DNA of 64,000 nt from an uncultured Clostridium sp. (lineage in GTDB: Bacteria > Bacillota > Clostridia > TANB77 > CAG-508), in assembly GCA_948465565.1 (NCBI GenBank), contig CAOJXR010000008.1, positions 778-64,777 on the forward strand, in the 5' to 3' direction. A model generated the notes under the pieces. It saw only the letters and a list, made by a program, of their open reading frames with translations. It was not told where the DNA came from and searched no databases. The translations under genes were made by a program, and so were the position numbers. The first letter of the stretch is position 1; every line of letters starts with the position of its first letter. Below, one piece after another: positions 1 to 64,000 of the stretch.

Positions 1-190
1 ATACTGCATTTCCTCCTTTAGATACACTGCTTGTCCCTCCTAATTCTTTATTTACATTTTTTTCTCCTATTGGCATAGTTTGATTTTCACTTGGTTTTTT
101 AAAAACTGTATATCCAGCAAATCCCAATATTCCTACAACTATAACTATTACAACTCCAATCAATACTCCAATTATCTTATTCTTTTCCAT
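1..190 (-). CDS. N-terminal part of a signal-anchored protein (gene runs off left edge)
   Basis: ATG at 190 on minus strand. Translation MEKNKIIGVLIGVVIVIVVGILGFAGY... gives an N-terminal TM anchor like the two sortase-like genes next to it. Only about 63 codons are in the window. Confidence 0.45.
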   Translation of the reverse strand, partial: MEKNKIIGVLIGVVIVIVVGILGFAGYTVFKKPSENQTMPIGEKNVNKELGGTSSVSKGGNAV

Positions 191-208
191 TTCAATTTTT
201 CTCCCTAC

Positions 209-889
209 TTATATTTCTTTTGCTCTTACAATAATTCTTCTGTCTGTTGTGTTTGCATCGTCTGTGCAAGTTGATAGAGTAATTTCGCATTTATTTTCAT
301 CTGAAACTTCAGTATAGCAAGTTGTATCTGTACTTGTCGTTTCAAATGTTTCATATACTTCATAAGTTACTTTTTTTCCTTCTCTGTCTAATATATATAT
401 TTTATCTCCATTAACTAATTGTCCATTTTTTGAGAAAAATAATGAATTTCTGTAATTATGTCCGTATATTACAACATTTCTTCCTGTTATATTTACATCA
501 CTATTTGGCGGGTACATTACAGTAACTCCTAGTTCTAGTGAACGTGGCGCTGTTTCATTTAAAATTGTACATTTTAGTTTTGTTTTTGGAATTTCAATAG
601 TACCTACTATCTCATAATCTTCCATATATTGTTTGTCTCTATTTTTATCTCTATCGCTTGTACGATTTAATGCATTCATTGATAAATTGCTTGTGTTTCC
701 ACTGTTTGATACTGAAGATGATCCACCTAACACTTTTTGTTCAAATTCATTTGCTGCATCTGTATACTTCTTTTTTGTATTGTTTTCATTTAAAAGGCTA
801 TATCCAAAATAACCTAATGTTCCAAATATTCCTATAATTATTATAACCAAAGATACTGTTAGTACTTTGCTATACTTATTCTTCTCCAT
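209..889 (-). CDS. sortase family transpeptidase (SrtB-like), membrane anchored
   Basis: N-terminal TM helix, catalytic-type motifs YGHNYRN and TLSTC, and a conserved Arg near the C-terminus (RRIIVRAKEI). Start moved to the ATG at 889 (AGGTGA 5 nt upstream); the GTG at 898 lies inside the RBS. Confidence 0.75.
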   Translation of the reverse strand: MEKNKYSKVLTVSLVIIIIGIFGTLGYFGYSLLNENNTKKKYTDAANEFEQKVLGGSSSVSNSGNTSNLSMNALNRTSDRDKNRDKQYMEDYEIVGTIEIPKTKLKCTILNETAPRSLELGVTVMYPPNSDVNITGRNVVIYGHNYRNSLFFSKNGQLVNGDKIYILDREGKKVTYEVYETFETTSTDTTCYTEVSDENKCEITLSTCTDDANTTDRRIIVRAKEI

Positions 890-1062
890 ATATATCACCT
901 CTGTTTTAATTTGGTAATAAAACCCTCTCTTTATATTTTACATGTTTTATTATCTATTTGTCAATTATTTGTATTTAAAAATCGAGCATGGATTAGGCAA
1001 CATTTTATTAATATTACACAAAAATAAAGGCAATACCCTCTTGTATTACCTTTATACTTGTT

Positions 1063-1830
1063 TTATTTCTCTCTTGCCCAAATTATTATTCTTTCTCCAG
1101 TTTTCAATCCATTATCTGTACATGTGCTCAATGATATTTCTCTTGCTCCTCCAGTATCTCTTTGGAAAAAGCTAGCATCATCTTGAGACGTTATATATTT
1201 ATTATATATTTCATATGTTATCTCTAAACCAGAGGCATCTGTTATTTTTATAATATTACCAACAACTAAATTTTTATTTTTAGAGAAAAACAATCTATTT
1301 TTATAATTGTGTCCTGCTATTACTGTATTTCCTGGTTTATTTAATCCATTTGTACTATATACAATGCCTACTCCTTTTTCTAATGCTTGTGGACTTGGAT
1401 TATCAAATATTGAGCATCTTACATTTGTGGCTGGTATTACTATCTTTCCTAATACCCATTGTCCACTTATATATATTCCTGATGAGCCCCCTGAACTATA
1501 TGAACTTCCTCCTGATGAGCCTCCGCTTGAGCCACCATTAGAGCTACTGTTTCCACTGCTGCTTGTTCCACCTTGGTTTGTCCCTGATGGAATTTCTCCA
1601 TTTGCTATTTGTTCTTCAACTTCTTTAGCTGCCCTAGCCCTTATTTCTTGTATTTCTTCTTCAGTTAAAGTTGGTATTTGTTTTTCAAATTCATCTGTAA
1701 TTTCATTTGATTCATTTTCTTTAACATTACCACTTATAACTTCAAATCCTAAATATCCAACAATTCCAAGAATTATTACTATTACAATAATCAACAATAA
1801 TGTTAATGTGTCTTTTCTCTTAGATTCCAT
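1063..1830 (-). CDS. sortase family transpeptidase paralog with Gly/Ser-rich linker
   Basis: TM anchor, long GGSSGGSS linker, then AGHNYKN, SLSTC and ERIIIWAREK motifs parallel to the neighbouring gene. GGAGGG RBS favours the ATG at 1830 over 1848. Confidence 0.75.
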   Translation of the reverse strand: MESKRKDTLTLLLIIVIVIILGIVGYLGFEVISGNVKENESNEITDEFEKQIPTLTEEEIQEIRARAAKEVEEQIANGEIPSGTNQGGTSSSGNSSSNGGSSGGSSGGSSYSSGGSSGIYISGQWVLGKIVIPATNVRCSIFDNPSPQALEKGVGIVYSTNGLNKPGNTVIAGHNYKNRLFFSKNKNLVVGNIIKITDASGLEITYEIYNKYITSQDDASFFQRDTGGAREISLSTCTDNGLKTGERIIIWAREK

Positions 1831-1888
1831 TAAAGTTATACCCTCCATATATCACATATTATAACATTTTTATTTTACTTTTTATATG

Positions 1889-2227
1889 TTAAATTATGTT
1901 AGTAGATAATTTCTCCCCTGCTAGCATGTGAAAATGAACATGCATAACCGTTTGTCCTCCATCTTCTTTGCAATTATTTATTATTCTAAAACCTTTTTCA
2001 TCAATATCATATTGTGCTGCTATTTCTTTCACTGTCTTAAAAATATCTTTTATTACTTCATCATCATTAACATCTAATATTGTTTCATAATGTTTTTTAG
2101 GAACAATTAATATATGTATTTTTGCTTCTGGATTTATATCTTTAAAAGCAACTATGTTTTCGTTTTCGTATACAATTTCTGAATTTATTTCTTTATTTGC
2201 AATTTTGCAAAATATACAATCACTCAT
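1889..2227 (-). CDS. HIT (histidine triad) family nucleotide hydrolase
   Basis: 112 aa. N-terminal CIFCKI and C-terminal histidine triad HVHFHML. Confidence 0.9.
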   Translation of the reverse strand: MSDCIFCKIANKEINSEIVYENENIVAFKDINPEAKIHILIVPKKHYETILDVNDDEVIKDIFKTVKEIAAQYDIDEKGFRIINNCKEDGGQTVMHVHFHMLAGEKLSTNII

Positions 2228-2240
2228 TTGTTTTTCCTTT

Positions 2241-3992
2241 CTATAATAATATAGCTTTTATCCTTCTTACTCCTGATGAAGATGCTTCTTCTTTCTTTAT
2301 TTTAAATGTTCCTAATTTTCCTGTACTTTCTACATGAGGTCCGCCACAGAATTCTATAGATACATCTCCAATTTTATAAACAATAACATCATCTCCGTAT
2401 TTATCTAAGAACATTGCTTCAGCACCTAGTTTTAGTGCTTCATCTTTTTTCATTTCTAATCTTTCAACTTTTATGTCTTGTTGTATATATTCATTTACTA
2501 AATCTTCAACTTTTTGTTTCTCTTCGTCTGTCATTTTAGCACCATGTGAAAAGTCGAATCTCATTCTTTCATGAGTTATATTGCTTCCCTTTTGATGAAC
2601 ATGGTTACCTAAAACTTGTTTTAACGCTGCATTTAGAAGATGTGTCGCTGTGTGATATTTTGTTTCCATTTCTCCTGTTGATGCTAGTCCACCTTTAAAT
2701 TTAGCTTCACTTCCCATTCTTGATTTAGCTTGATGCTCTTCAAATAGTTTTTGATATCCCTTCATATCAACTTCAAGTCCTTCTTCTTTAGCTAACTCTT
2801 CTGTCATTTCTGGTGGAAAACCATATGTTTCATAAAGGTTAAATACAGCTTCTGATGGTATAACTTTTTCTCCATTTGCTTTAACCTTGTTTGAAACTTT
2901 CTCAAATTCTCTTTCTCCATTTTTAAGAGTTTTTACAAATTTATCTTTTTCTTCAATTATTACTTGTTTTATTGTTTCTCTATTAGTATCTAGTTCAGGA
3001 TATAATTCTTTTAAACTATCTATTGATACGTCAACCACTGTCTTTAACTCATCTAAGTTAATCTCTAATTTGTTCATATGTCTAGTCATTCTACGTAACA
3101 ATCTTCTTAATATGTATCCTCTATCAACATTGCTTGGTCTACCACCATCATTTATAATCATCATACTTGAACGTAAATGCTCTGTAATAATTCTTCTGCT
3201 TTCTATACTGTCAACTTTTTGTAATTTCTCTAGTTTCTTCATTACAGGTGCAAATACTTCTATTTCATAAGGAGTTTCTTTTCCTTGTAATAACATAGCC
3301 ATTCTTTCTACACCAAGTCCAGTATCAACATTTTGCTGGCTCAACTTACTATAACCATTTTTATCTTTGTAAAACTCCATAAATACGTTATTCCATATTT
3401 CAACATATTTACCACATCCACATGAAGGATTACATTCATCTGAGCATTTTGTTTTTCCAGTATCATAGAATATCTCTGTATCTGGTCCACATGGTCCTTC
3501 TTCTCCAGCAATCCACCAATTGTCTTCTTTTCCAAAGAAGTATATTCTTTCTTCAGGAATTCCAGCTTTTTTCCAACATTCAAAAGATACAGTATCACGT
3601 CCACAATCTTCATCTCCTGCAAAACATGTTACTGATAATTTTTCATTTGGTATTCCTAATTCTTTTGTTAGGAATTCATAACTCATAGCTATTGATTCTT
3701 CTTTAAAGTAGTCGCCTAAAGACCAATTTCCTAGCATTTCGAAATATGTTAAATGTCTATTATCTCCAACTTCATCTATGTCATTTGTTCTTACACATTT
3801 TTGATAATCAACAAGACGTACTCCTGCTGGATGTTTTTCTCCTAAAAGGTATGGTACTAATGGTTGCATTCCAGCTGTTGTAAATAATACAGATGGGTCA
3901 TTTTCTGGTATAACTGGTGCACTTGGTATTACATTATGTCCATGATTTTTAAAAAAGTTCAAATATTTATTTCTAATTTCTATTACTTTCAT
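2241..3992 (-). CDS. alaS: alanine--tRNA ligase, unusually short form (583 aa)
   Basis: N-terminus (FTTAGMQP, GNWSLGDYFK, VEIWNNVFMEF) is a canonical class II AlaRS core. The C-terminus carries the editing-site HTATHLL and CGGPHV motifs and then stops. There is no C-Ala domain and no room for one before the HIT gene. Confidence 0.85.
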   Translation of the reverse strand: MKVIEIRNKYLNFFKNHGHNVIPSAPVIPENDPSVLFTTAGMQPLVPYLLGEKHPAGVRLVDYQKCVRTNDIDEVGDNRHLTYFEMLGNWSLGDYFKEESIAMSYEFLTKELGIPNEKLSVTCFAGDEDCGRDTVSFECWKKAGIPEERIYFFGKEDNWWIAGEEGPCGPDTEIFYDTGKTKCSDECNPSCGCGKYVEIWNNVFMEFYKDKNGYSKLSQQNVDTGLGVERMAMLLQGKETPYEIEVFAPVMKKLEKLQKVDSIESRRIITEHLRSSMMIINDGGRPSNVDRGYILRRLLRRMTRHMNKLEINLDELKTVVDVSIDSLKELYPELDTNRETIKQVIIEEKDKFVKTLKNGEREFEKVSNKVKANGEKVIPSEAVFNLYETYGFPPEMTEELAKEEGLEVDMKGYQKLFEEHQAKSRMGSEAKFKGGLASTGEMETKYHTATHLLNAALKQVLGNHVHQKGSNITHERMRFDFSHGAKMTDEEKQKVEDLVNEYIQQDIKVERLEMKKDEALKLGAEAMFLDKYGDDVIVYKIGDVSIEFCGGPHVESTGKLGTFKIKKEEASSSGVRRIKAILL

Positions 3993-4035
3993 TCCGTTCC
4001 TCCTTAGACTTATAAATTATATTATATTTTAAAGT

Positions 4036-4070
4036 AAAAAGCAATAGTACATATTATAACTATTGCTTTT
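4036..4070 (-). terminator. rho-independent terminator after spoVT
   Basis: 12-bp perfect stem AAAAGCAATAGT/ACTATTGCTTTT with a 10-nt loop. A U-run follows on the minus strand. Confidence 0.7.
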
Positions 4071-4075
4071 AAACT

Positions 4076-4630
4076 TTATATTTCTAATTGACTTCCTAAT
4101 ATACCAGCAGCTGATTGAACAACTTTAAGTTCTGTATCTGACATCTTTTTGTTTGGTTCTTTTGACATTAGAACAACACTTCCTACTGAATCTCCATCAG
4201 ATATAATCGGATATATTACTTGTGAATGAAAAACTCTTTCTTTATTTTCATTTTTACTTAATGGAATAGCTAACTCATCATTGTCTTTGCTTGTGTAAAT
4301 TTCTTTGTTTTCAATAACTTCTTCAAGTTCTTTGCTTATATTTTGTTCTAACAAATCTTTTTTAAGTCCTCCTGAAACAGCTATTATTGTATCTTTATCT
4401 GTTATACATGCAATATGTCCTGTTGTTTTTGATAATGTTTCAGCATAGTTTGTAGCAAACTCTGATAATTCTCCAATTGGTGAATATTTTTTTAATACGA
4501 TTTCACCATCTTTTTCAGTAAAAATTTCAAGTGGAGATCCTTCTCCAATTCTAAGAGTTCTTCTTATTTCTTTTGGAATAACTATTCTTCCTAAATCATC
4601 TATTCTTCTTACGACACCTGTTGCTTTCAT
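4076..4630 (-). CDS. spoVT: stage V sporulation protein T (AbrB-type N-domain plus GAF-like C-domain)
   Basis: MKATGVVRRIDDLGRIVIPKEIRRTLRIGEGSPLEIF is the near-invariant SpoVT/AbrB swapped-hairpin N-terminus. Length of 184 aa fits SpoVT. Confidence 0.93.
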   Translation of the reverse strand: MKATGVVRRIDDLGRIVIPKEIRRTLRIGEGSPLEIFTEKDGEIVLKKYSPIGELSEFATNYAETLSKTTGHIACITDKDTIIAVSGGLKKDLLEQNISKELEEVIENKEIYTSKDNDELAIPLSKNENKERVFHSQVIYPIISDGDSVGSVVLMSKEPNKKMSDTELKVVQSAAGILGSQLEI

Positions 4631-4707
4631 CTTACCCTCCTTGTTATATTTTGTCTATTTTTATTTTGCTCTTTTTTAGATAAAATATACAAAAAAGGAT
4701 TTTATTT

Positions 4708-6666
4708 TTATTCAAAATTTTCTTGATTGTATAAGTCTATTACAGTTCCTAAATCTCTTGCAAATTCTCTAAGCATTACCAATTTAATATTTATTTCTTT
4801 TCCTCTGCAATAGTCTTCTAGAACATTTTTTAATCTCTTCATAAACTTATACTCGCATTTTAGTATATCAGTATTTTTTCTTGCTCTATCTATTAACATT
4901 TCTTTTATTCTAACTATATCTTCATTGCTTGCACATGTAATTCTTTGGAACATTCTATATGCATCATAATATTTGAATATAGGAAATTCCATACATTCAC
5001 TATCAAATCTATCGTAGAACAATTCCATTTTAATTGGTATACATCTAAATATGTCATCTGCTTTGTCTTTATACATTTTTTCTTCAAGCTGATTATTTAA
5101 GTCTTCAAAGTGTTTTAATACTTCTTCTATTTCAGGCCCTGTTTCATTTATTCCTACTCTTGATAATTCTTCTTCAACATTATCACAGTATTGCGAATTT
5201 TTAACCGCTTTATCCATTCCTTCTAGGAACTTCCTTTTAGTTGCAATTAAATCATTTTGTATTAATCCTCTTTTTATAAAATAGCTGAAATATGAAAATA
5301 ATTTTACAATATCTATTAACTGTAATCTTCCTTCTTGTACATCTTCTAATACTTCTTGTATTACTCCTGGGAATTGCTCATCAGATATCTTCCAATATTC
5401 TTCTGTAAGTAAACGTTTATATCCAGGTAATTTTTCTGTGTCTATTGTATTTATGATTGCATCCATATCTTGTTTTAATGCTTTCATATCAAAAATTCTT
5501 GTACGTACATATATTTCAATAAATTTGAAGAATCTATATTCTGATTTAAAATTAAAATAATAGTTGTTATCGAATTCTTTGATATAGAATTGTCTATTAT
5601 CCATCAGAACTCTTGAGGATACAAGTATTGCCTTATATTCTTCATTACTTTGAATGTTTACAAATTTGTTTTTAGTTATTTTACCAGCTTTAATTTCAAA
5701 TGATACCGCTATTGTAAATATAAGCATTGTTTGTAATACTCTTCTATTAGTATTTGGATATGCTTTATTTACATTCTCAAAAATTTTCTTAAAGTCGTTT
5801 AATGCATGTTTTAAAATTCTTAAATTTCTTGTACCACTCTTATTAAATGTTGAAATAATAAGATTAGTGTTTTCTCTTAAAAATCTGATTAAGTCTGGAT
5901 TATTTTCAAATCTTAAAAGTAATCCATTTATTATGTAATTAAATTTAGGTGCATATTCGAAAGTTTCTCCAATAAGTTTCTCTTTTATTCTTTCATAATC
6001 ATTTGCATTATCAAAAACATATTCAATTTTGTCTCTTATCTTTTCAACCATTGGTTTCTCATCGCTTTTAGCTAAGTCATTTTGTTTGTCCAAAAGATAT
6101 GTTGCAATAAATGTTTTCATTTCAATATTTGAACTTTTGAATTTTGTTGCAAGTTCTTTCTCATTGCATATGATTATTGTTTTTATATGATCGTGCTCAA
6201 CAAAGTTGTTTATATATCCTAAGATATCTACAACATCAACATTGGCTCTTTCCAAATCATCAAAACACAATACTTTGTCATCTGTTGAGAAGAATTTTTC
6301 ATAATCAACTTTTTCTCCGTTTTTAGTTACTCCAAAGAAGTTTGCCATGTCTAGTCCAGTTTTTGCATATTCTGGAATAGTAGTTTGTCCATGTGCGCCC
6401 ATATATTTCTTTAAGTTTTTATCCATAAGCTGAGATGTTTCAATAAATATCTTTTTGCTTATTTCTTCTAGATTAGAAATTCCATACAAGGACATATATA
6501 TAGTTGTATAATTCTTTCCATTTAATTGCAATGATTCAATTTTGTTTTTTATTTTATGGTTCCAAAAATAGGTTTTTCCGCTTCCCCATTCACCATTTAT
6601 CATTACTGCATAATCTGTATAATCTGCTCTTACATAATCTAATATGCTTTCAACTAAATCTTCCAA
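4708..6666 (-). CDS. KAP family P-loop NTPase
   Basis: 652 aa. Walker A GEWGSGKTYFW near the N-terminus and Walker B-like VLCFDDLER, followed by a long helical C-terminal region. This is the typical KAP architecture. Confidence 0.8.
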   Translation of the reverse strand: MEDLVESILDYVRADYTDYAVMINGEWGSGKTYFWNHKIKNKIESLQLNGKNYTTIYMSLYGISNLEEISKKIFIETSQLMDKNLKKYMGAHGQTTIPEYAKTGLDMANFFGVTKNGEKVDYEKFFSTDDKVLCFDDLERANVDVVDILGYINNFVEHDHIKTIIICNEKELATKFKSSNIEMKTFIATYLLDKQNDLAKSDEKPMVEKIRDKIEYVFDNANDYERIKEKLIGETFEYAPKFNYIINGLLLRFENNPDLIRFLRENTNLIISTFNKSGTRNLRILKHALNDFKKIFENVNKAYPNTNRRVLQTMLIFTIAVSFEIKAGKITKNKFVNIQSNEEYKAILVSSRVLMDNRQFYIKEFDNNYYFNFKSEYRFFKFIEIYVRTRIFDMKALKQDMDAIINTIDTEKLPGYKRLLTEEYWKISDEQFPGVIQEVLEDVQEGRLQLIDIVKLFSYFSYFIKRGLIQNDLIATKRKFLEGMDKAVKNSQYCDNVEEELSRVGINETGPEIEEVLKHFEDLNNQLEEKMYKDKADDIFRCIPIKMELFYDRFDSECMEFPIFKYYDAYRMFQRITCASNEDIVRIKEMLIDRARKNTDILKCEYKFMKRLKNVLEDYCRGKEINIKLVMLREFARDLGTVIDLYNQENFE

Positions 6667-6755
6667 TTTTTACTCCTTTTCATTTTTTCGTTTGTAATTA
6701 CTTTTGCACAATAATTATAACATATTCAAAAATTTTTTTAAAAGGTATTTTTAGG

Positions 6756-7394
6756 TTAAATTTCTCTTTTGGCTAATACTAATACATCTATTTTTTCTGT
6801 TTCAGACTTTTTCAGTTCTTCTCTGCATGCCTTTATTGTGTTTCCCGTTGTATATATATCATCTAATAATAGTATTCTTTTATTTTTAAGGATTTTGAAA
6901 TTCTGTATCTTATATACGTCTTTTACATTTTCTATACGCTCTTTTTCACTTAGACTACTTTGTTTTTTATTCTGTTTTATTTTTACAATAGCATCTTTTA
7001 TATAATCTATTTTCAATTTGTTTTTAATACTTTCAGCAAGTACTTCTGTTTGATTATAACCTCTTATGTTTTTGTTTTCTATATACATTGGTACTGGAAT
7101 TATATAATCATATTGTTTTAATTCTTGTACAAATTCTTGATTTTTGCTAATTATTTCTGCAAATGTTTTTGCTAAATATGCTGATTCTTTAAATTTAAAT
7201 TTTAATATAAATTTTCTAATATTTTTTTCATATTTTCCTACACAAAATATATAAAAATCTTTTTCTAATATTTTTATATATTTGCATTCTTCTTTTAATT
7301 TGTAATAACATTTGGGGCAAATCCAAGTTTTATATAGTCTTTTACATATTCCACAACATGTTGGAAATATTATATTTAATATTTTTTCAATCAT
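6756..7394 (-). CDS. comFC: ComF family protein (phosphoribosyltransferase-fold, N-terminal Cys4 finger)
   Basis: CCGIC...CPKC zinc-finger-like N-terminus and the PRTase motif ILLLDDIYTTGNT. Confidence 0.8.
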   Translation of the reverse strand: MIEKILNIIFPTCCGICKRLYKTWICPKCYYKLKEECKYIKILEKDFYIFCVGKYEKNIRKFILKFKFKESAYLAKTFAEIISKNQEFVQELKQYDYIIPVPMYIENKNIRGYNQTEVLAESIKNKLKIDYIKDAIVKIKQNKKQSSLSEKERIENVKDVYKIQNFKILKNKRILLLDDIYTTGNTIKACREELKKSETEKIDVLVLAKREI

Positions 7395-7403
7395 ATATAG
7401 TTT

Positions 7404-9630
7404 TTATTGATTAAGTGAACTTATTATTTGGTGTTTTAAACCTGTATTGCGTTGTCTACTATCTATGTTTTGAATCATAAATTCAACTAGTTTTTCTTCC
7501 CCTAAAACTATTAATAATTTTTTTGCTCTTGTAATGGCTGTATATAATAGATTTCTAGTTAGTAGCATTGGTGCTGCTTGTGGTATTACAATTATTACAA
7601 CATCAAATTCGCTCCCTTGTGATTTATGAATTGTAATAGCATATGCAAGTTCTAATTGGTCTAATTCCGAAAATTGATACCATACATTTTTTCCATCATC
7701 AAATACTACTTTCATCTGTTTATCAGATAAATCTATTCTTTCTATTCGACCTATTTCTCCATTAAATACACCTGTTGAATTTTCATATCTTCCATCTGTT
7801 TCTTTATCCCAGAAAATATCATAGTTGTTTTTAATTTGCATTACTCTGTCGCCTTCTCTAAAAATAACATCTCCATATTTCTTTTCATTTTTAAAGTCAG
7901 CTTCTTTGTTTATTTCTTCTTGAAGAATTCTATTTAATTCCTTGGTTCCAAGCATTCCTTTTTTAGTTGGTGTTAGTACTTGCATGTTTTGGAAGAAATC
8001 ATAATTACCGAAATTTTGTAATCTACCTGTTGTCAGTGAAACTAATTCTAGTAATATTCTTTCTTGCATTTTTGCTTTAATAAAGAAAAAGTCATCTTTA
8101 GTATTTTGCTCAGCACTTTCTTCTTTTGTAATAAATCTCTCTCCTTTGTTTACATTATGGGCATTTAAAACTATTTTACTTTGTGCAGCTTGTCTAAAAA
8201 TTTTATCTAAGTTTGTTGTAGGTACTTTTTCTGATTCAATTAAGTCTCTTAGTACACTTCCTGGTCCTACAGCTGGAAGCTGATTACTGTCGCCAACTAG
8301 AACAAGCTTTGTTCCCATATATATTGCCTTAGTAATATAATTCATCAAAAATACATCAACCATTGACATTTCATCTATTACAATAACATCTGCATCTATT
8401 GGAGTGAAATCTATATCTATGTTTTCTAATTTATTATCTTCAATTTTTCCTATGTCTAATAGTCTATGTATTGTTTTAGCTTCCTCTCCTGACTGCTCTG
8501 ACATTCTTTTTGCTGCTCTTCCTGTTGGTGCGCATAGCACTACTTTTTTACCGTTTAATTTATATATATCTATAAGTGCTTTTATAATAGTTGTTTTTCC
8601 GTGTTCCTGGTCCACCAGTGATAATGCTTATATTAGAATTATTAACTTGCAATAATGCTTCTTTTTGTTTTTCTGAAAGCATCATTTGTAAAAGGCTTTC
8701 TTCTTTAGCAAGTTGACTATCGAAATCTGCTATATATTTCACATTTTGTGTTTTAAGCATCATATGTATTCTTTGTGCAATTCGTTGTTCTATTTTATAA
8801 AATTCTGCTAAAAATACCCAATCAACTTCATCAATTTCTTCTACAATAACCTTATCTGTTGCTCTAAGATTTATCATTACTTCGTCAATGTATTTTTCTT
8901 CAACTCCTAATCTTTCTTTAACAAACTCGTATAATTTTTCTTTTTGTACACATGTATTTCCATTATAGCTTGCAACTATTAGACTATAACGTATACCTGC
9001 TCCAATTCTTTGATAACTATTAATATCTATTCCTATGTCAATTGCCATTTTATCTATTTTAAAGAAATCTACACCATATGTAATATCAACTAATACATAT
9101 GGATTTTTTTGTATTTCTTCTATGGCATCATTTCCAAGTGCTTCGTACACTTTTTTGCTGTTACTTGCATTTATTCCAAATTTCTCTAAAAATCCTACTA
9201 TTTGCCATAGATTCCATTTAGTGTTAAATTCTTCTGCCATTTCTAGTGCACCTGTGGATGAAATTCCTTTTATGTCTGCTAGTTTTTTAGGTTCAAACTT
9301 AAAAACATTTACTGTATCTTTTCCAAATCTTTCTATTATTTTTTTAGCAATAGTAGGTCCAATTCCTTTTACTACTCCACTTGCTAAATATTTTTCTAAA
9401 GCATCTGTTGTTTCAGGCAATTTCTTTTCAAATGTATCTATTTTAAATTGCCTACCATAATCCTGATGTGTTACAAATTTTCCTTCTAAACTTAAACAAT
9501 CTCCTTCATTTATAAATGGTAGATATCCAACTACTGTATATTCATCTTCTTCAGTTTTTAACACTGCAATAGTATAACTGTTGCTATCGTTTTGATATAT
9601 AATTTCTTGTAATTGTCCCTCTAATTTCAT
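7404..9630 (-). pseudogene. recD2: RecD2-type SF1B helicase split by a 1-nt frameshift inside the Walker A motif
   Basis: ORF 8560..9630 ends ...ITGGPGT-RKNNYY*. ORF 7404..8615 resumes in another frame with (V)DQEH-GKTTIIKAL. Removing one C near 8601 restores GGPGTGKTT. Downstream helicase motifs (VIDEMSMVD, VGDSNQLPAVGPG, TIHKSQGSEF) are intact. Confidence 0.85.
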
Positions 9631-9674
9631 TTGTTCTCCTTTTCCTTTTGTAGTCTATCAAAAAATTTCTTATT

Positions 9675-9995
9675 TTACAACATTTTTCTTATCTTTATAT
9701 TAGGATGTTCTTCATGCAGCTTTTCTAATATTTTATATGTTTCATCATTTGACCCTTCATCTATTATTTCAATTGTTTTAAAGCCTATCTCTTTGCTTTG
9801 CAAATATAATACTTTTCTTAATATTACTTCTATATTCTCTTCTTTGTTTTTAACTACTAATTGGCATTTTATATCTTCATCAATGTCTATGTTTTTGTAT
9901 AAAATTTGATATATTATTTCTTTTACACATATGTACCACCCAATAATGCTGAATGTAATTATCATGATATAAATAAAATTCTCCATTTTCATCAC
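9675..9995 (-). CDS. small membrane-anchored protein with a GT2-like N-terminal fragment
   Basis: One TM helix followed by IEIIDEGSNDETYKILEKL, which resembles the start of a family-2 glycosyltransferase fold. The ORF stops after 106 aa, so function is unclear and it may be a remnant. Confidence 0.35.
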   Translation of the reverse strand: MMKMENFIYIMIITFSIIGWYICVKEIIYQILYKNIDIDEDIKCQLVVKNKEENIEVILRKVLYLQSKEIGFKTIEIIDEGSNDETYKILEKLHEEHPNIKIRKML

Positions 9996-10211
9996 TCCTG
10001 CTATATTTTATGTTTTTATTCTTATTTTTGAGAATATTTATTTATATTTTTTGTTTTATTGTCATTTTTTTGCAAAAAGTAACGTGGTTATTCCTCTGAA
10101 ATAATTAAAATTTTGAACTATGTGTTTTTCTATATAATAAAAACAGACCATATATACCTTAAATATAAATATTTAAAGTATGTATAGCCCGTTTTTTGTT
10201 TATATTATATA

Positions 10212-10721
10212 CTAAATTAATTCTAATATTACTTCTGGAGCATTATCTCCTCTTCTGTTTTCACATCTAAGGATTCTAGTGTATCCACCATTTCTTCCTT
10301 CATATTTAGAAGCTATTTCTCCAAATAATTTAGCCATTAAGTCAACATTTGATACTTTGTTAACTTTTCTCATTATTTTTCTTCTAGCATTTAATCTTGA
10401 TGGCATGTCTTTTTGTCTTTTTTCCATTTTTTCTTCTTTAACAACTTTTAAGTATTCTTTACCATTTTTGCTAGTAACTTTTTCTGTAACTTTATGTCCT
10501 TTGTTGTCTAATTTTGCTTTAACAACTTTAACTTCAACTTCTTCATAGTTATTTTTTTCTTTTATTGCTAATGCGATTATACTATCAACTATAGATTTTA
10601 CTTCTTTTGCTCTTGCTTCTGTTGTTGTAATTTTTCCGTTTAAAAGTAAGTCTGTAGTTTGAGTTTTAAGCATAGCTAATCTTTGATCAGTTGGTTTTCC
10701 AAGTTTTCTTGTACCTGACAC
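10212..10721 (-). CDS. rplQ: 50S ribosomal protein L17 with a roughly 50-aa Lys/Glu-rich internal insertion
   Basis: Conserved ends (RKLGKPTDQRLAML... and ...RNGGYTRILRCENRRGDNAPEVILELI) bracket an extra KNNYEEVEVKVV...EKRQKDM segment. Total is 169 aa. Confidence 0.93.
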   Translation of the reverse strand: MSGTRKLGKPTDQRLAMLKTQTTDLLLNGKITTTEARAKEVKSIVDSIIALAIKEKNNYEEVEVKVVKAKLDNKGHKVTEKVTSKNGKEYLKVVKEEKMEKRQKDMPSRLNARRKIMRKVNKVSNVDLMAKLFGEIASKYEGRNGGYTRILRCENRRGDNAPEVILELI

Positions 10722-10742
10722 TTTTAACTCACCTTCCTTTTA

Positions 10743-11690
10743 TTAGTCTTCATTTAGTGAAAATCCTAAACCTAAAGCAATAAGCTTATTTGTAACTTCA
10801 TCTAAAGATTTTTTACCTAGGTTTCTAACTTTCATCATATCTTCTTGTGATTTATTAGCTAAATCTTCTACTGTTGAGATTCCAGCTCTCTTTAAACAAT
10901 TGTAAGATCTAACTGATAATTCTAATTCTTCTATAGGCATTTCTAATACTTTTTCTTTTTTAGATTCTTCTTTTTCTACCATTACTTGAGTATTTTTTGC
11001 AGTTTCTGATAAGTCAATAAATAATTCTAAATGACCTGTCATAACTTTTGCAGCTAAACTCAAAGCTTCAAATGGTTTTAAACTTCCGTCTGTCCAAACT
11101 TCGATTGTTAACTTATCATAATCTACTCTTTGTCCAACTCTAGTATTTTCAACTTTATAATTAACTTTTTTTACTGGTGTAAATATTGAATCAATTGGTA
11201 ATGTACCTAACGCCATATCCTCTGTTTTATTTTTATCCGAAGTATTGTATCCACGACCTCTTGCTACTGTCATTTCCATGTGAAGTTTTTCACCTTCTTC
11301 AACTGTAGCTATATGTAATTCTGGATTTAAAATCTCAACACTACTATCAGTTATGATATCACCAGCTTTTACTTCTCCTGGTCCTTTGAAATCAATACTG
11401 ATATTCTTGTCTTCCATGTCATGCATTTTTAATCTAACGCATTTTAAGTTAACAATTATCTCTGGAACATCTTCTACAACACCTGGAACTGTAGAGAATT
11501 CATGTACTACTCCATCAATTTTAACACTTGTTATAGCTGCTCCTGGTAGTGATGATAATAAAATTCTTCTTAATGAATTTCCAATTGTCATTCCATAACC
11601 ACGTTCTAATGGTTCACATACAAACTTTGAATAATTTCTTTTTTCGTCTGTTTCTATGCATTCGATGTTTGGCTTTTCAAATTCTATCAT
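10743..11690 (-). CDS. rpoA: DNA-directed RNA polymerase subunit alpha
   Basis: 315 aa. [14 protein letters not shown] motif, a C-terminal domain with [16 protein letters not shown], and the expected operon position. Confidence 0.97.
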
Positions 11691-11792
11691 TTATTTACCT
11701 CCATTTTGAGAAACCCCGTGTTCCTCACTTTTCTTATATTTTCTATTATTAATTTTATTAAAATGAAAATAATGTCTTTTATTCTTATTTTA

Positions 11793-12419
11793 TTATTTAG
11801 AATAAAGCTCTACTATTAAGTGTTCCTCAACTGGTAAATCAATATCTTCTCTATTTGCTAATCTTACAACTTTACCAGACATTTTTTCTTTGTCTACTTC
11901 TAACCATTCTGGTAGTGGTCTTACACTATTAGCTTCAATATTCTCTTTAACAACAGGATTATCTTTTCTAACTTCTCTTATAGCAACAACATCTCCAGCT
12001 TTTACTAAGTATGAAGCTATATCAGTTTTTTTACCATTAACTTCAATATGTCCATGTGTTACTAATTGTCTAGCTTGAGCTCTTGAAGCTCCAAATCCTA
12101 GTCTGTAAACAACATTATCCAGTCTGCTTTCTAATATTTGTAACAAGTTTTCACCTGTAATTCCTTTTTTATTAGAAGCCATTTCAAAATATCCTCTAAA
12201 TTGTTTTTCACCAACACCATAAAATGATTTTGTTTTTTGTTTTTCTCTTAACTGAGTACCGTATTCAGAAAGTTTAGCTTTCTTTTGTCCGTGTTGTCCT
12301 GGTGCATAGTTTCTTCTAGTTACACTACATTTGTCTGAATAGCATCTGCAACCTTTTAAGAATAACTTTTGACCTTCTCTACGGCATATACGACATTGTT
12401 CGTCTTTATATCTAGCCAT
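11793..12419 (-). CDS. rpsD: 30S ribosomal protein S4 (Cys4 form)
   Basis: [16 protein letters not shown]...CRCYSDKC N-terminus and an S4 domain. Confidence 0.97.
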
Positions 12420-12520
12420 TTCTATTTATCTCCTCTCTTCGATTTCGTTTACAAATTCTAATCCAAACCTAACTGTGTCAAATTTGTTTATAATTTGTAA
12501 TAAATATAATTTCTTCAAAA

Positions 12521-12919
12521 TTAAACTCTTCTTCTTTTTGGTGGTCTACAACCATTGTGTGGTATTGGAGTTACATCTTTAATCATTGTAATTTCCAAAC
12601 CAGCTGTTTGTAAAGCTCTTATTGCAGCTTCTCTACCTGAACCTGGACCTTTAACATATACTTCTACAGTTTTTAATCCGTGTTCCATTGCTGTTTTTGA
12701 AGCAGTTTCTGCTGCTTGACCAGCTGCAAATGGTGTGCTTTTTCTTGAACCTTTAAATCCAAGTCCACCAGCACTTGCCCAAGATATAACATTACCTTGA
12801 ACGTCTGTTATTGTAACGATTGTATTATTAAAGCTAGAATGAATATGAGCTGCACCATTTTCGATGTTTTTTCTATCTCTTCTTCTAGTTACTGTTTTTT
12901 TAGTTACATTTTTAGCCAT
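12521..12919 (-). CDS. rpsK: 30S ribosomal protein S11
   Basis: [18 protein letters not shown] and the C-terminal [13 protein letters not shown]. Start set to the ATG at 12919, downstream of a GGAGG RBS. Confidence 0.96.
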
Positions 12920-12963
12920 TTCTTGCTTTCCTCCTTTTAAATTCAAAAAATTAAGCTATTTAT

Positions 12964-13335
12964 CTAGTTTGCTTTTTTGCTTTTACTAACTACTTTTCTA
13001 GGACCTTTTCTAGTTCTAGCATTAGTTTTTGTTCTTTGACCTCTAACTGGTAAACCACGTCTATGTCTTAATCCTCTGTAGCATCCGATTTCAGTTAATC
13101 TTTTGATGTTTAATGCTATTTCTCTACGTAAGTCACCTTCAACTTTGTAGCCTTCCATAGCTTTTCTTATTTTGTTAACATCATCATCTGATAAGTCTTT
13201 TACTCTTGCATCTGGATTTATTCCAGCTTCTTTTAAGATTTTTTGAGAGCTAGAAAGACCAATACCATATACATATGTAAGACCAATTTCTACTCTTTTT
13301 TCTCTAGGTAAATCAACTCCTGCTATACGAGCCAT
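12964..13335 (-). CDS. rpsM: 30S ribosomal protein S13
   Basis: [26 protein letters not shown]. Start at 13335 follows a GGAGGTG RBS. Confidence 0.96.
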
Positions 13336-13551
13336 AAATCTTTGCACCTCCAAAATTTTTTAAAATATTTCTTGGAAAATATTTTCCAAATGTTTAATAG
13401 TTTAATTAGTATAAATTGAAATGTAATTAAACTGGATTGTTTATTTATTTAAATAAAATATAAAAACAAAATCAGCCGCTAACTGTTTTTATATCTATTT
13501 ACAAAATTATATGGGCTATACTAATAGTAGTAGCCCTAATTGGTTATTTAA

Positions 13552-13665
13552 TTAACCTTGTCTTTGTTTATGTTTAGGATTTTCACAGATTACTCTGATT
13601 ACTCCTTTTCTTTTTATAACTTTACATTTTTCACACATTTTTTTAACTGATGGTCTAACTTTCAT
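13552..13665 (-). CDS. rpmJ: 50S ribosomal protein L36 (zinc-binding form)
   Basis: Not in the ORF track because it is under 60 aa. Hand translation gives [37 protein letters not shown], 37 aa. Confidence 0.93.
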
Positions 13666-13789
13666 TTTTTTCACCTCTTGCTTTGTATATTTTATCTAAT
13701 AGAAATTTTGTAATTCCTATTAAGTGTTTGAACAATTTTGTTGTTCTTTATAAAAATATGTAGTTTTAGCTACATAAATGGGTTTCATA

Positions 13790-14008
13790 TTATTTTGCTC
13801 TCCAAGTAATACGTCCTTTAGTTAGGTCATATGGTGATAATTCTAATTTAACTTTATCACCTGGTAGAATTTTTATATAATTCATCCTAAGTTTTCCAGA
13901 TATATGTGCTAATACTTGATGTCCATTATCTAATTCTACTTTAAAATTTGTATTTGGTAATGTTTCTATAACAGTACCTTCTACTTCAATTACATCTTCT
14001 TTTGACAA
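13790..14008 (-). CDS. infA: translation initiation factor IF-1
   Basis: (L)[55 protein letters not shown] start at 14008 sits 7 nt after GGAGG and gives the canonical 72 aa. Confidence 0.93.
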
Positions 14009-14079
14009 TTTGTTTCCTCCAAAATTTATCATTTTTTCATAAACTTGTAAACAATAAGCTATTATAGTATATAGCAATT

Positions 14080-14853
14080 TTATAGTCTTGTCAATATTTC
14101 AGGCTCATTTTCTGTAATTAAAATTGTATTTTCATAATGAGCACTGTTGCTTCCATCTTCTGAACATATTGTCCAACCATCATCTAGTTCAATTATGTCT
14201 CTGTTTCCTGCTATTACCATAGGTTCTATGCATATTGTCATTCCTGGTTCTAGTCTCATTCCTCTTCCTGGCTTTCCGTAGTTTGGAATTCCTGGGTCTT
14301 CATGCATTTCTCTTCCTATTCCATGTCCTTGAAATTCTCTTAATATACTAAATCCATTTGCTGTAACATATTCATATATTGCATTTGAAATGTCTCCAAC
14401 TCTGTATCCTTTTTTAGCAAATTTCATTCCTTCAAAAAATGCTTGTTTTGTTACTTCAACTAGTTTTTGGTCTTCAACACTGTTTGGTTTCCCAACTATA
14501 TATGTTCTTGCTGCATCTCCATGGAATCCATTTTTATATGCTGTAATATCAAAGCTTACAACATCTCCTTCTTGTAGTATTGCATGTTTTGATGGTATTC
14601 CATGAATTACTTCATCATTTATTGAAGCACATATTGAACCTGGAAAATCAGGAACTCCTGGAACTCCGCTTGGATAATTTTTTTCTGACGGGATTCCTCC
14701 ATTTGCTCTTATAAATTTTTCTGCAATTTGGTCTAATTCATAGGTTGATATTCCTGGTCTTATTGCTTCTTTTATAACTTCATGTACTTGTGCTGTTAGT
14801 TTGCAGGCTTCTCTCATTTGTTCAATTTCTTTTTTTGATTTTATAGTAACCAC
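14080..14853 (-). CDS. map: type I methionine aminopeptidase
   Basis: 257 aa with metal-ligand context ([19 protein letters not shown]) and the expected operon position after adk. Confidence 0.95.
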
Positions 14854-14883
14854 TTTCGTTTACCTCTACTCTACTTTAAATTA

Positions 14884-15552
14884 CTATTTATTTTTTATGT
14901 CTTTTAATATATCTTCTGCTACTTCTTTTCCCATTCTATTTATTGATATGCTTATTTCTTCTGTTCTTAATACTCCTTTATTTTTATAGTATTCAACTAA
15001 TGGGCTTGTTTTTTCTTCATATATTTCTAATCTTTTACGTATTGCTTCTGGGTCAGAGTCATCTGCTCTTTGTTTTACTGGTGCTCCACATATATCACAT
15101 ATTCCTTCAACTTTTGTTGGATGCATTTTTGTATTATATGTAGTTTTACAATCTGAGTTTGTGCAAACTCTTCTTGTTATCATTCTATCTATTATTTCTT
15201 CTCTTGGTGTTACCAAGTTTATTACTAAATCTACCTTTTTTCCTTCCTCAGCTAATATTTCATCTAGCTTTTCTGCTTGTGCAATTGTTCTTGGGAAACC
15301 GTCTAAAATTGCTCCTTCTTGTGCATCTTCTTGTTTAAGTCTGTTTTGAACCATAGGTACTGTTATTTTGTCTGGTACAAGGTTTCCTTTTGAAATATAC
15401 TTATCTGCTTCAATTCCTAATTCTGTTTTTTCGCTTATGTTTTTTCTAAAGATGTCTCCTGTTGAAATTTGTGGCCAATTTGTTTCTTTGCTTATTAGTC
15501 CTGCAACAGTTCCTTTTCCTGTTCCTTGTGCTCCTAACATCATAATTATCAT
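14884..15552 (-). CDS. adk: adenylate kinase (Cys-containing lid)
   Basis: P-loop GAQGTGKGT and a lid containing C..C...CDIC. The ATG at 15552 is 9 nt after AAGGAGA; the GTG at 15561 abuts the RBS. Confidence 0.94.
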   Translation of the reverse strand: MIIMMLGAQGTGKGTVAGLISKETNWPQISTGDIFRKNISEKTELGIEADKYISKGNLVPDKITVPMVQNRLKQEDAQEGAILDGFPRTIAQAEKLDEILAEEGKKVDLVINLVTPREEIIDRMITRRVCTNSDCKTTYNTKMHPTKVEGICDICGAPVKQRADDSDPEAIRKRLEIYEEKTSPLVEYYKNKGVLRTEEISISINRMGKEVAEDILKDIKNK

Positions 15553-15634
15553 ATTAAACACTCTCCTTTGTATATTATTTTCTAAATGCTTAATATTTTA
15601 AACACTTAGAAAGTAATATACATAGATAACCACA

Positions 15635-15747
15635 CCAAGAAGAAAATAATATCAAAAATTTCTCACTCTTTGCTGCCCTGCATTTTTCTTAGAAAAATAC
15701 TCCAAACTGCACGTTGCTTCTAAATTTTTATATTATTTTCTTCTTGG
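15635..15747. repeat. long inverted repeat (18 + 8 bp arms) in the secY-adk spacer
   Basis: CCAAGAAGAAAATAATAT(c)AAAAATTT at 15635-15661 pairs with AAATTTTTATATTATTTTCTTCTTGG at 15722-15747. The roughly 60-nt central segment is visibly richer in G+C. Confidence 0.8.
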
Positions 15748-15769
15748 CTATGATTTTCTCTATATTATA

Positions 15770-17095
15770 TTATTCTAAGAATCCTTTGTAGTGTCTTACT
15801 AACAATTGTGATTCTAATTGTTGTACTGTTTCTAGTGCAACACCTACAACGATTAATATTGATGTTCCTCCAAAAGCTAAGTCTAATGAAGTGAATCTCA
15901 TAAGCATTGGTAGTATTGCAATTACACTTAGGAAGAATGCTCCGAATAGTGTTAATTTGCTTAGTACTGAACCAATGTAATCGCTTGTTGGTTTTCCAGC
16001 TCTAATTCCTGGTATAAATCCACCGTTTTTCTTAATAGAGTTAGCAACTTCTGCTGGGTTGAATGTTGCATATGTATAGAAATATGTGAATCCCATAATT
16101 AATAATAAATATACAACTGCATTTGCTATAGCAAATCCTATTCCAACTCCTTGTGAAGTTGATGTTGCTATTGAGAATTGGTATAAACCAGCTAAAAATC
16201 CTTTACCACCAATTGATGCTGGTGAAAAGATTTGTATTAACATTGCTGGGAATGTCATAAATGATGAAGCGAATATTACTGGCATAACTCCTGCCATAAC
16301 TAGCTTCATAGGAATATGTGTGTTTTGTCCACCATACATTTTTCTTCCAACAACTTTTTTAGCATATTGTACTGGTATTTTTCTCTCAGCTTCTTGAACA
16401 AATACAACTCCTGCAACTAGTAGTATTGCTCCTATTATAACTGCTAAAGCAATCAATAGGTTTGTTGTCGTAAATGGTCTGAATGCTAAGTTAAATATAG
16501 TTAATGCTGCTGATGGTAAACCTGAAATAATACCTACAAATATTAACATAGATATTCCGTTTCCGATTCCTTTATTTGTGATTTGATCACCTAACCACAT
16601 TAGTATTGATGTTCCTGCTATTAGAGATAGTACGAATAATACTGCTGTTTTCATTCCTGGATTTATTATTATTCCAGAATAGCTCTTGCTATATGAAATG
16701 TATATACCAATTGCTTCAACTGCAGCTAATACTAATGTAAGTATCTTTGTGTAAAAATTTATTTTCTTTCTTCCTTCTTCGCCACCTTCTTTAGTTAATC
16801 TCTCTAAAGAAGGAATTATCATTGCTAATAATTGTATAATAATTGATGCTGTAATATATGGTGAGATTGACATAGCAAATATTGATAATCTTGAAAAAGC
16901 TCCTCCGGAAATTGTATTAACAAGTCCAGCTAAAGTGCCTGTTGCATTGTTTAGCTGACTTGCAAGTTCCTGTGAGTTAACTCCAGGAACTACTATGTAG
17001 CATCCTAATCTAAATACTACAATCAATAATAATGTTAATAGTAATTTTTTTCTAACTTCTGGTGTTTTTAAAGCATTTTTGATTGTTTTAAACAA
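15770..17095 (-). CDS. secY: preprotein translocase subunit SecY
   Basis: 441 aa, polytopic (about 10 TM), conserved operon position. Confidence 0.97.
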   Translation of the reverse strand: MFKTIKNALKTPEVRKKLLLTLLLIVVFRLGCYIVVPGVNSQELASQLNNATGTLAGLVNTISGGAFSRLSIFAMSISPYITASIIIQLLAMIIPSLERLTKEGGEEGRKKINFYTKILTLVLAAVEAIGIYISYSKSYSGIIINPGMKTAVLFVLSLIAGTSILMWLGDQITNKGIGNGISMLIFVGIISGLPSAALTIFNLAFRPFTTTNLLIALAVIIGAILLVAGVVFVQEAERKIPVQYAKKVVGRKMYGGQNTHIPMKLVMAGVMPVIFASSFMTFPAMLIQIFSPASIGGKGFLAGLYQFSIATSTSQGVGIGFAIANAVVYLLLIMGFTYFYTYATFNPAEVANSIKKNGGFIPGIRAGKPTSDYIGSVLSKLTLFGAFFLSVIAILPMLMRFTSLDLAFGGTSILIVVGVALETVQQLESQLLVRHYKGFLE

Positions 17096-17530
17096 TTATA
17101 CCACCTCTATCTTTCCACCTGCAGTTTCTATTTTTTCTGCAGCTGTTTTAGTAAATCTCTTAGCCTTAACATTAACAGCTTTTTCAATAGCTCCTGTACC
17201 AATAACAACTATACCATCATTGATTTTTCCTATGATACCTTCTGCTAATAGGCTCTCTGCAGTAACTTCTGTTGCTTCTGATTTATTTAACATTGTTAAA
17301 GTTACTTCTGTGTATTCTTTAGCATGTATATTCTTAAATCCTCTTTTTGGTAATCTTCTATATAAAGGTGTTTGGCCTCCTTCAAAACCTCTTCTAACTC
17401 CTCCACCAGATCTTGCTTTTTGACCTTTGTGTCCTCTTCCTGAAGTTTTTCCAAGTCCAGAACCTATACCACGTCCTACTCTAGTTCTTTTTTGTTTCTT
17501 TACTGCTGGTTTCAATTGTCCTAATTCCAT
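17096..17530 (-). CDS. rplO: 50S ribosomal protein L15
   Basis: Gly/Arg-rich N-terminus ([26 protein letters not shown]). The ATG at 17530 is 8 nt after AAGGAGG. Confidence 0.95.
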
Positions 17531-17617
17531 TTTTTGCACCTCCTTATTATGTTTTTTTATTTACTTTTTTATTTAATCATAATTTGATTTTTTTTGCTAG
17601 TCTTTTATAAAATATAA

Positions 17618-18106
17618 TTATAAAATTTCAGATACTTTTTTTCCTCTTTTTCTAGCAACTTCTTGAATTGTATTCATATTCTTTAAAGCTTCGATTGTAG
17701 CATAAACAACGTTTCTTGGATTATTTGTTCCAATAACCTTTGTTTTGATATCTCTATATCCAGCAAGTTCTAATACTGGTCTTACACTACCACCAGCGAT
17801 AACTCCAGAACCTTCAGCTCCTGGTTTTAATACAACTGTTGCAGCACCGAATTTTCCTATAAATTCATGAGGAATTGTTGTTCCAACGATAGGAACTTCT
17901 ACTAAGTTCTTTTTAGCTTCATCAATAGCTTTTTTGATTGCATCTGGAACTTCTGACGCTTTTCCGTTTCCAACACCAACGTGTCCTTGTTCATCTCCAA
18001 CAACTACTACTGCGCTAAATCTAAAAGTTCTACCACCTTTAACAACTTTAGCAACTCTGTTAATAGCTACTACTTTCTCTTTTAATTCTACAGATTTATC
18101 TTCCAT
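17618..18106 (-). CDS. rpsE: 30S ribosomal protein S5
   Basis: [27 protein letters not shown]. Confidence 0.97.
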
Positions 18107-18135
18107 GAAACTCTTTGTTTCTCCTTTCTTTTAAA

Positions 18136-18495
18136 TTAGAATTTAAGTCCACCTTCTCTTGCAGCTTCTGCTAATTCTTTAACTACACCATGATAAATGT
18201 ATCCACCTCTATCAAATACAACTGTAGTGATATTTTTTTCAGCAGCTTTTTTAGCAATTAAAGTTCCAACTTCTTTTGCAGCTTCTTTGTTAGCTTTTTT
18301 AGTTTTAACTTCTTTGTCAAGTGTTGATGCAGCAGTTAAAGTTACTTGCTTTTCATCATCTATTATTTGTGCATACAAGTTAGTGTTGCTTCTATATACA
18401 CATAATCTTGGACATTCAGCTGTTCCAGAAATTTTTGTACGAACTCTTTTATGTCTTCTTATTCTTTCTGCTTTTCTATCTGTTTTAGTGATCAT
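18136..18495 (-). CDS. rplR: 50S ribosomal protein L18
   Basis: [19 protein letters not shown]... to ...[26 protein letters not shown]. Start at 18495 follows AAGGAGA. Confidence 0.96.
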
Positions 18496-18649
18496 GATAA
18501 TCTCCTTTCTTCTTGGAACAAATGAAAAACTGCGTCTTACTGCGTTAAACTCATTCATCTTTCCTCGACGTACACAGGTACGCCTGCAAAATCTTCACTT
18601 GTTTGCCTTGTAATACTTGTTTTTGATTTGTTCGTCTATTTTCTACTTA

Positions 18650-19189
18650 TTATTTTTTACCTGCTTTACCTTCTTTACGTCTAATAACTTCTTCAGCGTA
18701 CTTAATACCTTTTCCTCTATAAACTTCAGGTGGTCTCTTTGTTCTGATAACTGCAGCTGTTTGACCAACTACTTCTTTATCAATTCCTCTAACTATTATT
18801 TCGTTTGGATTTGGTACATCAAAAGTTATTCCTTCTGGTTCTTCCATTTCTACTGGATGAGAATATCCTAATGTTAGAACTAACTTTTTACCTTGTTTTT
18901 GTGCTCTATATCCAACACCATTTACTTCTAATTTTCTTGTAAATTCTTCTTTAACTCCATGAATCATGTTGCTTATTAATGTTCTTGTTAAACCATGTAG
19001 ACTTCTATATTCTTTGTCATCATTTGGTCTTGCAACAGTAATAACATTGTTTTCAAGAGTTATTTTCATATCTTTATGAAATTCTTTCTCTAATGTTCCT
19101 TTTGGTCCTTTAACAGTTACTTTTTGGTCTTCAATTTTAACTTCAACACCGTCTGGAACTGTAATAGGTTTGTTTCCTATTCTTGACAT
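18650..19189 (-). CDS. rplF: 50S ribosomal protein L6
   Basis: [17 protein letters not shown], 179 aa. Confidence 0.97.
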
Positions 19190-19217
19190 TTGAGTTTTCC
19201 TCCTTCTTCAAATTTTA

Positions 19218-19616
19218 CTACCAAATATAAGCTAATACTTCTCCGCCTATACCTAATTCTCTAGCTTTTTTATCTGTAACAATTCCTTTTGATGTAGATA
19301 TTAAAGCTGTTCCTAAACCGTTTAATACTTGTGGTAATTCGTCTTTAGAAGCATATATTCTTAATCCTGGTCTAGATATTCTTCTTAATCCAGAAATTAC
19401 TTTATTACCTTTTTCATCATATTTTAAAGTAATTCTTATAATTCCTTGGTTTTCGTTTTTGATTTCTTCAAAAGCTTTAATATAACCTTCATCCAATAAA
19501 TTTTGAGCTATAGCTAATTTCATATTTGATGCTGGTACATCAACTGTTTTGAATTTATTTCTATTTGCATTTCTTATTCTTGTTAACATATCTGCTATTG
19601 GGTCTGTTGTGTTCAT
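19218..19616 (-). CDS. rpsH: 30S ribosomal protein S8
   Basis: [13 protein letters not shown] motif, 132 aa. Confidence 0.97.
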
Positions 19617-19653
19617 TTACTTACCCTCCTTCTTAATAATATTTTATTTAAAC

Positions 19654-19839
19654 TTACCAACTAGCTTTCTTTACACCTGGGATTTCACCTTTGTGTGCTA
19701 ATTCTCTAAAGCAAACACGGCAAATTCCAAATTTTCTGATGTAACTGTGTGGTCTTCCACAAATCTTACATCTGTTGTATTCTCTAGTTTTGTATTTTTG
19801 TTCTCTGGCACACTTTACTTTTAATGATTTTTTAGCCAT
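19654..19839 (-). CDS. rpsN: 30S ribosomal protein S14 type Z (zinc form)
   Basis: 61 aa with CKICGRP...CRVC. Confidence 0.96.
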
Positions 19840-19864
19840 CCTTATTCTCCTTCCATCTATTTAC

Positions 19865-20404
19865 TTAGTTCTTAAAAGGCATTCCTAATAAAGATAATAA
19901 TTCTTTTGCTTCAGCGTCTGTTTTAGCTGTTGTAACAAATATAATATCCATACCTCTTATTTTATCGATTTTATCGTATTCGATTTCTGGGAATATTAAT
20001 TGCTCTTTAACACCTATAGAGTAGTTTCCTCTACCATCAAATGAATTTGCTGATACTCCTCTGAAATCTCTAACTCTAGGTAATGCTGCATTAAAGAATT
20101 TGTATGCAAAATCATACATTTTTCCAGCTCTTAATGTAACTTTGCATCCTATTTTTGCACCTTCTCTTAATTTAAAAGCTGCGATTGATTTTTTTGCTTT
20201 TGTTATAACTGGTTTTTGACCTGTTATAATGCTTAAATCATTTATTGCATTATCTAATGCTTTTGGGTTATCTTTTGTATCTCCTAACCCAATATTAATT
20301 ACTATTTTTTCTAGTTTTGGAACTTGCATTACTGATTTATATTCAAATTTTTTCATCATTGCAGGTATAACTTCATTTTTATAAGTTTCTTTTAATTGTT
20401 CCAT
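19865..20404 (-). CDS. rplE: 50S ribosomal protein L5
   Basis: 179 aa. [15 protein letters not shown] and [20 protein letters not shown]. Confidence 0.97.
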
Positions 20405-20429
20405 TTGGACTTAAATCCTCCTTTCATTT

Positions 20430-20738
20430 CTATTTTATTTTTGCACCGCATTTTTTACAAACACGAACTTTTTCATCTTTTTCAATGCTGTATCCAATTT
20501 TTGTTGCTTTTCCGCATTTTGGACATACAACATTTGCTTTACTGCTATGTATAGCACATTCAGTTTGGATTATTCCGCCTTCTTCACCTTGTTTTCTTGG
20601 TTTAACGTGTTTTTTTCTAACGTTTACGCCTTTAACAATTATTTTCTCTGTCTTAGGTATTACAGCAAGAACTTCACCTTTTTTACCTTTATCATTTCCT
20701 GATAAGATTTCAACTGAGTCTCCTTTTTTGATTCTCAT
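20430..20738 (-). CDS. rplX: 50S ribosomal protein L24 (C-terminal CxxC...CxxC variant)
   Basis: KOW N-terminus MRIKKGDSVEILSGNDKGKKGEV. The C-terminus contains CPKCGK...CKKCG. Confidence 0.95.
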   Translation of the reverse strand: MRIKKGDSVEILSGNDKGKKGEVLAVIPKTEKIIVKGVNVRKKHVKPRKQGEEGGIIQTECAIHSSKANVVCPKCGKATKIGYSIEKDEKVRVCKKCGAKIK

Positions 20739-20780
20739 TATTTATTTCACCTCTTTGCTTAAGATTCTTTTTTCTATTTA

Positions 20781-21149
20781 CTATAAAACTTCTGGTGCTA
20801 AAGATAGTATTTTCATATATTCTTTTTCTCTTAGCTCTCTTGCTACTGGTCCAAATATACGAGTTCCTTTTGGAGTACCATCTTCACGAATAATTACAGC
20901 TGCATTTTCGTCAAATTTAACATAAGAACCATCTGCTCTTCTTGCACCTTTTTTAGTTCTTACAACAACTGCTCTAACAACTTCACCTTTTTTTACAACA
21001 CCACCTGGTGTAGCACTTTTAACTGAAGCAATTATTACATCACCTATTTCAGCATATTTTCTATATGAACCACCTAAACATCTGATACACATAATCTCTT
21101 TTGCACCAGTGTTATCAGCTACTTTTAATTTTGTTTGTTGCTGTACCAT
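20781..21149 (-). CDS. rplN: 50S ribosomal protein L14
   Basis: [22 protein letters not shown], 122 aa. Confidence 0.97.
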
Positions 21150-21180
21150 GATTTGCTTATCCTCCTTTACAAATTACAAT

Positions 21181-21444
21181 TTATTTTACTATTGCTTTTT
21201 CCATAACTTCAACTAAACGCCATCTCTTATCTTTTGATAATGGTCTTGTTTCCATTACTTTTACTTTATCTCCAATTTGACATACATTTTCTTCATCATG
21301 AGCTTTTAGTTTGTATGTTCTTTTTACTATTTTCTTGTATATAGGATGTCTAACAGCTGTTTCAACTTTAACAACTATTGTTTTATCCATTTTATTAGAT
21401 TCAACTATTCCTATTAATGTTTTACGAAGATTTCTTTCTGACAT
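21181..21444 (-). CDS. rpsQ: 30S ribosomal protein S17
   Basis: 87 aa, OB-fold consensus ([30 protein letters not shown]). Confidence 0.96.
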
Positions 21445-21464
21445 AATTTTGGATTTCTCCTTTC

Positions 21465-21671
21465 TTATTTATTTTTATTTTCTTCTAGTTCTCTTTCTTT
21501 GATTACTGTGTTTATTTTAGCGATGTCTCTTTTCACTTCTTTTATTTTCATTGGATTATCTAATCCGTTTGTTGCTAAACTAAATCTTAATTTGAATAAT
21601 TCTGTTTTTAATTCGCTTAATTCTGTTTTTAGTTCTGGTGAAGACATCTCTCTTATTTTACTTATCTTCAT
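21465..21671 (-). CDS. rpmC: 50S ribosomal protein L29
   Basis: [30 protein letters not shown]. The ATG at 21671 lies just after the rplP stop; upstream in-frame starts at 21680/21683 would overlap rplP. Confidence 0.9.
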
Positions 21672-21672
21672 C

Positions 21673-22104
21673 TTATTCATCACCGCCTATTTCTTTTTCT
21701 CTAGCTAAGAATTTAGCTTTAACTGGTAACTTTTGAGCTGCTAGTCTTAAAGCTTCTCTTGCAGTCTCTTCTGGTACACCAGCTATTTCAAACATAACTC
21801 TTCCTGGTTTTACAGGTGCTACCCAATATTCTGGAGCTCCTTTACCTTTACCCATACGAGTTTCTGCTGGTTTCTTAGTGATTGGTTTGTTTGGGAATAT
21901 TTTAATCCAAACTTTTCCACCTCTTTTAATATAACGAGTTAAAGCAACACGGGCAGATTCAATTTGGTTTGCTGTGATTAATCCAGCTTCCAAAGTTTGT
22001 AATCCGTATTCTCCTTCGTTAACAACGTTTCCTCTTGTTGCCTTTCCTCTGTTTCTACCTTTTTGCATTTTTCTATATTTTGTTCTTTTTGGCATTACTG
22101 GCAT
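21673..22104 (-). CDS. rplP: 50S ribosomal protein L16
   Basis: [17 protein letters not shown]. The start at 22104 overlaps the rpsC stop (TAATG); an alternative ATG is at 22095. Confidence 0.95.
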
Positions 22105-22769
22105 TATTCTTCTCCCCTTTCTGCTTTATCAGTTTTCTTTTCAGGAAGAACTTCACCTTTGTATATCCAAACTTTAACACCTATTTTTCCATAAGTTGTA
22201 TTTGCTTCATAGAATCCATAATCGATATCAGCTCTTAAAGTTTGTAGAGGAATTGTACCCTCTTTGTAAAATTCAGTTCTAGCCATATCAGCTCCACCAA
22301 GTCTTCCAGATACTGAAGTCTTGATTCCTAATGCTCCTGCTTTCATTGTTTTTTGCATTGCTTGTTTCATAGCACGTCTGAATGAAATTCTTCTTTCTAA
22401 TTGGTTACAAATATTTTCTGCAACTAATTGTGCATCTAAATCAATATTTTTAACTTCAACGATATTTAAGTTTACGTCTTTTCCTATCATTTTTTGAAGT
22501 TCTGCTTTTAATGTTTCTGCTAAGTTTCCACCTTTTCCTATTACTAGTCCTGGTTTAGCAGTATATACGTTTACTCTTACGAATTTAGCTGTTCTTTCAA
22601 TTTCAATTTTTGAAATTCCGCTAACAAATAATTTACTTTTAACATATTTACGGATTTTATAATCCTCTACTAGGTAATCACCAAAGTTTTTGTCGTCTGC
22701 ATACCATTTTGAGTTCCAGTCTTTAATAACACCTACTCTTAATCCATTAGGATGTACTTTTTGTCCCAT
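22104..22769 (-). CDS. rpsC: 30S ribosomal protein S3
   Basis: [24 protein letters not shown], with KH domain. Confidence 0.97.
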
Positions 22770-22789
22770 GTTTTAAGAATCCTCCTTTC

Positions 22790-23146
22790 TTATTTAGCTT
22801 CTCTTAAAACTATTGTAATATGACTTGTTCTTTTTCTTATTCTAACTGCAGAACCTTTTGCTGCAGGTCTTATTCTTTTTAATGTAGGACCTTGGTTTGC
22901 ATATATTTCTGCAACATATAGGTCTTCAGCTTTCATCAAGTGATTGTTTTCAGCGTTAGCTATTGCTGATTTTAGTAATTTTTCAAGTATTTCACTTGAT
23001 GCTTTTGGAGCAAATTTTACTATTGCTAATGCTTCGCTTACTTTTTTACCTCTAATTAAATCTGCTACTATCTTAACTTTTCTGCTTGAGATTCTAGCAT
23101 AATTTAATGAAGCTTTTGCTTCGTGAACTTGAGTCATTTCTTCCAT
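22790..23146 (-). CDS. rplV: 50S ribosomal protein L22
   Basis: [20 protein letters not shown] motif. The ATG at 23146 is 8 nt after AGGAGG; the ORF-track start at 23176 lacks an RBS. Confidence 0.93.
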
Positions 23147-23186
23147 CACGATTTCCTCCTTCTTTTTAGCTTTCATATCTCATATT

Positions 23187-23468
23187 TTATTTTTTAACTT
23201 TTGAAGTTTTGTCTCCTGCGTGTCCTTTAAAAGTTCTTGTAGGAGCGAATTCTCCTAATTTATGTCCTATCATTTCTTCTGAAACGTAAACTGGAACATG
23301 TTTTCTACCATCATGAACAGCTATTGTGTGTCCAACCATTTGTGGATATATTGTTGAAGCTCTTGACCATGTCTTTAAAACTTCTTTTTTACCACTTTCG
23401 TTCATAGCTTCAACTCTTTTCAATAACTCTGGAGCTATATATGGTACTTTTTTGCTTGATCTTGACAT
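23187..23468 (-). CDS. rpsS: 30S ribosomal protein S19
   Basis: [11 protein letters not shown]...[17 protein letters not shown]. Start at 23468. Confidence 0.95.
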
Positions 23469-23524
23469 ATCGCCATTATCTCCTTTCCTAAATTCCGAAT
23501 TCATTTAACCTTTATGCGGCTATA

Positions 23525-24352
23525 TTATTTTCTTCTCTTAACAATAAATTTGTCACTTGTTTTATTTTTCTTTCTAGTTTTGTATCCAAGTGCTGGTTTA
23601 CCCCAAGGAGTAAGTGGTCCTGCGTGACCTACTGGAGCTCTACCTTCACCACCACCATGAGGGTGATCTACTGGGTTCATAACAGATCCTCTAACTGATG
23701 GACGTATTCCCATGTGTCTAGTTCTTCCAGCTTTACCTAATTTAATGTTTTCATGATCAGAATTTCCAATAACTCCGATTGTAGCTCTACATCTAGCTAA
23801 AACTAATCTCATTTCTCCAGATGGAAGTCTTACGTGTGCATATTTTCCTTCTTTAGCCATTAATTGTGCTGATTGACCTGCACTTCTTACTAATTTTCCA
23901 CCTTGTCCTGGATTTAATTCGATATTGTGAATTAATGTACCTACTGGTATATTTTCGATTGGTAAGCAGTTTCCTGCTTTGATATCAGCATCTTTACCAG
24001 CTACTACTACATCACCGTCTTTTAATCCTTGTGGTGCTAATATATAAGCTTTTTCTCCATCTTTATATTCGATTAAAGCTATGTTAGCACTTCTGTTTGG
24101 ATCATATTCGATTCCGATTACTGTAGCTTCTACATTTTCTTTATTTCTCTTAAAATCTATTATTCTGTATTTTTGTCTGCTTCCACCACCTTGGTGTCTA
24201 ACTGTTATTCTACCATAAGAGTTTCTTCCTGCATTTTTTGCTTTTTTAGCAAGTAATGATTTTTCAGGAGTTTTTTTAGTGATTTCTTCAAATGTTGAAG
24301 AAGTCATATTTCTTCTTGATGGTGTGTATGCATTGTAATGTTTAATTCCCAT
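23525..24352 (-). CDS. rplB: 50S ribosomal protein L2
   Basis: 275 aa. [18 protein letters not shown] motif. Confidence 0.98.
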
Positions 24353-24454
24353 TTTGAATTCCTCTTTCTAAAATTATTTTACGGATTTTTTCCTGCTCCG
24401 CTGCAGATATTATTTATTGTCCTGGTATTTTCCAGATATTATATTGGCTAAATT

Positions 24455-24811
24455 CTAAGCTCCCATAAATTCTTCGATTGAAGAATTGTATTTTTTAGTA
24501 CCTTTAGCTTCTTTTCCACCTTTTTTAGTATAAGTTACTGTTTGTGGATCTGTATCTATAAATACTATTGCTTTTTTCCAGCTAGCTGTTTTACCTTGGT
24601 GAACACCAACTCTTTTTTGTTTTCCATCAATGTTCATTGTATTTACTTTTAATACTTTAACATTGAATAATTTTTCAACAGCATCTGCTATTTGTGGTTT
24701 AGTTGCATTTTTTGCAACTTTGAAAGTGTATTTTCCTTCTTGCATTGCATCATTGCTTTTTTCAGTAATGATTGGTCTTATGATTATATCTTCTGCTACC
24801 ATCTTAAGCAT
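24455..24811 (-). CDS. rplW: 50S ribosomal protein L23 (with C-terminal extension)
   Basis: [11 protein letters not shown], then a Lys-rich tail. Start is either 24811 or 24802. Confidence 0.92.
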
Positions 24812-25427
24812 ACACCTCCTCTAATTTTTTAACAGTGTCAAGTGTAAGTACTAATTTATTGTATTTTAATAAATCATATACATTAATTGTGTTAACTAAT
24901 GTTGTTTTTACACCTTCTATATTTCTAGCTGATTTTTGTACAGCTTCATTTTTTTCAGGTAACATTACTAATGTTTTACCTTCAACTTTGTTATTTGCTA
25001 AAGCACTTACCATTTGTTTTGTTTTAATTTCTTTGAATGGTAATTCATCAATTACTACTAATTGATTTTCTAATACTTTTGAACTTAATAATGATTTTAT
25101 AGCTAATCTCTTTTCTTTTTTATTAACTCTGTATGTGTAAGAACGTGGCTTTGGACCTAAAGCAATACCACCTTTAATCCATTGTGGTGCTCTAATGCTT
25201 CCTTGTCTAGCTCTACCTGTTCCTTTTTGTCTCCAAGGTTTACGTCCACCACCGCTAACTTCTGATCTAGTTTTAGTGCTTTGTGTACCTTGTCTTTGGT
25301 TAGCTAAATAGTTAACTAATACGCTATGTACTACAGCTTCATTTGGTTCGATTCCAAATATTTCTTCTTTTAACTCTACTGTACTAACCTTTTTTCCTTC
25401 TACATTATATACATCTATTGTAGGCAT
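24804..25427 (-). CDS. rplD: 50S ribosomal protein L4
   Basis: 207 aa. [25 protein letters not shown]. Confidence 0.97.
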
Positions 25428-25446
25428 TTACTGTTCCTCCTTTCTC

Positions 25447-26082
25447 TTACGCTAATGCCTTTGTGGCATCTTTTATTTTTAAGATAGCACCTTTGTTTCC
25501 TGGAACACTACCTTTTACTAATATACAGTTTTTATCTAAATCAACTCTAACAACTTTTAGGTTTTGGATTGTAACTGTTACATTTCCCATATGTCCTGGT
25601 AATTTCTTTCCTTTGAAAACTCTACCTGGAGTTGATGTAGATCCCATTGAACCTGGTCTTCTGTGATACATAGAACCATGTCCCATAGGTCCTCTTGATT
25701 GTCCATGTCTTTTTATAACACCTTGGAATCCTTTTCCTTTTGTTGTTCCTTGAATATCTACTACTTCACCTTCTGCAAAAATATCAGCTTTTATTTCTTC
25801 TCCAACTTTTACATTAGATACATCAGATAATCTGAATTCTCTTAAGTGTTTAACTGGAGTAACATTTACTTTTGCAAAATGTCCTTTTTCTGGTTTGTTT
25901 ACTTTGTGTTCTTTTACAGAACCAAATCCTAATTGTACGGCATCATATCCGTCTGTTTCAACAGTTTTAACTTGTACCACACTACATGGTCCAGCTTCGA
26001 TAACTGTTACAGGTATTACATTACCTTTTTCATCAAATATTTGTGTCATTCCGACTTTTCTACCGATGATTGCTTTTTTCAT
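25447..26082 (-). CDS. rplC: 50S ribosomal protein L3
   Basis: [33 protein letters not shown]. Confidence 0.97.
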
Positions 26083-26174
26083 CTCTTTCTTTCCTCCTAA
26101 CTATTGGCTTACATGATTTTTCATGTGAGCTTGGTTTGTTGTTGCAACCTTTACTTCTGTTGCGTAAATTTTAA

Positions 26175-26504
26175 TTATAATTTGATTTCGATATCAACAC
26201 CAGCTGGTAAATCTAATTTCATTAGGCTATCAACTGTTTTTTGTGTTGGATAAAGGATATCGATAACTCTTTTATGTGTTCTCATTTCAAATTGTTCTCT
26301 TGAATCTTTGTGTTTGTGTGGAGAACGTAAAATTGTTACTATTTCCTTTTCTGTTGGAAGTGGAATAGGACCTGAAACTTTTGCTCCTGTTCTTTTAGCA
26401 GTATCTACTATTCTTTCAGCAGACTGGTCTAAAACTACGAAGTCATAAGCTTTTAATCTAATTCTGATTTTTTCGCTTCCTACATTTTGGTTTGATGTTG
26501 CCAT
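26175..26504 (-). CDS. rpsJ: 30S ribosomal protein S10
   Basis: [10 protein letters not shown]...GPIPLPT...[19 protein letters not shown]. Confidence 0.96.
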
Positions 26505-26725
26505 TGTTTTCCCTCCTTATAAAATGTAACGGCAAGTTATAAACGCACCCTTGTGTTTCCTTTTGGAACATATATAAATCCAAGTTACTACTTGTTCTTT
26601 TGTATCTTGGATAAGTGTGCTTTTATCAAACTTATCGCCCGGTCTAAGCCAAGACATACTCTGCAGGAGTTCCCTCCACAATCTCTTGTGTAGCCACATC
26701 CTGCTTCATCGCATTTCTTTACGCA
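26505..26725 (-). promoter_or_regulatory. long, G+C-enriched 5' leader of the S10 operon (candidate r-protein-binding leader RNA)
   Basis: About 220 nt lie between a consensus promoter and the rpsJ start. The leader contains nested helices, e.g. CTTGG...GATAAGT-loop-ACTTATCCAAG and GGAGggaaCTCC. It has no convincing coding potential. Confidence 0.5.
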
Positions 26726-26731
26726 ATTGTT

Positions 26732-26760
26732 ATTATACTACGCTTGTTGCCTTGTGTCAA
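26732..26760 (-). promoter_or_regulatory. sigma-A type promoter of the S10 operon
   Basis: On the minus strand: TTGACA, a 17-nt spacer, then TATAAT. Both hexamers match consensus exactly. Confidence 0.75.
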
Positions 26761-26808
26761 TAAGTTTTTGCATATTTTTGCCTTGTTTTTCAAAAAATGG
26801 CACTATTT

Positions 26809-27675
26809 TTATATCCATTCAGAAATTATTGAATCTGGTATTTCTAAATCTCCTCTGCCGTTTCCCATATCTATTTTATTTTCTTCACTTATTCCGTGGT
26901 AATCGCTTCCTCCAGAAATAAGAATTTTTCTATTCTTGCATATCTTTAAAAGTTTCATTGTTTGTTCTTTTGTAAAGTTAGAATAATAACATTCAATTCC
27001 ATCTATTTCAAAGTTCTCCAAAATATAATTTAATATTTTATCCGAATTATGTTTATATTCAAATATGTGTGGTATAAATACTTTTCCGTTTGCTCTTCTT
27101 ATTAATTTAATTATACTTTCTATGTCAGGAAGAATATCATTCATATCTATAAAGAAAGGACTTTCTGGGTCTGACATATATTTTCTATATAATACTAAGC
27201 TATCTTCCCATGCATCATTATCAATGAATTTTCTATTATATTCATCTTTTGTTATTGCTTCATGTAGATATTGTGATGCGTATTTATCTGGTGAATAACT
27301 TTCTATAAAGTCAGATGGTATTTTAATATCAAATTTTAATAATTTTTTGTATAGTCTTTTTATTTCTAAATAATTTCTATCTTCTGGCGAAAGATATATC
27401 CCTTTTAAACTTTCTTGCATTATTTCTGGATTTATTTTGTATCCTAATATTTCAATAGGTATATCTAAAGCTTTAGAATTAAGTTCTATTCCAGTAATTA
27501 TTTTTCCACCATAATATTCTTTAATATTGATTTGTTTCAATTCTTGATAAGCAGTACATGTATTATGGTCTGTAATAGAAATACATGTTAGTTTTTTCTT
27601 TTTAGCCTTTTTCAATATTTCTACTACACTATCTTTTCCATCAGAATGTGTTGAGTGCATATGTAAATCTATCAC
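26809..27675 (-). CDS. PHP-domain metal-dependent phosphoesterase (TrpH/YciV-like)
   Basis: MIDLHMHSTHSDG...ISITDHNT N-terminal His motif, later IPHIFEY and GGSDYHG. 288 aa. Confidence 0.8.
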   Translation of the reverse strand: MIDLHMHSTHSDGKDSVVEILKKAKKKKLTCISITDHNTCTAYQELKQINIKEYYGGKIITGIELNSKALDIPIEILGYKINPEIMQESLKGIYLSPEDRNYLEIKRLYKKLLKFDIKIPSDFIESYSPDKYASQYLHEAITKDEYNRKFIDNDAWEDSLVLYRKYMSDPESPFFIDMNDILPDIESIIKLIRRANGKVFIPHIFEYKHNSDKILNYILENFEIDGIECYYSNFTKEQTMKLLKICKNRKILISGGSDYHGISEENKIDMGNGRGDLEIPDSIISEWI

Positions 27676-27689
27676 TTATTCTCTCCATT

Positions 27690-28280
27690 TTAATTTCTAT
27701 TTAATATTTTATTTAATTCAACTTCTGCTTTTTTTATAAAACAGTCATTAAACTCTAACGGTAATCCCTCTGCCTTTAAACATTCTTTTATTTTTTCAAT
27801 TGTATCAAATTCTGGGTTGTTTTCTTCTGTTTCTGATTCAATCATTTTGTCCCCATTTTTTACATCTTTTGTAGTAATATTTTTTCCATCTTTTTGGTAT
27901 CCACAATCTTCCTCTGTAATGTTCATTATCTTTTTATATCCTATTGTGCTCATGAAATTCTCTGCATCATCACAATCAAGAACTTTTAATCTTGTGCTTT
28001 TTTGTTCAACAATTTCTCCCTTTTCGTTAAATTTTTTCATTTTATATGACATATCTCTTCTTGTCTCGTTTTTTGCTATATCTTCAACTTTTCTAATAAT
28101 TATTGCTTTTGATATAATATCTCTTGTAGATAATTTCTCAATTTCTAAATTCTCTGGTACCATAAATGCATCATATAAAATATAATGATCTGTTTGTTTA
28201 TAACCTTTTTCTTCTAATGTTTTTTTGAACTCGTTAATATCTCCTTTAATTCTTAGAGTTACTTCATTACTTTTCTTCAT
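27690..28280 (-). CDS. CYTH-like (triphosphate tunnel metalloenzyme / class IV cyclase-like) protein, divergent
   Basis: 196 aa. An alternating beta-strand pattern (EVTLRIK, IIIRKV, MSYKMK, STRLKV, KMIESE) resembles the CYTH barrel. However, the N-terminal ExExK signature is degenerate (E-x-T-x-R). Assignment is by motif pattern only. Confidence 0.4.
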   Translation of the reverse strand: MKKSNEVTLRIKGDINEFKKTLEEKGYKQTDHYILYDAFMVPENLEIEKLSTRDIISKAIIIRKVEDIAKNETRRDMSYKMKKFNEKGEIVEQKSTRLKVLDCDDAENFMSTIGYKKIMNITEEDCGYQKDGKNITTKDVKNGDKMIESETEENNPEFDTIEKIKECLKAEGLPLEFNDCFIKKAEVELNKILNRN

Positions 28281-28291
28281 ATTTATACCTC

Positions 28292-29173
28292 CTATATTTC
28301 AATGCCATCATATCGTAAAGCTCTTGTATTGTCAAACTTTAATGCCATTCTCTGAAGTGCTGGAATATCTATAGGACTTTCTGAATAGTCCATTATTATT
28401 CCATTACTAAATACTACATCTTTTGGGTAATTTCCTGAATTTTCTAAAGCAATTCTTTTTCCACTCGTTGATTTTAATCCTTGTAATGATTTTGATGAAT
28501 AATACTTTAGTATTCCTTTTGCAAATTCCATAAACTCATCTTTACTCATTCTGTTCTCTCTAACCCATGTTGCTTGTACACTCTGTTCATTTTCACCAGG
28601 CATTAAACTTTTAAACCTTATTAAGTCAATATTGGGATGTGCCTGTAATAATTCTTCTAAATCTTGTGCACAAGTGCTACTTTCTAAATTTCTTGTCAAT
28701 CCTATGTCAAACTTTATTTTCTTTGCTTTTTGAAACTCACTACTTTGAGTATAATCTCTTGCATATCCTAGTACTTCCATATCTTTTTGTGGATCTATTG
28801 CTACTCTTAGCATATCAAATTCCACATCGTCAACTAGTTGATTAAATAAATCAAACTTATCTTTTTCCCAAAATATATTTCCAGATGTATGTACTCTTAA
28901 TGTGTCAAATAAATCTTCGTGAAGTTTGATTATAGACGCTAACTCTTTTAATGTTTCTATCCCATATAATGATGGTTCTCCATTTCCACTTAATACAATT
29001 CTTTCAAATCTAATACCATTAATTCTCATTACATCTAAGATTCTTGAAAGTTCTGCAAAATGCTCTGCTTCTGAATCATTAAATTTTCTATTATTTTTTG
29101 CTATACAAAATGGACATGCCTTATCACATTTATAACTTGGTAAAACTATAGTTAAATTTCCTAGTCTATACAT
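28292..29173 (-). CDS. radical SAM enzyme (possibly viperin-like)
   Basis: C16-x3-C20-x2-C23 (YKCDKACPFCIAK) and a SAM-binding GGE-type motif, LSGNGEPSL. No SPASM or extra Cys cluster. 293 aa. C-terminal LIRFKSLMPGENE is reminiscent of viperin RWK...GEN. Confidence 0.85.
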   Translation of the reverse strand: MYRLGNLTIVLPSYKCDKACPFCIAKNNRKFNDSEAEHFAELSRILDVMRINGIRFERIVLSGNGEPSLYGIETLKELASIIKLHEDLFDTLRVHTSGNIFWEKDKFDLFNQLVDDVEFDMLRVAIDPQKDMEVLGYARDYTQSSEFQKAKKIKFDIGLTRNLESSTCAQDLEELLQAHPNIDLIRFKSLMPGENEQSVQATWVRENRMSKDEFMEFAKGILKYYSSKSLQGLKSTSGKRIALENSGNYPKDVVFSNGIIMDYSESPIDIPALQRMALKFDNTRALRYDGIEI

Positions 29174-29186
29174 TTTCTACTCCTTA

Positions 29187-29893
29187 TTATTTACTAACTT
29201 CTTCTTTTCCTTTTTTTCTATCTTGTTCTGTAATCGTATATTGCAAGATGTGTTGTTTTACAAGTTCTGTGGTCTCTTCTGTACTTCTTTCTGTTGTATC
29301 TATTATTTTAGTAAAAGGATGTGTTTTCCAAAATCCTGCTGCTGATTCTTTTTCATCTCTTAATCTTAATCTTTCTCGTGCTTCCGCTATTGAAGTTGCT
29401 TCCAATTCAGATTTTCTCTCTGCTCTTTTAAAAAAGGTTGCTTTCAAAAATATATGATTTGATATGTCATTACATACTGAAAATGGTCTTCTAGCATTAA
29501 GTAATACTGGGCTTTCTTGTCTTAATTATTTAACGAATCGCCAAAGCATCCACCTACATCAACAGTTAATTTGTTCATTTCTGGAGTATATAATTCGTCT
29601 TCTTTAAAAAAGTGATTCCTAATTGATATTTCGCAAACGCCATTTCTTTTTCTGTATCCTAAATTTAATTGTTGCATAAGTTCATCTATTTTCGACTGCT
29701 ACACAATTTGTTGTAAATCATTTATTGTCATTCTCCCACTTTTAATCAAGCAAAATGTTATCGGTCTAAAAAATGCTCCAAAATCAAAATAAGTTAGATT
29801 TGGAATTTCCTCTCGTAATTTCTCTGATACTGATGACTTTCCCGCTCCTGGCATTCCACTTATTGCTATTATTGAAAACTTTTTTTCTTTCAT
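29187..29893 (-). pseudogene. cytidylate kinase (Cmk)-like P-loop kinase, disrupted by an in-frame TAG and a frameshift
   Basis: N-terminal part has IAISGMPGAGKSS, then a TAG at 29699-29701. The same frame continues (QSKIDELMQQ...VDVGGCFGDSLNN) to a stop near 29525. The remainder (LRQESPVLLNARRPFSV...HIFLKATFFKRAERK...IIDTTERSTEETTELV) is in the -1 frame. Confidence 0.8.
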
Positions 29894-29922
29894 TTTTGTT
29901 CTCCATTTATTTTCTTTAACAC

Positions 29923-29971
29923 AAAAAAAGGCATAAAAGACTAACTAAAATTGTTAATCTTTTGTGCCTTT
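29923..29971 (-). terminator. rho-independent terminator after the alarmone synthetase gene
   Basis: 19-bp stem AAAGGCATAAAAGACTAAC/GTTAATCTTTTGTGCCTTT (one wobble, one mismatch), followed on the minus strand by T7. Confidence 0.75.
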
Positions 29972-30027
29972 TCATTTTGCTTTATATTATTCCTTTTTTA
30001 TATTTTTGTCAATTGTTTTTCAATATT

Positions 30028-30690
30028 TTATACATTGCATTTTATATCTAACATTTTATCATCTAATTTAGAAATTATATTTGCACATTTTATTAATTCT
30101 TTAGACGCTTTTTTACTTGTATCTTTTTTATATTTTAATTTATGTTCTAAACTTGCCCAAAAGTCCATTGCAACAGTTCTTATTTGCACTTCTACTTTTA
30201 CATAGATTGTTTGTTCTGAAAAGGCAACTGGAACATTTATAATCAAATGATAACTTGAATATCCACTTTGTTTAGGCTTTGTTATATAATCTTTTCTTTC
30301 TAGAATCTCAATATCTTGAAAACCTTCTAATATATCAACAAGTTTAAATACGTCATCTTTAAAAGAACATACTATTCGTATTCCTGCAATATCTTTTATT
30401 TCTTCAATTAGATTTTCGTATGTAAGTTCTAAATTCTTTTTGTTCATTTTCTCTATAATGCTTTCTGGTGATTTTATCCTTTCCGTTATATGGTCTATTG
30501 GGTTGTAATCATAAAAAGCTTTAAATTCTTCATTTAATACATCTAGCTTTGTTCTTAAAGTTTTCATTGCTGATGTATATATAATCATTAACTTTTCAAA
30601 AGCATTATCTTTTCTATCTATTTTTCCTCCTACTTCAAGCATATTATTTACTTGAATGAGTTCTACTTCCTTTTTATCTTTTTTAATCAT
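30028..30690 (-). CDS. small alarmone synthetase (RelQ/RelP-type GTP pyrophosphokinase)
   Basis: 220 aa. RelA/SpoT synthetase motifs IAGIRIVCSF, SGYSSYHLII and VEVQIRTVAMDFWASLEHKLKYK. No hydrolase domain. Confidence 0.88.
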   Translation of the reverse strand: MIKKDKKEVELIQVNNMLEVGGKIDRKDNAFEKLMIIYTSAMKTLRTKLDVLNEEFKAFYDYNPIDHITERIKSPESIIEKMNKKNLELTYENLIEEIKDIAGIRIVCSFKDDVFKLVDILEGFQDIEILERKDYITKPKQSGYSSYHLIINVPVAFSEQTIYVKVEVQIRTVAMDFWASLEHKLKYKKDTSKKASKELIKCANIISKLDDKMLDIKCNV

Positions 30691-30812
30691 ATATTCTTTC
30701 CTTTCTTTGCCCTAATATTTTATAGCCTCCCCTCCTTTTATTTTGCTATATGTTTTTTGTTGTACTTATTTTATTTCTTTATTATTAAATTAACATTAAA
30801 TTTTATAATTTT

Positions 30813-31643
30813 TTAAAAATTATCGAAATCTATTCCTAGTTTTTCAAAATAACTTTTTATTTTCGTCATATTTCTATATGTACCATTTTTTACTTCATGT
30901 TCAAATTCTTCATGTTCAAAATAGTCTTTTTCTAGCTCTTTATCAATATTATAAGGTACTCTTACAAATTGCAAAGAAAAACTATTACTATATTCCTTCT
31001 CTCCATAGTTTCCTTCTAATAAGCAATAATTTGCTTGTCTAATTTCTTCTATTTTACTATCTTTATCTGGGTTTCTAATCAAGCAAAAACTATTTCCAAC
31101 ACTTCCTGCATTTGCTATTGTTTTATTATATATTTTATCCATATATTGATGATGTATATGTCCATATATAACAACATCTGCTATTTTATCTGATATTGTT
31201 CTATCACTTGGTAAAAACATTTTATATTTATCTTCAATAGAATCTTGGCTAATCAATACTTTGTTATCAGCTTCTGGTGAAGAATGAAATATTCTTACTA
31301 GACTACCACTTAAATAAAACTCATATCAATATGGTAAATTACTTAGATATTCTCTTTCCTCTTCTGATAACATTCCATGTATTTTTTCCCATCTATTTCT
31401 TTCATATTCTGATTTACTTGCTATTTCTGATAGTGGTTCTGAAAAATGTCTATCACAATTTCCTCTTACAACTACATCACATTTTTGTTTTACAAGTTCA
31501 ATACATTCTTTGCTATGTGGTCCTTTTGCTATGGTGTCTCCTAAACAAAATATTTTTTCTACTCCTTTGTTTTTTGTATCATTTATGACTGCTTTTAGTG
31601 CTTCTAAATTCCCATGTACATCAGAAATTATTGCAATTTTCAT
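30813..31643 (-). pseudogene. calcineurin-like metallophosphoesterase interrupted by one in-frame TGA
   Basis: The N-terminal ORF (MKIAIISDVHGN, GDTIAKGP, GNCD) ends ...SNLPY-TGA at 31326-31328. The same frame continues YEFYLSGSLVRIFHSSP...VIYGHIHHQ. It would be a single 276-codon gene without the stop. Confidence 0.8.
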
Positions 31644-31776
31644 TTTTTCACTCCTATCTAAATACTTAAGCTATGTTCGATTACTTTATTTATCTTTATC
31701 TTGCTTATTATATATCAAATTATTATAAAATGCAAAAAATCTCCAGCGTATCTGCTGAAGATCTTTTATATATAAT

Positions 31777-32319
31777 CTATTCTATCTTCTTCATATTCAA
31801 AACAAATGAGATTCCTTCTACTATATCCATTATTGAATATAAGAATAATATTGCTCCAAGTGTCGCTATTATAATATCTGGTACAAAAATTATATATATT
31901 CCGCACATCATCATAAGTATTGCAATCATTAAAGTCACTATCCATGATTTTGATTCAAAAGCTTTTAATTTTAAAGCTAAACCAAATCTCATTAAACTAC
32001 TATAAATAATCCAAATTCCAAGGATTAAACCTATTATTCCTCCTAATGCTTCTGTATTTGTTACAATTACTAATCCAAATATTATACTTATTATTCCATA
32101 AACTAAATTGTAATTGAATAAGTCGTAACTTCCTTTTTGTATTATATAATCAATTATTTTTACAACTCCTGTAACCATTAAGAAAGCACCTAATCCATAT
32201 CCAATAACTTTTATTGTTACTTCTGAATACAAGAACATTACTGCACCTATTATTGCTAAAACTATTGATGTAACTATTGATGTATATCCAGCTTTTTTTA
32301 ATATATTTTTTAAATCCAA
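31777..32319 (-). CDS. HdeD/DUF308-like membrane protein
   Basis: Six predicted TM helices with repeated G-rich DUF308-like segments. A TTG start at 32319 sits 7 nt after AAAGGAGG; the ORF-track start at 32367 would translate through the RBS. Confidence 0.5.
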   Translation of the reverse strand: MDLKNILKKAGYTSIVTSIVLAIIGAVMFLYSEVTIKVIGYGLGAFLMVTGVVKIIDYIIQKGSYDLFNYNLVYGIISIIFGLVIVTNTEALGGIIGLILGIWIIYSSLMRFGLALKLKAFESKSWIVTLMIAILMMMCGIYIIFVPDIIIATLGAILFLYSIMDIVEGISFVLNMKKIE

Positions 32320-32411
32320 TTCTCTTCCTCCTTTTATAAATTCATTATAGTTATGTTTTGTTAACAAAATATGAACTATAGAATATTCTTTTTTTATTTA
32401 GTAAAAAATAT

Positions 32412-32440
32412 TTGTATATTATGTATCTTTTTGCTATAAT
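32412..32440 (+). promoter_or_regulatory. sigma-A type promoter for the TSCPD gene
   Basis: TTGTAT, 17 nt, TATAAT, about 25 nt upstream of the AAAGGAGG RBS. Confidence 0.55.
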
Positions 32441-32464
32441 ATTTGCATAAAGGAGGTATTTATT

Positions 32465-32719
32465 ATGGAATATAGATATAGACCAGCTGGTGTTTGCTCT
32501 AGTGAATTTGTTATACAAATGGATGGCGAGACTATTACTTCTGTAAAAATAGTTGGTGGCTGCCCTGGTAATACTTTAGCAGTTAGTACATTAGTTGAAG
32601 GCAAAAATATAAGTGATGTTATTGCTAAATTAAAAGGCATTCAATGTGGTGTTAGAGGAACTTCTTGCCCAGACCAATTAGCTACTGCGTTAGAAGAAAT
32701 TAAAAAACAAATTGCATAA
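32465..32719 (+). CDS. TSCPD-domain small protein (TIGR03905-like)
   Basis: 84 aa containing the eponymous TSCPDQ motif plus GGCPGN. Confidence 0.8.
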   Translation: MEYRYRPAGVCSSEFVIQMDGETITSVKIVGGCPGNTLAVSTLVEGKNISDVIAKLKGIQCGVRGTSCPDQLATALEEIKKQIA

Positions 32720-34492
32720 TTTAAATGTCGCAAATGACATTATGTATGCTATCAAGAATTGATTTATAGATACTTTTATTGCTGTCTTTAAATCAAATTC
32801 TTTTTTTATTATGCTTATACTTGCAATGCAAGGTGTATATAATAACACAAATATTAAAAAACTCATGCAAGACGCTTTTGTAAACATTGTGCTTAATAAG
32901 CTTGGCAATAAACTGCTTGTTGTATTTGTCAATATGCTCAATGTGCTTATTACAGCTTCTTTTGCACTTATTCCAACAATTAGTGAAGTTGCTATTCTCC
33001 AGTTTTCAAATCCTAATGGTGAAAAAATTGGAGCTATTTTTTTGCCTATTTGAGCTAATATGCTATTATCCTCATGTGCTAATAAGAGATTCATATCAAA
33101 ACTTTTTAAGAACCATATTATAATAGAAGAAATAAATATTATTGAGAATGCTTTTTCTATGAATTCTTTTGTTTTATTCCACATCAAATGCCATGTGTTT
33201 TTTATTGATGGAAGTCTGTAGTTTGGTAATTCCATTAAAAATGTAGTTTCAGATTTAATATTAGTTTTATTTTTTACTATTGCTGTTACAGTTATTCCTA
33301 TTATTGTACCAATTATGTATAACATTATCATTATTAGTGCTGAATTTGCGCCAAAAAACATTGATATAAATACTGCATATATTGGAATCTTTGCTGAACA
33401 ACTTATAAACGGGACTAGTAGCATTGTAAGCTTTCTTTCTTTTTCTGATTGAATCGTCCTTATTGACAATATTGCTGGAACAGAACAGCCAAAACCCAAC
33501 AATATTGGAACAGCGCTTCTTCCAGACAAACCTATTTTACTAAGCGGTTTATCCATTATAAATGCAATTCTTGCCATATATCCACTATCTTCTAATATTG
33601 ATAAAAAGAAATATAATGTAACGATTATTGGCAAAAAGCTAAGTACGCTTCCAATTCCATTAAATATTCCATCTATTATTAATGTAGATATTATTGTGTT
33701 TACTTGATTACTTTCTAATATTTCTTCAGTTTTTTGTGTTACGACATCTATTCCTTGATTTATCAAATTTGTTCCATATTCACCGATTACATTAAATGTT
33801 AAATAAAAAATTAAGAACATAATTCCAATAAATATTGGTATTCCTAAATATTTATTTGTCAACATTTTGTCTATTTTATATGTTCTCTTTTTTTCTTTAC
33901 TTTTTTGGGGCTTTTTTAATATCTGATCACAAATTCTCTCTATTTCTTTGTATTTTTTAACTATTACTTCTTTATTTTTTTGTTCTATATAATTTACTCT
34001 TAATGGCTTAATTTTAGCTGCTTGCTCCGATTTTTGTATTAAATTATTTATTTCTGTTTTAGTAATAGTAGTTAATGGCACTACTGGTATATCTAACTTA
34101 TTTGACAATTCTTCAACGTTTATTTTCCCACCATTATGTTCTAGCTCGTTTAGCATATTAAGTGCAATTACAATTGGTATCCCTATCTCTTTTAACTGCA
34201 TTGTCAAATACAAATTTCTTTCTAAATTATTACTATCAATTACATTTATTAAAACATCTGGTTTTGCTTTTAAAATAAATTCTTTTGATACTTGTTCTTC
34301 TTTTGTATATGTATTTAATGAATATAGTCCTGGTAAATCAACTATTTGACAATTCTTTATATTAGGAACTTCACCTATCGTATTTTCAACTGTTACTCCT
34401 GGGAAATTTCCTACTCGTTGATTCATATTTGTTATTTCATTAAATATTGTTGTTTTTCCACAATTTTGGTTTCCTACTAATGCAAATATCAT
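32690..34492 (-). CDS. feoB: ferrous iron transporter FeoB
   Basis: N-terminal G-domain (LVGNQNCGKTTIFN, DLPG) followed by a polytopic permease. 600 aa. Confidence 0.93.
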   Translation of the reverse strand: MIFALVGNQNCGKTTIFNEITNMNQRVGNFPGVTVENTIGEVPNIKNCQIVDLPGLYSLNTYTKEEQVSKEFILKAKPDVLINVIDSNNLERNLYLTMQLKEIGIPIVIALNMLNELEHNGGKINVEELSNKLDIPVVPLTTITKTEINNLIQKSEQAAKIKPLRVNYIEQKNKEVIVKKYKEIERICDQILKKPQKSKEKKRTYKIDKMLTNKYLGIPIFIGIMFLIFYLTFNVIGEYGTNLINQGIDVVTQKTEEILESNQVNTIISTLIIDGIFNGIGSVLSFLPIIVTLYFFLSILEDSGYMARIAFIMDKPLSKIGLSGRSAVPILLGFGCSVPAILSIRTIQSEKERKLTMLLVPFISCSAKIPIYAVFISMFFGANSALIMIMLYIIGTIIGITVTAIVKNKTNIKSETTFLMELPNYRLPSIKNTWHLMWNKTKEFIEKAFSIIFISSIIIWFLKSFDMNLLLAHEDNSILAQIGKKIAPIFSPLGFENWRIATSLIVGISAKEAVISTLSILTNTTSSLLPSLLSTMFTKASCMSFLIFVLLYTPCIASISIIKKEFDLKTAIKVSINQFLIAYIMSFATFKLCNLFFNFF

Positions 34493-34726
34493 TATTCTAC
34501 CTCAACTTTAATTTTCTGTGCGATTTCTTTCCTTATGCTTAAGTTATATCCTCGCACCTCTATTTCAACCGGATCTCCCAGAGGAGCTTGTTTGATTAGT
34601 TTTACAGCCGTATGTGGAACAATTCCCATGTCTAACAATCTATATTTTAGTTCTCCGCACAATATTCACTTCTAAAATCTTACAGGTTTGACCCTTTTTT
34701 AATTTATCTAAGCTTGTAATTTTCAT
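34492..34726 (-). pseudogene. feoA: FeoA, frameshifted
   Basis: Hand translation gives MKITSLDKLKKGQTCKILEVNI, then the frame is lost. The rest (CGELKYRLLDMGIVPHTAVKLIKQAPLGDPVEIEVRGYNLSIRKEIAQKIKVEVE*) is in another frame. The span is 235 nt, not a multiple of 3. The stop overlaps the feoB ATG (TAATG). Confidence 0.8.
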
Positions 34727-34775
34727 AGTACATGTTATGCGGGAATTATATCTTTATTACAAAAAAACTACTAGG

Positions 34776-35708
34776 TTATCCTAGTAGTTTTACCTCTACA
34801 TTATTCATTTTATATTTTCCGTTTTCGTCTGTGACAAATTCTACAAGTGATTTGTCAAGAGTTGTCGCATTTTGACTTAAATCTTGTGTAAAATATATTT
34901 TCATGTTAGGTATTTCAAGTCCTTTTGTAACTATTATTTTGAAAATTTCTACCATGTGTTTGTCATCTTCTGCAACTAATATAAATTGTGGAGCTCTTTC
35001 ATATCCTGAATCAAATTGTATAAAGTTTTCATAGAAATCTTTATATAATCTCATTCTTTCTTCAAAATTTGTCTCCCAATCATCTTCTCTTCTTACAACT
35101 TCAAATAAGAAGTCTACTGAAATTCCTTTTTTGGTTAATCTAACTCCTGCGTTTGCCTTTACAATTTTTCCTGATTTTTTTGCATTTATAGCAGGTTTTA
35201 CTGTATATGTGTCAAAAGCTTGAACTTTTCTCATATATGCAACAATTATCTGGTTTCCTGCTAATCTTTTCTTTATCATTACTACTGGTTTTGTGTTGTC
35301 AGTTGGTTGCCATTTACATTCTATATTTCTAGAGTTTAATAAGTATTTACCCATTTTCTCTAAACAGTATACTCTATATATACATTTTCCATCTTCACTT
35401 GAAAAGTAGTATCTTGTTAATATTTTTGTTTTTATTAACTGTTCTAGTTTATTATTTAATTTGTCTTGTGATTTTATATCAACATTTCTATGCATTAAAA
35501 TTTGATATATTTGTCTTGATGTCATAAATTCAAACTCATTTACTAATTCTATTATTTTAAAATGGATTTCTGTTATATGACCAAGATTTATTCTATGAAT
35601 TATCTGGTTTATTGAAACATATCCATCTTTTCCATCAAAAGTTTTGATTTCTCCTTCCTTCATTGCAAACGGAGACACCGTTGTTTTAATTTTCTCATCT
35701 TCTACCAT
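34776..35708 (-). CDS. replication-relaxation (Replic_Relax)-like wHTH protein
   Basis: 310 aa. An N-terminal winged-helix-like segment (HFKIIELVNEFEFMTSRQIYQIL) is followed by a conserved-looking core. The assignment rests on architecture resemblance only. Confidence 0.45.
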   Translation of the reverse strand: MVEDEKIKTTVSPFAMKEGEIKTFDGKDGYVSINQIIHRINLGHITEIHFKIIELVNEFEFMTSRQIYQILMHRNVDIKSQDKLNNKLEQLIKTKILTRYYFSSEDGKCIYRVYCLEKMGKYLLNSRNIECKWQPTDNTKPVVMIKKRLAGNQIIVAYMRKVQAFDTYTVKPAINAKKSGKIVKANAGVRLTKKGISVDFLFEVVRREDDWETNFEERMRLYKDFYENFIQFDSGYERAPQFILVAEDDKHMVEIFKIIVTKGLEIPNMKIYFTQDLSQNATTLDKSLVEFVTDENGKYKMNNVEVKLLG

Positions 35709-35755
35709 TTTAAATTACCTCCCATTAAATTATTTTTAGGTGTATTAAAGAAGAA

Positions 35756-36268
35756 TTAAACAATTAGTAGTTTTACTTTCTTTTTGTCTTTTACAATTTT
35801 TTTAATATAAACATCTACTGTTTGTCCATATTCGTATCCTTCTTTGTATTCAGCTAAACCAACTAGGTTTGGCTTTAATTCAACAAAAATACCGTTTTTC
35901 TGTTTTTCAACTTCCTTTATTATTCCTTGGACTTTTTCTCCTTCTTGATATTCAGCGATATTTTCATCCCAAGTTCCTAAAAGCTCTTTGTGTGTCAATT
36001 CGATTCTGTTTAAGTCCTTGTCAACTGATTTTATCATAACTTTTATATTTTGTCCAATTTTAAATCTTTCTTCTGGACTTTTAATTCTTGAAACAGATAT
36101 ATCTTCGATATGTAATAATCCAACAACTCCATTATCCATCTCAACAAATGCTCCAAAAGGCTTTATATTTTTTACTGTTCCTTCTAAAACATCTCCTGTT
36201 TGTGCTTCTGTTTGAATCCAATTAATTTTGTCTTCACTTAATTCTCTTCCTTTGTAATTAACTTCCAT
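35756..36268 (-). CDS. S1 RNA-binding domain protein (two S1 domains)
   Basis: GDVLEGTVKNIKPFGAFVEM...GLLHIEDIS, then a second S1-like repeat GEKVQGIIKEV...GIFVEL. Confidence 0.85.
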   Translation of the reverse strand: MEVNYKGRELSEDKINWIQTEAQTGDVLEGTVKNIKPFGAFVEMDNGVVGLLHIEDISVSRIKSPEERFKIGQNIKVMIKSVDKDLNRIELTHKELLGTWDENIAEYQEGEKVQGIIKEVEKQKNGIFVELKPNLVGLAEYKEGYEYGQTVDVYIKKIVKDKKKVKLLIV

Positions 36269-36298
36269 CTTAACTTCTCCTTATCTTTTGTATTATTT

Positions 36299-37015
36299 TT
36301 AATTTATAAGACTTTTTATTTCGTCATCTTTCAAATAACGCCACTTTCCTATAGTTAGACCCTCTAAACTTATTTTACCTATTTTACTTCTGTGAAGTGC
36401 TAAAACTTTTTTGTCAATTGCTTCACACATTCTTCTTACTTCTCTGTTCTTTCCTTCGTGTATAACAATCTCTAATCTTGTTTTGTTATTTTCTTTATCT
36501 TCCATTATTCTTTTTACTTTAGCAGGACTTGTTTTAAATCCGTCATCTAAAACTACTCCGTTTCTTAATTTTGTAACTTCTTCATCTGTAACTTGTCCTT
36601 TTAAAGTAACTGTATATGTTTTTGTAATTTCATTTTTAGGATGTGTAACTTTATATATAAAATCTCCATCGTTTGTTAAAATTAATGCTCCAGATGTATA
36701 CATATCTAGCCTTCCAACTGGAATTAACCTTTCTCTTACATGTACTAAGTCTGTTACCTTATCTCTACTGAATTGTTCTTTCATGGTGGTAACATATCCA
36801 ATTGGTTTGTTAAGCAATACATATACAAAGTTTTCTTTGGCTTTTATTATTTTTCCATTAAACATTACTTCGTCTTTTTCTGGATTAATTTTTCTTCCTA
36901 GTTCAGTAACAGTTTCCCCGTTTACTTTTACTTTTCCTTCTTCAATATATTGTTCACATTTTCTTCTTGAATCAATTCCACTATTGGCTAAGAATTTTTG
37001 TAATCTTTCCTCCAC
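36299..37015 (-). CDS. rluB: pseudouridine synthase, RsuA/RluB family
   Basis: S4 domain N-terminus (RLQKFLANSGIDSRRKCEQYI) and the catalytic GRLDMYTSGALILTNDG. Confidence 0.9.
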   Translation of the reverse strand: MEERLQKFLANSGIDSRRKCEQYIEEGKVKVNGETVTELGRKINPEKDEVMFNGKIIKAKENFVYVLLNKPIGYVTTMKEQFSRDKVTDLVHVRERLIPVGRLDMYTSGALILTNDGDFIYKVTHPKNEITKTYTVTLKGQVTDEEVTKLRNGVVLDDGFKTSPAKVKRIMEDKENNKTRLEIVIHEGKNREVRRMCEAIDKKVLALHRSKIGKISLEGLTIGKWRYLKDDEIKSLIN

Positions 37016-37924
37016 CTAATTTTCTCCCTCTAATTTTTCTAATATCTCTGTAAAATATTCTGGTAATTCTGCTGTAAATTCAACTTCCTCGTTTGTTGAA
37101 GGATGCTTGAATTTTATTTTATATGCATGTAACATTTGTCCTTCTACGCCAAATTTATTTTTTCCGTTTGAATAGGCGTAATCCCCTACTATTGGATATC
37201 CAATTTCAGATAAGTGTACTCTTATTTGGTGTGTTCTTCCTGTTTCTATGTTTACTTCTAGTAAAGTATTTTCTTTATAACGTTTTAGGACTTTAATATG
37301 TGTTATTGCATTTTTTCCTGTTTTTGTAACTGCCATTTTTTTTCTGTCTTTTTGGCTTCTGCCTATTGGCATATCTATTGTCGCTTCATTTTCTTTAACA
37401 ATTCCTCTAACTAATGCTAAATATGTTTTTTTAGTTTTATGTTCTTTAATTTGATTGCTTATATTAATATGCGCTTTATCATTTTTGGCAACTATTATTA
37501 CACCTGATGTGTCTTTGTCTATTCTATGAACTATCCCTGGACGTATTTCTCCTCCAATTCCTGATAAAGAATCCTTACATCTTGCCATTACAGCATTTGC
37601 AAGTGTTCCTTCTGGATTTCCATTTCCAGGGTGAACTACCATTCCTTTTGCTTTATTTATTATTATAATATCATTATCTTCATAAATTACATTTAAGTCA
37701 ATCTCTTCTGGCTTTAATTTTGATTCTTTTGGCTTTTCTACTTCAAGTTCGATTATATCATTTTCTTTAACTTTATAAGATGGTTTTTCTATTTTTTTAT
37801 TTACTACTACCTTATTTTCTTCAATAAGTTTTTGAATCATCATTCTAGATAAATCTTTATCCAACTCTGCAAGTGCTTTATCTAGCCTTACTCCACTATT
37901 TTTTACTATATATTCTTTTTTCAT
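37016..37924 (-). CDS. pseudouridine synthase, RluA family (RluD-like)
   Basis: S4-like N-terminus and the catalytic HRIDKDTSGVIIVAKN. 302 aa. Confidence 0.9.
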   Translation of the reverse strand: MKKEYIVKNSGVRLDKALAELDKDLSRMMIQKLIEENKVVVNKKIEKPSYKVKENDIIELEVEKPKESKLKPEEIDLNVIYEDNDIIIINKAKGMVVHPGNGNPEGTLANAVMARCKDSLSGIGGEIRPGIVHRIDKDTSGVIIVAKNDKAHINISNQIKEHKTKKTYLALVRGIVKENEATIDMPIGRSQKDRKKMAVTKTGKNAITHIKVLKRYKENTLLEVNIETGRTHQIRVHLSEIGYPIVGDYAYSNGKNKFGVEGQMLHAYKIKFKHPSTNEEVEFTAELPEYFTEILEKLEGEN

Positions 37925-39585
37925 TCTTGGACTTCCTCTACTTTTTCATAAATAACAAATCTATCATCTTCTTTTTCTTCATCTGTTAGTGGATATATTT
38001 TTTTATAGTCTTTATTTGATTTTATTTTTTTGCTTAAGTTTGAATCTGAATATGTTATTACATGTGTTATATCATATCTCTCAAATGTATTTTTGTAATC
38101 ATCTGTGCCTGTTGCAATATTTTGCACATCCATAAATATGTCTTGTCCATCTTTGGCTTTTCCTGTTTTTGTATTATATTGTGGTGTATATAAATCACAT
38201 CTAGAGTCTATCATTACTGGAATTCCCTCATATATTAAGTAACTTCCATAATTGTATTCATTAAATAATCGTATATTTTTGTAATCTAAATTTTCTTTTA
38301 TCCATGCAGCTGCTTTTATTGGATAATCATGTTCATAGTAATATTTTTCGTGCAATTTTGGTTTTATATTTTGAATTGAAATTATTATTACTACTGTTGC
38401 AAGTAGAACTTTGCCATAGAAATTGTTTACTATTCCTATAACTTTATTTTGCAGTTTTGGCGCATATTTGTCAAATACTTCTCCAATTATTTTTGCTAAA
38501 ATTGGAGTACATATTATTACAAACATTGAGACTTGTCTTCTTGCTCCTAGCGCTAAATATAAAATTCCCATGTAATAAAATAAATGTTTTGCATCTATTT
38601 TTACATCAACAAAAGTTAATATAATTACAAATACAACAAAAAATGCAATAAATTCTTTATTTGTATTTAAGTCTAGTGGCAAGTGTTCATTTATTACTTC
38701 CATTGTATTTCCTGTTAACGTTTTATATAAATATGTGTATGGAGTTGTTGCTCCTGTCGGTGTTAATACTCCCATACATGCGCATATTAGCATTACTAAG
38801 AATAATTTTTTTACATTATCATTTCGTGGAACTCTAATTTTATATGGGTTCTTTTTTAGCTCTTCTCTTTTCTTTTTATTATCTTCTAAATCGGCATGTA
38901 GTTTTACTAATTTTTCTGAGTCTTTGTTCGTTCTTTTTAATATAAATATTTTTATTTTTAAAATTAAGTCAAAGTTTATTATGTCTAAAGATATAAAATA
39001 TTCTACTAGATATGGTACAAATAGTACAAAGAAAAATGGCCACACTGCCATGTGTAAGTTTACTATAAGTAGCGAAAATAGTACGAGTCCTACTGCATAT
39101 CTCTTTTTAGTATTTTCTAAGAATTTCTCTATTAAATATATTGTTAATATCATTAAAGAAAATGTTACTAACTGCGCTCTTGCTGCAATATATGGTTGCA
39201 TTAGATACATTCCTACGAATGTTACTATTGCTGATATTGGAGCATTTTTTGATATTTTATTTGATGTAAAATATATGCTCAATCCTAGTAAACTTGTTAA
39301 TACAATGCTTGATATGTATATTCCAAGCATTCCTCCAATTGAATATATTCCATACATTATTGTGTCATATAGCCAGTGTGGAAATGTGTAAGGGAGTTCA
39401 TTCCATGAAAATGGGTCTTCTGTTAGATTGCCGATTCCATTTTGTGATATATATTCTCCTACTTTTATTGTGTAAAAAGTATCGTTCTGTAAGCCTTTGG
39501 GAGCTATTCCAATGCAATATACAATTATTAATATTGCTATTATAATATGAAATTTATATCTTTTTGTCTTTTCTTCGCTTTTCAT
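37921..39585 (-). CDS. large polytopic membrane protein, possible GT-C type glycosyltransferase
   Basis: 554 aa with about 12 TM helices and a C-terminal soluble domain. No diagnostic motif recognised; the family call is tentative. Confidence 0.35.
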   Translation of the reverse strand: MKSEEKTKRYKFHIIIAILIIVYCIGIAPKGLQNDTFYTIKVGEYISQNGIGNLTEDPFSWNELPYTFPHWLYDTIMYGIYSIGGMLGIYISSIVLTSLLGLSIYFTSNKISKNAPISAIVTFVGMYLMQPYIAARAQLVTFSLMILTIYLIEKFLENTKKRYAVGLVLFSLLIVNLHMAVWPFFFVLFVPYLVEYFISLDIINFDLILKIKIFILKRTNKDSEKLVKLHADLEDNKKKREELKKNPYKIRVPRNDNVKKLFLVMLICACMGVLTPTGATTPYTYLYKTLTGNTMEVINEHLPLDLNTNKEFIAFFVVFVIILTFVDVKIDAKHLFYYMGILYLALGARRQVSMFVIICTPILAKIIGEVFDKYAPKLQNKVIGIVNNFYGKVLLATVVIIISIQNIKPKLHEKYYYEHDYPIKAAAWIKENLDYKNIRLFNEYNYGSYLIYEGIPVMIDSRCDLYTPQYNTKTGKAKDGQDIFMDVQNIATGTDDYKNTFERYDITHVITYSDSNLSKKIKSNKDYKKIYPLTDEEKEDDRFVIYEKVEEVQE

Positions 39586-39594
39586 CTTTTCTCC

Positions 39595-40329
39595 TTAAAT
39601 CTCAAATTCAGTATATACTGCATAATGGTCAGAATAATCAGTTTCAATTGTTTCAGTTCTGATTGCTTTTATATTTCTTGAATAAAACATTGTATCTATA
39701 CAGCCTTGTCCTATTTTAGAAAACCATGTATCTTCTGCGTTCTCTATCTTGTTTAAGTATGTTTCTAACATACCATATTCTATATATTGTTCACTTTTTT
39801 CAAATTTATATTGATGTTTTCCTATTTTTTCTACTCCAACATTGAAGTCTCCACCTATGATTATTACTTCATTTTCGTCGATTTTCTCTATTATATTTAT
39901 TAATTCTTCTGTTGCTAAAATTCTTTCTTCTAAATTTGTTGGATAATGTACAGAAAATAAGTTTAGTTTTGTTGTCCCAAATGATATTTTGTTGCAAAGT
40001 ATTCCTCTTTGTTCGTTTTCTGGATTTAATAATGGCATTAAGTAATTAGCTGAATATTCTATCGGAAATCTTGATAAAATTCCATCACCATAATATCCAT
40101 TTCTATATTTAATATTTATTCCCATCGCTCTGTATTGTAATTCTACATATTTTGAAAAGGTGTATATTTGATTTTCACTATAAACTCTTTGTGTGTACAT
40201 GTCTATTTCTTGCAGAAATATTATATCTGGTTTGTATTTCTTTAGAAATTTTGCTTGTCTTTCTACGTCTATCGTTCCATCAAGTCCCTCTCCATGGCAC
40301 ATATTAAAGGTTATCGCTTTTAATATCAT
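39595..40329 (-). CDS. endonuclease/exonuclease/phosphatase (EEP) family protein
   Basis: ITFNMCHGEG, IIFLQEID, GGDFN and the terminal SDHYAV motif. Confidence 0.85.
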   Translation of the reverse strand: MILKAITFNMCHGEGLDGTIDVERQAKFLKKYKPDIIFLQEIDMYTQRVYSENQIYTFSKYVELQYRAMGINIKYRNGYYGDGILSRFPIEYSANYLMPLLNPENEQRGILCNKISFGTTKLNLFSVHYPTNLEERILATEELINIIEKIDENEVIIIGGDFNVGVEKIGKHQYKFEKSEQYIEYGMLETYLNKIENAEDTWFSKIGQGCIDTMFYSRNIKAIRTETIETDYSDHYAVYTEFEI

Positions 40330-40425
40330 AAAAAAACACCTACTTTTCTTAAATTATATGGAAATTATATCAAATGAAAAAATAATATTCAATAAAACAC
40401 AGAAAATTATTTTCTAGGCACAAAA

Positions 40426-40485
40426 ATGCTGGAGCACCCTAACACCAGCATTCGCTAAGTGATGGGGTGCTCCAATCGTTTTTTC
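40426..40485. terminator. G+C-rich hairpin terminator at the edge of G+C-rich islet 1
   Basis: TGGAGCACCC/GGGTGCTCCA 10-bp stem, with an alternative ATGCTGG/CCAGCAT helix. It is flanked by an A5 run on one side and a T6 run on the other. Confidence 0.6.
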
Positions 40486-40498
40486 AGGCAGGTTATGC

Positions 40499-40786
40499 TC
40501 AGTTCTCGTCGTAAGACTCGATAAGCTCCGTAAGCTGATGTATGAATTTTTCCAGTTCATCGCCGTTCTTTCCCTGCGCCGTGCAAAGAATAATTTCCCA
40601 ATTCAGGTCCACAATAGTGTACCAGGCAAACACATTTGCCATCCGCACCTCATAGCCTTGAATATCTTCAGTCTCGCCTTTCTCCTGAAGAATTACCTTC
40701 AGCCTGCGGAAACCTTCGTCCTGCTTCTTTTTGTAATCGACCATGATGTCCTTTCCGTCCTTATAGGACTTGCCAATGTAAGCCAT
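40499..40786 (-). CDS. small hypothetical protein encoded in a G+C-rich islet
   Basis: 95 aa from the ATG at 40786 (MAYIGKSYKDGKD...). Composition is strikingly different from the flanks. No family recognised. Confidence 0.55.
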   Translation of the reverse strand: MAYIGKSYKDGKDIMVDYKKKQDEGFRRLKVILQEKGETEDIQGYEVRMANVFAWYTIVDLNWEIILCTAQGKNGDELEKFIHQLTELIESYDEN

Positions 40787-40906
40787 TGACCATTTATTGT
40801 TATGTTTTAGAACTGTTTTAATTATACCAGATTTATGGCTAAAATGCAACTTTATGTAAATTTTAGAAATTATTCATAAATAGCTTTTCAATAATAACTC
40901 TTTCAA

Positions 40907-40946
40907 TTAATAAAATAAAAAGATGAATTGCTTTTATTTTAACAAT
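40907..40946. terminator. bidirectional rho-independent terminator after the tandem-OB gene
   Basis: 14-bp perfect stem AAAAAGATGAATTG/CAATTCATCTTTTT with a 12-nt loop. Confidence 0.75.
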
Positions 40947-40975
40947 TCATCTTTTTATTTTATACTTATCTAAAA

Positions 40976-41656
40976 TTATCCAACATTTTCTGCTGGTGTT
41001 TCATTTTTGTCTATTATCTCCATGCTTGAGATTGAAACTTCGTATGCAACTCTTACTTCTGATGTTCCATCTTCAAATTTCTTTTCATATTTTCTGCTCT
41101 GAACTCTACCTACTATTTTTACTTCAGTTCCTACTTCTAAGTTTTGACAGAATCTTGCATTTCTTCCCCAAGCTATGCAAGGTATGTAATCACTCTTGTT
41201 ATATGCTCTATTTACTGCTAGTAACAAGTCTGCTATTTCTCTATCAAATGGTGTTTGTCTGTATATTGGCTTTTTACAAACATATCCTGATAGTACAACT
41301 TCATTTGTTACAGTTTCTTTCTTTTCTTCATCTTCTTGCTCTTCCTCGTTATCTACTACTTCTATAATGTCCTTAGCAAATACAGTTAATATTAATTTGT
41401 TTCTTTCATTTTGGTAACTGTTATATGATCTAAATTGTCCTTCAACAGCTAACTTCTTTCCAATTTCTAAGTTAAGATTTGTTAATAATCTTTCTGATAC
41501 TGTAATTGGTATAACGTCAATTGCTTTACTTAATCTAGGCACTTCTAAATCAAATATGTAAAATTTCTCTCCATATATTTCATGACTATATGTTTTATCG
41601 CTTGTAACTTTTCCCACTAATACTAAATGGTTATTTTCTAATAAATTTGTAACCAC
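40976..41656 (-). CDS. tandem OB-fold, SSB-like protein
   Basis: Two SSB-like OB modules (LVGKV...GQFRSYN and LSGYVCK...IAWGRNA...GRVQSRKY) are separated by an acidic EEEQEDEEKK linker. There is no canonical SSB acidic tip. Confidence 0.55.
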   Translation of the reverse strand: MVTNLLENNHLVLVGKVTSDKTYSHEIYGEKFYIFDLEVPRLSKAIDVIPITVSERLLTNLNLEIGKKLAVEGQFRSYNSYQNERNKLILTVFAKDIIEVVDNEEEQEDEEKKETVTNEVVLSGYVCKKPIYRQTPFDREIADLLLAVNRAYNKSDYIPCIAWGRNARFCQNLEVGTEVKIVGRVQSRKYEKKFEDGTSEVRVAYEVSISSMEIIDKNETPAENVG

Positions 41657-41769
41657 TATTTTTTCCTCCTTATTTTATCTATAGTATTTTACAACTTTTT
41701 TTGCTTTGTTTTTCTCGTATAAACAAGTCTATTATAGCACAAATTTCCAACCTTGTCTACATAAAAACT

Positions 41770-42234
41770 TTATATTTTTTCCAAAATTTCTAAAATTTTC
41801 AGTGATATTGCTAAATATATATGATTTTTCTCTAAATTATTTTGTAATTTTATTTCTTGGCACTCGATTTTTTCTCCTTTTAGGTTGTTTATTTCTCTTT
41901 GAATTTCTAATATTATTTCATCATTTTCATTACTTACTATTGTTATACTTGATTTTCTATTAAATCCATATGTTATTATTGTAGTTTCTGAAATGTCAAT
42001 TCCTTCAAGTAATTTTAAATTTTCTTTTATATCTGTATTTATTACTAAGTATTTACATGTGCTTATTAATTGCTTTATATTCTCATTTTGCTTTGTTTCT
42101 TGATATATTATTACTATATCAAATTTTACATTCTTCATATTTTCTATTGATTTTTCATTTATTACTATAATATTTAATTTATTCTCCAATTCAATTATAT
42201 TACTTGAATTTGTAATTATTCCAACAACAGACAT
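41770..42234 (-). CDS. hypothetical protein
   Basis: 154 aa ORF with no recognised motif. Confidence 0.4.
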   Translation of the reverse strand: MSVVGIITNSSNIIELENKLNIIVINEKSIENMKNVKFDIVIIYQETKQNENIKQLISTCKYLVINTDIKENLKLLEGIDISETTIITYGFNRKSSITIVSNENDEIILEIQREINNLKGEKIECQEIKLQNNLEKNHIYLAISLKILEILEKI

Positions 42235-42343
42235 TTTTATATACCTCTACTTTTAGAATTATATGCTTCTTTTTCACATTTTATCCTTTTTTCTCATACG
42301 ATATACTAAGCGAAAGCAAAAATTATGTAAAGGATGATTTTTT

Positions 42344-42787
42344 ATGGAAATAGACAAAAATGTATGTCCAGTTGTTAGTGTGGACGGATTTATTGAAAAA
42401 GGAAAACAGTTTGATATGGAAATTATTGTTCCTGAAGATGACAGAAACGTAATTTATGGCGTATTAAAGAATAAACATGGTGAGCCAATCCAAGATGCTG
42501 TTATAAAACTAATTGAAGTTGTTAGAGAAGATTGTGGTATGGAAGATAGACGTCCAGTTTCTCATACTTTCTCTGATAAAAATGGAGAATTTGTATTTGG
42601 TCCTCTTTGTCCAGATAAGTTCTATGAAATACAAATTTGGTGTGATAAAGTAAAACACGTTAAAATTTGTGATGAGTGTTCTTTTGAAAAAAGAAGATGC
42701 TTAAAAGGTACTAAATTAGATCCTTGTAAGCACAATCATTTTCCTTGTGAACCAGAATTCCCATGTGATTGTGATTGCCACAAATAA
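42344..42787 (+). CDS. hypothetical protein with prealbumin/carboxypeptidase-regulatory-like core and a Cys/His-rich tail
   Basis: The only + strand gene for many kb. DAVIKLIEV...FSDKNGEFVFGPL pattern; the tail is CDEC...C...C...CEPEFPCDCDCHK. A terminator follows. Confidence 0.5.
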   Translation: MEIDKNVCPVVSVDGFIEKGKQFDMEIIVPEDDRNVIYGVLKNKHGEPIQDAVIKLIEVVREDCGMEDRRPVSHTFSDKNGEFVFGPLCPDKFYEIQIWCDKVKHVKICDECSFEKRRCLKGTKLDPCKHNHFPCEPEFPCDCDCHK

Positions 42788-42794
42788 TTCTATG

Positions 42795-42823
42795 AAAGCC
42801 TACTAATATGTAGGCTTTTCTTT
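42795..42823 (+). terminator. rho-independent terminator
   Basis: AAAGCCTAC-taatat-GTAGGCTTT followed by a T-rich run. Confidence 0.75.
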
Positions 42824-42861
42824 ATGTTATCTGTTTTTTGAAAAGTTCGCTGCTCTGCTTT

Positions 42862-43005
42862 TTACATCATTCCCATTTTTCTTGCAAATTGTCTACCTTT
42901 TTTTATCATTTTGTTTTTAGTATTTTTGTTCATATCTTTATATACCATCATTGCTGCAGCTGTTGCCATTGAGCCCATTATTGCACCTTTTAAAAATTTC
43001 ATCAT
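42862..43005 (-). CDS. small (47 aa) Met/Ala/Lys-rich protein
   Basis: Not in the ORF track. Hand translation gives MMKFLKGAIMGSMATAAAMMVYKDMNKNTKNKMIKKGRQFARKMGMM. A GGAGGG RBS lies 4-5 nt upstream. Confidence 0.45.
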   Translation of the reverse strand: MMKFLKGAIMGSMATAAAMMVYKDMNKNTKNKMIKKGRQFARKMGMM

Positions 43006-43017
43006 TTTCCCTCCTAT

Positions 43018-43410
43018 TTATTTTTTTATACCTTTATTATTTGCTTTTTTATTTTTAGTATACGAACTATATATTTCATATATTTGAAAAAAAGCTATAA
43101 ATAGTAAGAATATTCCAAACACTTTTTTTAATTTTAAATCAGGTAAATAATTTGATATAAGACTTCCTATAAAAGCTCCAATTACTCCATATATTATTAT
43201 GTCTTTTGATACTTTCCAGTTTATCTTTTTGTTTTTTATATTCATAATTATTGCTGTTATTGAAGTTGGAACAAAAAACACTAAGTTTGTAGCTTGTGCT
43301 ATATGTTGTTCTGTATTTAAAAATATTGATAGAAGCAATATAAGTATTGTTCCTCCACCCATTCCTAGGCTGCTTACTATCCCTGATACTAGTCCAAATA
43401 TGATTTCCAT
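43018..43410 (-). CDS. TauE/SafE (TSUP) permease, C-terminal half
   Basis: 4 TM with the GMGGGTILILLL motif. It is in the same reading frame as the upstream half and separated from it only by TAA-AAT. Confidence 0.7.
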   Translation of the reverse strand: MEIIFGLVSGIVSSLGMGGGTILILLLSIFLNTEQHIAQATNLVFFVPTSITAIIMNIKNKKINWKVSKDIIIYGVIGAFIGSLISNYLPDLKLKKVFGIFLLFIAFFQIYEIYSSYTKNKKANNKGIKK

Positions 43411-43413
43411 ATT

Positions 43414-43755
43414 TTAAATCACCATTCTTATCGATACATATAATAGGAATATTGTAAATAATATGTTTAAAATTTTATTATTAAGTTTTTTTAGCAAAAT
43501 TGAGCCTATTATTCCTCCTATTACTCCTCCTATTGCACTTTTTATTCCAATATTCCAATCTATATATTGATTTTTCATATATATAATGCAACTAGTTACT
43601 ACTAATGGTAATATACAAAATATTGATGTTGCTCTTGCTTCTTTTGTTTCCATTTTATTTATGTGCATAAATGCTGGTACTAGTATCATTCCTCCACCAG
43701 CTCCAAATAGTCCACTTACTATTCCTGATATGAATCCAATTATTTTATTTTTCAT
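43414..43755 (-). CDS. TauE/SafE (TSUP) permease, N-terminal half
   Basis: 4 TM with the GAGGGMILVPAF motif. It ends with the TAA at 43414-43416, in frame with the next ORF. Confidence 0.7.
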   Translation of the reverse strand: MKNKIIGFISGIVSGLFGAGGGMILVPAFMHINKMETKEARATSIFCILPLVVTSCIIYMKNQYIDWNIGIKSAIGGVIGGIIGSILLKKLNNKILNILFTIFLLYVSIRMVI

Positions 43756-43808
43756 GTTATTATTTTTGTAAATAATTTGAAAATTTATACATTTAAATAT
43801 ATATTATT

Positions 43809-43837
43809 TGTAACATTTTCAATTTTGGCTCGTCTAA
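43809..43837 (+). promoter_or_regulatory. ECF-type (autoregulatory) promoter
   Basis: TGTAAC, 16 nt, CGTCTAA. This matches the general ECF -35 (G)AAC / -10 CGTC pattern and lies about 25 nt upstream of the sigma gene start. Confidence 0.6.
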
Positions 43838-43857
43838 TTATTAAAGGAGCAAAACAT

Positions 43858-44346
43858 ATGAAAAATATCGAAGAAATTTATACAGAATACTTTGACATGA
43901 TTTATAGATATTTACTTTGCTTGACTAAAAATGATGATTTGGCTGAAGAACTTGCTCAAGAAACTTTTTATAAAGCAATTGTAAAAATCAATACTTTTAG
44001 AGAAGATTCAAAAATATCTACTTGGCTTTGCAAGATTGCTCAAAATCTTTGGTATGATGAGATAAGAAAGCATAAGAAAAGTACTCTTAATATAGAAGAA
44101 ATTGTATTTCTTATTTCTGATGAAGATATTGAACATAAACTTATTTCAAATGAATAAAAAAATATTTTAAATTCTAAAATTGATTCTCTTGATTTGATGA
44201 CTAAAAAGGTGATTGAACTTAGAATTCATGGTAATCTTAAATTTAAGGATATTGGGGCAATCTTCGGAAAAACTGAAAATTGGGCTCGTACTACTTTTTA
44301 TAGAGGTAAAATTAAATTGAAGGAAGGTGATTGTGATGAAAAATAA
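43858..44346 (+). pseudogene. ECF sigma-70 family factor with an in-frame TAA between regions 2 and 4
   Basis: Region 2 (YRYLLCLTKNDDLAEELAQETFYKA, WLCKIAQNLWYD) ends at the TAA at 44155-44157. The same frame continues into region 4 (LDLMTKKVIELRIHGNLKFKDIGAIFGKTENWARTTFYRGKIKLKE). The start at 43858 follows AAAGGAG. Confidence 0.75.
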
Positions 44347-45316
44347 AGATTGTGAATTAGTAAAAGATTTATTACCTAGTTATGTGGATGGTCTTACATC
44401 TGATGAAACAAATGAATTTATAGAGTCACATGTGAAAGAATGTCCTGAGTGTAAAGCTTTATTAAATGATATGAAAAGAGAAACTGTTGCAGCTGAAACT
44501 GTTAAGTCAAAGAAATTTGTTAAGTTTGCAAAAAAATATAAGAAAAAATTACGAATTTTAAAATTTATTATTTTCGTTTTCTTGTCTTTAATCGTTATTC
44601 ATTTAATAAGAAATTTTGTGATTGCATCTGATATTATGAATAAACTTTATACTACAATACAAAGTAATAATTATCATTATACGAGGTATTCGTTTGACCC
44701 TAATGGTGGTGCTACAAAAGAAGAATTTTACTTTAAAGATGGAAAATATTTATCTTTTTTAAATGTAATTAAGTTTAATGAAGAGTTTACATATCCTAAA
44801 TATTGGTATTATTATGATGGAACTCAGAAATTTACTTATTCTATTGATGAAATATCTAACATAAAATACTATACTACTAATGATTTGGAAAAACCATATC
44901 GTCCTATGTATATGGATATGTACTCTGAAATGTCTAAATTTCATTCAATATTAGGTCTTACTCTTTCTCCTTCGAGCATTAAAAAGTCAAACTGTAATGG
45001 AAAAGATTGTTATACTGTTGATTTATTTTCAAATGGTGATAACCTTACATTCTATGATAGAGATACTGGTTTCCCGGTTAGAGTTCTTTTGATGAATGCT
45101 GGTTATAGTCCTAATAATCCTGATTATATAAGACACAGTTCTGTTATGGATTTTTATATTGACTTGAACGTTGTTACTGATGATGATTTAATTGTTCCAA
45201 ATATTGAAGAATTTAAACCTTATGACGATGTAAAACCTGATATTGAGAAAGCATATTTTGATTACTATGTTGAAAATGATATTCCAATACCTGATGAATT
45301 AAAGTATTTATTATAA
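44336..45316 (+). CDS. anti-sigma factor (zf-HC2 N-terminus, one TM, extracytoplasmic domain)
   Basis: The ATG overlaps the sigma gene end. Contains an H-x3-C-x2-C motif (ESHVKECPECK), a TM helix (ILKFIIFVFLSLIVIHLI) and a roughly 240-aa outside domain. Confidence 0.75.
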   Translation: MKNKDCELVKDLLPSYVDGLTSDETNEFIESHVKECPECKALLNDMKRETVAAETVKSKKFVKFAKKYKKKLRILKFIIFVFLSLIVIHLIRNFVIASDIMNKLYTTIQSNNYHYTRYSFDPNGGATKEEFYFKDGKYLSFLNVIKFNEEFTYPKYWYYYDGTQKFTYSIDEISNIKYYTTNDLEKPYRPMYMDMYSEMSKFHSILGLTLSPSSIKKSNCNGKDCYTVDLFSNGDNLTFYDRDTGFPVRVLLMNAGYSPNNPDYIRHSSVMDFYIDLNVVTDDDLIVPNIEEFKPYDDVKPDIEKAYFDYYVENDIPIPDELKYLL

Positions 45317-45320
45317 TCAG

Positions 45321-45357
45321 AAAACACTGTAAGTATAAATTAACTTACAGTGTTTTT
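45321..45357. terminator. bidirectional terminator between the anti-sigma gene and rarA
   Basis: 14-bp perfect stem AAAACACTGTAAGT/ACTTACAGTGTTTT with an 8-nt loop. Confidence 0.8.
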
Positions 45358-45417
45358 ATAGCAGAACATTTCTCTGAACTTTCCTACTATATAATGGCTT
45401 CATCTAGCATTGTTCCT

Positions 45418-46683
45418 TTAGTTAAACTCATTAAATTTCTCTTCATGTATATTTTCATCTGGAATGTAGTATTTTGTTCCTACCATTTTATCTGGTAAGT
45501 ATTGTTGCTTGACCCAATGTCCTGGAAAATCGTGTGGATATTTGTATCCATCACCATATCCATGTGCTTGCATTCCTTCTGCTGGTGCGTTTCTTATGTG
45601 CATTGGTATAGTTCCTGTATCTTTGCTACTTACATCTGCTAATGCTCTATTTATTGCTAAATATGTTGCATTTGATTTTTTAGAATTTGCCACATATACT
45701 GCCGCTTCTGATAATATTATTCTTCCTTCTGGCATTCCTACCATTGTTACAGCTTGCATTGCTGATGTTGCTACTACTAGTGCTTGTGGGTTTGCTAGCC
45801 CAACATCTTCTGCCGCTGCTATTACTATTCTTCTTGCTAAAAATACTGGGTCTTCACCTGCGTCTATTGCTCTTGCTAGATAAAATACTGCTGCGTCTGG
45901 GTCACTCCCTCTCATTGATTTTATCATTGCACTAATATTGTCATAATGGCTGTCCCCGTTTTTATCGAACATTGATTTTTTCTTATTAAAGCTTTGTGCT
46001 GCTATTTCGTCTGTTATTTCTATTTCACCTTTGGCATTCATTTTGGTTGTTAATACTGCTATCTCTAGTCCATTTAGTGCGGTTCTAACATCTCCACCAG
46101 ATATTTCAGCTATTTTCTCAATAGTGTCTTCTGATATTTTTACATTATAATCTCCAAGTCCTTCTTTTGATGTTAATGCATTTTTTATTACTTTTATTAT
46201 ATCTTCTTTTTTTAGCGGTTCTAATTTTATTACCATTGACCTTGAGATTAGAGCTTTATTGACTTCAAAGTATGGATTTTCAGTTGTTGCTCCTATTAAT
46301 ATTACTGTTCCATCTTCCACATATGGCAACAGTGCATCTTGTTGCAATTTATTAAATCTATGAATTTCGTCTATAAATAAAATACATTTTCCTGATGGGT
46401 TCATTAAAAGGTTACTAGCCTCTGTTACTGCATTTTTTATCTCTGCAACTCCTGCTGTTACTGCATTTATTTTTTTAAACTTATATTTTGTTGTTTCACT
46501 TATTACTTTTGCAAGTGAAGTTTTTCCACATCCAGGAGGACCCCATAATATTATACTTGATAATCTGTCAGCTTTTATAGTTCTATATAATAATTTATCT
46601 TGTCCTACAATATGTTCTTGTCCTACAAACTCTTCTAATGTTTTTGGACGCATTCGGTAGGCTAGTGGTTGGTCTGTATTCAT
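45418..46683 (-). CDS. rarA: replication-associated recombination protein A (MgsA/RarA AAA+ ATPase)
   Basis: PLAYRMRPKTLEEFVGQEHIVG, GPPGCGKTS and FIDEIHRFNK. 421 aa. Confidence 0.93.
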   Translation of the reverse strand: MNTDQPLAYRMRPKTLEEFVGQEHIVGQDKLLYRTIKADRLSSIILWGPPGCGKTSLAKVISETTKYKFKKINAVTAGVAEIKNAVTEASNLLMNPSGKCILFIDEIHRFNKLQQDALLPYVEDGTVILIGATTENPYFEVNKALISRSMVIKLEPLKKEDIIKVIKNALTSKEGLGDYNVKISEDTIEKIAEISGGDVRTALNGLEIAVLTTKMNAKGEIEITDEIAAQSFNKKKSMFDKNGDSHYDNISAMIKSMRGSDPDAAVFYLARAIDAGEDPVFLARRIVIAAAEDVGLANPQALVVATSAMQAVTMVGMPEGRIILSEAAVYVANSKKSNATYLAINRALADVSSKDTGTIPMHIRNAPAEGMQAHGYGDGYKYPHDFPGHWVKQQYLPDKMVGTKYYIPDENIHEEKFNEFN

Positions 46684-46694
46684 GTTTTCTCCTT

Positions 46695-47291
46695 TTATCT
46701 TGATAAATATTTCAATGCTTCCTTAATAATATCTTCTGTTGATAAATTAGCAATTTTCATTTTCTTAAATGTTTTTGTTATATCATTCTTGTTATATCCG
46801 AGTATTTGAAGTGCTTGCATTGCTTCATCTGCTATTTCTGTGTCTACTACATTTTCTTCTGGTTCTTGAGATGTGTTAATTCCATCTTCTGTTTTTAATT
46901 TATCTTTTAATTCAAGCACTATTCTTTGGGCTGATTTGTTACCTATTCCAGGTATCTTCGTTAGTTTACTTATATCATTTGAAATTACTGCCAAAGCGAA
47001 TTGTGAAGCACTTATATGTGATAATGCTACAATTGCAGTTTTGGCCCCTATTCCACTGACTTGTAATAATAATTCAAACATTTTTAATTCTTCATTATTT
47101 AAGAAACCATACAAGCTTATATTGTCTTCTCTTACATGATAATGCGTATATACTTTTATTGTTTCTCCTAGCTCTCCAAGTTTTGATAAGCTTTGTTCTG
47201 ATATAAATATTCTGTACCCGATTCCTCCTGCATCTATTACTATTGAATCTTTTGTTTTCTCTTCTAATGTTCCTTTTATATATGCATACAT
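46695..47291 (-). CDS. ruvA: Holliday junction DNA helicase subunit RuvA
   Basis: MYAYIKGTLEEK...GGIGYRIFIS, an HhH pair (VSGIGAKTA, IPGIGNKSAQRI) and C-terminal domain III. Confidence 0.93.
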   Translation of the reverse strand: MYAYIKGTLEEKTKDSIVIDAGGIGYRIFISEQSLSKLGELGETIKVYTHYHVREDNISLYGFLNNEELKMFELLLQVSGIGAKTAIVALSHISASQFALAVISNDISKLTKIPGIGNKSAQRIVLELKDKLKTEDGINTSQEPEENVVDTEIADEAMQALQILGYNKNDITKTFKKMKIANLSTEDIIKEALKYLSR

Positions 47292-47356
47292 ATTTTTTCC
47301 TCCGTACCAAACAAATTTTCTTTATTCTATCACATATTTTATTTTTTGCAAGTGTT

Positions 47357-48223
47357 TTATGCTAAAATATATTGCATGTCCTCTTCTTTTAATTTCATTT
47401 GATTGTTCTTGTTTTCTTTTTCCAACTGCTTTAAGCTTTTTTCTGGCGTCGGTAAATCTTCTGGCATAGTTCCGCCATTTTTAGCAATTACTTCACGTAT
47501 ATTCTTTCCTATAGTATAATGCGTTTCGTTAGCTTCTTTTTCTGTTTTTATGTTGTCTTTTTTCAATTTTTGTTCTGTTTGGGAAATTCTAAATAAATTT
47601 GCAATAAGTTCATCACTTCCCATATTGTCTAAAATATCTTCTCTATATCTTAATCCTTTTCTTTTTGCAATATCATCAGCTGTCTCTCCATTGTATAATC
47701 CTTTATAACCATAATTATGAAATTTATCAAAGTTTTTAACCTCCGCATTTTTTGCTGTTTTATTAAGTGAGTAATTTCCTTTTCTAGTTAAATTTCTTTG
47801 GTAAAATCTTTTTTCATCTTCTGTTAATTCATTATATTCCTTTTCGCTTATTTCTTGTTTTCTAGTTTGTATTGCAAAATAAGTTTGTGCAAGAGCAATA
47901 ACTTTTTTTCTTGAATCTCCATTTTGTGCTATTAAATAACATGCATAACGAGTTAATTTGTAGTCTGCAATAATTACATTCGTATTATTAGCGCGTTTCG
48001 ACAACTTGTCGGCGCCGACAAAATGTTCAACTTCACTAATACCAGCATTTTTACACGCTTCTTTAGCTTTTTTAATTACTCCCTCAAATTTTCTCCATTC
48101 TTTATAATCTAGTACCAATTGTAGCTCCCTTGCATTCCAATACTCTATTCCATTTTCATCTACATGCTTTATATCCTCAAAAGTTCGATTATTATAATTT
48201 TCTTTTTCATCTAAATACTTCAT
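47357..48223 (-). CDS. DinD-like (DNA-damage-inducible protein D family) protein
   Basis: 288 aa. The N-terminal region (GIEYWNARELQLVLDYKEWRKF...KLTRYACYLIAQNGD) resembles the DinD / Bro-N-like fold. Family recall is moderate. Confidence 0.55.
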   Translation of the reverse strand: MKYLDEKENYNNRTFEDIKHVDENGIEYWNARELQLVLDYKEWRKFEGVIKKAKEACKNAGISEVEHFVGADKLSKRANNTNVIIADYKLTRYACYLIAQNGDSRKKVIALAQTYFAIQTRKQEISEKEYNELTEDEKRFYQRNLTRKGNYSLNKTAKNAEVKNFDKFHNYGYKGLYNGETADDIAKRKGLRYREDILDNMGSDELIANLFRISQTEQKLKKDNIKTEKEANETHYTIGKNIREVIAKNGGTMPEDLPTPEKSLKQLEKENKNNQMKLKEEDMQYILA

Positions 48224-48309
48224 TATTAATCATCTCCTTTTTTGAATTTTTATGCATTATATTACATCATTTTTTCAATTGCAATACTTTTGCGAAAGTT
48301 TGTTTGTTA

Positions 48310-49104
48310 TTATTCCATTAAATCATAAAAATTTTCGAACTTATATCCTTGTGCTTTTAAATACTGTATCGATTCCTTTAATACTGATGAGCTATCGCTT
48401 ACATCTTTTGTATCATGCATCAAAATTACTAATGTATTTTTATTTTTAGTCGACTTCTTTAAGTTTTCTAATAATTGTTGTTTACTATATTTTTTCATGG
48501 AATCATTGTTTAAACAATTCCAATCAATATATGTATAATTCATATCTTCAAGAAGTTTTGCTGCTTCTTTTTTATTTGATTTATTTTTCTTTGACATATA
48601 CCCATTTGGAAATCTAAACACGTGTGAACAATAGTCATCAATGCCAATGGCTTTTCCTATAGCTTCATCCGTCTTTTTTATTTCGTTTATAAAGCTTTCT
48701 TCACTTTTATATAGAGTTTTATTACTATGGTCATATCCATGGTTTGCTATATAATGTCCTTCATCATATGCTCTTTTTACAAGTTCTGGGCGCTCCTCTA
48801 CATACTTTCCTATAACAAAAAATGTAGCTTTTACGTCTTCTTCTTTTAAAATATCTAAAACTTTAGGGGTAGCACCTTTACTTGGTCCATCATCAAAAGT
48901 TAAATATGCAATTTTCTCATCACCTTTTGTTAAATTATTAATCCTCTCTTTAAAATCTTCTGATATTACACTGTTACAAGATAATTCTATTGCTAATGCT
49001 CCTTGATAGTTAACACTAAAATATGAAAGGATTACATATACAATTATCAATATTGCAAAACAAAGAATTAATGCTTTCTTTTTGGGTATTACAAATATTT
49101 TCAT
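48310..49104 (-). CDS. polysaccharide deacetylase (NodB homology domain), membrane anchored
   Basis: TM anchor, then YLTFDDGP, HGYDH, and LMHD near the C-terminus. Confidence 0.88.
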   Translation of the reverse strand: MKIFVIPKKKALILCFAILIIVYVILSYFSVNYQGALAIELSCNSVISEDFKERINNLTKGDEKIAYLTFDDGPSKGATPKVLDILKEEDVKATFFVIGKYVEERPELVKRAYDEGHYIANHGYDHSNKTLYKSEESFINEIKKTDEAIGKAIGIDDYCSHVFRFPNGYMSKKNKSNKKEAAKLLEDMNYTYIDWNCLNNDSMKKYSKQQLLENLKKSTKNKNTLVILMHDTKDVSDSSSVLKESIQYLKAQGYKFENFYDLME

Positions 49105-49237
49105 TTTAAATCACCTACTATTAGAAAATATGAACACTATCTTGTCAATATTCTATTGTTTATCAAATAAAACTTGTATTTTTCAGAAAATGTAATATAA
49201 TATTTACATTGATTACGTTTTAGGAAGGAAAATTTTT

Positions 49238-50629
49238 ATGGAAAATATTTTAATTAAAGATTTGTATAGAAATACAGAGAAATATTTAGATAATGAAGTC
49301 CAAATTTCTGGTTGGGTTAAAACTGTTAGAGATTCTAAGAACTTTGGATTTATTGAAGTAAATGATGGTTCATTTTTCAAAAATGTACAAGTTGTTTTTA
49401 CTGATAGTCTTTCAAATTTTGAGGATGTTAGAAAACTTACTATTTCATCTTCTATTATTGTTATGGGTAAACTTGTAAAAACAGAAAATGCTAAACAACC
49501 ATTTGAAATCCAAGCTACAACTGTTGAAGTTTTTAATGTTGGAGCTGCTGATTATCCGCTTCAGAAAAAGAGACATACTTTTGAGTATTTGCGTACAATT
49601 TCACATTTACGTGCACGTACAAATACTTTTAATGCTGTATTTAGAGTTCGTTCAGTATTATCTTTTGCAATTCATAAATTCTTTAATGAAAGAGGATTTG
49701 TTTATGTTCATACTCCAATAATCACTTCTAGTGATGCTGAAGGTGCTGGAGAAATGTTTACAGTTACTTCTGCTGATTTAAATGATTTGCCAAAAGATGA
49801 AAAAGGATTAATGGATTATGCAAAAGACTTTTTTGCAAGACCTGCTCATTTGACTGTTAGTGGCCAGTTAGATGTTGAAACATATGCGTTTGCTTTTAGA
49901 AATGTTTATACTTTTGGACCAACTTTTAGAGCTGAAAATTCTAATACTGTAAAGCATGCTGCTGAATTTTGGATGATTGAACCTGAAATCTGTTTTGCTG
50001 ATTTAAAAGATGATATGAATTTGGCTGAAGATATGCTTAAATATGTTATTAGTTATACTTTAGAAAATGCACCAGAAGAAATGGAATTTTTCGATAAATT
50101 CGTTAGCCCAGGCTTGCTTGATAGATTAAATCATGTTATAAATTCTGATTTTGGTAGAATTTCATATACTGATGCTATAAAAGAACTTGAAAAGAATAAT
50201 GATAAGTTTGAATTTCCTGTTACTTGGGGTACTGATATTCAAACTGAACATGAAAGATATTTAAGTGAAGTTGTTTTTGGAAAACCTGTATTTGTTACAG
50301 ATTATCCAATGGATATCAAAGCTTTTTATATGAAACAAAACGATGATGGTAAGACTGTTGCTGCTACTGATTTACTTGTTCCTGGTATTGGTGAATTAAT
50401 TGGTGGTAGCCAAAGAGAAGATGATTTAGAAAAATTAGAGCGTAGAATGGATGAACTTGGACTTAATAAAGAGGATTATTGGTGGTACTTGGATTTACGT
50501 AGATTTGGAAGTATTACTCACTCTGGTTTTGGTCTTGGTTTTGAGAGATTGATGATGTATGTTACTGGTATGCAAAATATTCGTGATGTTATTCCTTTCC
50601 CTCGTACTCCTAAAAATTGTGAGTTCTAA
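49238..50629 (+). CDS. asnS: asparagine--tRNA ligase
   Basis: 463 aa class IIb aaRS. N-terminal OB ([21 protein letters not shown]), motif 2/3 context ([30 protein letters not shown]). Confidence 0.95.
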
Positions 50630-50661
50630 GCGTTAAATGAGAAGCATCATCTTGCTACGTT

Positions 50662-50723
50662 AAAACGGATATTAAAAGCGGTTACATATTTATAATGCTC
50701 CCTTGCTTTTAATATCCGTTTTT
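50662..50723. terminator. bidirectional terminator between convergent asnS and pheT
   Basis: 18-bp perfect stem AAAACGGATATTAAAAGC/GCTTTTAATATCCGTTTT, nested inside an outer AATGAGAAG/CTTCTCATT repeat. Confidence 0.8.
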
Positions 50724-50765
50724 CCTTGCAATATAATACTTCTCATTCAATCTGTTTGCAGATAA

Positions 50766-53135
50766 TTATCTCAATTCTGCCTTAATATCCTTCTCTAATC
50801 CTGCAATAATTTTATTCATAACTTCATTTATTTCCTCATCAGTAAGAGTTCTGTCTTGTTTTCCAAATGTTAATGAGAATGAAATACTTCTCTTGTCTTC
50901 ATCAATGCCTTTTCCAGTATATACATCAAATACTTCTTGGCTTTCTAATAATGAACCTGCTGCTTTTTTAATTTTCATACCTATTTCTTGTGCTGAAATC
51001 TTTTTATCAACTACAATGCTTAAATCTTTTTTAATATTTGGGAATTTAGATATTTCCTTGTATTTCATTTTTCCAACTTTTTTAGCAAGTAATTTGTCTA
51101 AATCTATTTCTAAAATAAATACGTCTTCTGTTTCTACTTTAGGATGAACTTTTCCTATAAAACCTACAACGTCATTATTTACAGATATAATCGCGCTTTG
51201 TCCTGGATGCATTTGGTCAGCTATTTTGTTATTATCTCTAACAAAACTATATCTTCCACTATATCCTAAATAGTCTAGTATTTCTTCTGCAACACCTTTT
51301 ATAACATAAAAATCAACTTTTCTTTTCTCAATTCCTGTATAATAATCTCCTGTCATTAATGCAGCTAATTTTTGTGTTTCTGTATATTCATCACCTTTCT
51401 TTTGGAAAGCTTTTCCTAACTCGAATATTGAAACATCTTTATTATTTCTCGCCTTGTTATATTCATATATTTTATATAATGCAACAGCTACACTGTGTCT
51501 TAATGTATTTTTATCCTCTGACAATGGTGCCAATAATTTGACTGATTCGTAATCGTCTTTAGTAAACATTTTAGCGTCTGCCTCTGGTACTAATACATAA
51601 GATAATGTCTCATTTAATCCTAAATCAACCATTTTATTTCTAATTTGTCTTGAAGTTTTATCATAACTTCCCTTTTTAGGAGCTATATCGGGCAATTTTC
51701 CTTTTATATTGTTAACTCCATAAATACGTCCTACTTCTTCAATCAAATCTTCCTTGATATCTATATCAATTCTTCTTTTTGGAACTTTTACTGTAATTAC
51801 TTCTCCATTTATAGAGCTTGTAAATCCAAGCCTTTCAAAAACATCGATAATCTCAGCTTGCTCAATTTGCATACCTAAAATATTGTTAATATTTTTAGCT
51901 GTAATATCAATTGATTTATCTTCTTTATTTGTTGTATCATATTTTGCAAGATTCCCTACAACTTCTGCATTTGCGTATTTTTCTAAAAGATTACAAGATC
52001 TCTCTATTGCCATATATGTTCTATTTGAATCTAAACCTTTTTCAAATCTATTACTTGCTTCACTTCTTAATATTGAATTTGATGTTCTTCTAACTTTTAC
52101 GCTATCAAATATAGCAGCTTCAATAATTATATTTTTTGTTTTATCAGTTATTTCTGTTTCTAGTCCTCCCATTACTCCTGCTAGACCAATAGCTTTTTCG
52201 CCATCTGAAATAACTATATCTTCTTTTTTAAGAGTTCTTTCAATATTATCAAGCGTTGTTAGTTTTTCTTCTTCATTAGCCATTCTAACTTCTAGGCAAT
52301 CTTTTAAGCAATCTGCATCATAGAAATGCAATGGTTGACCTGTTTCTAGCATTACATAATTACTAATATCTACAACATTATTTATTGGTCTTATTCCTGA
52401 TGCAATAAGTCTATTTTTTATAAAATCTGGACTTTCTTTTATTACAACATTTTTAACCTTCTTCGCTAAGAAGATTGAACAATTTTCTGTATTTACTTTA
52501 ACATTGAAAGTATCATTAATATTCTCACTATTTTCCTTGTATGACAAATCAATGTCTTTTACTTTTTTATTATAAATTGCACCTATTTCGTAAGCCATTC
52601 CTAGTATGCTTAACAAGTCCCCTCTATTTGCTGTTAAGTCAAAGTCAATAACAGAATCATCTAATTTCATATATGCAATTGGGTCTTCTCCAATTGGTGC
52701 ATCTATTGGTAATTCATGGATTCCAGCTTTGTCTTCTTCTCTTAAGAACTTACTTTCTAACCCAAGTTCTGCAAGGGAGCAAATCATTCCATTTGATTCA
52801 ACTCCTCTTTTTAAACATTTTGTTATTTTTCCACCTGGAAGCTGTGCTCCATCTTGTGCAACTATTACTTTTAGTCCAGTTCTTACATTTGGTGCTCCAC
52901 AAACTATATCTAAAATTTCACTTCCTACATCAACTTTGCAGCAATGCAAGTGGTCAGAATCTGGGTGGTCTACACATTCTTTTACTTCACCTATTATAAG
53001 TTTTGTTGCATTTATAAGCTTTGTTGCTTCATCGTATTCATTTCCTGCATTTGTCATATCTTCTGCAAGTTTTTTTACATCTATATTTTCATCTAAATCA
53101 ATATAGTCTTTTAAAAAATTAATACTTAATTTCAT
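50766..53135 (-). CDS. pheT: phenylalanine--tRNA ligase beta subunit
   Basis: [15 protein letters not shown]-terminus. The start at 53135 overlaps the pheS 3' end. tRNA-binding, B3/4, B5 and FDX-ACB domain order is consistent with the length. Confidence 0.95.
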
Positions 53136-54174
53136 TTTCTTCATCCTTTCTATCAAATTGTTTTAAAAATCTAACGTCATTTTGATAAAGTAATCTAATA
53201 TCTGTTATTCCATATTTAAACATTGCTAATCTGTCTAAACCTACCCCAAATGCAAATCCAGAATATTTGTCTGGGTCGTATCCATTCATTCTTAATACGT
53301 TTGGATGAACGATTCCTGAACCTAAAAGTTCTATCCAACCTGTTTGTTTACATAGATTACAACCTTTTCCTCCACATTTAAAGCAAGTTACATCTACTTC
53401 ATAAGATGGCTCTGTAAATGGGAAGTAGCTTGGTCTAAATCTTAGTTCTGTGTTTTGTCCTAGCATTTTTTTCATGAATACTTCTAATGTTCCTTTTAAA
53501 TCTGCTAAAGAAATATTTTTATCAATAACTAATCCCTCAACTTGATTGAATTGATGAGAGTGAGTTGCATCATCTTCTCTTCTAAATGTTTTTCCTGGTA
53601 CAATTACTCTAATTGGTGTTTTCTCTTCATTTGCCATCATAGTTCTTGCTTGAACTGCTGATGTTTGTGTTCTTAGTAAATGCTCTGTGGTAATGTAGAA
53701 GCTATCTTGCATATCTCTTGCTGGATGTCCTTTAGGAAGATTTAATCTTTCAAAACAATATTCATCTGTTTCAAGCTCTGGTCCTGAAACTACATCATAT
53801 CCCATAGATACGAATAAGTCTTCAACTTCTTCAATTACTCTATTTAAAGGATGCTTACTTCCTCTTTTTATTTTTTGACTTGGAAGTGTTATATCTATTT
53901 GTTCTTTTTCTAATTTTTCTTGTAACTCTAGTTCTTGTAACTCCTTCTCTTTCTCAGATATTTTTTCTTCAAGTTCGTCCTTACATGTATTTACTAATGC
54001 TCCGATAATAGGTCTTTCTTCTGGAGATACACTTCCCATTCCTCTTAATACGCTTGTTAATTCACCTTTTTTTCCTAAGTATTTAACACGTATGTCGTTT
54101 AATTCTTTTAAATCTTTTGCTGCACATATTTTTTCTAAAGCTTCATTCTGAATTTTCTCAATTTGTTCTTTCAT
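53119..54174 (-). CDS. pheS: phenylalanine--tRNA ligase alpha subunit
   Basis: 351 aa. Class II motifs ([34 protein letters not shown]). Confidence 0.96.
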
Positions 54175-54221
54175 GTTTTCCTTTCCCTCCTATATTTTCT
54201 AGGTAGTATTTTTGCAATAAA

Positions 54222-54425
54222 ACAAAAAAACATTTCAATCCCGAATAGGACGAAATGTTTCGTGGTACCACCTAAATTTATTAATTAAATAATTAACCTC
54301 TTTATAGCTGTAACGGAGCAACCGGTTATATTTTTGTATAACATCTCCAAAGTGAAACTTCGATTTAGAATATATAATAAGCTCACAGCGTAACCACTTA
54401 TTTTCTCTTTCTATATTTTGCCTAA
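54222..54425 (-). promoter_or_regulatory. T-box leader (tRNA-Phe sensing) with terminator/antiterminator
   Basis: On the minus strand: an AGAGA box and GCTGTGAGC stem I elements, a UUC triplet in the expected specifier region, and the T-box sequence AGGTGGTACCACG. Then comes the terminator AAACATTTC...GAAATGTTTTTTT, immediately 5' of pheS. Confidence 0.85.
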
Positions 54426-54502
54426 ATCTACTTAGCTTTTTCATTGATTTTATTTATGACTTTTTTATTTTAACACCATTTTTAGTTTTTGGCAATAGTA
54501 AT

Positions 54503-55426
54503 TTATTTAATACTTGAAATTAACCATCTTCCATTATATGTACTAAATTCAACTTTCATTGTCTTTTGTTCTGACTCTACATTGTCAACTTTTGTAATAT
54601 ACCATATTTGTATTGCAGGTCTTCCTTTTGTATCCAATTTTTTATAACTTTTTATTTCATAATCTTCACGAGGTTTTTCTATATTAGTAACATGTGTTAT
54701 ACCATTTGAAGGTTTGTATATATTTTTATATTCACTTGCAAAAAAATCTTTTGTTATATAGAATTGAAACTCATTTCTAATAGCTTCATAAGATATATCT
54801 GTTTGTATGAAAGTTGCATCATTATTTTTAGGATATCCTGCAAATTTTTGGTCAGTTACTAGTCCAAAGGTTTCTAGTAATGATTGCGGACTAGACATAG
54901 CAATTGACTTATATCTTAAGTATCCTTTTATTTGTCCTACTTGAGTTTCTACATCAAATTCTACTGCTGGTTTAGGAGTTTTTGTTTCAGTTTGATTTTC
55001 TGCAATCTGGTTTGTATTAGCATTATTTGAAGGTGCTTTTGTAGGCTTTAAGTATAGGTATGAAATAACTCCAATTATAATTACTAATATGATAAATAGT
55101 CCAACTAATACAGATAAATTGATACTAAATATTTCTACACTTTCTTGTTCTTCTTCAATTTTTTCTATTTTCTCTTTTTTATCTGATTTTGTTTTTGTTT
55201 CTTTTTTAGGTTTATTTTTTGAAGTTGTTTTTTGTTTTTCTTCCTTGATTTCTTTTGATTTGTTTTCTTTCTTTTTAGTTTCCTTTTTTATCTTCTTATC
55301 TTCTTGCTTTTTTGTTTCTTTCTTTTCAGCCTCTTTGTCTTTTTTCTCACTTTCTTGTTTTTTATTCTCTTTTTTTTCAGCTTCTTCTTTCTTTTTTTGT
55401 TTTTTCTTTTCTTCAGTTTCTTTCAA
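54503..55426 (-). CDS. membrane protein with Lys/Glu-rich cytoplasmic N-terminus and an extracytoplasmic C-domain
   Basis: About 95 aa of KKE/KKQ low complexity, one TM (LSVLVGLFIILVIIIGVISYLYL), then a roughly 190-aa globular domain. Confidence 0.6.
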   Translation of the reverse strand: MKETEEKKKQKKKEEAEKKENKKQESEKKDKEAEKKETKKQEDKKIKKETKKKENKSKEIKEEKQKTTSKNKPKKETKTKSDKKEKIEKIEEEQESVEIFSINLSVLVGLFIILVIIIGVISYLYLKPTKAPSNNANTNQIAENQTETKTPKPAVEFDVETQVGQIKGYLRYKSIAMSSPQSLLETFGLVTDQKFAGYPKNNDATFIQTDISYEAIRNEFQFYITKDFFASEYKNIYKPSNGITHVTNIEKPREDYEIKSYKKLDTKGRPAIQIWYITKVDNVESEQKTMKVEFSTYNGRWLISSIK

Positions 55427-55442
55427 ACCTTAATCTCCTCCA

Positions 55443-56228
55443 CTAATCTTCATTATTAATTGCTTCATTGATTGTTTTAATTAAATTATCAGAAAGATAC
55501 TTTTCATTGATTCTTTTTACATTCTTCTCTTGTTCGTATTTTTCAATTCTGCTTTGAACATTTGAAAAAACATTTTTCTGAATCATCTTATAAGGATTTA
55601 TTTTTCCAAAAAAGAATTTTGTTGCCTTTGAAAATGCTCGTGGACCTTTAATATCTCTTTGAAGTTCTTGTGCTTCAGTTTCCATTGCAACTCCAACACT
55701 TTTTTCTTTTTCTTCACCTTTCTTTTTTATTGTTGGTTTTAGTCTACGCACTTTTAATTCACTTTTAGCTAATTCATCTTCGATATCGCAAATTTTTTCT
55801 CTTATTTCATCATCACTATTGTCTGCTTTTTCTCTTGCAACATCTTCTTCTTTTAACAATTGGTAGATTTGTTTATACATCTCCATTTGTTTTTTTTCTT
55901 CTTCTACAATTTTTATATATCCTTGAACTATGTTTGAATCATGATAATTTGTAAGTTTTACTAGGTTATCTTCAAACCTTTCCATAAGTTCTTTAAATTC
56001 ATTTTCTACATTATTATATTTTTGAGGATTTTCCAAAACTTTTTTGTTTATTGAATTTATTCCATAAGTTATTGCTACATTTTCATTTTCAACTTTTTTT
56101 GCAATACTTTCTTTACTTTTACTATATTCAATTGCTGCAGATATTAATGCTGCGCTATATGATAATTCTTTCCATTTATCCAATAAATCATCAAATTCTT
56201 TATCTTTCTTCTCCACTCTTTCCACCAA
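55443..56228 (-). CDS. coiled-coil hypothetical protein
   Basis: 261 aa, highly charged with heptad-like stretches. No motif recognised. Confidence 0.5.
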   Translation of the reverse strand: MVERVEKKDKEFDDLLDKWKELSYSAALISAAIEYSKSKESIAKKVENENVAITYGINSINKKVLENPQKYNNVENEFKELMERFEDNLVKLTNYHDSNIVQGYIKIVEEEKKQMEMYKQIYQLLKEEDVAREKADNSDDEIREKICDIEDELAKSELKVRRLKPTIKKKGEEKEKSVGVAMETEAQELQRDIKGPRAFSKATKFFFGKINPYKMIQKNVFSNVQSRIEKYEQEKNVKRINEKYLSDNLIKTINEAINNED

Positions 56229-56241
56229 GTTTCAAACTCCT

Positions 56242-56382
56242 TTATTTTACTAATTTTTTTAATTCTTTTCTTATTTTCATTTTTTCTTTTTCAACATGGT
56301 CTAAAAGACTTTCAAGTTCTTCTGATGTCATATGGTCTAAATTAAACACTTCTTTATTAAATGCTATTGTTCCTAAACTCAT
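56242..56382 (-). CDS. small (46 aa) hypothetical protein
   Basis: Not in the ORF track. Hand translation gives MSLGTIAFNKEVFNLDHMTSEELESLLDHVEKEKMKIRKELKKLVK. It has a GGAGG RBS and appears translationally coupled to the next gene. Confidence 0.4.
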   Translation of the reverse strand: MSLGTIAFNKEVFNLDHMTSEELESLLDHVEKEKMKIRKELKKLVK

Positions 56383-56442
56383 TTTTCCTCCTATATAATG
56401 TAAGCGGACTATTAATTTGTTTCGTCCGCTTAAGGTTTTATA

Positions 56443-57495
56443 TTATATATTAACTGCCTCTTTTTTCTCTCCGTTTGTTTTTATTCTGTAAATTGTGTAG
56501 TAATAAGGTGAATTTTCTACTTTATCTGTGTAATAAATCCAATTTCCTACAACACAAATGAATACATTGCTACTTTCTAAATCAACAATTTTTTCTTTTT
56601 TCTTTCCATTTATTTTCATTTTGTAAATTGCTTGTTCTGAACCATCATTTACAGCATAATATATTGTTTTTTCGTATATGTTAAATGTCTTAATTTTTTT
56701 ATCTATAACTTCTGTATCTGTTTTATCTTTTAAGTTTAATTTCATTAAATGTCCATTTGATTTGCTTATATAATACACATCATTTGATACAATTTGGAAA
56801 GAAACAATTCCATTCTCAAATTTTTCAATTCCTGAACCATCTTTTTTCATTCTCTTAAAATCATCATCTTTTGTTGTATAATATATAAATTTACCTGAAA
56901 TTTGGAATTTCTCTATTTCCTCATCTGCTAATTGTTGTCTTTTTTCTCCATTTATTTTTATTTTTTCTAATTTATTATCTGTATTTGTATAATATATCCA
57001 TCCATCACTTACATTCAAAGAACTATTTCCAATTGATGTTGTTTCTATATTATCTACAAGAACTTGTTTCTTTTCTCCATTAGGTTTCATTTTAACAACT
57101 TGTCTAATGTAATTTCCATTTGCTGATTTGTTAATTGCCAAATAATACAAATAGCCTTTATACGAATTCACTGATTTTACATATTCATCTGTTGTAATTA
57201 GCTTTGATTCATTTTTAGAAGTAATTTCATATAATCCTTTTTCTGATGCTTTTTTTCCTGAGTCAATTAGGGTATTACTAATGTATGCTTTACTGCCTTT
57301 TCCTACTGCAAATCCTTCGTTGTTTAGGTTTCCTATAACCTTACCAGCAGTATTTGAATTTAGACCAAATATTATTGATGTAGCTATTGTTATTACTATT
57401 ATCGCAACTATAGCTATAGCAATAATTATTATAAATTTTCTCTTTTTTTCATCTAGATTTTTAAAATTTTCAGAAACCTTTTTTAGAACTTCCAT
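56443..57495 (-). CDS. membrane-anchored beta-propeller protein (DUF5050-like YYT repeats)
   Basis: TM anchor, then about 6 repeats of the type G(W/F)IYYT...L.K(I/M)K.(D/N)G..K. Confidence 0.65.
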   Translation of the reverse strand: MEVLKKVSENFKNLDEKKRKFIIIIAIAIVAIIVITIATSIIFGLNSNTAGKVIGNLNNEGFAVGKGSKAYISNTLIDSGKKASEKGLYEITSKNESKLITTDEYVKSVNSYKGYLYYLAINKSANGNYIRQVVKMKPNGEKKQVLVDNIETTSIGNSSLNVSDGWIYYTNTDNKLEKIKINGEKRQQLADEEIEKFQISGKFIYYTTKDDDFKRMKKDGSGIEKFENGIVSFQIVSNDVYYISKSNGHLMKLNLKDKTDTEVIDKKIKTFNIYEKTIYYAVNDGSEQAIYKMKINGKKKEKIVDLESSNVFICVVGNWIYYTDKVENSPYYYTIYRIKTNGEKKEAVNI

Positions 57496-57572
57496 TTTTA
57501 TTACCTCTCTTTTTCTTTTGCATGTATTTATTATATCTATAATATAAAACTAATGTCAACAAATTGTATCAA

Positions 57573-58577
57573 TTATTTTAAGTACATTACTACTCTAAAT
57601 CCAATATTTAAATCTGCTACGTCTTCCGATGTTCCTCTGGTGGAAATTGGATAAGTGTCTCCTGAATTCCAATATCCTCCACCTCTACCTATATGATATT
57701 TTTCATGGTCACCATACTCTTCTGTAGTGTATTCCCAAGCATTTCCGCCCATATCATATATATTATTTATTTTCCATCTATCATTACTTCCTGTTTCAAC
57801 TACTTTATTTAATCCATCACTACTATTTTGATAATTACCGTATACAGTAGAATCATCTACATTTATTTCTGCTTTTTCCATCCAAATACAAGTCGTATCC
57901 CAAGCATAACTATTTACCAAATCTGTTTGAAAATAGTCGTTTTCGATATACATAGAACTTGATAATTTCTTTGCCTTTTCCCATACGACTTGGGTCCATG
58001 GCAATACGTTTGCTTTTGAAACTGGCAAGTCATTATCATCTTCTTTTCCAGCTTCAAATCTTGCTATATAAAATCCATTATATTTTTCTACAGATTTATC
58101 AAAATCTGAATTATATGAATTTATATCATTCAAATTTAATTTTTCAATTTCTTCTAGGTCTGTGTCCTCGCCATTATGTTCAAAAAGTATTCTTTCATAC
58201 TTTATCTCTTCATTTACTGGTATCCATACAAATTGGTTTCCGTCTTTGTCTTCAATTACTGCTCCTGTTTTAAATTCACCCTCTATATATTTAAATGTTG
58301 GTGGAACTGGTAATTTCTCTTCTTCTGAGATTTCTACAAATTCAATTTCTCCTTCAATTTTTTCTCTCGGGTCTGTAGTTTTACTTGAAGGAACGTTTTC
58401 TACAGTGTTTTTATTTTCCTCTGAAACTTGATTTGAGGTTTTGTTTCCCATAGAAAAATTTATTGATTTTTTTTCATTTTTATTACTTAATACTACTAAT
58501 AATATTAATATTAGTAAAATTAGAGCTAAAACTATAGCTCCTACTGTTATCATTTTTTTCTGTATATTTTTATCCAT
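57573..58577 (-). CDS. membrane-anchored FGE-sulfatase (SUMF1/EgtB-like) domain protein
   Basis: TM anchor. The C-terminal domain has GGNAWEYTTE, RGGGYWNS and IGFRVVM signatures. Confidence 0.75.
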   Translation of the reverse strand: MDKNIQKKMITVGAIVLALILLILILLVVLSNKNEKKSINFSMGNKTSNQVSEENKNTVENVPSSKTTDPREKIEGEIEFVEISEEEKLPVPPTFKYIEGEFKTGAVIEDKDGNQFVWIPVNEEIKYERILFEHNGEDTDLEEIEKLNLNDINSYNSDFDKSVEKYNGFYIARFEAGKEDDNDLPVSKANVLPWTQVVWEKAKKLSSSMYIENDYFQTDLVNSYAWDTTCIWMEKAEINVDDSTVYGNYQNSSDGLNKVVETGSNDRWKINNIYDMGGNAWEYTTEEYGDHEKYHIGRGGGYWNSGDTYPISTRGTSEDVADLNIGFRVVMYLK

Positions 58578-58684
58578 CTATGTAGACCCTTTCATTTTAT
58601 TAGTGTTCGAAATCTCTTTGAGAAGTTTTTAATTTTATAATTGAAGAATATAACATTGAAATATTATCAACATAACTTTTTTGA

Positions 58685-59749
58685 TTATTTGGAACAGAGT
58701 ATACAATAGGTAAAACTCCGTTTTTTCATTGCTTGTAATGTATCTTTCATTGCACTTGGAGAATCACTTATATGATATAACTTTGCATTTGAAGTGGCTT
58801 TATATCTGTTTACTGCCTGTTCAAAAGAATTTAAACAAGTAATATCTACATCATTTTCACTTCTTTCATTTAATGCTTTTTGAAAATCTTGACTAGATTT
58901 TCCATAGATGCAAATAGTAACCTCTTCACCAGCTTGTCTTGCTTGTTCAAGCAAATCCATAGTAATGTCTAATTTATCAAAATTTATACTATTATCATCT
59001 GCAGATATTGCAATCCATTTTCCACTTTCAGCAGAATCTAATTTTTCTTGTGCTACTTTATATAAATTCATCCATTCTGCTCTTTTTGATAGTACTTCAT
59101 CAGGTAATTTTATTCCCGCAAGAATTAGCTCTTCAATATCTTTAGTAATATTAAAATATCTATTTCTTTCTTCTCTTGTTTTAGCTGCTAAAAATGAATT
59201 TTGCCAAGTTCTATCAACAAAGTATGTAATGAATAAACTCCAAAAGGCTTCTCCAACATAATTATGGGCAGTTTTTTCTAGACCAATACCATACATTTCT
59301 GGTTCAAATCCATATTCTAAATAGAACAATGCTTTTCTATATGTTTGGACTGGCGAAACAATACTTATAATTCTATCTATATCTTCATCTTTCGCTATTT
59401 CTGCAGCAACAAGACATTCATCTCCAGAATTATAAACACCATCTTTTTTATATTTTCTATTTGATTCTTCTGAACGAATACTTTCTTCTGGTATACCATG
59501 TTCAACTAAGAAGTTTCTTCCTGCTTCACTTAATGGAATTTTGTCAGTTTGCCATTCTCCATTTACTTTTATACTATGTAGACTACCTGGGACATAAATA
59601 ATTGGTTTGTTTCCATTTTTCTTTTCTTTTTCATATATTTGTAGCGCTTTTTTCAATCGAAGTTCAAATTCTATTTGTGGCTTTAATCCATCAACTAGTG
59701 GATGTTGTGCAGCTACTTCAATTAATACTTTATTATTTTCTTCTGGCAT
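58685..59749 (-). CDS. YdcF/DUF218-like protein (C-terminus probably frameshifted)
   Basis: The central region resembles DUF218 (IIYVPGS...GIPEESI..E..S...IISIVSPVQTYRKALFY). The annotated tail RSFTYCILCSK* follows an A6 run. The -1 frame stays open for about 39 more codons, to 58600. Confidence 0.5.
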   Translation of the reverse strand: MPEENNKVLIEVAAQHPLVDGLKPQIEFELRLKKALQIYEKEKKNGNKPIIYVPGSLHSIKVNGEWQTDKIPLSEAGRNFLVEHGIPEESIRSEESNRKYKKDGVYNSGDECLVAAEIAKDEDIDRIISIVSPVQTYRKALFYLEYGFEPEMYGIGLEKTAHNYVGEAFWSLFITYFVDRTWQNSFLAAKTREERNRYFNITKDIEELILAGIKLPDEVLSKRAEWMNLYKVAQEKLDSAESGKWIAISADDNSINFDKLDITMDLLEQARQAGEEVTICIYGKSSQDFQKALNERSENDVDITCLNSFEQAVNRYKATSNAKLYHISDSPSAMKDTLQAMKKRSFTYCILCSK

Positions 59750-60038
59750 TTTTTTCAGTCTCTTTCCAATAATCGTGCGCTTCTTGCATATTTATTTTGC
59801 GATTTGATAATAGTAGTGCAAGCTCACACTCTAATCTTTCTAATTCTGATTCATTCATTTGTGGATTTTTTAACTCATTGATTTTTGTATTTATCAATTC
59901 ATCAATTTTAATTTCTGGAATATCTTTTAAATTTAGTGTGATTTCTTTTATTAAATCTTCATTTAATAATTTTTTCTTAAATTCGTAATTTGAATTTAAA
60001 ATTTTCTCTTTTATTATGTCATGTTCTGTATTACTCAT
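59733..60038 (-). CDS. hypothetical helical protein
   Basis: 101 aa ORF that overlaps the next gene start by 17 nt. No motif. Confidence 0.4.
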   Translation of the reverse strand: MSNTEHDIIKEKILNSNYEFKKKLLNEDLIKEITLNLKDIPEIKIDELINTKINELKNPQMNESELERLECELALLLSNRKINMQEAHDYWKETEKNARRK

Positions 60039-60073
60039 AATACTTCCCCTTTTTATTTATTAAAGAAAATTTT

Positions 60074-60423
60074 TGGTGGAGATGAGGAGAGTCGAACTCC
60101 TGTCCAGAATTTTATTCCTATAAACTTCTCCGAGTGCAGTTTGTTATTATTATTCATTTCAAATATCATTAACAAACAAACGATTTTGAAATATATCTTC
60201 TAAACTCCCTCTATTAGCGAAGAAATAATAGATTCGTTTCCTACTAGTCGGCGCCTTATCTTAAGCCGTAGGTTGCTAAAGTAAGACGTTGCTGCAATTA
60301 GGCAGCAAATGCTAATTCGTTATTATCAGCGTTTATTTTTAATTTGTACCTTTTTAGGTGGCCAGGTACATCCACCACTCGCTATTTATAGTTCAAAAAA
60401 GCTGTCGAAACCTTTACATCCCC
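60074..60423 (-). ncRNA. ssrA: tmRNA (SsrA)
   Basis: The minus-strand 5' end is GGGGATGTAAAGGTTTCGACAGC. The 3' end is GGACAGGAGTTCGACTCTCCTCATCTCCACCA (T-arm, acceptor and CCA). An internal tag frame reads ...ADNNELAFAA-TAA. Length is about 350 nt. Confidence 0.95.
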
Positions 60424-60436
60424 ATAATACTTTTTT

Positions 60437-60466
60437 ATTATATCATTATTCTGGGGCGTTATTCAA
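60437..60466 (-). promoter_or_regulatory. putative ssrA promoter
   Basis: TTGAAT, 18 nt, TATAAT, ending about 13 nt upstream of the mature tmRNA 5' end. Confidence 0.5.
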
Positions 60467-60489
60467 TAGGTTTTTTTGGAATTATTTAT

Positions 60490-60553
60490 AATAGAGCAAT
60501 AAAAAATAGATAACTGGTTTTGAAATTAGTTATCTATTTTTTATTGCTCTATT
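60490..60553. terminator. 26-bp perfect inverted repeat (terminator after the hemolysin-III gene, insulating ssrA)
   Basis: AATAGAGCAATAAAAAATAGATAACT, a 12-nt loop, then AGTTATCTATTTTTTATTGCTCTATT. The right arm abuts the stop codon of the upstream gene. Confidence 0.75.
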
Positions 60554-61220
60554 ACATGAAAATCAAGTATTTGAATATGAACCAGAATTGGCAAAAGCTT
60601 CCTAGCATTACAAATATGTGAAAAATCTCGTGAAAGCCAACATATTTTGTATTTATCTTTGGCCATTTTAATCCATATATTAATCCACCAATTGTATAGA
60701 ATATTCCACCTGCTAGTAACCAACCTAGTGCTTCCATTCCTTTTGGAATTGCTGAAAATATGTTTATCATTGGAAATGCCGCAATTATTACCATCCAACC
60801 CATTGCTATATATATGCTTGTTGTTAGCCATCTTGGTGCATCTAGCCATACTGCTGTTAGAATTGTTCCAAGAATTGCTAATCCCCAAACTATTCCGAAT
60901 ATTGACCAGCCCCATCCTCCTCTTAATGGTCCTAAGCATATTGGTGTATATGTTGCTGCAATTAAAATATATATCATTATATGATCAAACTTTCTAAATA
61001 CTCTTGTTCCTTTTTCTTTTAAATTTAATAAGTGATATAAACTGCTAAATGTGTATAATAATATAAGCCCTGTTCCAAATATTGTACAAGAAACTATGTC
61101 CCAAGCCTTTTCATTGCTATATATCGCACAGTAGATTATCATTAAAACTAAACCTAAAACAGATAATACTGCACCTAAAAGATGGGTGAATCCACTTACT
61201 GGGTCTTTAACTTTCTTCAT
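60552..61220 (-). CDS. hemolysin III / PAQR family channel protein
   Basis: 7 TM with conserved SSLYHL, DHIMIY and HEIFHIFV motifs. Confidence 0.9.
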   Translation of the reverse strand: MKKVKDPVSGFTHLLGAVLSVLGLVLMIIYCAIYSNEKAWDIVSCTIFGTGLILLYTFSSLYHLLNLKEKGTRVFRKFDHIMIYILIAATYTPICLGPLRGGWGWSIFGIVWGLAILGTILTAVWLDAPRWLTTSIYIAMGWMVIIAAFPMINIFSAIPKGMEALGWLLAGGIFYTIGGLIYGLKWPKINTKYVGFHEIFHIFVMLGSFCQFWFIFKYLIFM

Positions 61221-61278
61221 AGTTACTCCTTTCTTTATCTAGTTTTCAATACTAGATTATCACTTATCAATTACTTTG

Positions 61279-61776
61279 TCAATCAAAATACTTACTTATT
61301 TTTTCTAAATTACCAAAGTTACATTGTCTAAATATATCATAAGCTACTATTGCTACTGAGTTTGATAGATTTAATGACCTTATTGTTTCCCTCATTGGAA
61401 TTCTTATAGTTTTATCCAAATATTTTTTTAAAGTATCTTCAGGTAATCCTTTTGTTTCTTTTCCAAATAATATGAAAACTTCATCCATTTCTGAATAATC
61501 AACATCTGAATATACATGTTGTCCTTTTGTTGTTACAAAATACATATTATTATTTTCTGGTTTGTATTTTTCTAAGAATTTGCTAAAAGAATCATGTTCT
61601 TCAATTTCTAATTTATCCCAATAATCTAGTCCAGCTCTTTTTACTTGTTTTTCTGAAATATCGAAACCTAAAGGATGTACTAAGTGCAACTTTGCTCCTA
61701 TTGCAGCACACGTTCTTGCAATATTTCCTGTATTTTGTGGTATTTCTGGCTCTACTAATACTACATGCATTTTCAT
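61279..61776 (-). CDS. trmL: tRNA (cytidine/uridine-34 2'-O)-methyltransferase TrmL (SpoU family)
   Basis: VVLVEPEIPQNTGNIARTCAA and the C-terminal SLNLSNSVAIVAYD knot motif. It ends with TGA. Confidence 0.9.
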   Translation of the reverse strand: MKMHVVLVEPEIPQNTGNIARTCAAIGAKLHLVHPLGFDISEKQVKRAGLDYWDKLEIEEHDSFSKFLEKYKPENNNMYFVTTKGQHVYSDVDYSEMDEVFILFGKETKGLPEDTLKKYLDKTIRIPMRETIRSLNLSNSVAIVAYDIFRQCNFGNLEKISKYFD

Positions 61777-61839
61777 AAAAACTTCCTCCTTTACAAAAGC
61801 AAATCCCCTTTATTTAGGGGATTTCTCTTTTAATATATT

Positions 61840-62439
61840 CTAAGCATTTACTACTTCTTTCTTTTTTGATATTAACATGTATTCAACTGGTATCATAACT
61901 ATAAACACAAGACAATCAAATACGTATATATTTGCTAATTTTAAGAAATCATCTAAAAACTCAACCATTTCTCTTTCATCTTTTGAAATGCTCTTGTCAT
62001 CTAAATATTCCTGTATATCTTTTCTTGCTTCTTTTAGTTCTTCCATCGTCATATCTGAATCTTCTAAAGATGTATCTACTATATAATTTTTAATTGCTCC
62101 ATGAATTGCTCCCATTAATACTGCCATAATTACTAATACTACAGCAACACTTATGAAGAAACCTTTTTTGTTTTCTTCTGTTATAGCACATTTTTTCTTT
62201 ACTCCTCTTGTTGCCAATAGTGCTGGTATAATTCCTGCTGCGATATTTACAATAATTAGTTTTGTTACTAATCCCTTAATCGCTCTAGATAGTTCAACAT
62301 AGTCATTTCCTATCTCTTCTGTTTGTGTGGCAAACATCATTAATACAGCAAATCCAATAATTAAATCAATTACTATAAACCACAAAACTATCTTAGTAAT
62401 GAATTTTATAGTCATTTTTGCTAAACTTTTTTCTTCCAT
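61840..62439 (-). CDS. hypothetical membrane protein
   Basis: 199 aa with about 4 TM helices and an acidic loop. No motif. Confidence 0.5.
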   Translation of the reverse strand: MEEKSLAKMTIKFITKIVLWFIVIDLIIGFAVLMMFATQTEEIGNDYVELSRAIKGLVTKLIIVNIAAGIIPALLATRGVKKKCAITEENKKGFFISVAVVLVIMAVLMGAIHGAIKNYIVDTSLEDSDMTMEELKEARKDIQEYLDDKSISKDEREMVEFLDDFLKLANIYVFDCLVFIVMIPVEYMLISKKKEVVNA

Positions 62440-62535
62440 ATTAGTTCTCCTTTGTTTTTATTTTGATAATATTCTATACTTAATTTTATATATATGCAAT
62501 ATTTAATTTATTTTTGTATTATTTTATTAAATACC

Positions 62536-62573
62536 AAAGGCGAGTCATGACAAATGTCACGACTCGCCTTTTT
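62536..62573. terminator. G+C-rich hairpin terminator at the edge of G+C-rich islet 2
   Basis: AAAGGCGAGTCATG/CACGACTCGCCTTT stem (one mismatch), followed by TTTTT on the + strand. Confidence 0.6.
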
Positions 62574-62638
62574 CGCTGGTTTTAGAAGTGTTTATCCATT
62601 TTCTTGCTTAGAATCTTCGTGCTATGCTTTTCGCTATG

Positions 62639-63229
62639 TCACCAATCCATGCACGCCAGTTCGAAGATATTTTGGCTCGCCGAGTTATCTTCGAAATACG
62701 CTACAAATGGTGCAAGAATTGCCCACGCGGCGGGAATCAAAATTTTGCCGAACATCGGTATTTCAGGGTTAATTGCTATTGTTATAGCAAACGCAATCCA
62801 TGGAATACAAGCAGTCGTAGCCTGCAATATGTATTCTATTTCTCCATGTGTTACGAAGCCTGCGTAATACCGTATTGCGATGCACGCTGCTGTGACTGTC
62901 ACTGGGATACTTAAAAGGATAAGGCTGAGTGTAATGTTCACCATACATCCCAATACAAATACGGCGATGGCAATCATAAGATAACATATTGCCACCATCA
63001 GCTCCCCAGTTTTTCTTTCTGCTGTTCCCTTCGCCCAGGCGCATACAATAACATCTACCACATATCCCAGAAGGATAACAGTAAACACATTTGCGATGCC
63101 CCCTGGCCGCCTGGCATGCAGGTATGCACATTCTGCAAAGATGATTGTAAAAAACGTATAGAACGAAATCAAATCATCTGCGAATAGGTACGATACCCCC
63201 ATGCTCCATTTTTGCAATAGAGTTTTCAC
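62639..63229 (-). CDS. hypothetical polytopic membrane protein encoded in a G+C-rich islet
   Basis: 196 aa with about 6 TM. GTG start follows AAGGAGG. Codon usage and G+C are unlike the rest of the window. No family recognised. Confidence 0.6.
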   Translation of the reverse strand: MKTLLQKWSMGVSYLFADDLISFYTFFTIIFAECAYLHARRPGGIANVFTVILLGYVVDVIVCAWAKGTAERKTGELMVAICYLMIAIAVFVLGCMVNITLSLILLSIPVTVTAACIAIRYYAGFVTHGEIEYILQATTACIPWIAFAITIAINPEIPMFGKILIPAAWAILAPFVAYFEDNSASQNIFELACMDW

Positions 63230-63353
63230 TTCTACCTTGCCTCCTTAAAATATTCATTTTCCTAACGTTGCATCTATATACACCTGTAAAACAGGATTAT
63301 AAGGGTTTTGCTTTTTAATTATAATAGGCTTTTTAAGCATTGTCAATTACCCC

Positions 63354-64000
63354 TCAGACCGTTTGCTCACAATTATTATTCATTTCTTCTTTTTTCGTAA
63401 TTACATTACTTAAAACTAATTTATATAATTTTATACTTACTAATATTTCTATAATTGATAAAGCAAATAATATAGCTATTACTGTAATCATAGGATTGTC
63501 TAGCAAAATCAATGTAAAAGCTAAACTTATTATTGCTCTTCCAACTTTTCTAGCCAGTTCCATTGTTGTTAATAAAGTAGCTTGTCCTTCTTGATTTATA
63601 TTTCTTAATGCCAAATCTTGCATATATACCTTAAAAGGATCTCTAATAAACAGTATAATTATATATCCAAAACTCATAATACTAAATTTCACTATTATAA
63701 AGTCTTCAACAAGTGATCCCAATATCATAAGTCCACAAGATATTGATAATAATATTGGTAAGATGACTCCAACTTTATCTTTATATTTTTCATGAATCTT
63801 GTTAAATAGCATATTTGAAATAACTCTTACAATTCTTGAAATGCTTAGTATCGCTCCAATAATTATTGCTGTTTTCTCTACATCAAAATTTTGTAATAGC
63901 TCTTGTTGTATAAATAGTTTTCCATTTGATTGTCCTGAATTTACAATTGGAAAGAATAATCCATATGAAATTAGTGCAAAAATTATTATTTTACTATATT
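63354..64000 (-). CDS. MFS-type transporter, C-terminal part (gene continues past the right edge)
   Basis: The frame is open from 63354 to the window end, upstream of the ORF-track Met at 63812. It consists of serial TM helices. The last few codons (NCEQTV*) fall in the G+C-richer junction sequence. Confidence 0.6.
   Translation of the reverse strand, partial: YSKIIIFALISYGLFFPIVNSGQSNGKLFIQQELLQNFDVEKTAIIIGAILSISRIVRVISNMLFNKIHEKYKDKVGVILPILLSISCGLMILGSLVEDFIIVKFSIMSFGYIIILFIRDPFKVYMQDLALRNINQEGQATLLTTMELARKVGRAIISLAFTLILLDNPMITVIAILFALSIIEILVSIKLYKLVLSNVITKKEEMNNNCEQTV

Follow-up and report, generated by a model that had tools for sequence, protein, structure and literature searches.

Viperins make ddhNTPs, natural chain terminators that have inspired drug leads as well as the idea that immunity is common to the domains of life. 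According to the literature, bacterial viperins adjoin kinases, and among eukaryotes there are viperins that carry a "triphosphatase or cyclase domain" as a fusion. Another described system, Ophion, consists of the radical SAM (rSAM) enzyme OpnA, the PHP protein OpnB and the PRTase OpnC; it is a validated defence against jumbo phages in Gammaproteobacteria, for which a nucleotide-modifying antiviral mechanism has been proposed (bioRxiv 10.1101/2025.09.30.679545). Here, we compare these systems with a four-gene cassette in a stretch of 64,000 nucleotides from an uncultured Clostridium sp. (hereafter the window), which the original prediction took for a candidate viperin-type module with CYTH and PHP partners without precedent. 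The lack of precedent needs qualifying, since Ophion also combines an rSAM with a PHP protein and eukaryotic viperins carry the fused domain mentioned above. The cassette is probably an undescribed, viperin-analogous nucleotide-modifying module with a defensive role, and most likely it makes or processes a modified nucleotide, as antiviral viperin systems do.

Four packed genes had been proposed for the minus strand, and the open reading frames (ORFs) have exactly the predicted coordinates, with spacers of 13, 11 and 14 nt. The cassette and its boundaries are as follows:

26632-26760, minus strand: downstream boundary, a sigma-70 promoter and an S10-Clostridia-like leader (promoter match and RF03136)
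26809-27675, minus strand: PHP-domain phosphoesterase of 288 aa, predicted TrpH/YciV type (RNase AM / nucleoside 3',5'-bisphosphate phosphatase)
27690-28280, minus strand: protein of 196 aa with a predicted CYTH / triphosphate-tunnel-metalloenzyme fold (AF2 and Foldseek)
28292-29173, minus strand: radical SAM enzyme of 293 aa, intact (motif, AF2 and Foldseek)
29187-29893, minus strand: Cmk-like P-loop nucleotide kinase, a pseudogene (Pfam and allele comparison)
29925-30012, minus strand: upstream boundary, a sigma-70-like promoter and a hairpin with U7 (sequence and folding energy)

The four family assignments of the original prediction (Cmk-like kinase, small rSAM, CYTH, TrpH-type PHP) agree with profiles, AF2 models and Foldseek searches. 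On the upstream side of the cassette, a sigma-70-like promoter (TTGACA-17-TAATAT, 30012-29984, minus strand) is followed at 29973-29925 by a strong hairpin with U7 (dG -22 to -25 kcal/mol, z -5.2), which stops 33 nt short of the kinase ATG. This hairpin showed no conservation upstream of the cassettes of other species and is most simply explained as the terminator of the alarmone-synthetase (SAS) gene, which adjoins the cassette (RelA_SpoT 118 bits), as had been noticed. On the other side, a perfect sigma-70 promoter (12/12 match, 26760-26732, minus strand) and an S10-Clostridia-like leader (26717-26632; RF03136 25.6 bits, E=0.027, against a gathering score of 35.1) are parts of the rpsJ operon, which makes the cassette a separate unit. 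Motifs of EF-Tu, EF-G and RpsL were found nowhere within the 64-kb window; thus the str operon does not lie upstream of rpsJ here, again as predicted. Among the compared loci, both the SAS adjacency and the place upstream of rpsJ are specific to the window's species, and this part of the original prediction is not supported as a general feature.

The product of 28292-29173 belongs to the radical SAM superfamily by cluster motif, GGE-type SAM motif and partial TIM-barrel fold. The cluster motif CX3CX2C (C16/C20/C23) and the SAM motif SGNGEPS are invariant in its family, and since the sole further cysteine (C168) is not conserved, the enzyme has no auxiliary cluster, in line with the original prediction. 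The Pfam Radical_SAM score is 24 bits, under the gathering score of 29.5; the AF2 model has a pLDDT of 90.2, and with Foldseek it retrieves only generic rSAM structures, many at probability 1.0. The exact sequence is present on 311 contigs, and an exhaustive search found 56 family representatives at E<=1e-30 among 1.84 billion. Kinship with a housekeeping family had been named as a counter-indication, and the enzyme clusters with none; by these comparisons it founds a tiny family without annotation, and the cassette fits no described family.

As to the viperin label, the analogy is supported, by the link to a kinase and by a true pVip close to related cassettes, and family membership is not. 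The rSAM scores 21.5 bits on the NCBIfam viperin model NF038283 (cutoff 180), does not match TIGR04278, and reaches 19.3 and 18.7 bits on the PADLOC pVip models, whereas the true pVip near related Bacilli cassettes attains 132 bits in PADLOC and 129 bits on NCBIfam viperin_w_prok. Mouse viperin (6q2q; TMq 0.56, E 4e-6) ranks no better in the Foldseek results than SuiB (0.61) and MoaA (0.57), all at about 15% identity. Membership in the viperin family was rejected because none of the viperin family models accepts the rSAM and viperin is not favoured by Foldseek; kinship with pVips is detectable only at the profile level (hhalign with the neighbouring pVips 94.5%, 27% identity over 183 columns). 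In seven loci of Bacilli MAGs (L021, 22, 24, 25, 26, 28 and 29), a pVip accompanied by a CYTH of its own stands one gene upstream of the cassette, and this coexistence argues for different activities of the two enzymes.

The original prediction also hinted that the kinase would have to be repaired, and the gene is indeed split into three ORFs (29699-29893, 29522-29677 and 29187-29447) by two lesions, an in-frame stop at 29699-29701 (TGG->TAG) and a frameshift from the loss of 25 nt at about 29525. The P-loop GMPGAGKS occupies aa 14-21 counted from the start at 29893, and the N-terminal fragment matches Pfam Cytidylate_kin with 26.5 bits (gathering score 26). On contigs 99.6-100% identical to the window the allele is intact and encodes a Cytidylate_kin protein of 247 aa; PDB cytidylate kinases, the nearest solved structures, match the intact sister allele from end to end (about 25 bits). 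The ortholog in L007 scores 43 bits on TIGR00017 (cutoff 135.55), and the kinase is predicted to be Cmk-like, not the housekeeping Cmk equivalog. About half of the contigs from the window's species carry the dead kinase, the lesion being polymorphic there, while a sister lineage has lost the rSAM instead of the kinase, and one species holds independent inactivating alleles of the cassette. The window kinase is a true, population-level pseudogene. At best, the module of the window draws on the nucleotides of the cell itself, and it may be heading for loss.

A CYTH fold had been predicted for the 196-aa protein, and it is present. The AF2 model (pLDDT 93.9) retrieves 2een, 1yem, 7ns9, 2fjt and 5a5y with Foldseek (E 1e-9 to 1e-7, TM about 0.74, TMt up to 0.76), relatives that comprise archaeal TTMs, the Yersinia class IV adenylyl cyclase and ThTPase, and the model confirms the predicted eight-stranded CYTH tunnel fold. 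Pfam CYTH does not detect the window's protein; a member of its family has a full-length cyaB match (1.5e-10). The N-terminal ExExK motif is not kept in the family, which has an invariant N5-E6-x-T8-x-K/R10 instead, where E6-x-T8-x-K/R10 aligns with SEVEIK of the P. furiosus TTM and the second Glu has become Thr; the C-terminal G..IE.E motif is kept. Because this second Glu is missing, the chemistry of the protein may be atypical.

The PHP protein of the window matches Pfam PHP (5e-10) and, over its full length, the NCBIfam models for RNase RNM (NF047791, 1.6e-22, 80 bits, cutoff 375) and pAp phosphatase (NF041577, 1.1e-21, 77 bits, cutoff 400); its structural relatives in the PDB are 3e0f (E 1.4e-13), 9etk, 2yb1 and 7ug9. 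The TrpH/YciV type is its predicted closest subfamily, though the scores are under the equivalog thresholds. In one common gut species, the pair of PHP and CYTH-like proteins persists without rSAM or kinase and may serve a separate function.

Synteny in related genomes had been set as a test beforehand, and the four-gene unit proved to be conserved, though its hydrolase slot varies. The same gene set occurs in at least 16 species-level loci, in several unrelated neighbourhoods, of uncultured gut Clostridia and Bacilli. Of the 16 species-level loci with E<1e-50, 14 have the kinase next to the rSAM or fused to it (L027 is cut by the contig end, L050 has no kinase), 15 have at least one CYTH-fold protein (L019 is cut by the contig end) and 15 have a hydrolase, L050 being the one without. 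The PHP protein is not a fixed partner: the slot alternates between PHP, NUDIX (L011/18/19) and an Apyc1/RNase-Z-like MBL (Type B loci). Kinase::rSAM fusions occur in many species, and their repeated formation indicates that the link between the two is functional. In L001/16/17 the kinase is fused to a canonical CYTH, and P0196, P0198 and L036 have a nucleoside-deoxyribosyltransferase-like domain, as a fusion or in the adjacent position. The window cassette lies between SAS and rpsJ, those of L001-3 between PSP1/ferredoxin and GerA genes, that of L004 after ileS, and those of L007-9 beside genes for ClpB and an HMA ATPase. Type B loci contain a LysR regulator, and distant members have an NrtR-like one beside them. 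The rSAM family is rare and patchy, with 35 of 185,579 species genomes, all of them MAGs.

Taken together, the evidence leans towards a horizontally mobile, modular nucleotide-modifying cassette around an unclassified rSAM family, whose role would most likely be antiviral or antagonistic. In such a cassette, the kinase would make more of a phosphorylated pyrimidine nucleotide available, and the rSAM, with its SAM-binding cluster only, would abstract a hydrogen atom from the nucleotide and rearrange or dehydrate it, following a viperin-like logic. The CYTH protein and the PHP, MBL or NUDIX hydrolase would act on the phosphates of the product, either maturing it to another phosphorylation state or limiting self-poisoning, and the output would be a nucleotide analogue with antiviral or antagonistic activity. 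A true pVip and the rSAM in one locus would imply two different products, and we tentatively raise the further possibility that the rSAM founds a second, viperin-independent nucleotide-modifying lineage which, with the kinase and a variant tunnel enzyme, makes a non-ddhNTP analogue, a new antiviral or antimicrobial small molecule of uncultured gut Firmicutes. Several observations count against this account of the cassette. The rSAM is not recognised by viperin models, the PHP and CYTH-like proteins of one common gut species do without rSAM and kinase, and the CYTH-like protein lacks the second Glu of ExExK. The rSAM family was not found among sequenced phages and plasmids, no PADLOC model matched the genes of the window cassette at a meaningful score, the flanks are mostly housekeeping genes and not defence islands, LysR- and NrtR-type regulators, as found at related loci, are commoner in metabolic operons, and the window has a dead kinase with a strong terminator 33 nt upstream of the operon.

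Some of these same features would suit a regulated metabolic or salvage pathway of reduced-genome anaerobes for converting or detoxifying one specific nucleoside or nucleotide, which may come from diet or host, the rSAM providing oxygen-independent chemistry and the kinase and phosphohydrolases shuttling phosphorylation states. Such a pathway would account for the LysR genes of Type B loci, for the NrtR-like regulator and the nucleoside deoxyribosyltransferase-like gene beside distant members, for the housekeeping flanks, for the presence of the cassette in Bacilli genomes of about 1.5 Mb with few accessory genes and for the PHP and CYTH-like proteins that stand alone in one common gut species. 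It is nevertheless unlikely, in our view, given a distribution as sparse and patchy as 35 species in 185,579, a bacterium that survives with a dead kinase on about half of one species' contigs and a dead rSAM in another lineage, a bona fide pVip adjoining the cassette and no consistently linked transporter. A cyclic-nucleotide or second-messenger module, with the CYTH protein as a class-IV-type cyclase on a (possibly modified) NTP and the PHP or Apyc1-like MBL as the matching phosphodiesterase, appears quite improbable. By profile, the CYTH-like family is best matched by cyaB (class IV adenylate cyclase), the Yersinia enzyme is among the Foldseek matches, the MBL partner has a match to Pfam Anti-Pycsar_Apyc1 and a weak one to a model for cyclic-nucleotide phosphodiesterases, and cyclic-phosphate diesterases exist within the PHP family. 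However, characterised CYTH proteins are mostly triphosphatases and not cyclases, the ExExK motif is altered, the NUDIX protein that takes the place of PHP or MBL at some loci does not cleave cyclic phosphodiesters, and the cassette comes with no linked effector or receptor domain.

RNA triphosphatases also belong to the CYTH superfamily, and the best matches of the PHP protein are RNase RNM and the 5'-3' exoribonuclease structure 7ug9. This would allow a unit for RNA-end processing, repair or modification, composed of an RNase AM-like 5'-3' exoribonuclease (PHP), an RNA triphosphatase (CYTH), a polynucleotide kinase and an RNA-modifying rSAM, for which the abutting S10 operon would make the position of the window locus meaningful. 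That position is restricted to the window's species, however, the kinase is Cmk-like and has no kinship to Pnk/Clp1 kinases, NUDIX or MBL can replace PHP, and mononucleotides are the substrates of fusion partners such as the nucleoside deoxyribosyltransferase-like domain, all of which makes an RNA-directed role very improbable. Finally, a kinase partnership resembling pVip/CMPK2-RSAD2, the remote profile-profile kinship to pVips and the small, single-cluster build of the rSAM could be those of a divergent pVip that makes ddhNTPs with accessory genes. Scores of 21.5 bits against 180 on NF038283 and of 19 on the PADLOC pVip model against 132 for a real pVip, the coexistence of both rSAMs in related loci and Foldseek results without viperin preference render this extremely unlikely.

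If the nucleotide-modifying cassette is what it appears to be, a separate rSAM family with a kinase like that of viperin systems, but with triphosphate-tunnel and phosphoesterase proteins as obligatory partners, would widen the chemistry of enzymatic nucleotide analogues, CYTH proteins would gain a defined pathway context, and never-cultured gut bacteria would yield a candidate defence or antagonism system, for which the allele series within one species (intact, kinase-dead and rSAM-dead) offers natural controls.

Among the known systems, TrpH/YciV (RNase AM) and the Cv1693-type PHP nucleoside 3',5'-bisphosphate phosphatases give the best full-length profile and PDB matches to the window PHP; unlike in these proteins, the PHP slot of the cassette is interchangeable with MBL or NUDIX. 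Ophion shares with the cassette a viperin-related but distinct rSAM, a PHP protein and an enzyme of nucleotide metabolism. The profile of the rSAM family aligns to OphA, a single-sequence template, with hhalign 50.7% (E 1.6e-4, 22% identity over 227 columns), and weak matches to TIGR04317 and TIGR04038 are common to the window rSAM and OphA; the alignment is weak, and the rSAM is probably not the OpnA of Ophion. OphB is a HisJ-type PHP (170 bits on NF005596), whereas that of the window is TrpH-type, and BLASTP aligns only residues 1-38 of the two. Ophion has neither kinase nor CYTH, an OpnC-like PRTase was found neither in the window cassette nor in any surveyed locus, and the hosts are Gammaproteobacteria in the one case and Firmicute MAGs in the other. 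With SaTTM, PH1819, YpAC-IV and ThTPase, the 196-aa protein has in common the tunnel fold, conserved basic residues and the C-terminal acidic motif, although these TTMs carry ExExK and the window family E-x-T-x-K/R; the kinase-CYTH fusions of sister loci resemble the kinase-TTM tandem of Arabidopsis AtTTM1 (7z67). Like pVips and the vertebrate RSAD2-CMPK2 pair, the cassette links or fuses a small single-cluster rSAM to a CMP-kinase-like kinase. The conserved motifs of the two differ (CDKxCPFCIAKNN, SGNGEPS and HTSGNIF in the cassette rSAM; NITSKCNRNCRYCF, TGGEPF and NTNLTT in pVip), and, unlike pVips, the cassette nearly always comes with a CYTH-fold partner and a PHP, MBL or NUDIX hydrolase.

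The cassette is conserved, mobile and modular, and it is built around a novel single-cluster radical SAM enzyme (rSAM) that is coupled, by adjacency and by fusion, to a cytidylate kinase (Cmk)-like kinase, to proteins of the CYTH fold, and to a hydrolase for which PHP, MBL and NUDIX are interchangeable. All recurrent partners of the rSAM are nucleotide or phosphoanhydride enzymes, and in MAGs of Bacilli the cassette is physically associated with a true prokaryotic viperin (pVip). In the window it consists of four minus-strand genes with spacers of 13, 11 and 14 nt, which lie exactly where the original prediction had placed them and for which its family calls were good:

26809-27675, minus strand: PHP protein, 288 aa
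27690-28280, minus strand: CYTH-like protein, 196 aa
28292-29173, minus strand: rSAM, 293 aa
29187-29893, minus strand: kinase region, three ORF pieces

The CX3CX2C motif (C16/C20/C23) and the SAM motif SGNGEPS are invariant across the rSAM family, and C168, the only further cysteine of the window protein, is unconserved, so that the enzyme has no auxiliary cluster. A curated family was sought and rejected: Pfam Radical_SAM gave 24 bits, under its gathering score, all NCBIfam matches were far under cutoff (top, TatD-linked rSAM, 33 bits), and the sub-threshold matches were generic (TatD-linked rSAM, NrdG, W-maturase, viperin). The module had been predicted to be of the viperin type; the analogy is good, but membership of the viperin family failed, with 21.5 bits on NCBIfam viperin_w_prok against a cutoff of 180 and 19 bits on the PADLOC pVip models. 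When all window proteins were searched with PADLOC for known defence families, nothing above 19 bits was obtained for the cassette, and a profile search of PDB sequences with the rSAM gave a best E of 0.007. The AlphaFold model (46 homologs; pLDDT 90.2, pTM 0.89) matched only generic rSAM barrels in a Foldseek search of the PDB, at ~15% identity, and the suggested comparison with viperin and MoaA did not favor viperin (TM 0.61 for SuiB, 0.57 for MoaA and 0.56 for mouse viperin, followed by GDGT-MAS, BlsE and AbmM).

An in-frame stop (TAG, 29699-29701) and a change of frame break the kinase of the window into three pieces. Its N-terminal fragment reaches 26.5 bits on Pfam Cytidylate_kin (gathering score 26), the intact 247-aa allele of sister strains can be aligned end to end, but weakly, with solved cytidylate kinases (~25 bits), and orthologs reach 43 bits on the cmk equivalog, whose cutoff is 135; by these profile scores the protein is predicted to be a Cmk-like kinase and not the housekeeping enzyme. 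The exact window rSAM protein was found on 311 contigs, two NCBI MAG assemblies among them. Of these, the 24 longest were read, their eight distinct places being aligned base by base and each place counted together with its similar contigs. Together with the window they form a nested series of alleles: all four genes are intact on 11 contigs, 10 carry only a TGG->TAG change in the kinase, and three, like the window, combine this TAG with a 25-nt deletion and a 1-nt poly-A insertion. A separate lineage (L052-54 among the loci compared) has an intact kinase, while its rSAM is cut short by a nonsense codon at W203, a near-invariant position. Sequencing error was rejected as the cause of the broken kinase, as independent assemblies share the TAG and the nested 25-nt deletion; the window kinase is a decaying pseudogene. 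The module is dispensable in this species, as accessory or defence genes typically are. A second, rarer pseudogene of the window strain lies two genes upstream of the cassette: a calcineurin-like metallophosphoesterase (30813-31643, minus strand), which TAC->TAG at 31327 splits into ORFs of 105 and 147 aa and which is intact (276 aa) in L052 and in all eight listed same-species places.

The CYTH-like protein went undetected by Pfam, and its sole sequence hint was cyaB (E = 0.0018). The structures matched by its AlphaFold model (pLDDT 93.9) are archaeal triphosphate tunnel metalloenzymes, the Yersinia class IV adenylyl cyclase, AtTTM3 and ThTPase (E 1e-9 to 1e-7, TM up to 0.76), and a family member from Bacilli MAGs gives a full-length cyaB match (1.5e-10). 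The family retains the C-terminal G..IE.E motif and many basic residues, with an invariant E6-x-T8-x-K/R10 in place of the signature ExExK. The PHP protein is of the TrpH/YciV type, with full-length matches, far under the equivalog cutoffs, to RNase RNM (1.6e-22) and nucleoside 3',5'-bisphosphate phosphatase (1.1e-21); its nearest structures are 3e0f, 9etk, Cv1693 (2yb1) and a 5'-3' exoribonuclease (7ug9). Orthologs of both proteins (72% identity) are kept without rSAM or kinase at 4614-7702 of L013-L015, human-gut contigs of up to 549 kb from a very common gut species (protein P0075, on 108 contigs). This pair may serve a function of its own, or it may be what is left of the cassette. A 375-aa gene between its two members was considered as a hidden partner and rejected, being an LPXTG surface protein.

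At the upstream edge of the cassette, a strong hairpin followed by U7 (29973-29925, minus strand; z = -5.2) ends 33 nt before the kinase ATG. It is not conserved upstream of cassettes elsewhere, and is most simply read as the terminator of the adjoining small alarmone synthetase (SAS) gene. A sigma-70-like promoter, TTGACA-17-TAATAT, in the region 29925-30012 (minus strand) runs directly into this hairpin, and no space for a promoter is left between terminator and kinase start. In the window species the cassette may be transcribed by read-through or attenuation. At the downstream edge lie two elements of the rpsJ operon, a perfect sigma-70 promoter (26760-26732) and an S10-Clostridia-like leader. 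As no EF-Tu, EF-G or RpsL signature was found in the whole 64 kb, rpsJ stands here without a preceding str operon, as had been proposed. The alarmone synthetase noted beside the cassette does adjoin it in the window, but in this species only, and a functional link between the two was rejected on this ground; a RelA_SpoT gene three genes from the PHP and CYTH-like pair of L013-L015 is a curiosity without support in other loci. A conserved leader or riboswitch, as a clue to a ligand, was likewise dismissed, since Rfam detected no such element ahead of the cassette, either in the window or in 10 related loci. Across the whole window Rfam found nothing above gathering score besides two features:

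60074-60423, minus strand: tmRNA gene (Rfam, 174.5 bits)
54243-54453, minus strand: T-box leader (Rfam, 115.9 bits)

About 5 kb upstream of the cassette, among housekeeping genes, a 310-aa protein (34776-35708, minus strand) is a borderline match to Replic_Relax (replication-relaxation; 25.6 bits, gathering score 25.3), and may be left over from an integrated element. A 554-aa ORF (37921-39585, minus strand), flanked by pseudouridine synthase and exo/endonuclease genes, matches nothing in Pfam at E <= 0.001.

Only 54 homologs of the rSAM are word-indexed, and not one of these carries a name. An exhaustive HMMER search of 1.84 billion representatives found 84 members at E <= 1e-10, with 56 of them at E <= 1e-30 and with many fragments in the set, and beneath the family a 40-56-bit tail of other unannotated ~290-aa rSAMs with only sub-threshold MoaA, viperin, W-maturase and TatD-linked matches. 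Relatives occur in 35 of 185,579 species genomes, all MAGs, and the carriers are uncultured gut Clostridia, small-genome Bacilli (Coprosoma, Ventrenecus), 'Tenericutes', Oscillospiraceae and one CPR bacterium. ORFs were called in 50 loci and classed by family HMMs, with Pfam, NCBIfam and PADLOC checks.

Architectures of the loci compared (L numbers are locus handles; :: denotes fusion; MBL is an alternative hydrolase in the PHP slot)
Type A, Clostridia (window, L001-3, L007-9, L016, L017): [CYTH::]Cmk - rSAM - CYTH-like(196) - PHP
Type B, Bacilli (L004-6, L020-29): Cmk::rSAM fusion - MBL (RNase-Z/Apyc1-like) - CYTH-like(191)
pVip-bearing Type B loci (L021, L022, L024, L025, L026, L028, L029): ~4950-7170 in each
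L030: Cmk - rSAM - MBL - CYTH-like - CYTH
Type C (L011/12/18, L019): Cmk[::]rSAM - NUDIX - (CYTH-containing 283 aa)
Type D (L010, L050, L035, L046): rSAM - canonical CYTH
Distant rSAM + aaRS-like pair: L055, L056, L058 (IMG/VR UViGs), 5736-7462; also L037, L039-41, L045

The four-gene order, whose recurrence in other genomes had been put forward as a check, is found in L001-3, L007-9, L016 and L017; PHP is not a fixed partner, and MBL or NUDIX fills its slot in other loci. Among 16 species-level loci (E < 1e-50), the kinase is found in 14 (L027 ends at a contig edge and L050 has no kinase), a CYTH-fold protein in 15 (L019 ends at a contig edge) and a phosphohydrolase in 15 (missing from L050). 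Neighbourhoods vary by lineage (PSP1/ferredoxin and GerA; ClpB and HMA ATPase; ileS and ABC exporter; SAS and rpsJ) and tRNA genes adjoin two cassettes, indicating that the cassette moves between genomes. A tblastn search of INPHARED and PLSDB for phage or plasmid carriage gave no match, and IMG/VR held only a distant rSAM subfamily (~32% identity) partnered by a class-II aaRS-like core. Other partners of distant members (<35% identity) are a nucleoside 2-deoxyribosyltransferase/SLOG-like domain, fused (proteins P0196, P0198) or adjacent (L036), and an NrtR-like regulator. The aaRS-like partner is ~225 aa long with a class-II aminoacyl-tRNA-synthetase-like core; on predicted viral contigs the pair stands among GIY-YIG endonucleases, and a small ORF upstream of it matches the N-terminal extension of protein P0053 and has no Pfam match. 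In the Oscillospiraceae cassette (L011/L012/L018), the NUDIX gene of the PHP slot (1907-2302) scores 66.7 bits on the PADLOC candidate-defence model PDC-S07, and AAA_14/DUF4143 and SNF2/DUF3670 genes flank the locus.

In seven Type B loci a canonical CYTH, a pVip and a LysR gene lie directly upstream of the Cmk::rSAM fusion, so that each locus pairs pVip with CYTH and holds two different rSAMs. The upstream rSAM, of 250 aa, matches the PADLOC model 'viperins associated with kinases' over its full length (132 bits) and viperin_w_prok with 129 bits, and is a real pVip. The window rSAM family reaches 18-30 bits on the same models and aligns with these pVips by hhalign (94.5%, 27% identity over 183 columns). 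Weak model scores combined with detectable profile kinship place the window rSAM in the viperin/MoaA neighbourhood as a remote relative, outside the viperins themselves, and a plain divergent pVip is a most improbable explanation of it; that the family shares one locus with a true viperin speaks for a different activity.

We propose that the kinase would supply a phosphorylated, probably pyrimidine, nucleotide on which the rSAM would act, that the CYTH and hydrolase components would process the phosphate groups of the product, and that the purpose may be antiviral or antagonistic. That the rSAM substrate is a mononucleotide we regard as quite probable, while the whole viperin-analogous reading is only somewhat favored. 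A regulated salvage or metabolic pathway, to which the LysR/NrtR regulators, the housekeeping flanks and the persistence of the PHP and CYTH-like pair alone in a common gut species all point, is unlikely, though the strongest of the alternatives. A cyclase/phosphodiesterase signalling pair, with the adenylyl cyclase among the CYTH-like structural matches, appears rather improbable, and an RNA-end processing unit, with RNase RNM among the matches of PHP, slightly more so. The observation behind the original prediction is confirmed and its interpretation partly supported. The finding merits experimental follow-up with an intact allele, such as that of L066 (GCA_948488365.1, contig CAONCS010000001.1, 326207-334088; cassette genes at 2744-5865 of the locus); the window copy has lost its kinase.

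Full-text literature searches on rSAM in combination with cytidylate kinase, CYTH or triphosphate tunnel turned up no account of this architecture. The claim that no described viperin system has such partners should be narrowed, as partial precedents exist: 12% of bacterial viperins have a nucleotide kinase nearby (Shomar et al., bioRxiv 10.1101/2023.09.13.557418), eukaryotic viperins fused to a triphosphatase/cyclase domain are reported, and Ophion, a validated anti-jumbo-phage system (2025 preprint, 10.1101/2025.09.30.679545), combines an rSAM (OpnA) with a PHP protein (OpnB) and a PRTase (OpnC). Compared with the OphA and OphB sequences in Table S1 of that preprint, the cassette is not Ophion, since OphA aligns weakly with the rSAM family profile (51% probability, 22% identity), OphB is a HisJ-type PHP with only 38 N-terminal residues in common with the window PHP, and the PRTase has a counterpart in none of the cassette loci. 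The design logic of the two is nevertheless similar, and the cassette belongs with the viperin-like class of rSAM nucleotide systems, but is built on an unannotated enzyme family.

Follow-up and report, generated by a model that had tools for sequence, protein, structure and literature searches.

A candidate remote relative of viperin and MoaA encoded in an apparently mobile cassette of nucleotide-handling genes from an uncultured Clostridium

Introduction

Radical chemistry on nucleoside triphosphates has its reference cases in viperin (RSAD2; prokaryotic pVip, model NF038283) and MoaA (GTP 3',8-cyclase; TIGR02666); among the radical SAM families these are, to our knowledge, the two with an established action on such substrates. 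The products of viperin are natural antiviral chain terminators, and MoaA requires a C-terminal [4Fe-4S] cluster for GTP binding. We know of no pVip system that includes CYTH or PHP genes.

Antibiotic leads include bacterial nucleoside analogues, 4'-thiothymidine being one example. In Photorhabdus this compound is the product of thmABC, a cluster in which a radical SAM enzyme and a nucleoside kinase are combined with a nucleoside triphosphatase giving self-resistance (PMC12691670). Furthermore, the anti-jumbo-phage system Ophion consists of the radical SAM protein OpnA, the PHP protein OpnB and the PRTase OpnC; it was proposed to make a transcription-blocking nucleotide, and OpnA was described as related to viperin yet distinct from it (bioRxiv 10.1101/2025.09.30.679545).

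The present work deals with a radical SAM gene of an uncultured Clostridium sp. and with its neighbors. All the coordinates refer to the window, the whole stretch of 64,000 nucleotides of contig CAOJXR010000008.1 that was analyzed. In an earlier note, made from the letters and translations of this window, the encoded protein had been considered viperin-like in features beyond its cluster motif. Since the gene is placed in a cassette of nucleotide-handling enzymes, the locus seems to point to an undescribed pathway in which a nucleotide is chemically altered.

Results

The gene of the radical SAM enzyme (28292..29173, minus strand) is an open reading frame of 293 aa, and its product has one [4Fe-4S] site. 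When the translation was read directly, the CxxxCxxC motif pointed out in the earlier note was present as C16-x3-C20-x2-C23 within YKCDKACPFCIAK, with F22 preceding the last cysteine. The SAM motif LSGNGEPSL was located at residues 61-69, and the C-terminal segment that had been likened to viperin, HPNIDLIRFKSLMPGENEQS, at residues 179-198 of the 293-aa protein. The size and the lack of SPASM/twitch cysteines were also as described, the protein having four cysteines in total (C16, C20, C23, and C169). Among 33 homologues only C16, C20, and C23 were conserved, and hence no auxiliary cluster of the SPASM/twitch type was present. These three cysteines and SGNGEP were invariant in the alignment of the family.

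A confident AlphaFold2 model (pLDDT 88.2, pTM 0.87), for which the alignment of the family served as input, had strands and helices alternating as in a radical SAM barrel, with a small beta region on the C-terminal side of the barrel. The structures ranked 1-22 by Foldseek for this model were all radical SAM structures. The cluster motif, the GGE-type motif and the partial TIM-barrel fold therefore place the protein in the radical SAM superfamily. The Pfam model PF04055 scored 24 bits vs. a cut-off of 29.5, and the searches of Pfam, NCBIfam, and PADLOC gave only sub-threshold matches to the N-terminal core, with no curated family cut-off passed.

The membership of the protein in the viperin family was then judged by score, fold and phylogeny. 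With the NCBIfam model NF038283 (viperin_w_prok) it reached 21.5 bits vs. a cut-off of 180, matching over residues 15-104 only; a genuine pVip, used as a yardstick, reached 223 bits, and unrelated NirJ-like radical SAM proteins of Bacillota reached 75-90 bits. The latter were taken as a control from a scan of 400 Bacillota genomes, in which 0 true viperins were found and the matches were NirJ-like. The PADLOC pVip models matched the protein with an E of 1.6e-4. Neither the protein on its own nor the profile of its family retrieved viperin or MoaA from a copy of the PDB sequences that included the viperin chains. In the Foldseek comparison with the PDB, SuiB, GDGT-MAS, MoaA (TMq 0.57) and NifB ranked first, and viperin was absent from the top 50 matches; across the PDB and BFVD the matches were those of a generic radical SAM protein, with TM <= 0.6.

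Additionally, the C-terminal extension of viperin was considered. An alignment of viperins, seeded from one real pVip in a deltaproteobacterial MAG, showed invariant C-terminal columns at Y225, M227, D229, P230, G232, R233, R271, and G273. The corresponding signature (SYxMxDPxGR and the RGG-type element) was not found in the family consensus, and the hhalign match to viperin stopped at residue 220.

A tree was built from 12 family members, 15 proteins of a sister group (A3), 11 true viperins, 8 MoaA proteins, 5 NirJ-like proteins and OpnA. The placement among the viperins that the earlier reading would predict was not recovered: the family formed a clade of its own (support 99), with the viperins (100) and MoaA (99) in separate clades. 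A3 and the family were joined in one clade (99), the tree gave no settled branching order among the A3-plus-family, viperin and MoaA lineages, and OpnA appeared as a long, unplaced branch. True viperin membership was rejected, given the score below the cut-off, the separate clade, the missing C-terminal signature and the lack of a viperin among the top 50 fold matches. Membership in MoaA was rejected as well: no match was obtained at E<=0.01, only three cysteines were conserved, and hhalign remained at 83.5%.

A remote homology was nevertheless detected when the family profile was compared with those of other families by hhalign. The viperins were the best outside family tested (93.8%, E 1.7e-7, 171 columns, score 58.6), followed by MoaA (83.5%, E 8.3e-6, score 47.9), OpnA (66%, E 5.5e-5) and the NirJ-like proteins (31.6%, E 5e-4); on the same scale, viperin vs. 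MoaA gave 99.5% and 8e-23. The homology to viperin and MoaA is thus weak, being confined to residues 14-220 and obtained with a shallow family profile (Neff 2.7).

The correspondence proposed in the earlier note was reproduced in these alignments. R186, F187, and K188 were paired with the k-W-K of viperin and GEN with GEN, and the difference in spacing reappeared as a gap of 4 residues before GEN; since hhalign arrived at the same pairing, the R-F-K...GEN segment exceeds a chance resemblance. The segment RFKSLMPGE...W was also aligned, without gaps, with RFIExMPIG...W of MoaA, placing R186-F-K188 opposite the R-F-I of that enzyme. On the strand-5 side, K154-x-D156 was aligned with the invariant K-x-N of viperin and with PVKiN of MoaA. 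Judged by these alignments, the R-F-K...GEN segment appears no more viperin-like than MoaA-like, and the motif would mark a wider MoaA/viperin-like group, not the viperin family. The aromatic residue before the last cysteine and the GGE-type motif are generic radical SAM traits, not specific to viperin.

In the protein studied here the beta5 motif is K154-x-D156 and the beta6 motif is R186-F-K188...G193-E-N. K188 was invariant (33/33 homologues) and residue 154 was K or R in 32 of the 33; R186 was kept in 28/33, G193 in 26/33, E194 in 25/33 and N195 in 19/33. The positions aligned with K154, R186, and K188 are those that we take to be the triphosphate contacts in the published structures of viperin and MoaA, and these three residues are accordingly proposed as putative phosphate-binding residues. 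The protein likely binds a nucleotide. Taken together, the viperin-like interpretation was partly supported: a remote homology, to viperin and also to MoaA, was detected and included the R-F-K...GEN segment, but the protein is not a member of the viperin family (21.5 vs. 180 bits, separate clade).

A word-indexed search returned 54 relatives, and an exhaustive profile search of 1.84 billion proteins returned 84 cluster representatives at E<=1e-10. A few outliers aside, the named sources were all Clostridia and Bacilli, uncultured and of gut or rumen type, and the host genomes were reduced (1.1-2 Mb). No family match was found in the phage and plasmid collections. The fringe of the family, A3, comprises proteins of 270-300 aa with an hhalign value of 99.85% to the family; in the PDB search A3 matched MoaA (5e-17) and solved viperins (5e-14), and its proteins stayed below all the curated cut-offs. 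Their contexts were mixed, one member lying among pncA, pncB, nadM-Nudix and NrtR genes and others in phage-like contigs. The relatives of the radical SAM enzyme form a small, unnamed and uncharacterized family with its own lineage beside MoaA and viperin.

In the window, the radical SAM gene is the second of four tightly packed genes separated by gaps of 11-14 nt, in the order Cmk-like kinase, radical SAM, CYTH and PHP. The kinase at the head (29187..29893, minus strand) was recognized by tblastn and blastn against an intact relative, the 243-aa kinase of locus L033, with 83% nucleotide identity; Pfam Cytidylate_kin matched its N-terminal fragment. Two lesions were found: an in-frame TAG at 29699-29701, where the intact relative has a TGG codon, and a 25-bp deletion with a frameshift near 29527/29528. 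One TAG in the kinase was also returned by a search of the genome. From these lesions, the cassette kinase seems to be broken in this genome, that is, a pseudogene, and the cassette may consequently be decaying. The housekeeping cmk was kept in the same genome (259 bits).

The third gene (27690..28280, minus strand) encodes a protein of 196 aa with the CYTH/triphosphate tunnel metalloenzyme fold, which was assigned with AlphaFold2 and Foldseek; no Pfam match and a weak match to cyaB were obtained. The model (pLDDT 93.4) had as best Foldseek match 7ns9, a Sulfolobus TTM (E 1.7e-9, TM 0.67-0.73). Its N-terminal motif is E6-x-T8-x-[KR]10, not ExExK, and E148-x-E150, R63, K80, and K82 were invariant in the homologues. 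As the second Glu of ExExK is missing, the protein may not be a standard triphosphatase.

The last gene (26809..27675, minus strand) encodes a PHP-domain phosphoesterase of 288 aa (Pfam PHP, 40.3 bits). It resembles TrpH/RNase RNM and 3',5'-bisphosphate phosphatase, with 80 bits for the NCBIfam model RNaseRnm and 77 bits for the nucleoside bisphosphate phosphatase, all the curated cut-offs being missed; in the Clostridia loci this is the last gene of the cassette.

The dN/dS values against the relative with the intact 243-aa kinase, which is 85% identical, were 0.11 for radical SAM, 0.07 for CYTH and 0.14 for PHP and, given this range, the three genes have been under purifying selection over most of the divergence. 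Upstream of the cassette, a long hairpin of 20 pairs with one bulged base, followed by a U-run (29925..29973, minus strand; RNA fold -25.1 kcal/mol, z = -5.9), was located between the alarmone synthetase gene and the start codon of the kinase. It could terminate the upstream gene or, alternatively, serve the cassette as a leader/attenuator. Sigma-70-like hexamers, TTGACA-17-TAATAT, matched the consensus at 29984..30012 (minus strand), such matches being no commoner in the region than in shuffled sequences.

The set kinase/radical SAM/CYTH/PHP recurred in Clostridia in different chromosomal settings, and a description of it was not found in a literature search. The CYTH gene directly followed the radical SAM gene in several loci. 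Several variants were observed. A CYTH-Cmk fusion headed the cassette in one of them, and another had the order kinase/radical SAM/NUDIX/CYTH. In Bacilli, a Cmk-radical SAM fusion was followed by an MBL-fold gene similar to Apyc1/RNase Z and then by the CYTH gene, which is thus displaced by one gene. The distant branches presented PnuC/deoxyribosyltransferase-like/radical SAM/NrtR-like, with Ham1 in one locus, and in a further variant a helical domain of the MazG/PRA-PH-like type formed one protein with the radical SAM enzyme. All the partners that recur are nucleotide- or nucleoside-handling proteins, which is the strongest argument of this work for a nucleotide substrate.

Regarding distribution, the gene was present in one of the 22 genomes of the genus, being absent from 21 sister species, and in one genome from another family of the same taxonomic order. 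The order of the flanks (feoB, membrane protein, small alarmone synthetase, S10 operon) was kept in three congeners. The slot between the last two, which the cassette fills in the present genome, was empty (345 bp) in one congener, and in two others it was occupied by an unrelated gene of 543-560 aa on the opposite strand. This patchy, insertion-like distribution suggests that the cassette is accessory and horizontally mobile. Recognizable defense islands were not seen around the loci examined and, together with the lack of matches in the phage and plasmid collections, this weakens a reading of the cassette as a defense system.

Discussion

The reading that we favor, by a modest balance of the evidence, is that the family is a new lineage of NTP-acting radical SAM enzyme which makes a modified nucleotide or nucleoside and forms the core of a mobile four-gene cassette. 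For the cassette as a whole, we infer the substrate class, the order of the steps, the chemistry and the biological role as follows. The kinase would phosphorylate a nucleoside monophosphate, probably a pyrimidine one, towards the di- or triphosphate; a pyrimidine is suggested because the kinase partner is of the cytidylate type. The radical SAM enzyme would then grip the phosphates of the nucleotide through K154, R186, and K188, where strands 5 and 6 of the barrel end, and the 5'-deoxyadenosyl radical would take a hydrogen from the ribose to yield the modified nucleotide. Finally, CYTH and PHP, or elsewhere MBL, NUDIX, MazG, and Ham1, would strip or open the phosphates, either releasing the modified nucleoside or monophosphate or keeping the triphosphate analogue from harming the cell that makes it. 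The modified product might serve in conflict with phages or rival bacteria, or possibly in salvage.

A more specific form of this reading is put forward tentatively, as a possibility that we would not rely on. The enzyme would then be the first example of a third NTP-acting lineage beside MoaA and viperin, making a modified nucleotide not known before, and the cassette a self-contained unit of the type "phosphorylate, radicalize, dephosphorylate," exporting a nucleoside analogue or directing it against phages or gut competitors, with CYTH and PHP also protecting the producer.

The two reference enzymes themselves offer the nearest alternatives. A true but divergent prokaryotic viperin would convert CTP, UTP, or GTP into a 3'-deoxy-3',4'-didehydro-NTP acting as an anti-phage terminator, with the kinase feeding it substrate as CMPK2 does. 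The family indeed resembles viperin/pVip in being a single-cluster radical SAM protein of about 290 aa with a patchy, accessory distribution, in the NMP kinase that adjoins it or is fused to it, and in the aligned motifs, K-x-[DN] on the fifth strand and [RK]-aromatic-K...GEN beyond the sixth; viperin is, moreover, its best outside hhalign partner (93.8%), with R-F-K...GEN set against k-W-K...GEN, and the pVip models of PADLOC gave weak matches. Nevertheless, the score of 21.5 vs. 180 bits, the separate clade of the tree, the absence of viperin among the top 50 fold matches and the missing C-terminal signature make this alternative improbable, and the spacer between R-F-K and GEN is 4 residues shorter in the family. 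The kinases differ as well: that of the family is Cmk-type and N-terminal, whereas the pVip fusions carry a Tmk/CMPK2-type domain (PF02223), so that the two fusion architectures look convergent, and the cassette adds CYTH and PHP. Quite improbable, too, is the reading as a cyclase or rearranging enzyme of the MoaA type, forming a C-C bond in a purine NTP and giving a cofactor-like or signaling product. MoaA ranked high in the fold comparison (TMq 0.57 over 299-310 columns) and shares the hhalign relationship (83.5%), the K-x-[DN] of strand 5 and the ungapped segment of strand 6 (RFKSLMPGE...W vs. RFIExMPIG...W); the fold of the CYTH neighbor also includes class IV nucleotide cyclases. Set against this, the family conserves three cysteines only, without those of a second, C-terminal auxiliary cluster, and is about 40 residues shorter, no molybdopterin genes lie nearby, the MoaA models (TIGR02666) were not among the matches at E<=0.01, and the kinase that accompanies the family is of the cytidylate type.

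A role in metabolism or salvage in small-genome gut anaerobes, rather than as a weapon, with conversion of an imported nucleoside or pyridine nucleotide such as a derivative of nicotinamide riboside or NMN, is unlikely but has more in its favor. PnuC-type transporter, deoxyribosyltransferase-like and NrtR-like genes flank the distant members, one member of A3 lies among pncA, pncB, nadM-Nudix and NrtR, the hosts have genomes reduced to 1.1-2 Mb, and the cassette is surrounded by housekeeping genes; the NrtR/PnuC neighbors and the NAD-salvage context of that A3 member keep pyridine-nucleotide metabolism under consideration. However, a core salvage step would hardly be expected to be missing from 21 of the 22 congeners, the main clade has neither transporter nor regulator, and other A3 members were found in phage-like contigs. 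Scarcely credible, by comparison, is a glycyl-radical activating enzyme or a peptide/protein maturase whose nucleotide-related neighbors are coincidental: such an activity is hinted at by weak matches of the NrdG2, HxsC, and SuiB type and by one source that labels a homologue "organic radical activating enzyme," but the enzyme itself occurs in fusions with kinase and MazG domains and no SPASM, twitch, or RRE domain was present. It was rejected as a candidate, as neither a conserved glycyl-radical enzyme gene nor a precursor peptide gene was found at any locus examined.

Regarding the favored reading of an NTP-acting enzyme, a compact family with likely phosphate-binding residues, its own kinase and two phosphohydrolases could be tested directly as a source of new nucleotide chemistry among the uncultured Firmicutes of the gut. 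This analysis also bears on "viperin-like" calls made at the level of motifs, which need qualification: the motif exists, but MoaA has it as well and it marks a wider clade, not the viperin family.

The cassette shares with thmABC the logic of a radical SAM enzyme combined with a nucleoside/nucleotide kinase and a triphosphatase, a likeness drawn from the functions of the genes and not from their sequences. The two differ in their hosts, Enterobacterales vs. the gut Clostridia/Bacilli of the present family, and in that the phosphohydrolases are here of the CYTH and PHP types. With Ophion the cassette has in common that a radical SAM enzyme and a PHP-domain protein occur together, but it lacks a PRTase, and Ophion has neither kinase nor CYTH. 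Membership in Ophion was rejected on account of the missing PRTase, the weak homology to OpnA and a PHP similarity restricted to the N-terminus: in BLASTP, 38 N-terminal residues of the cassette PHP protein matched that of Ophion, comprising the N-terminal metal motif only.

The Slot Next to the S10 Operon and a Hairpin Ahead of the Cassette

The cassette in the window fills a site flanked by the S10 operon on one side and the small alarmone synthetase gene on the other, and this site was compared among congeners. An unrelated gene of unknown function encoding 543-560 aa was found there on the opposite strand in G003 and G013 (loci L071, 3558-5240, and L072, 3445-5076), and the slot was empty in G005 (L073). 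Since its contents differed among these congeners, the slot is a local hotspot for accessory genes.

Ahead of the cassette, a hairpin followed by a U-run was located at 29925-29973 on the minus strand, after the stop codon of the alarmone synthetase gene and before the start codon of the kinase gene. It comprised 20 pairs with one bulged base (-25.1 kcal/mol, z -5.9), and the sole good promoter-like hexamers (30012-29984) lay upstream of it. Transcription of the cassette may involve either read-through or attenuation.

The RelQ/YjbM-type small alarmone synthetase gene itself (30028-30690) was intact and adjoined a calcineurin-like metallophosphoesterase gene (30813-31643, minus strand) divided between an ORF of 105 aa and another of 147 aa; together with the broken cassette kinase, two interrupted genes were present inside 2.5 kb. 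In the source genome, the housekeeping cmk scored 259 bits, and a second Cmk-like gene, outside the window (G000:C1:253531-254178), was sub-threshold at 73.5 bits.

Neighborhoods of Related Radical SAM Genes

A branch of the radical SAM family at about 33-35% identity (loci L012, L045, and L051) presented a conserved set formed by a PnuC-type transporter, a nucleoside 2-deoxyribosyltransferase-like gene, the radical SAM gene and an NrtR-like Nudix regulator, followed at L012 by a Ham1 NTP pyrophosphatase gene. In a distant branch from uncultured Bacilli (L047, 4998-6678; also L048 and L049), the protein carried a C-terminal MazG/PRA-PH-like domain, and the next gene encoded a stand-alone catalytic core of 230 aa that resembles seryl-tRNA synthetase (73.5 bits on the serS model). 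The arrangement of the L047 type hints at a product of the aminoacyl-nucleoside type.

Regarding the sister group A3, one member (L060, 2218-8395) was surrounded by pncB, pncA, an aminotransferase-like gene, nadM-Nudix and an NrtR regulator, a gene set that is an NAD salvage regulon, and further members (L061 and L063) were found in phage-like contigs. Additionally, two adjacent paralogues of the radical SAM family were arranged in tandem in Candidatus Uhrbacteria (L046, 4289-6173).
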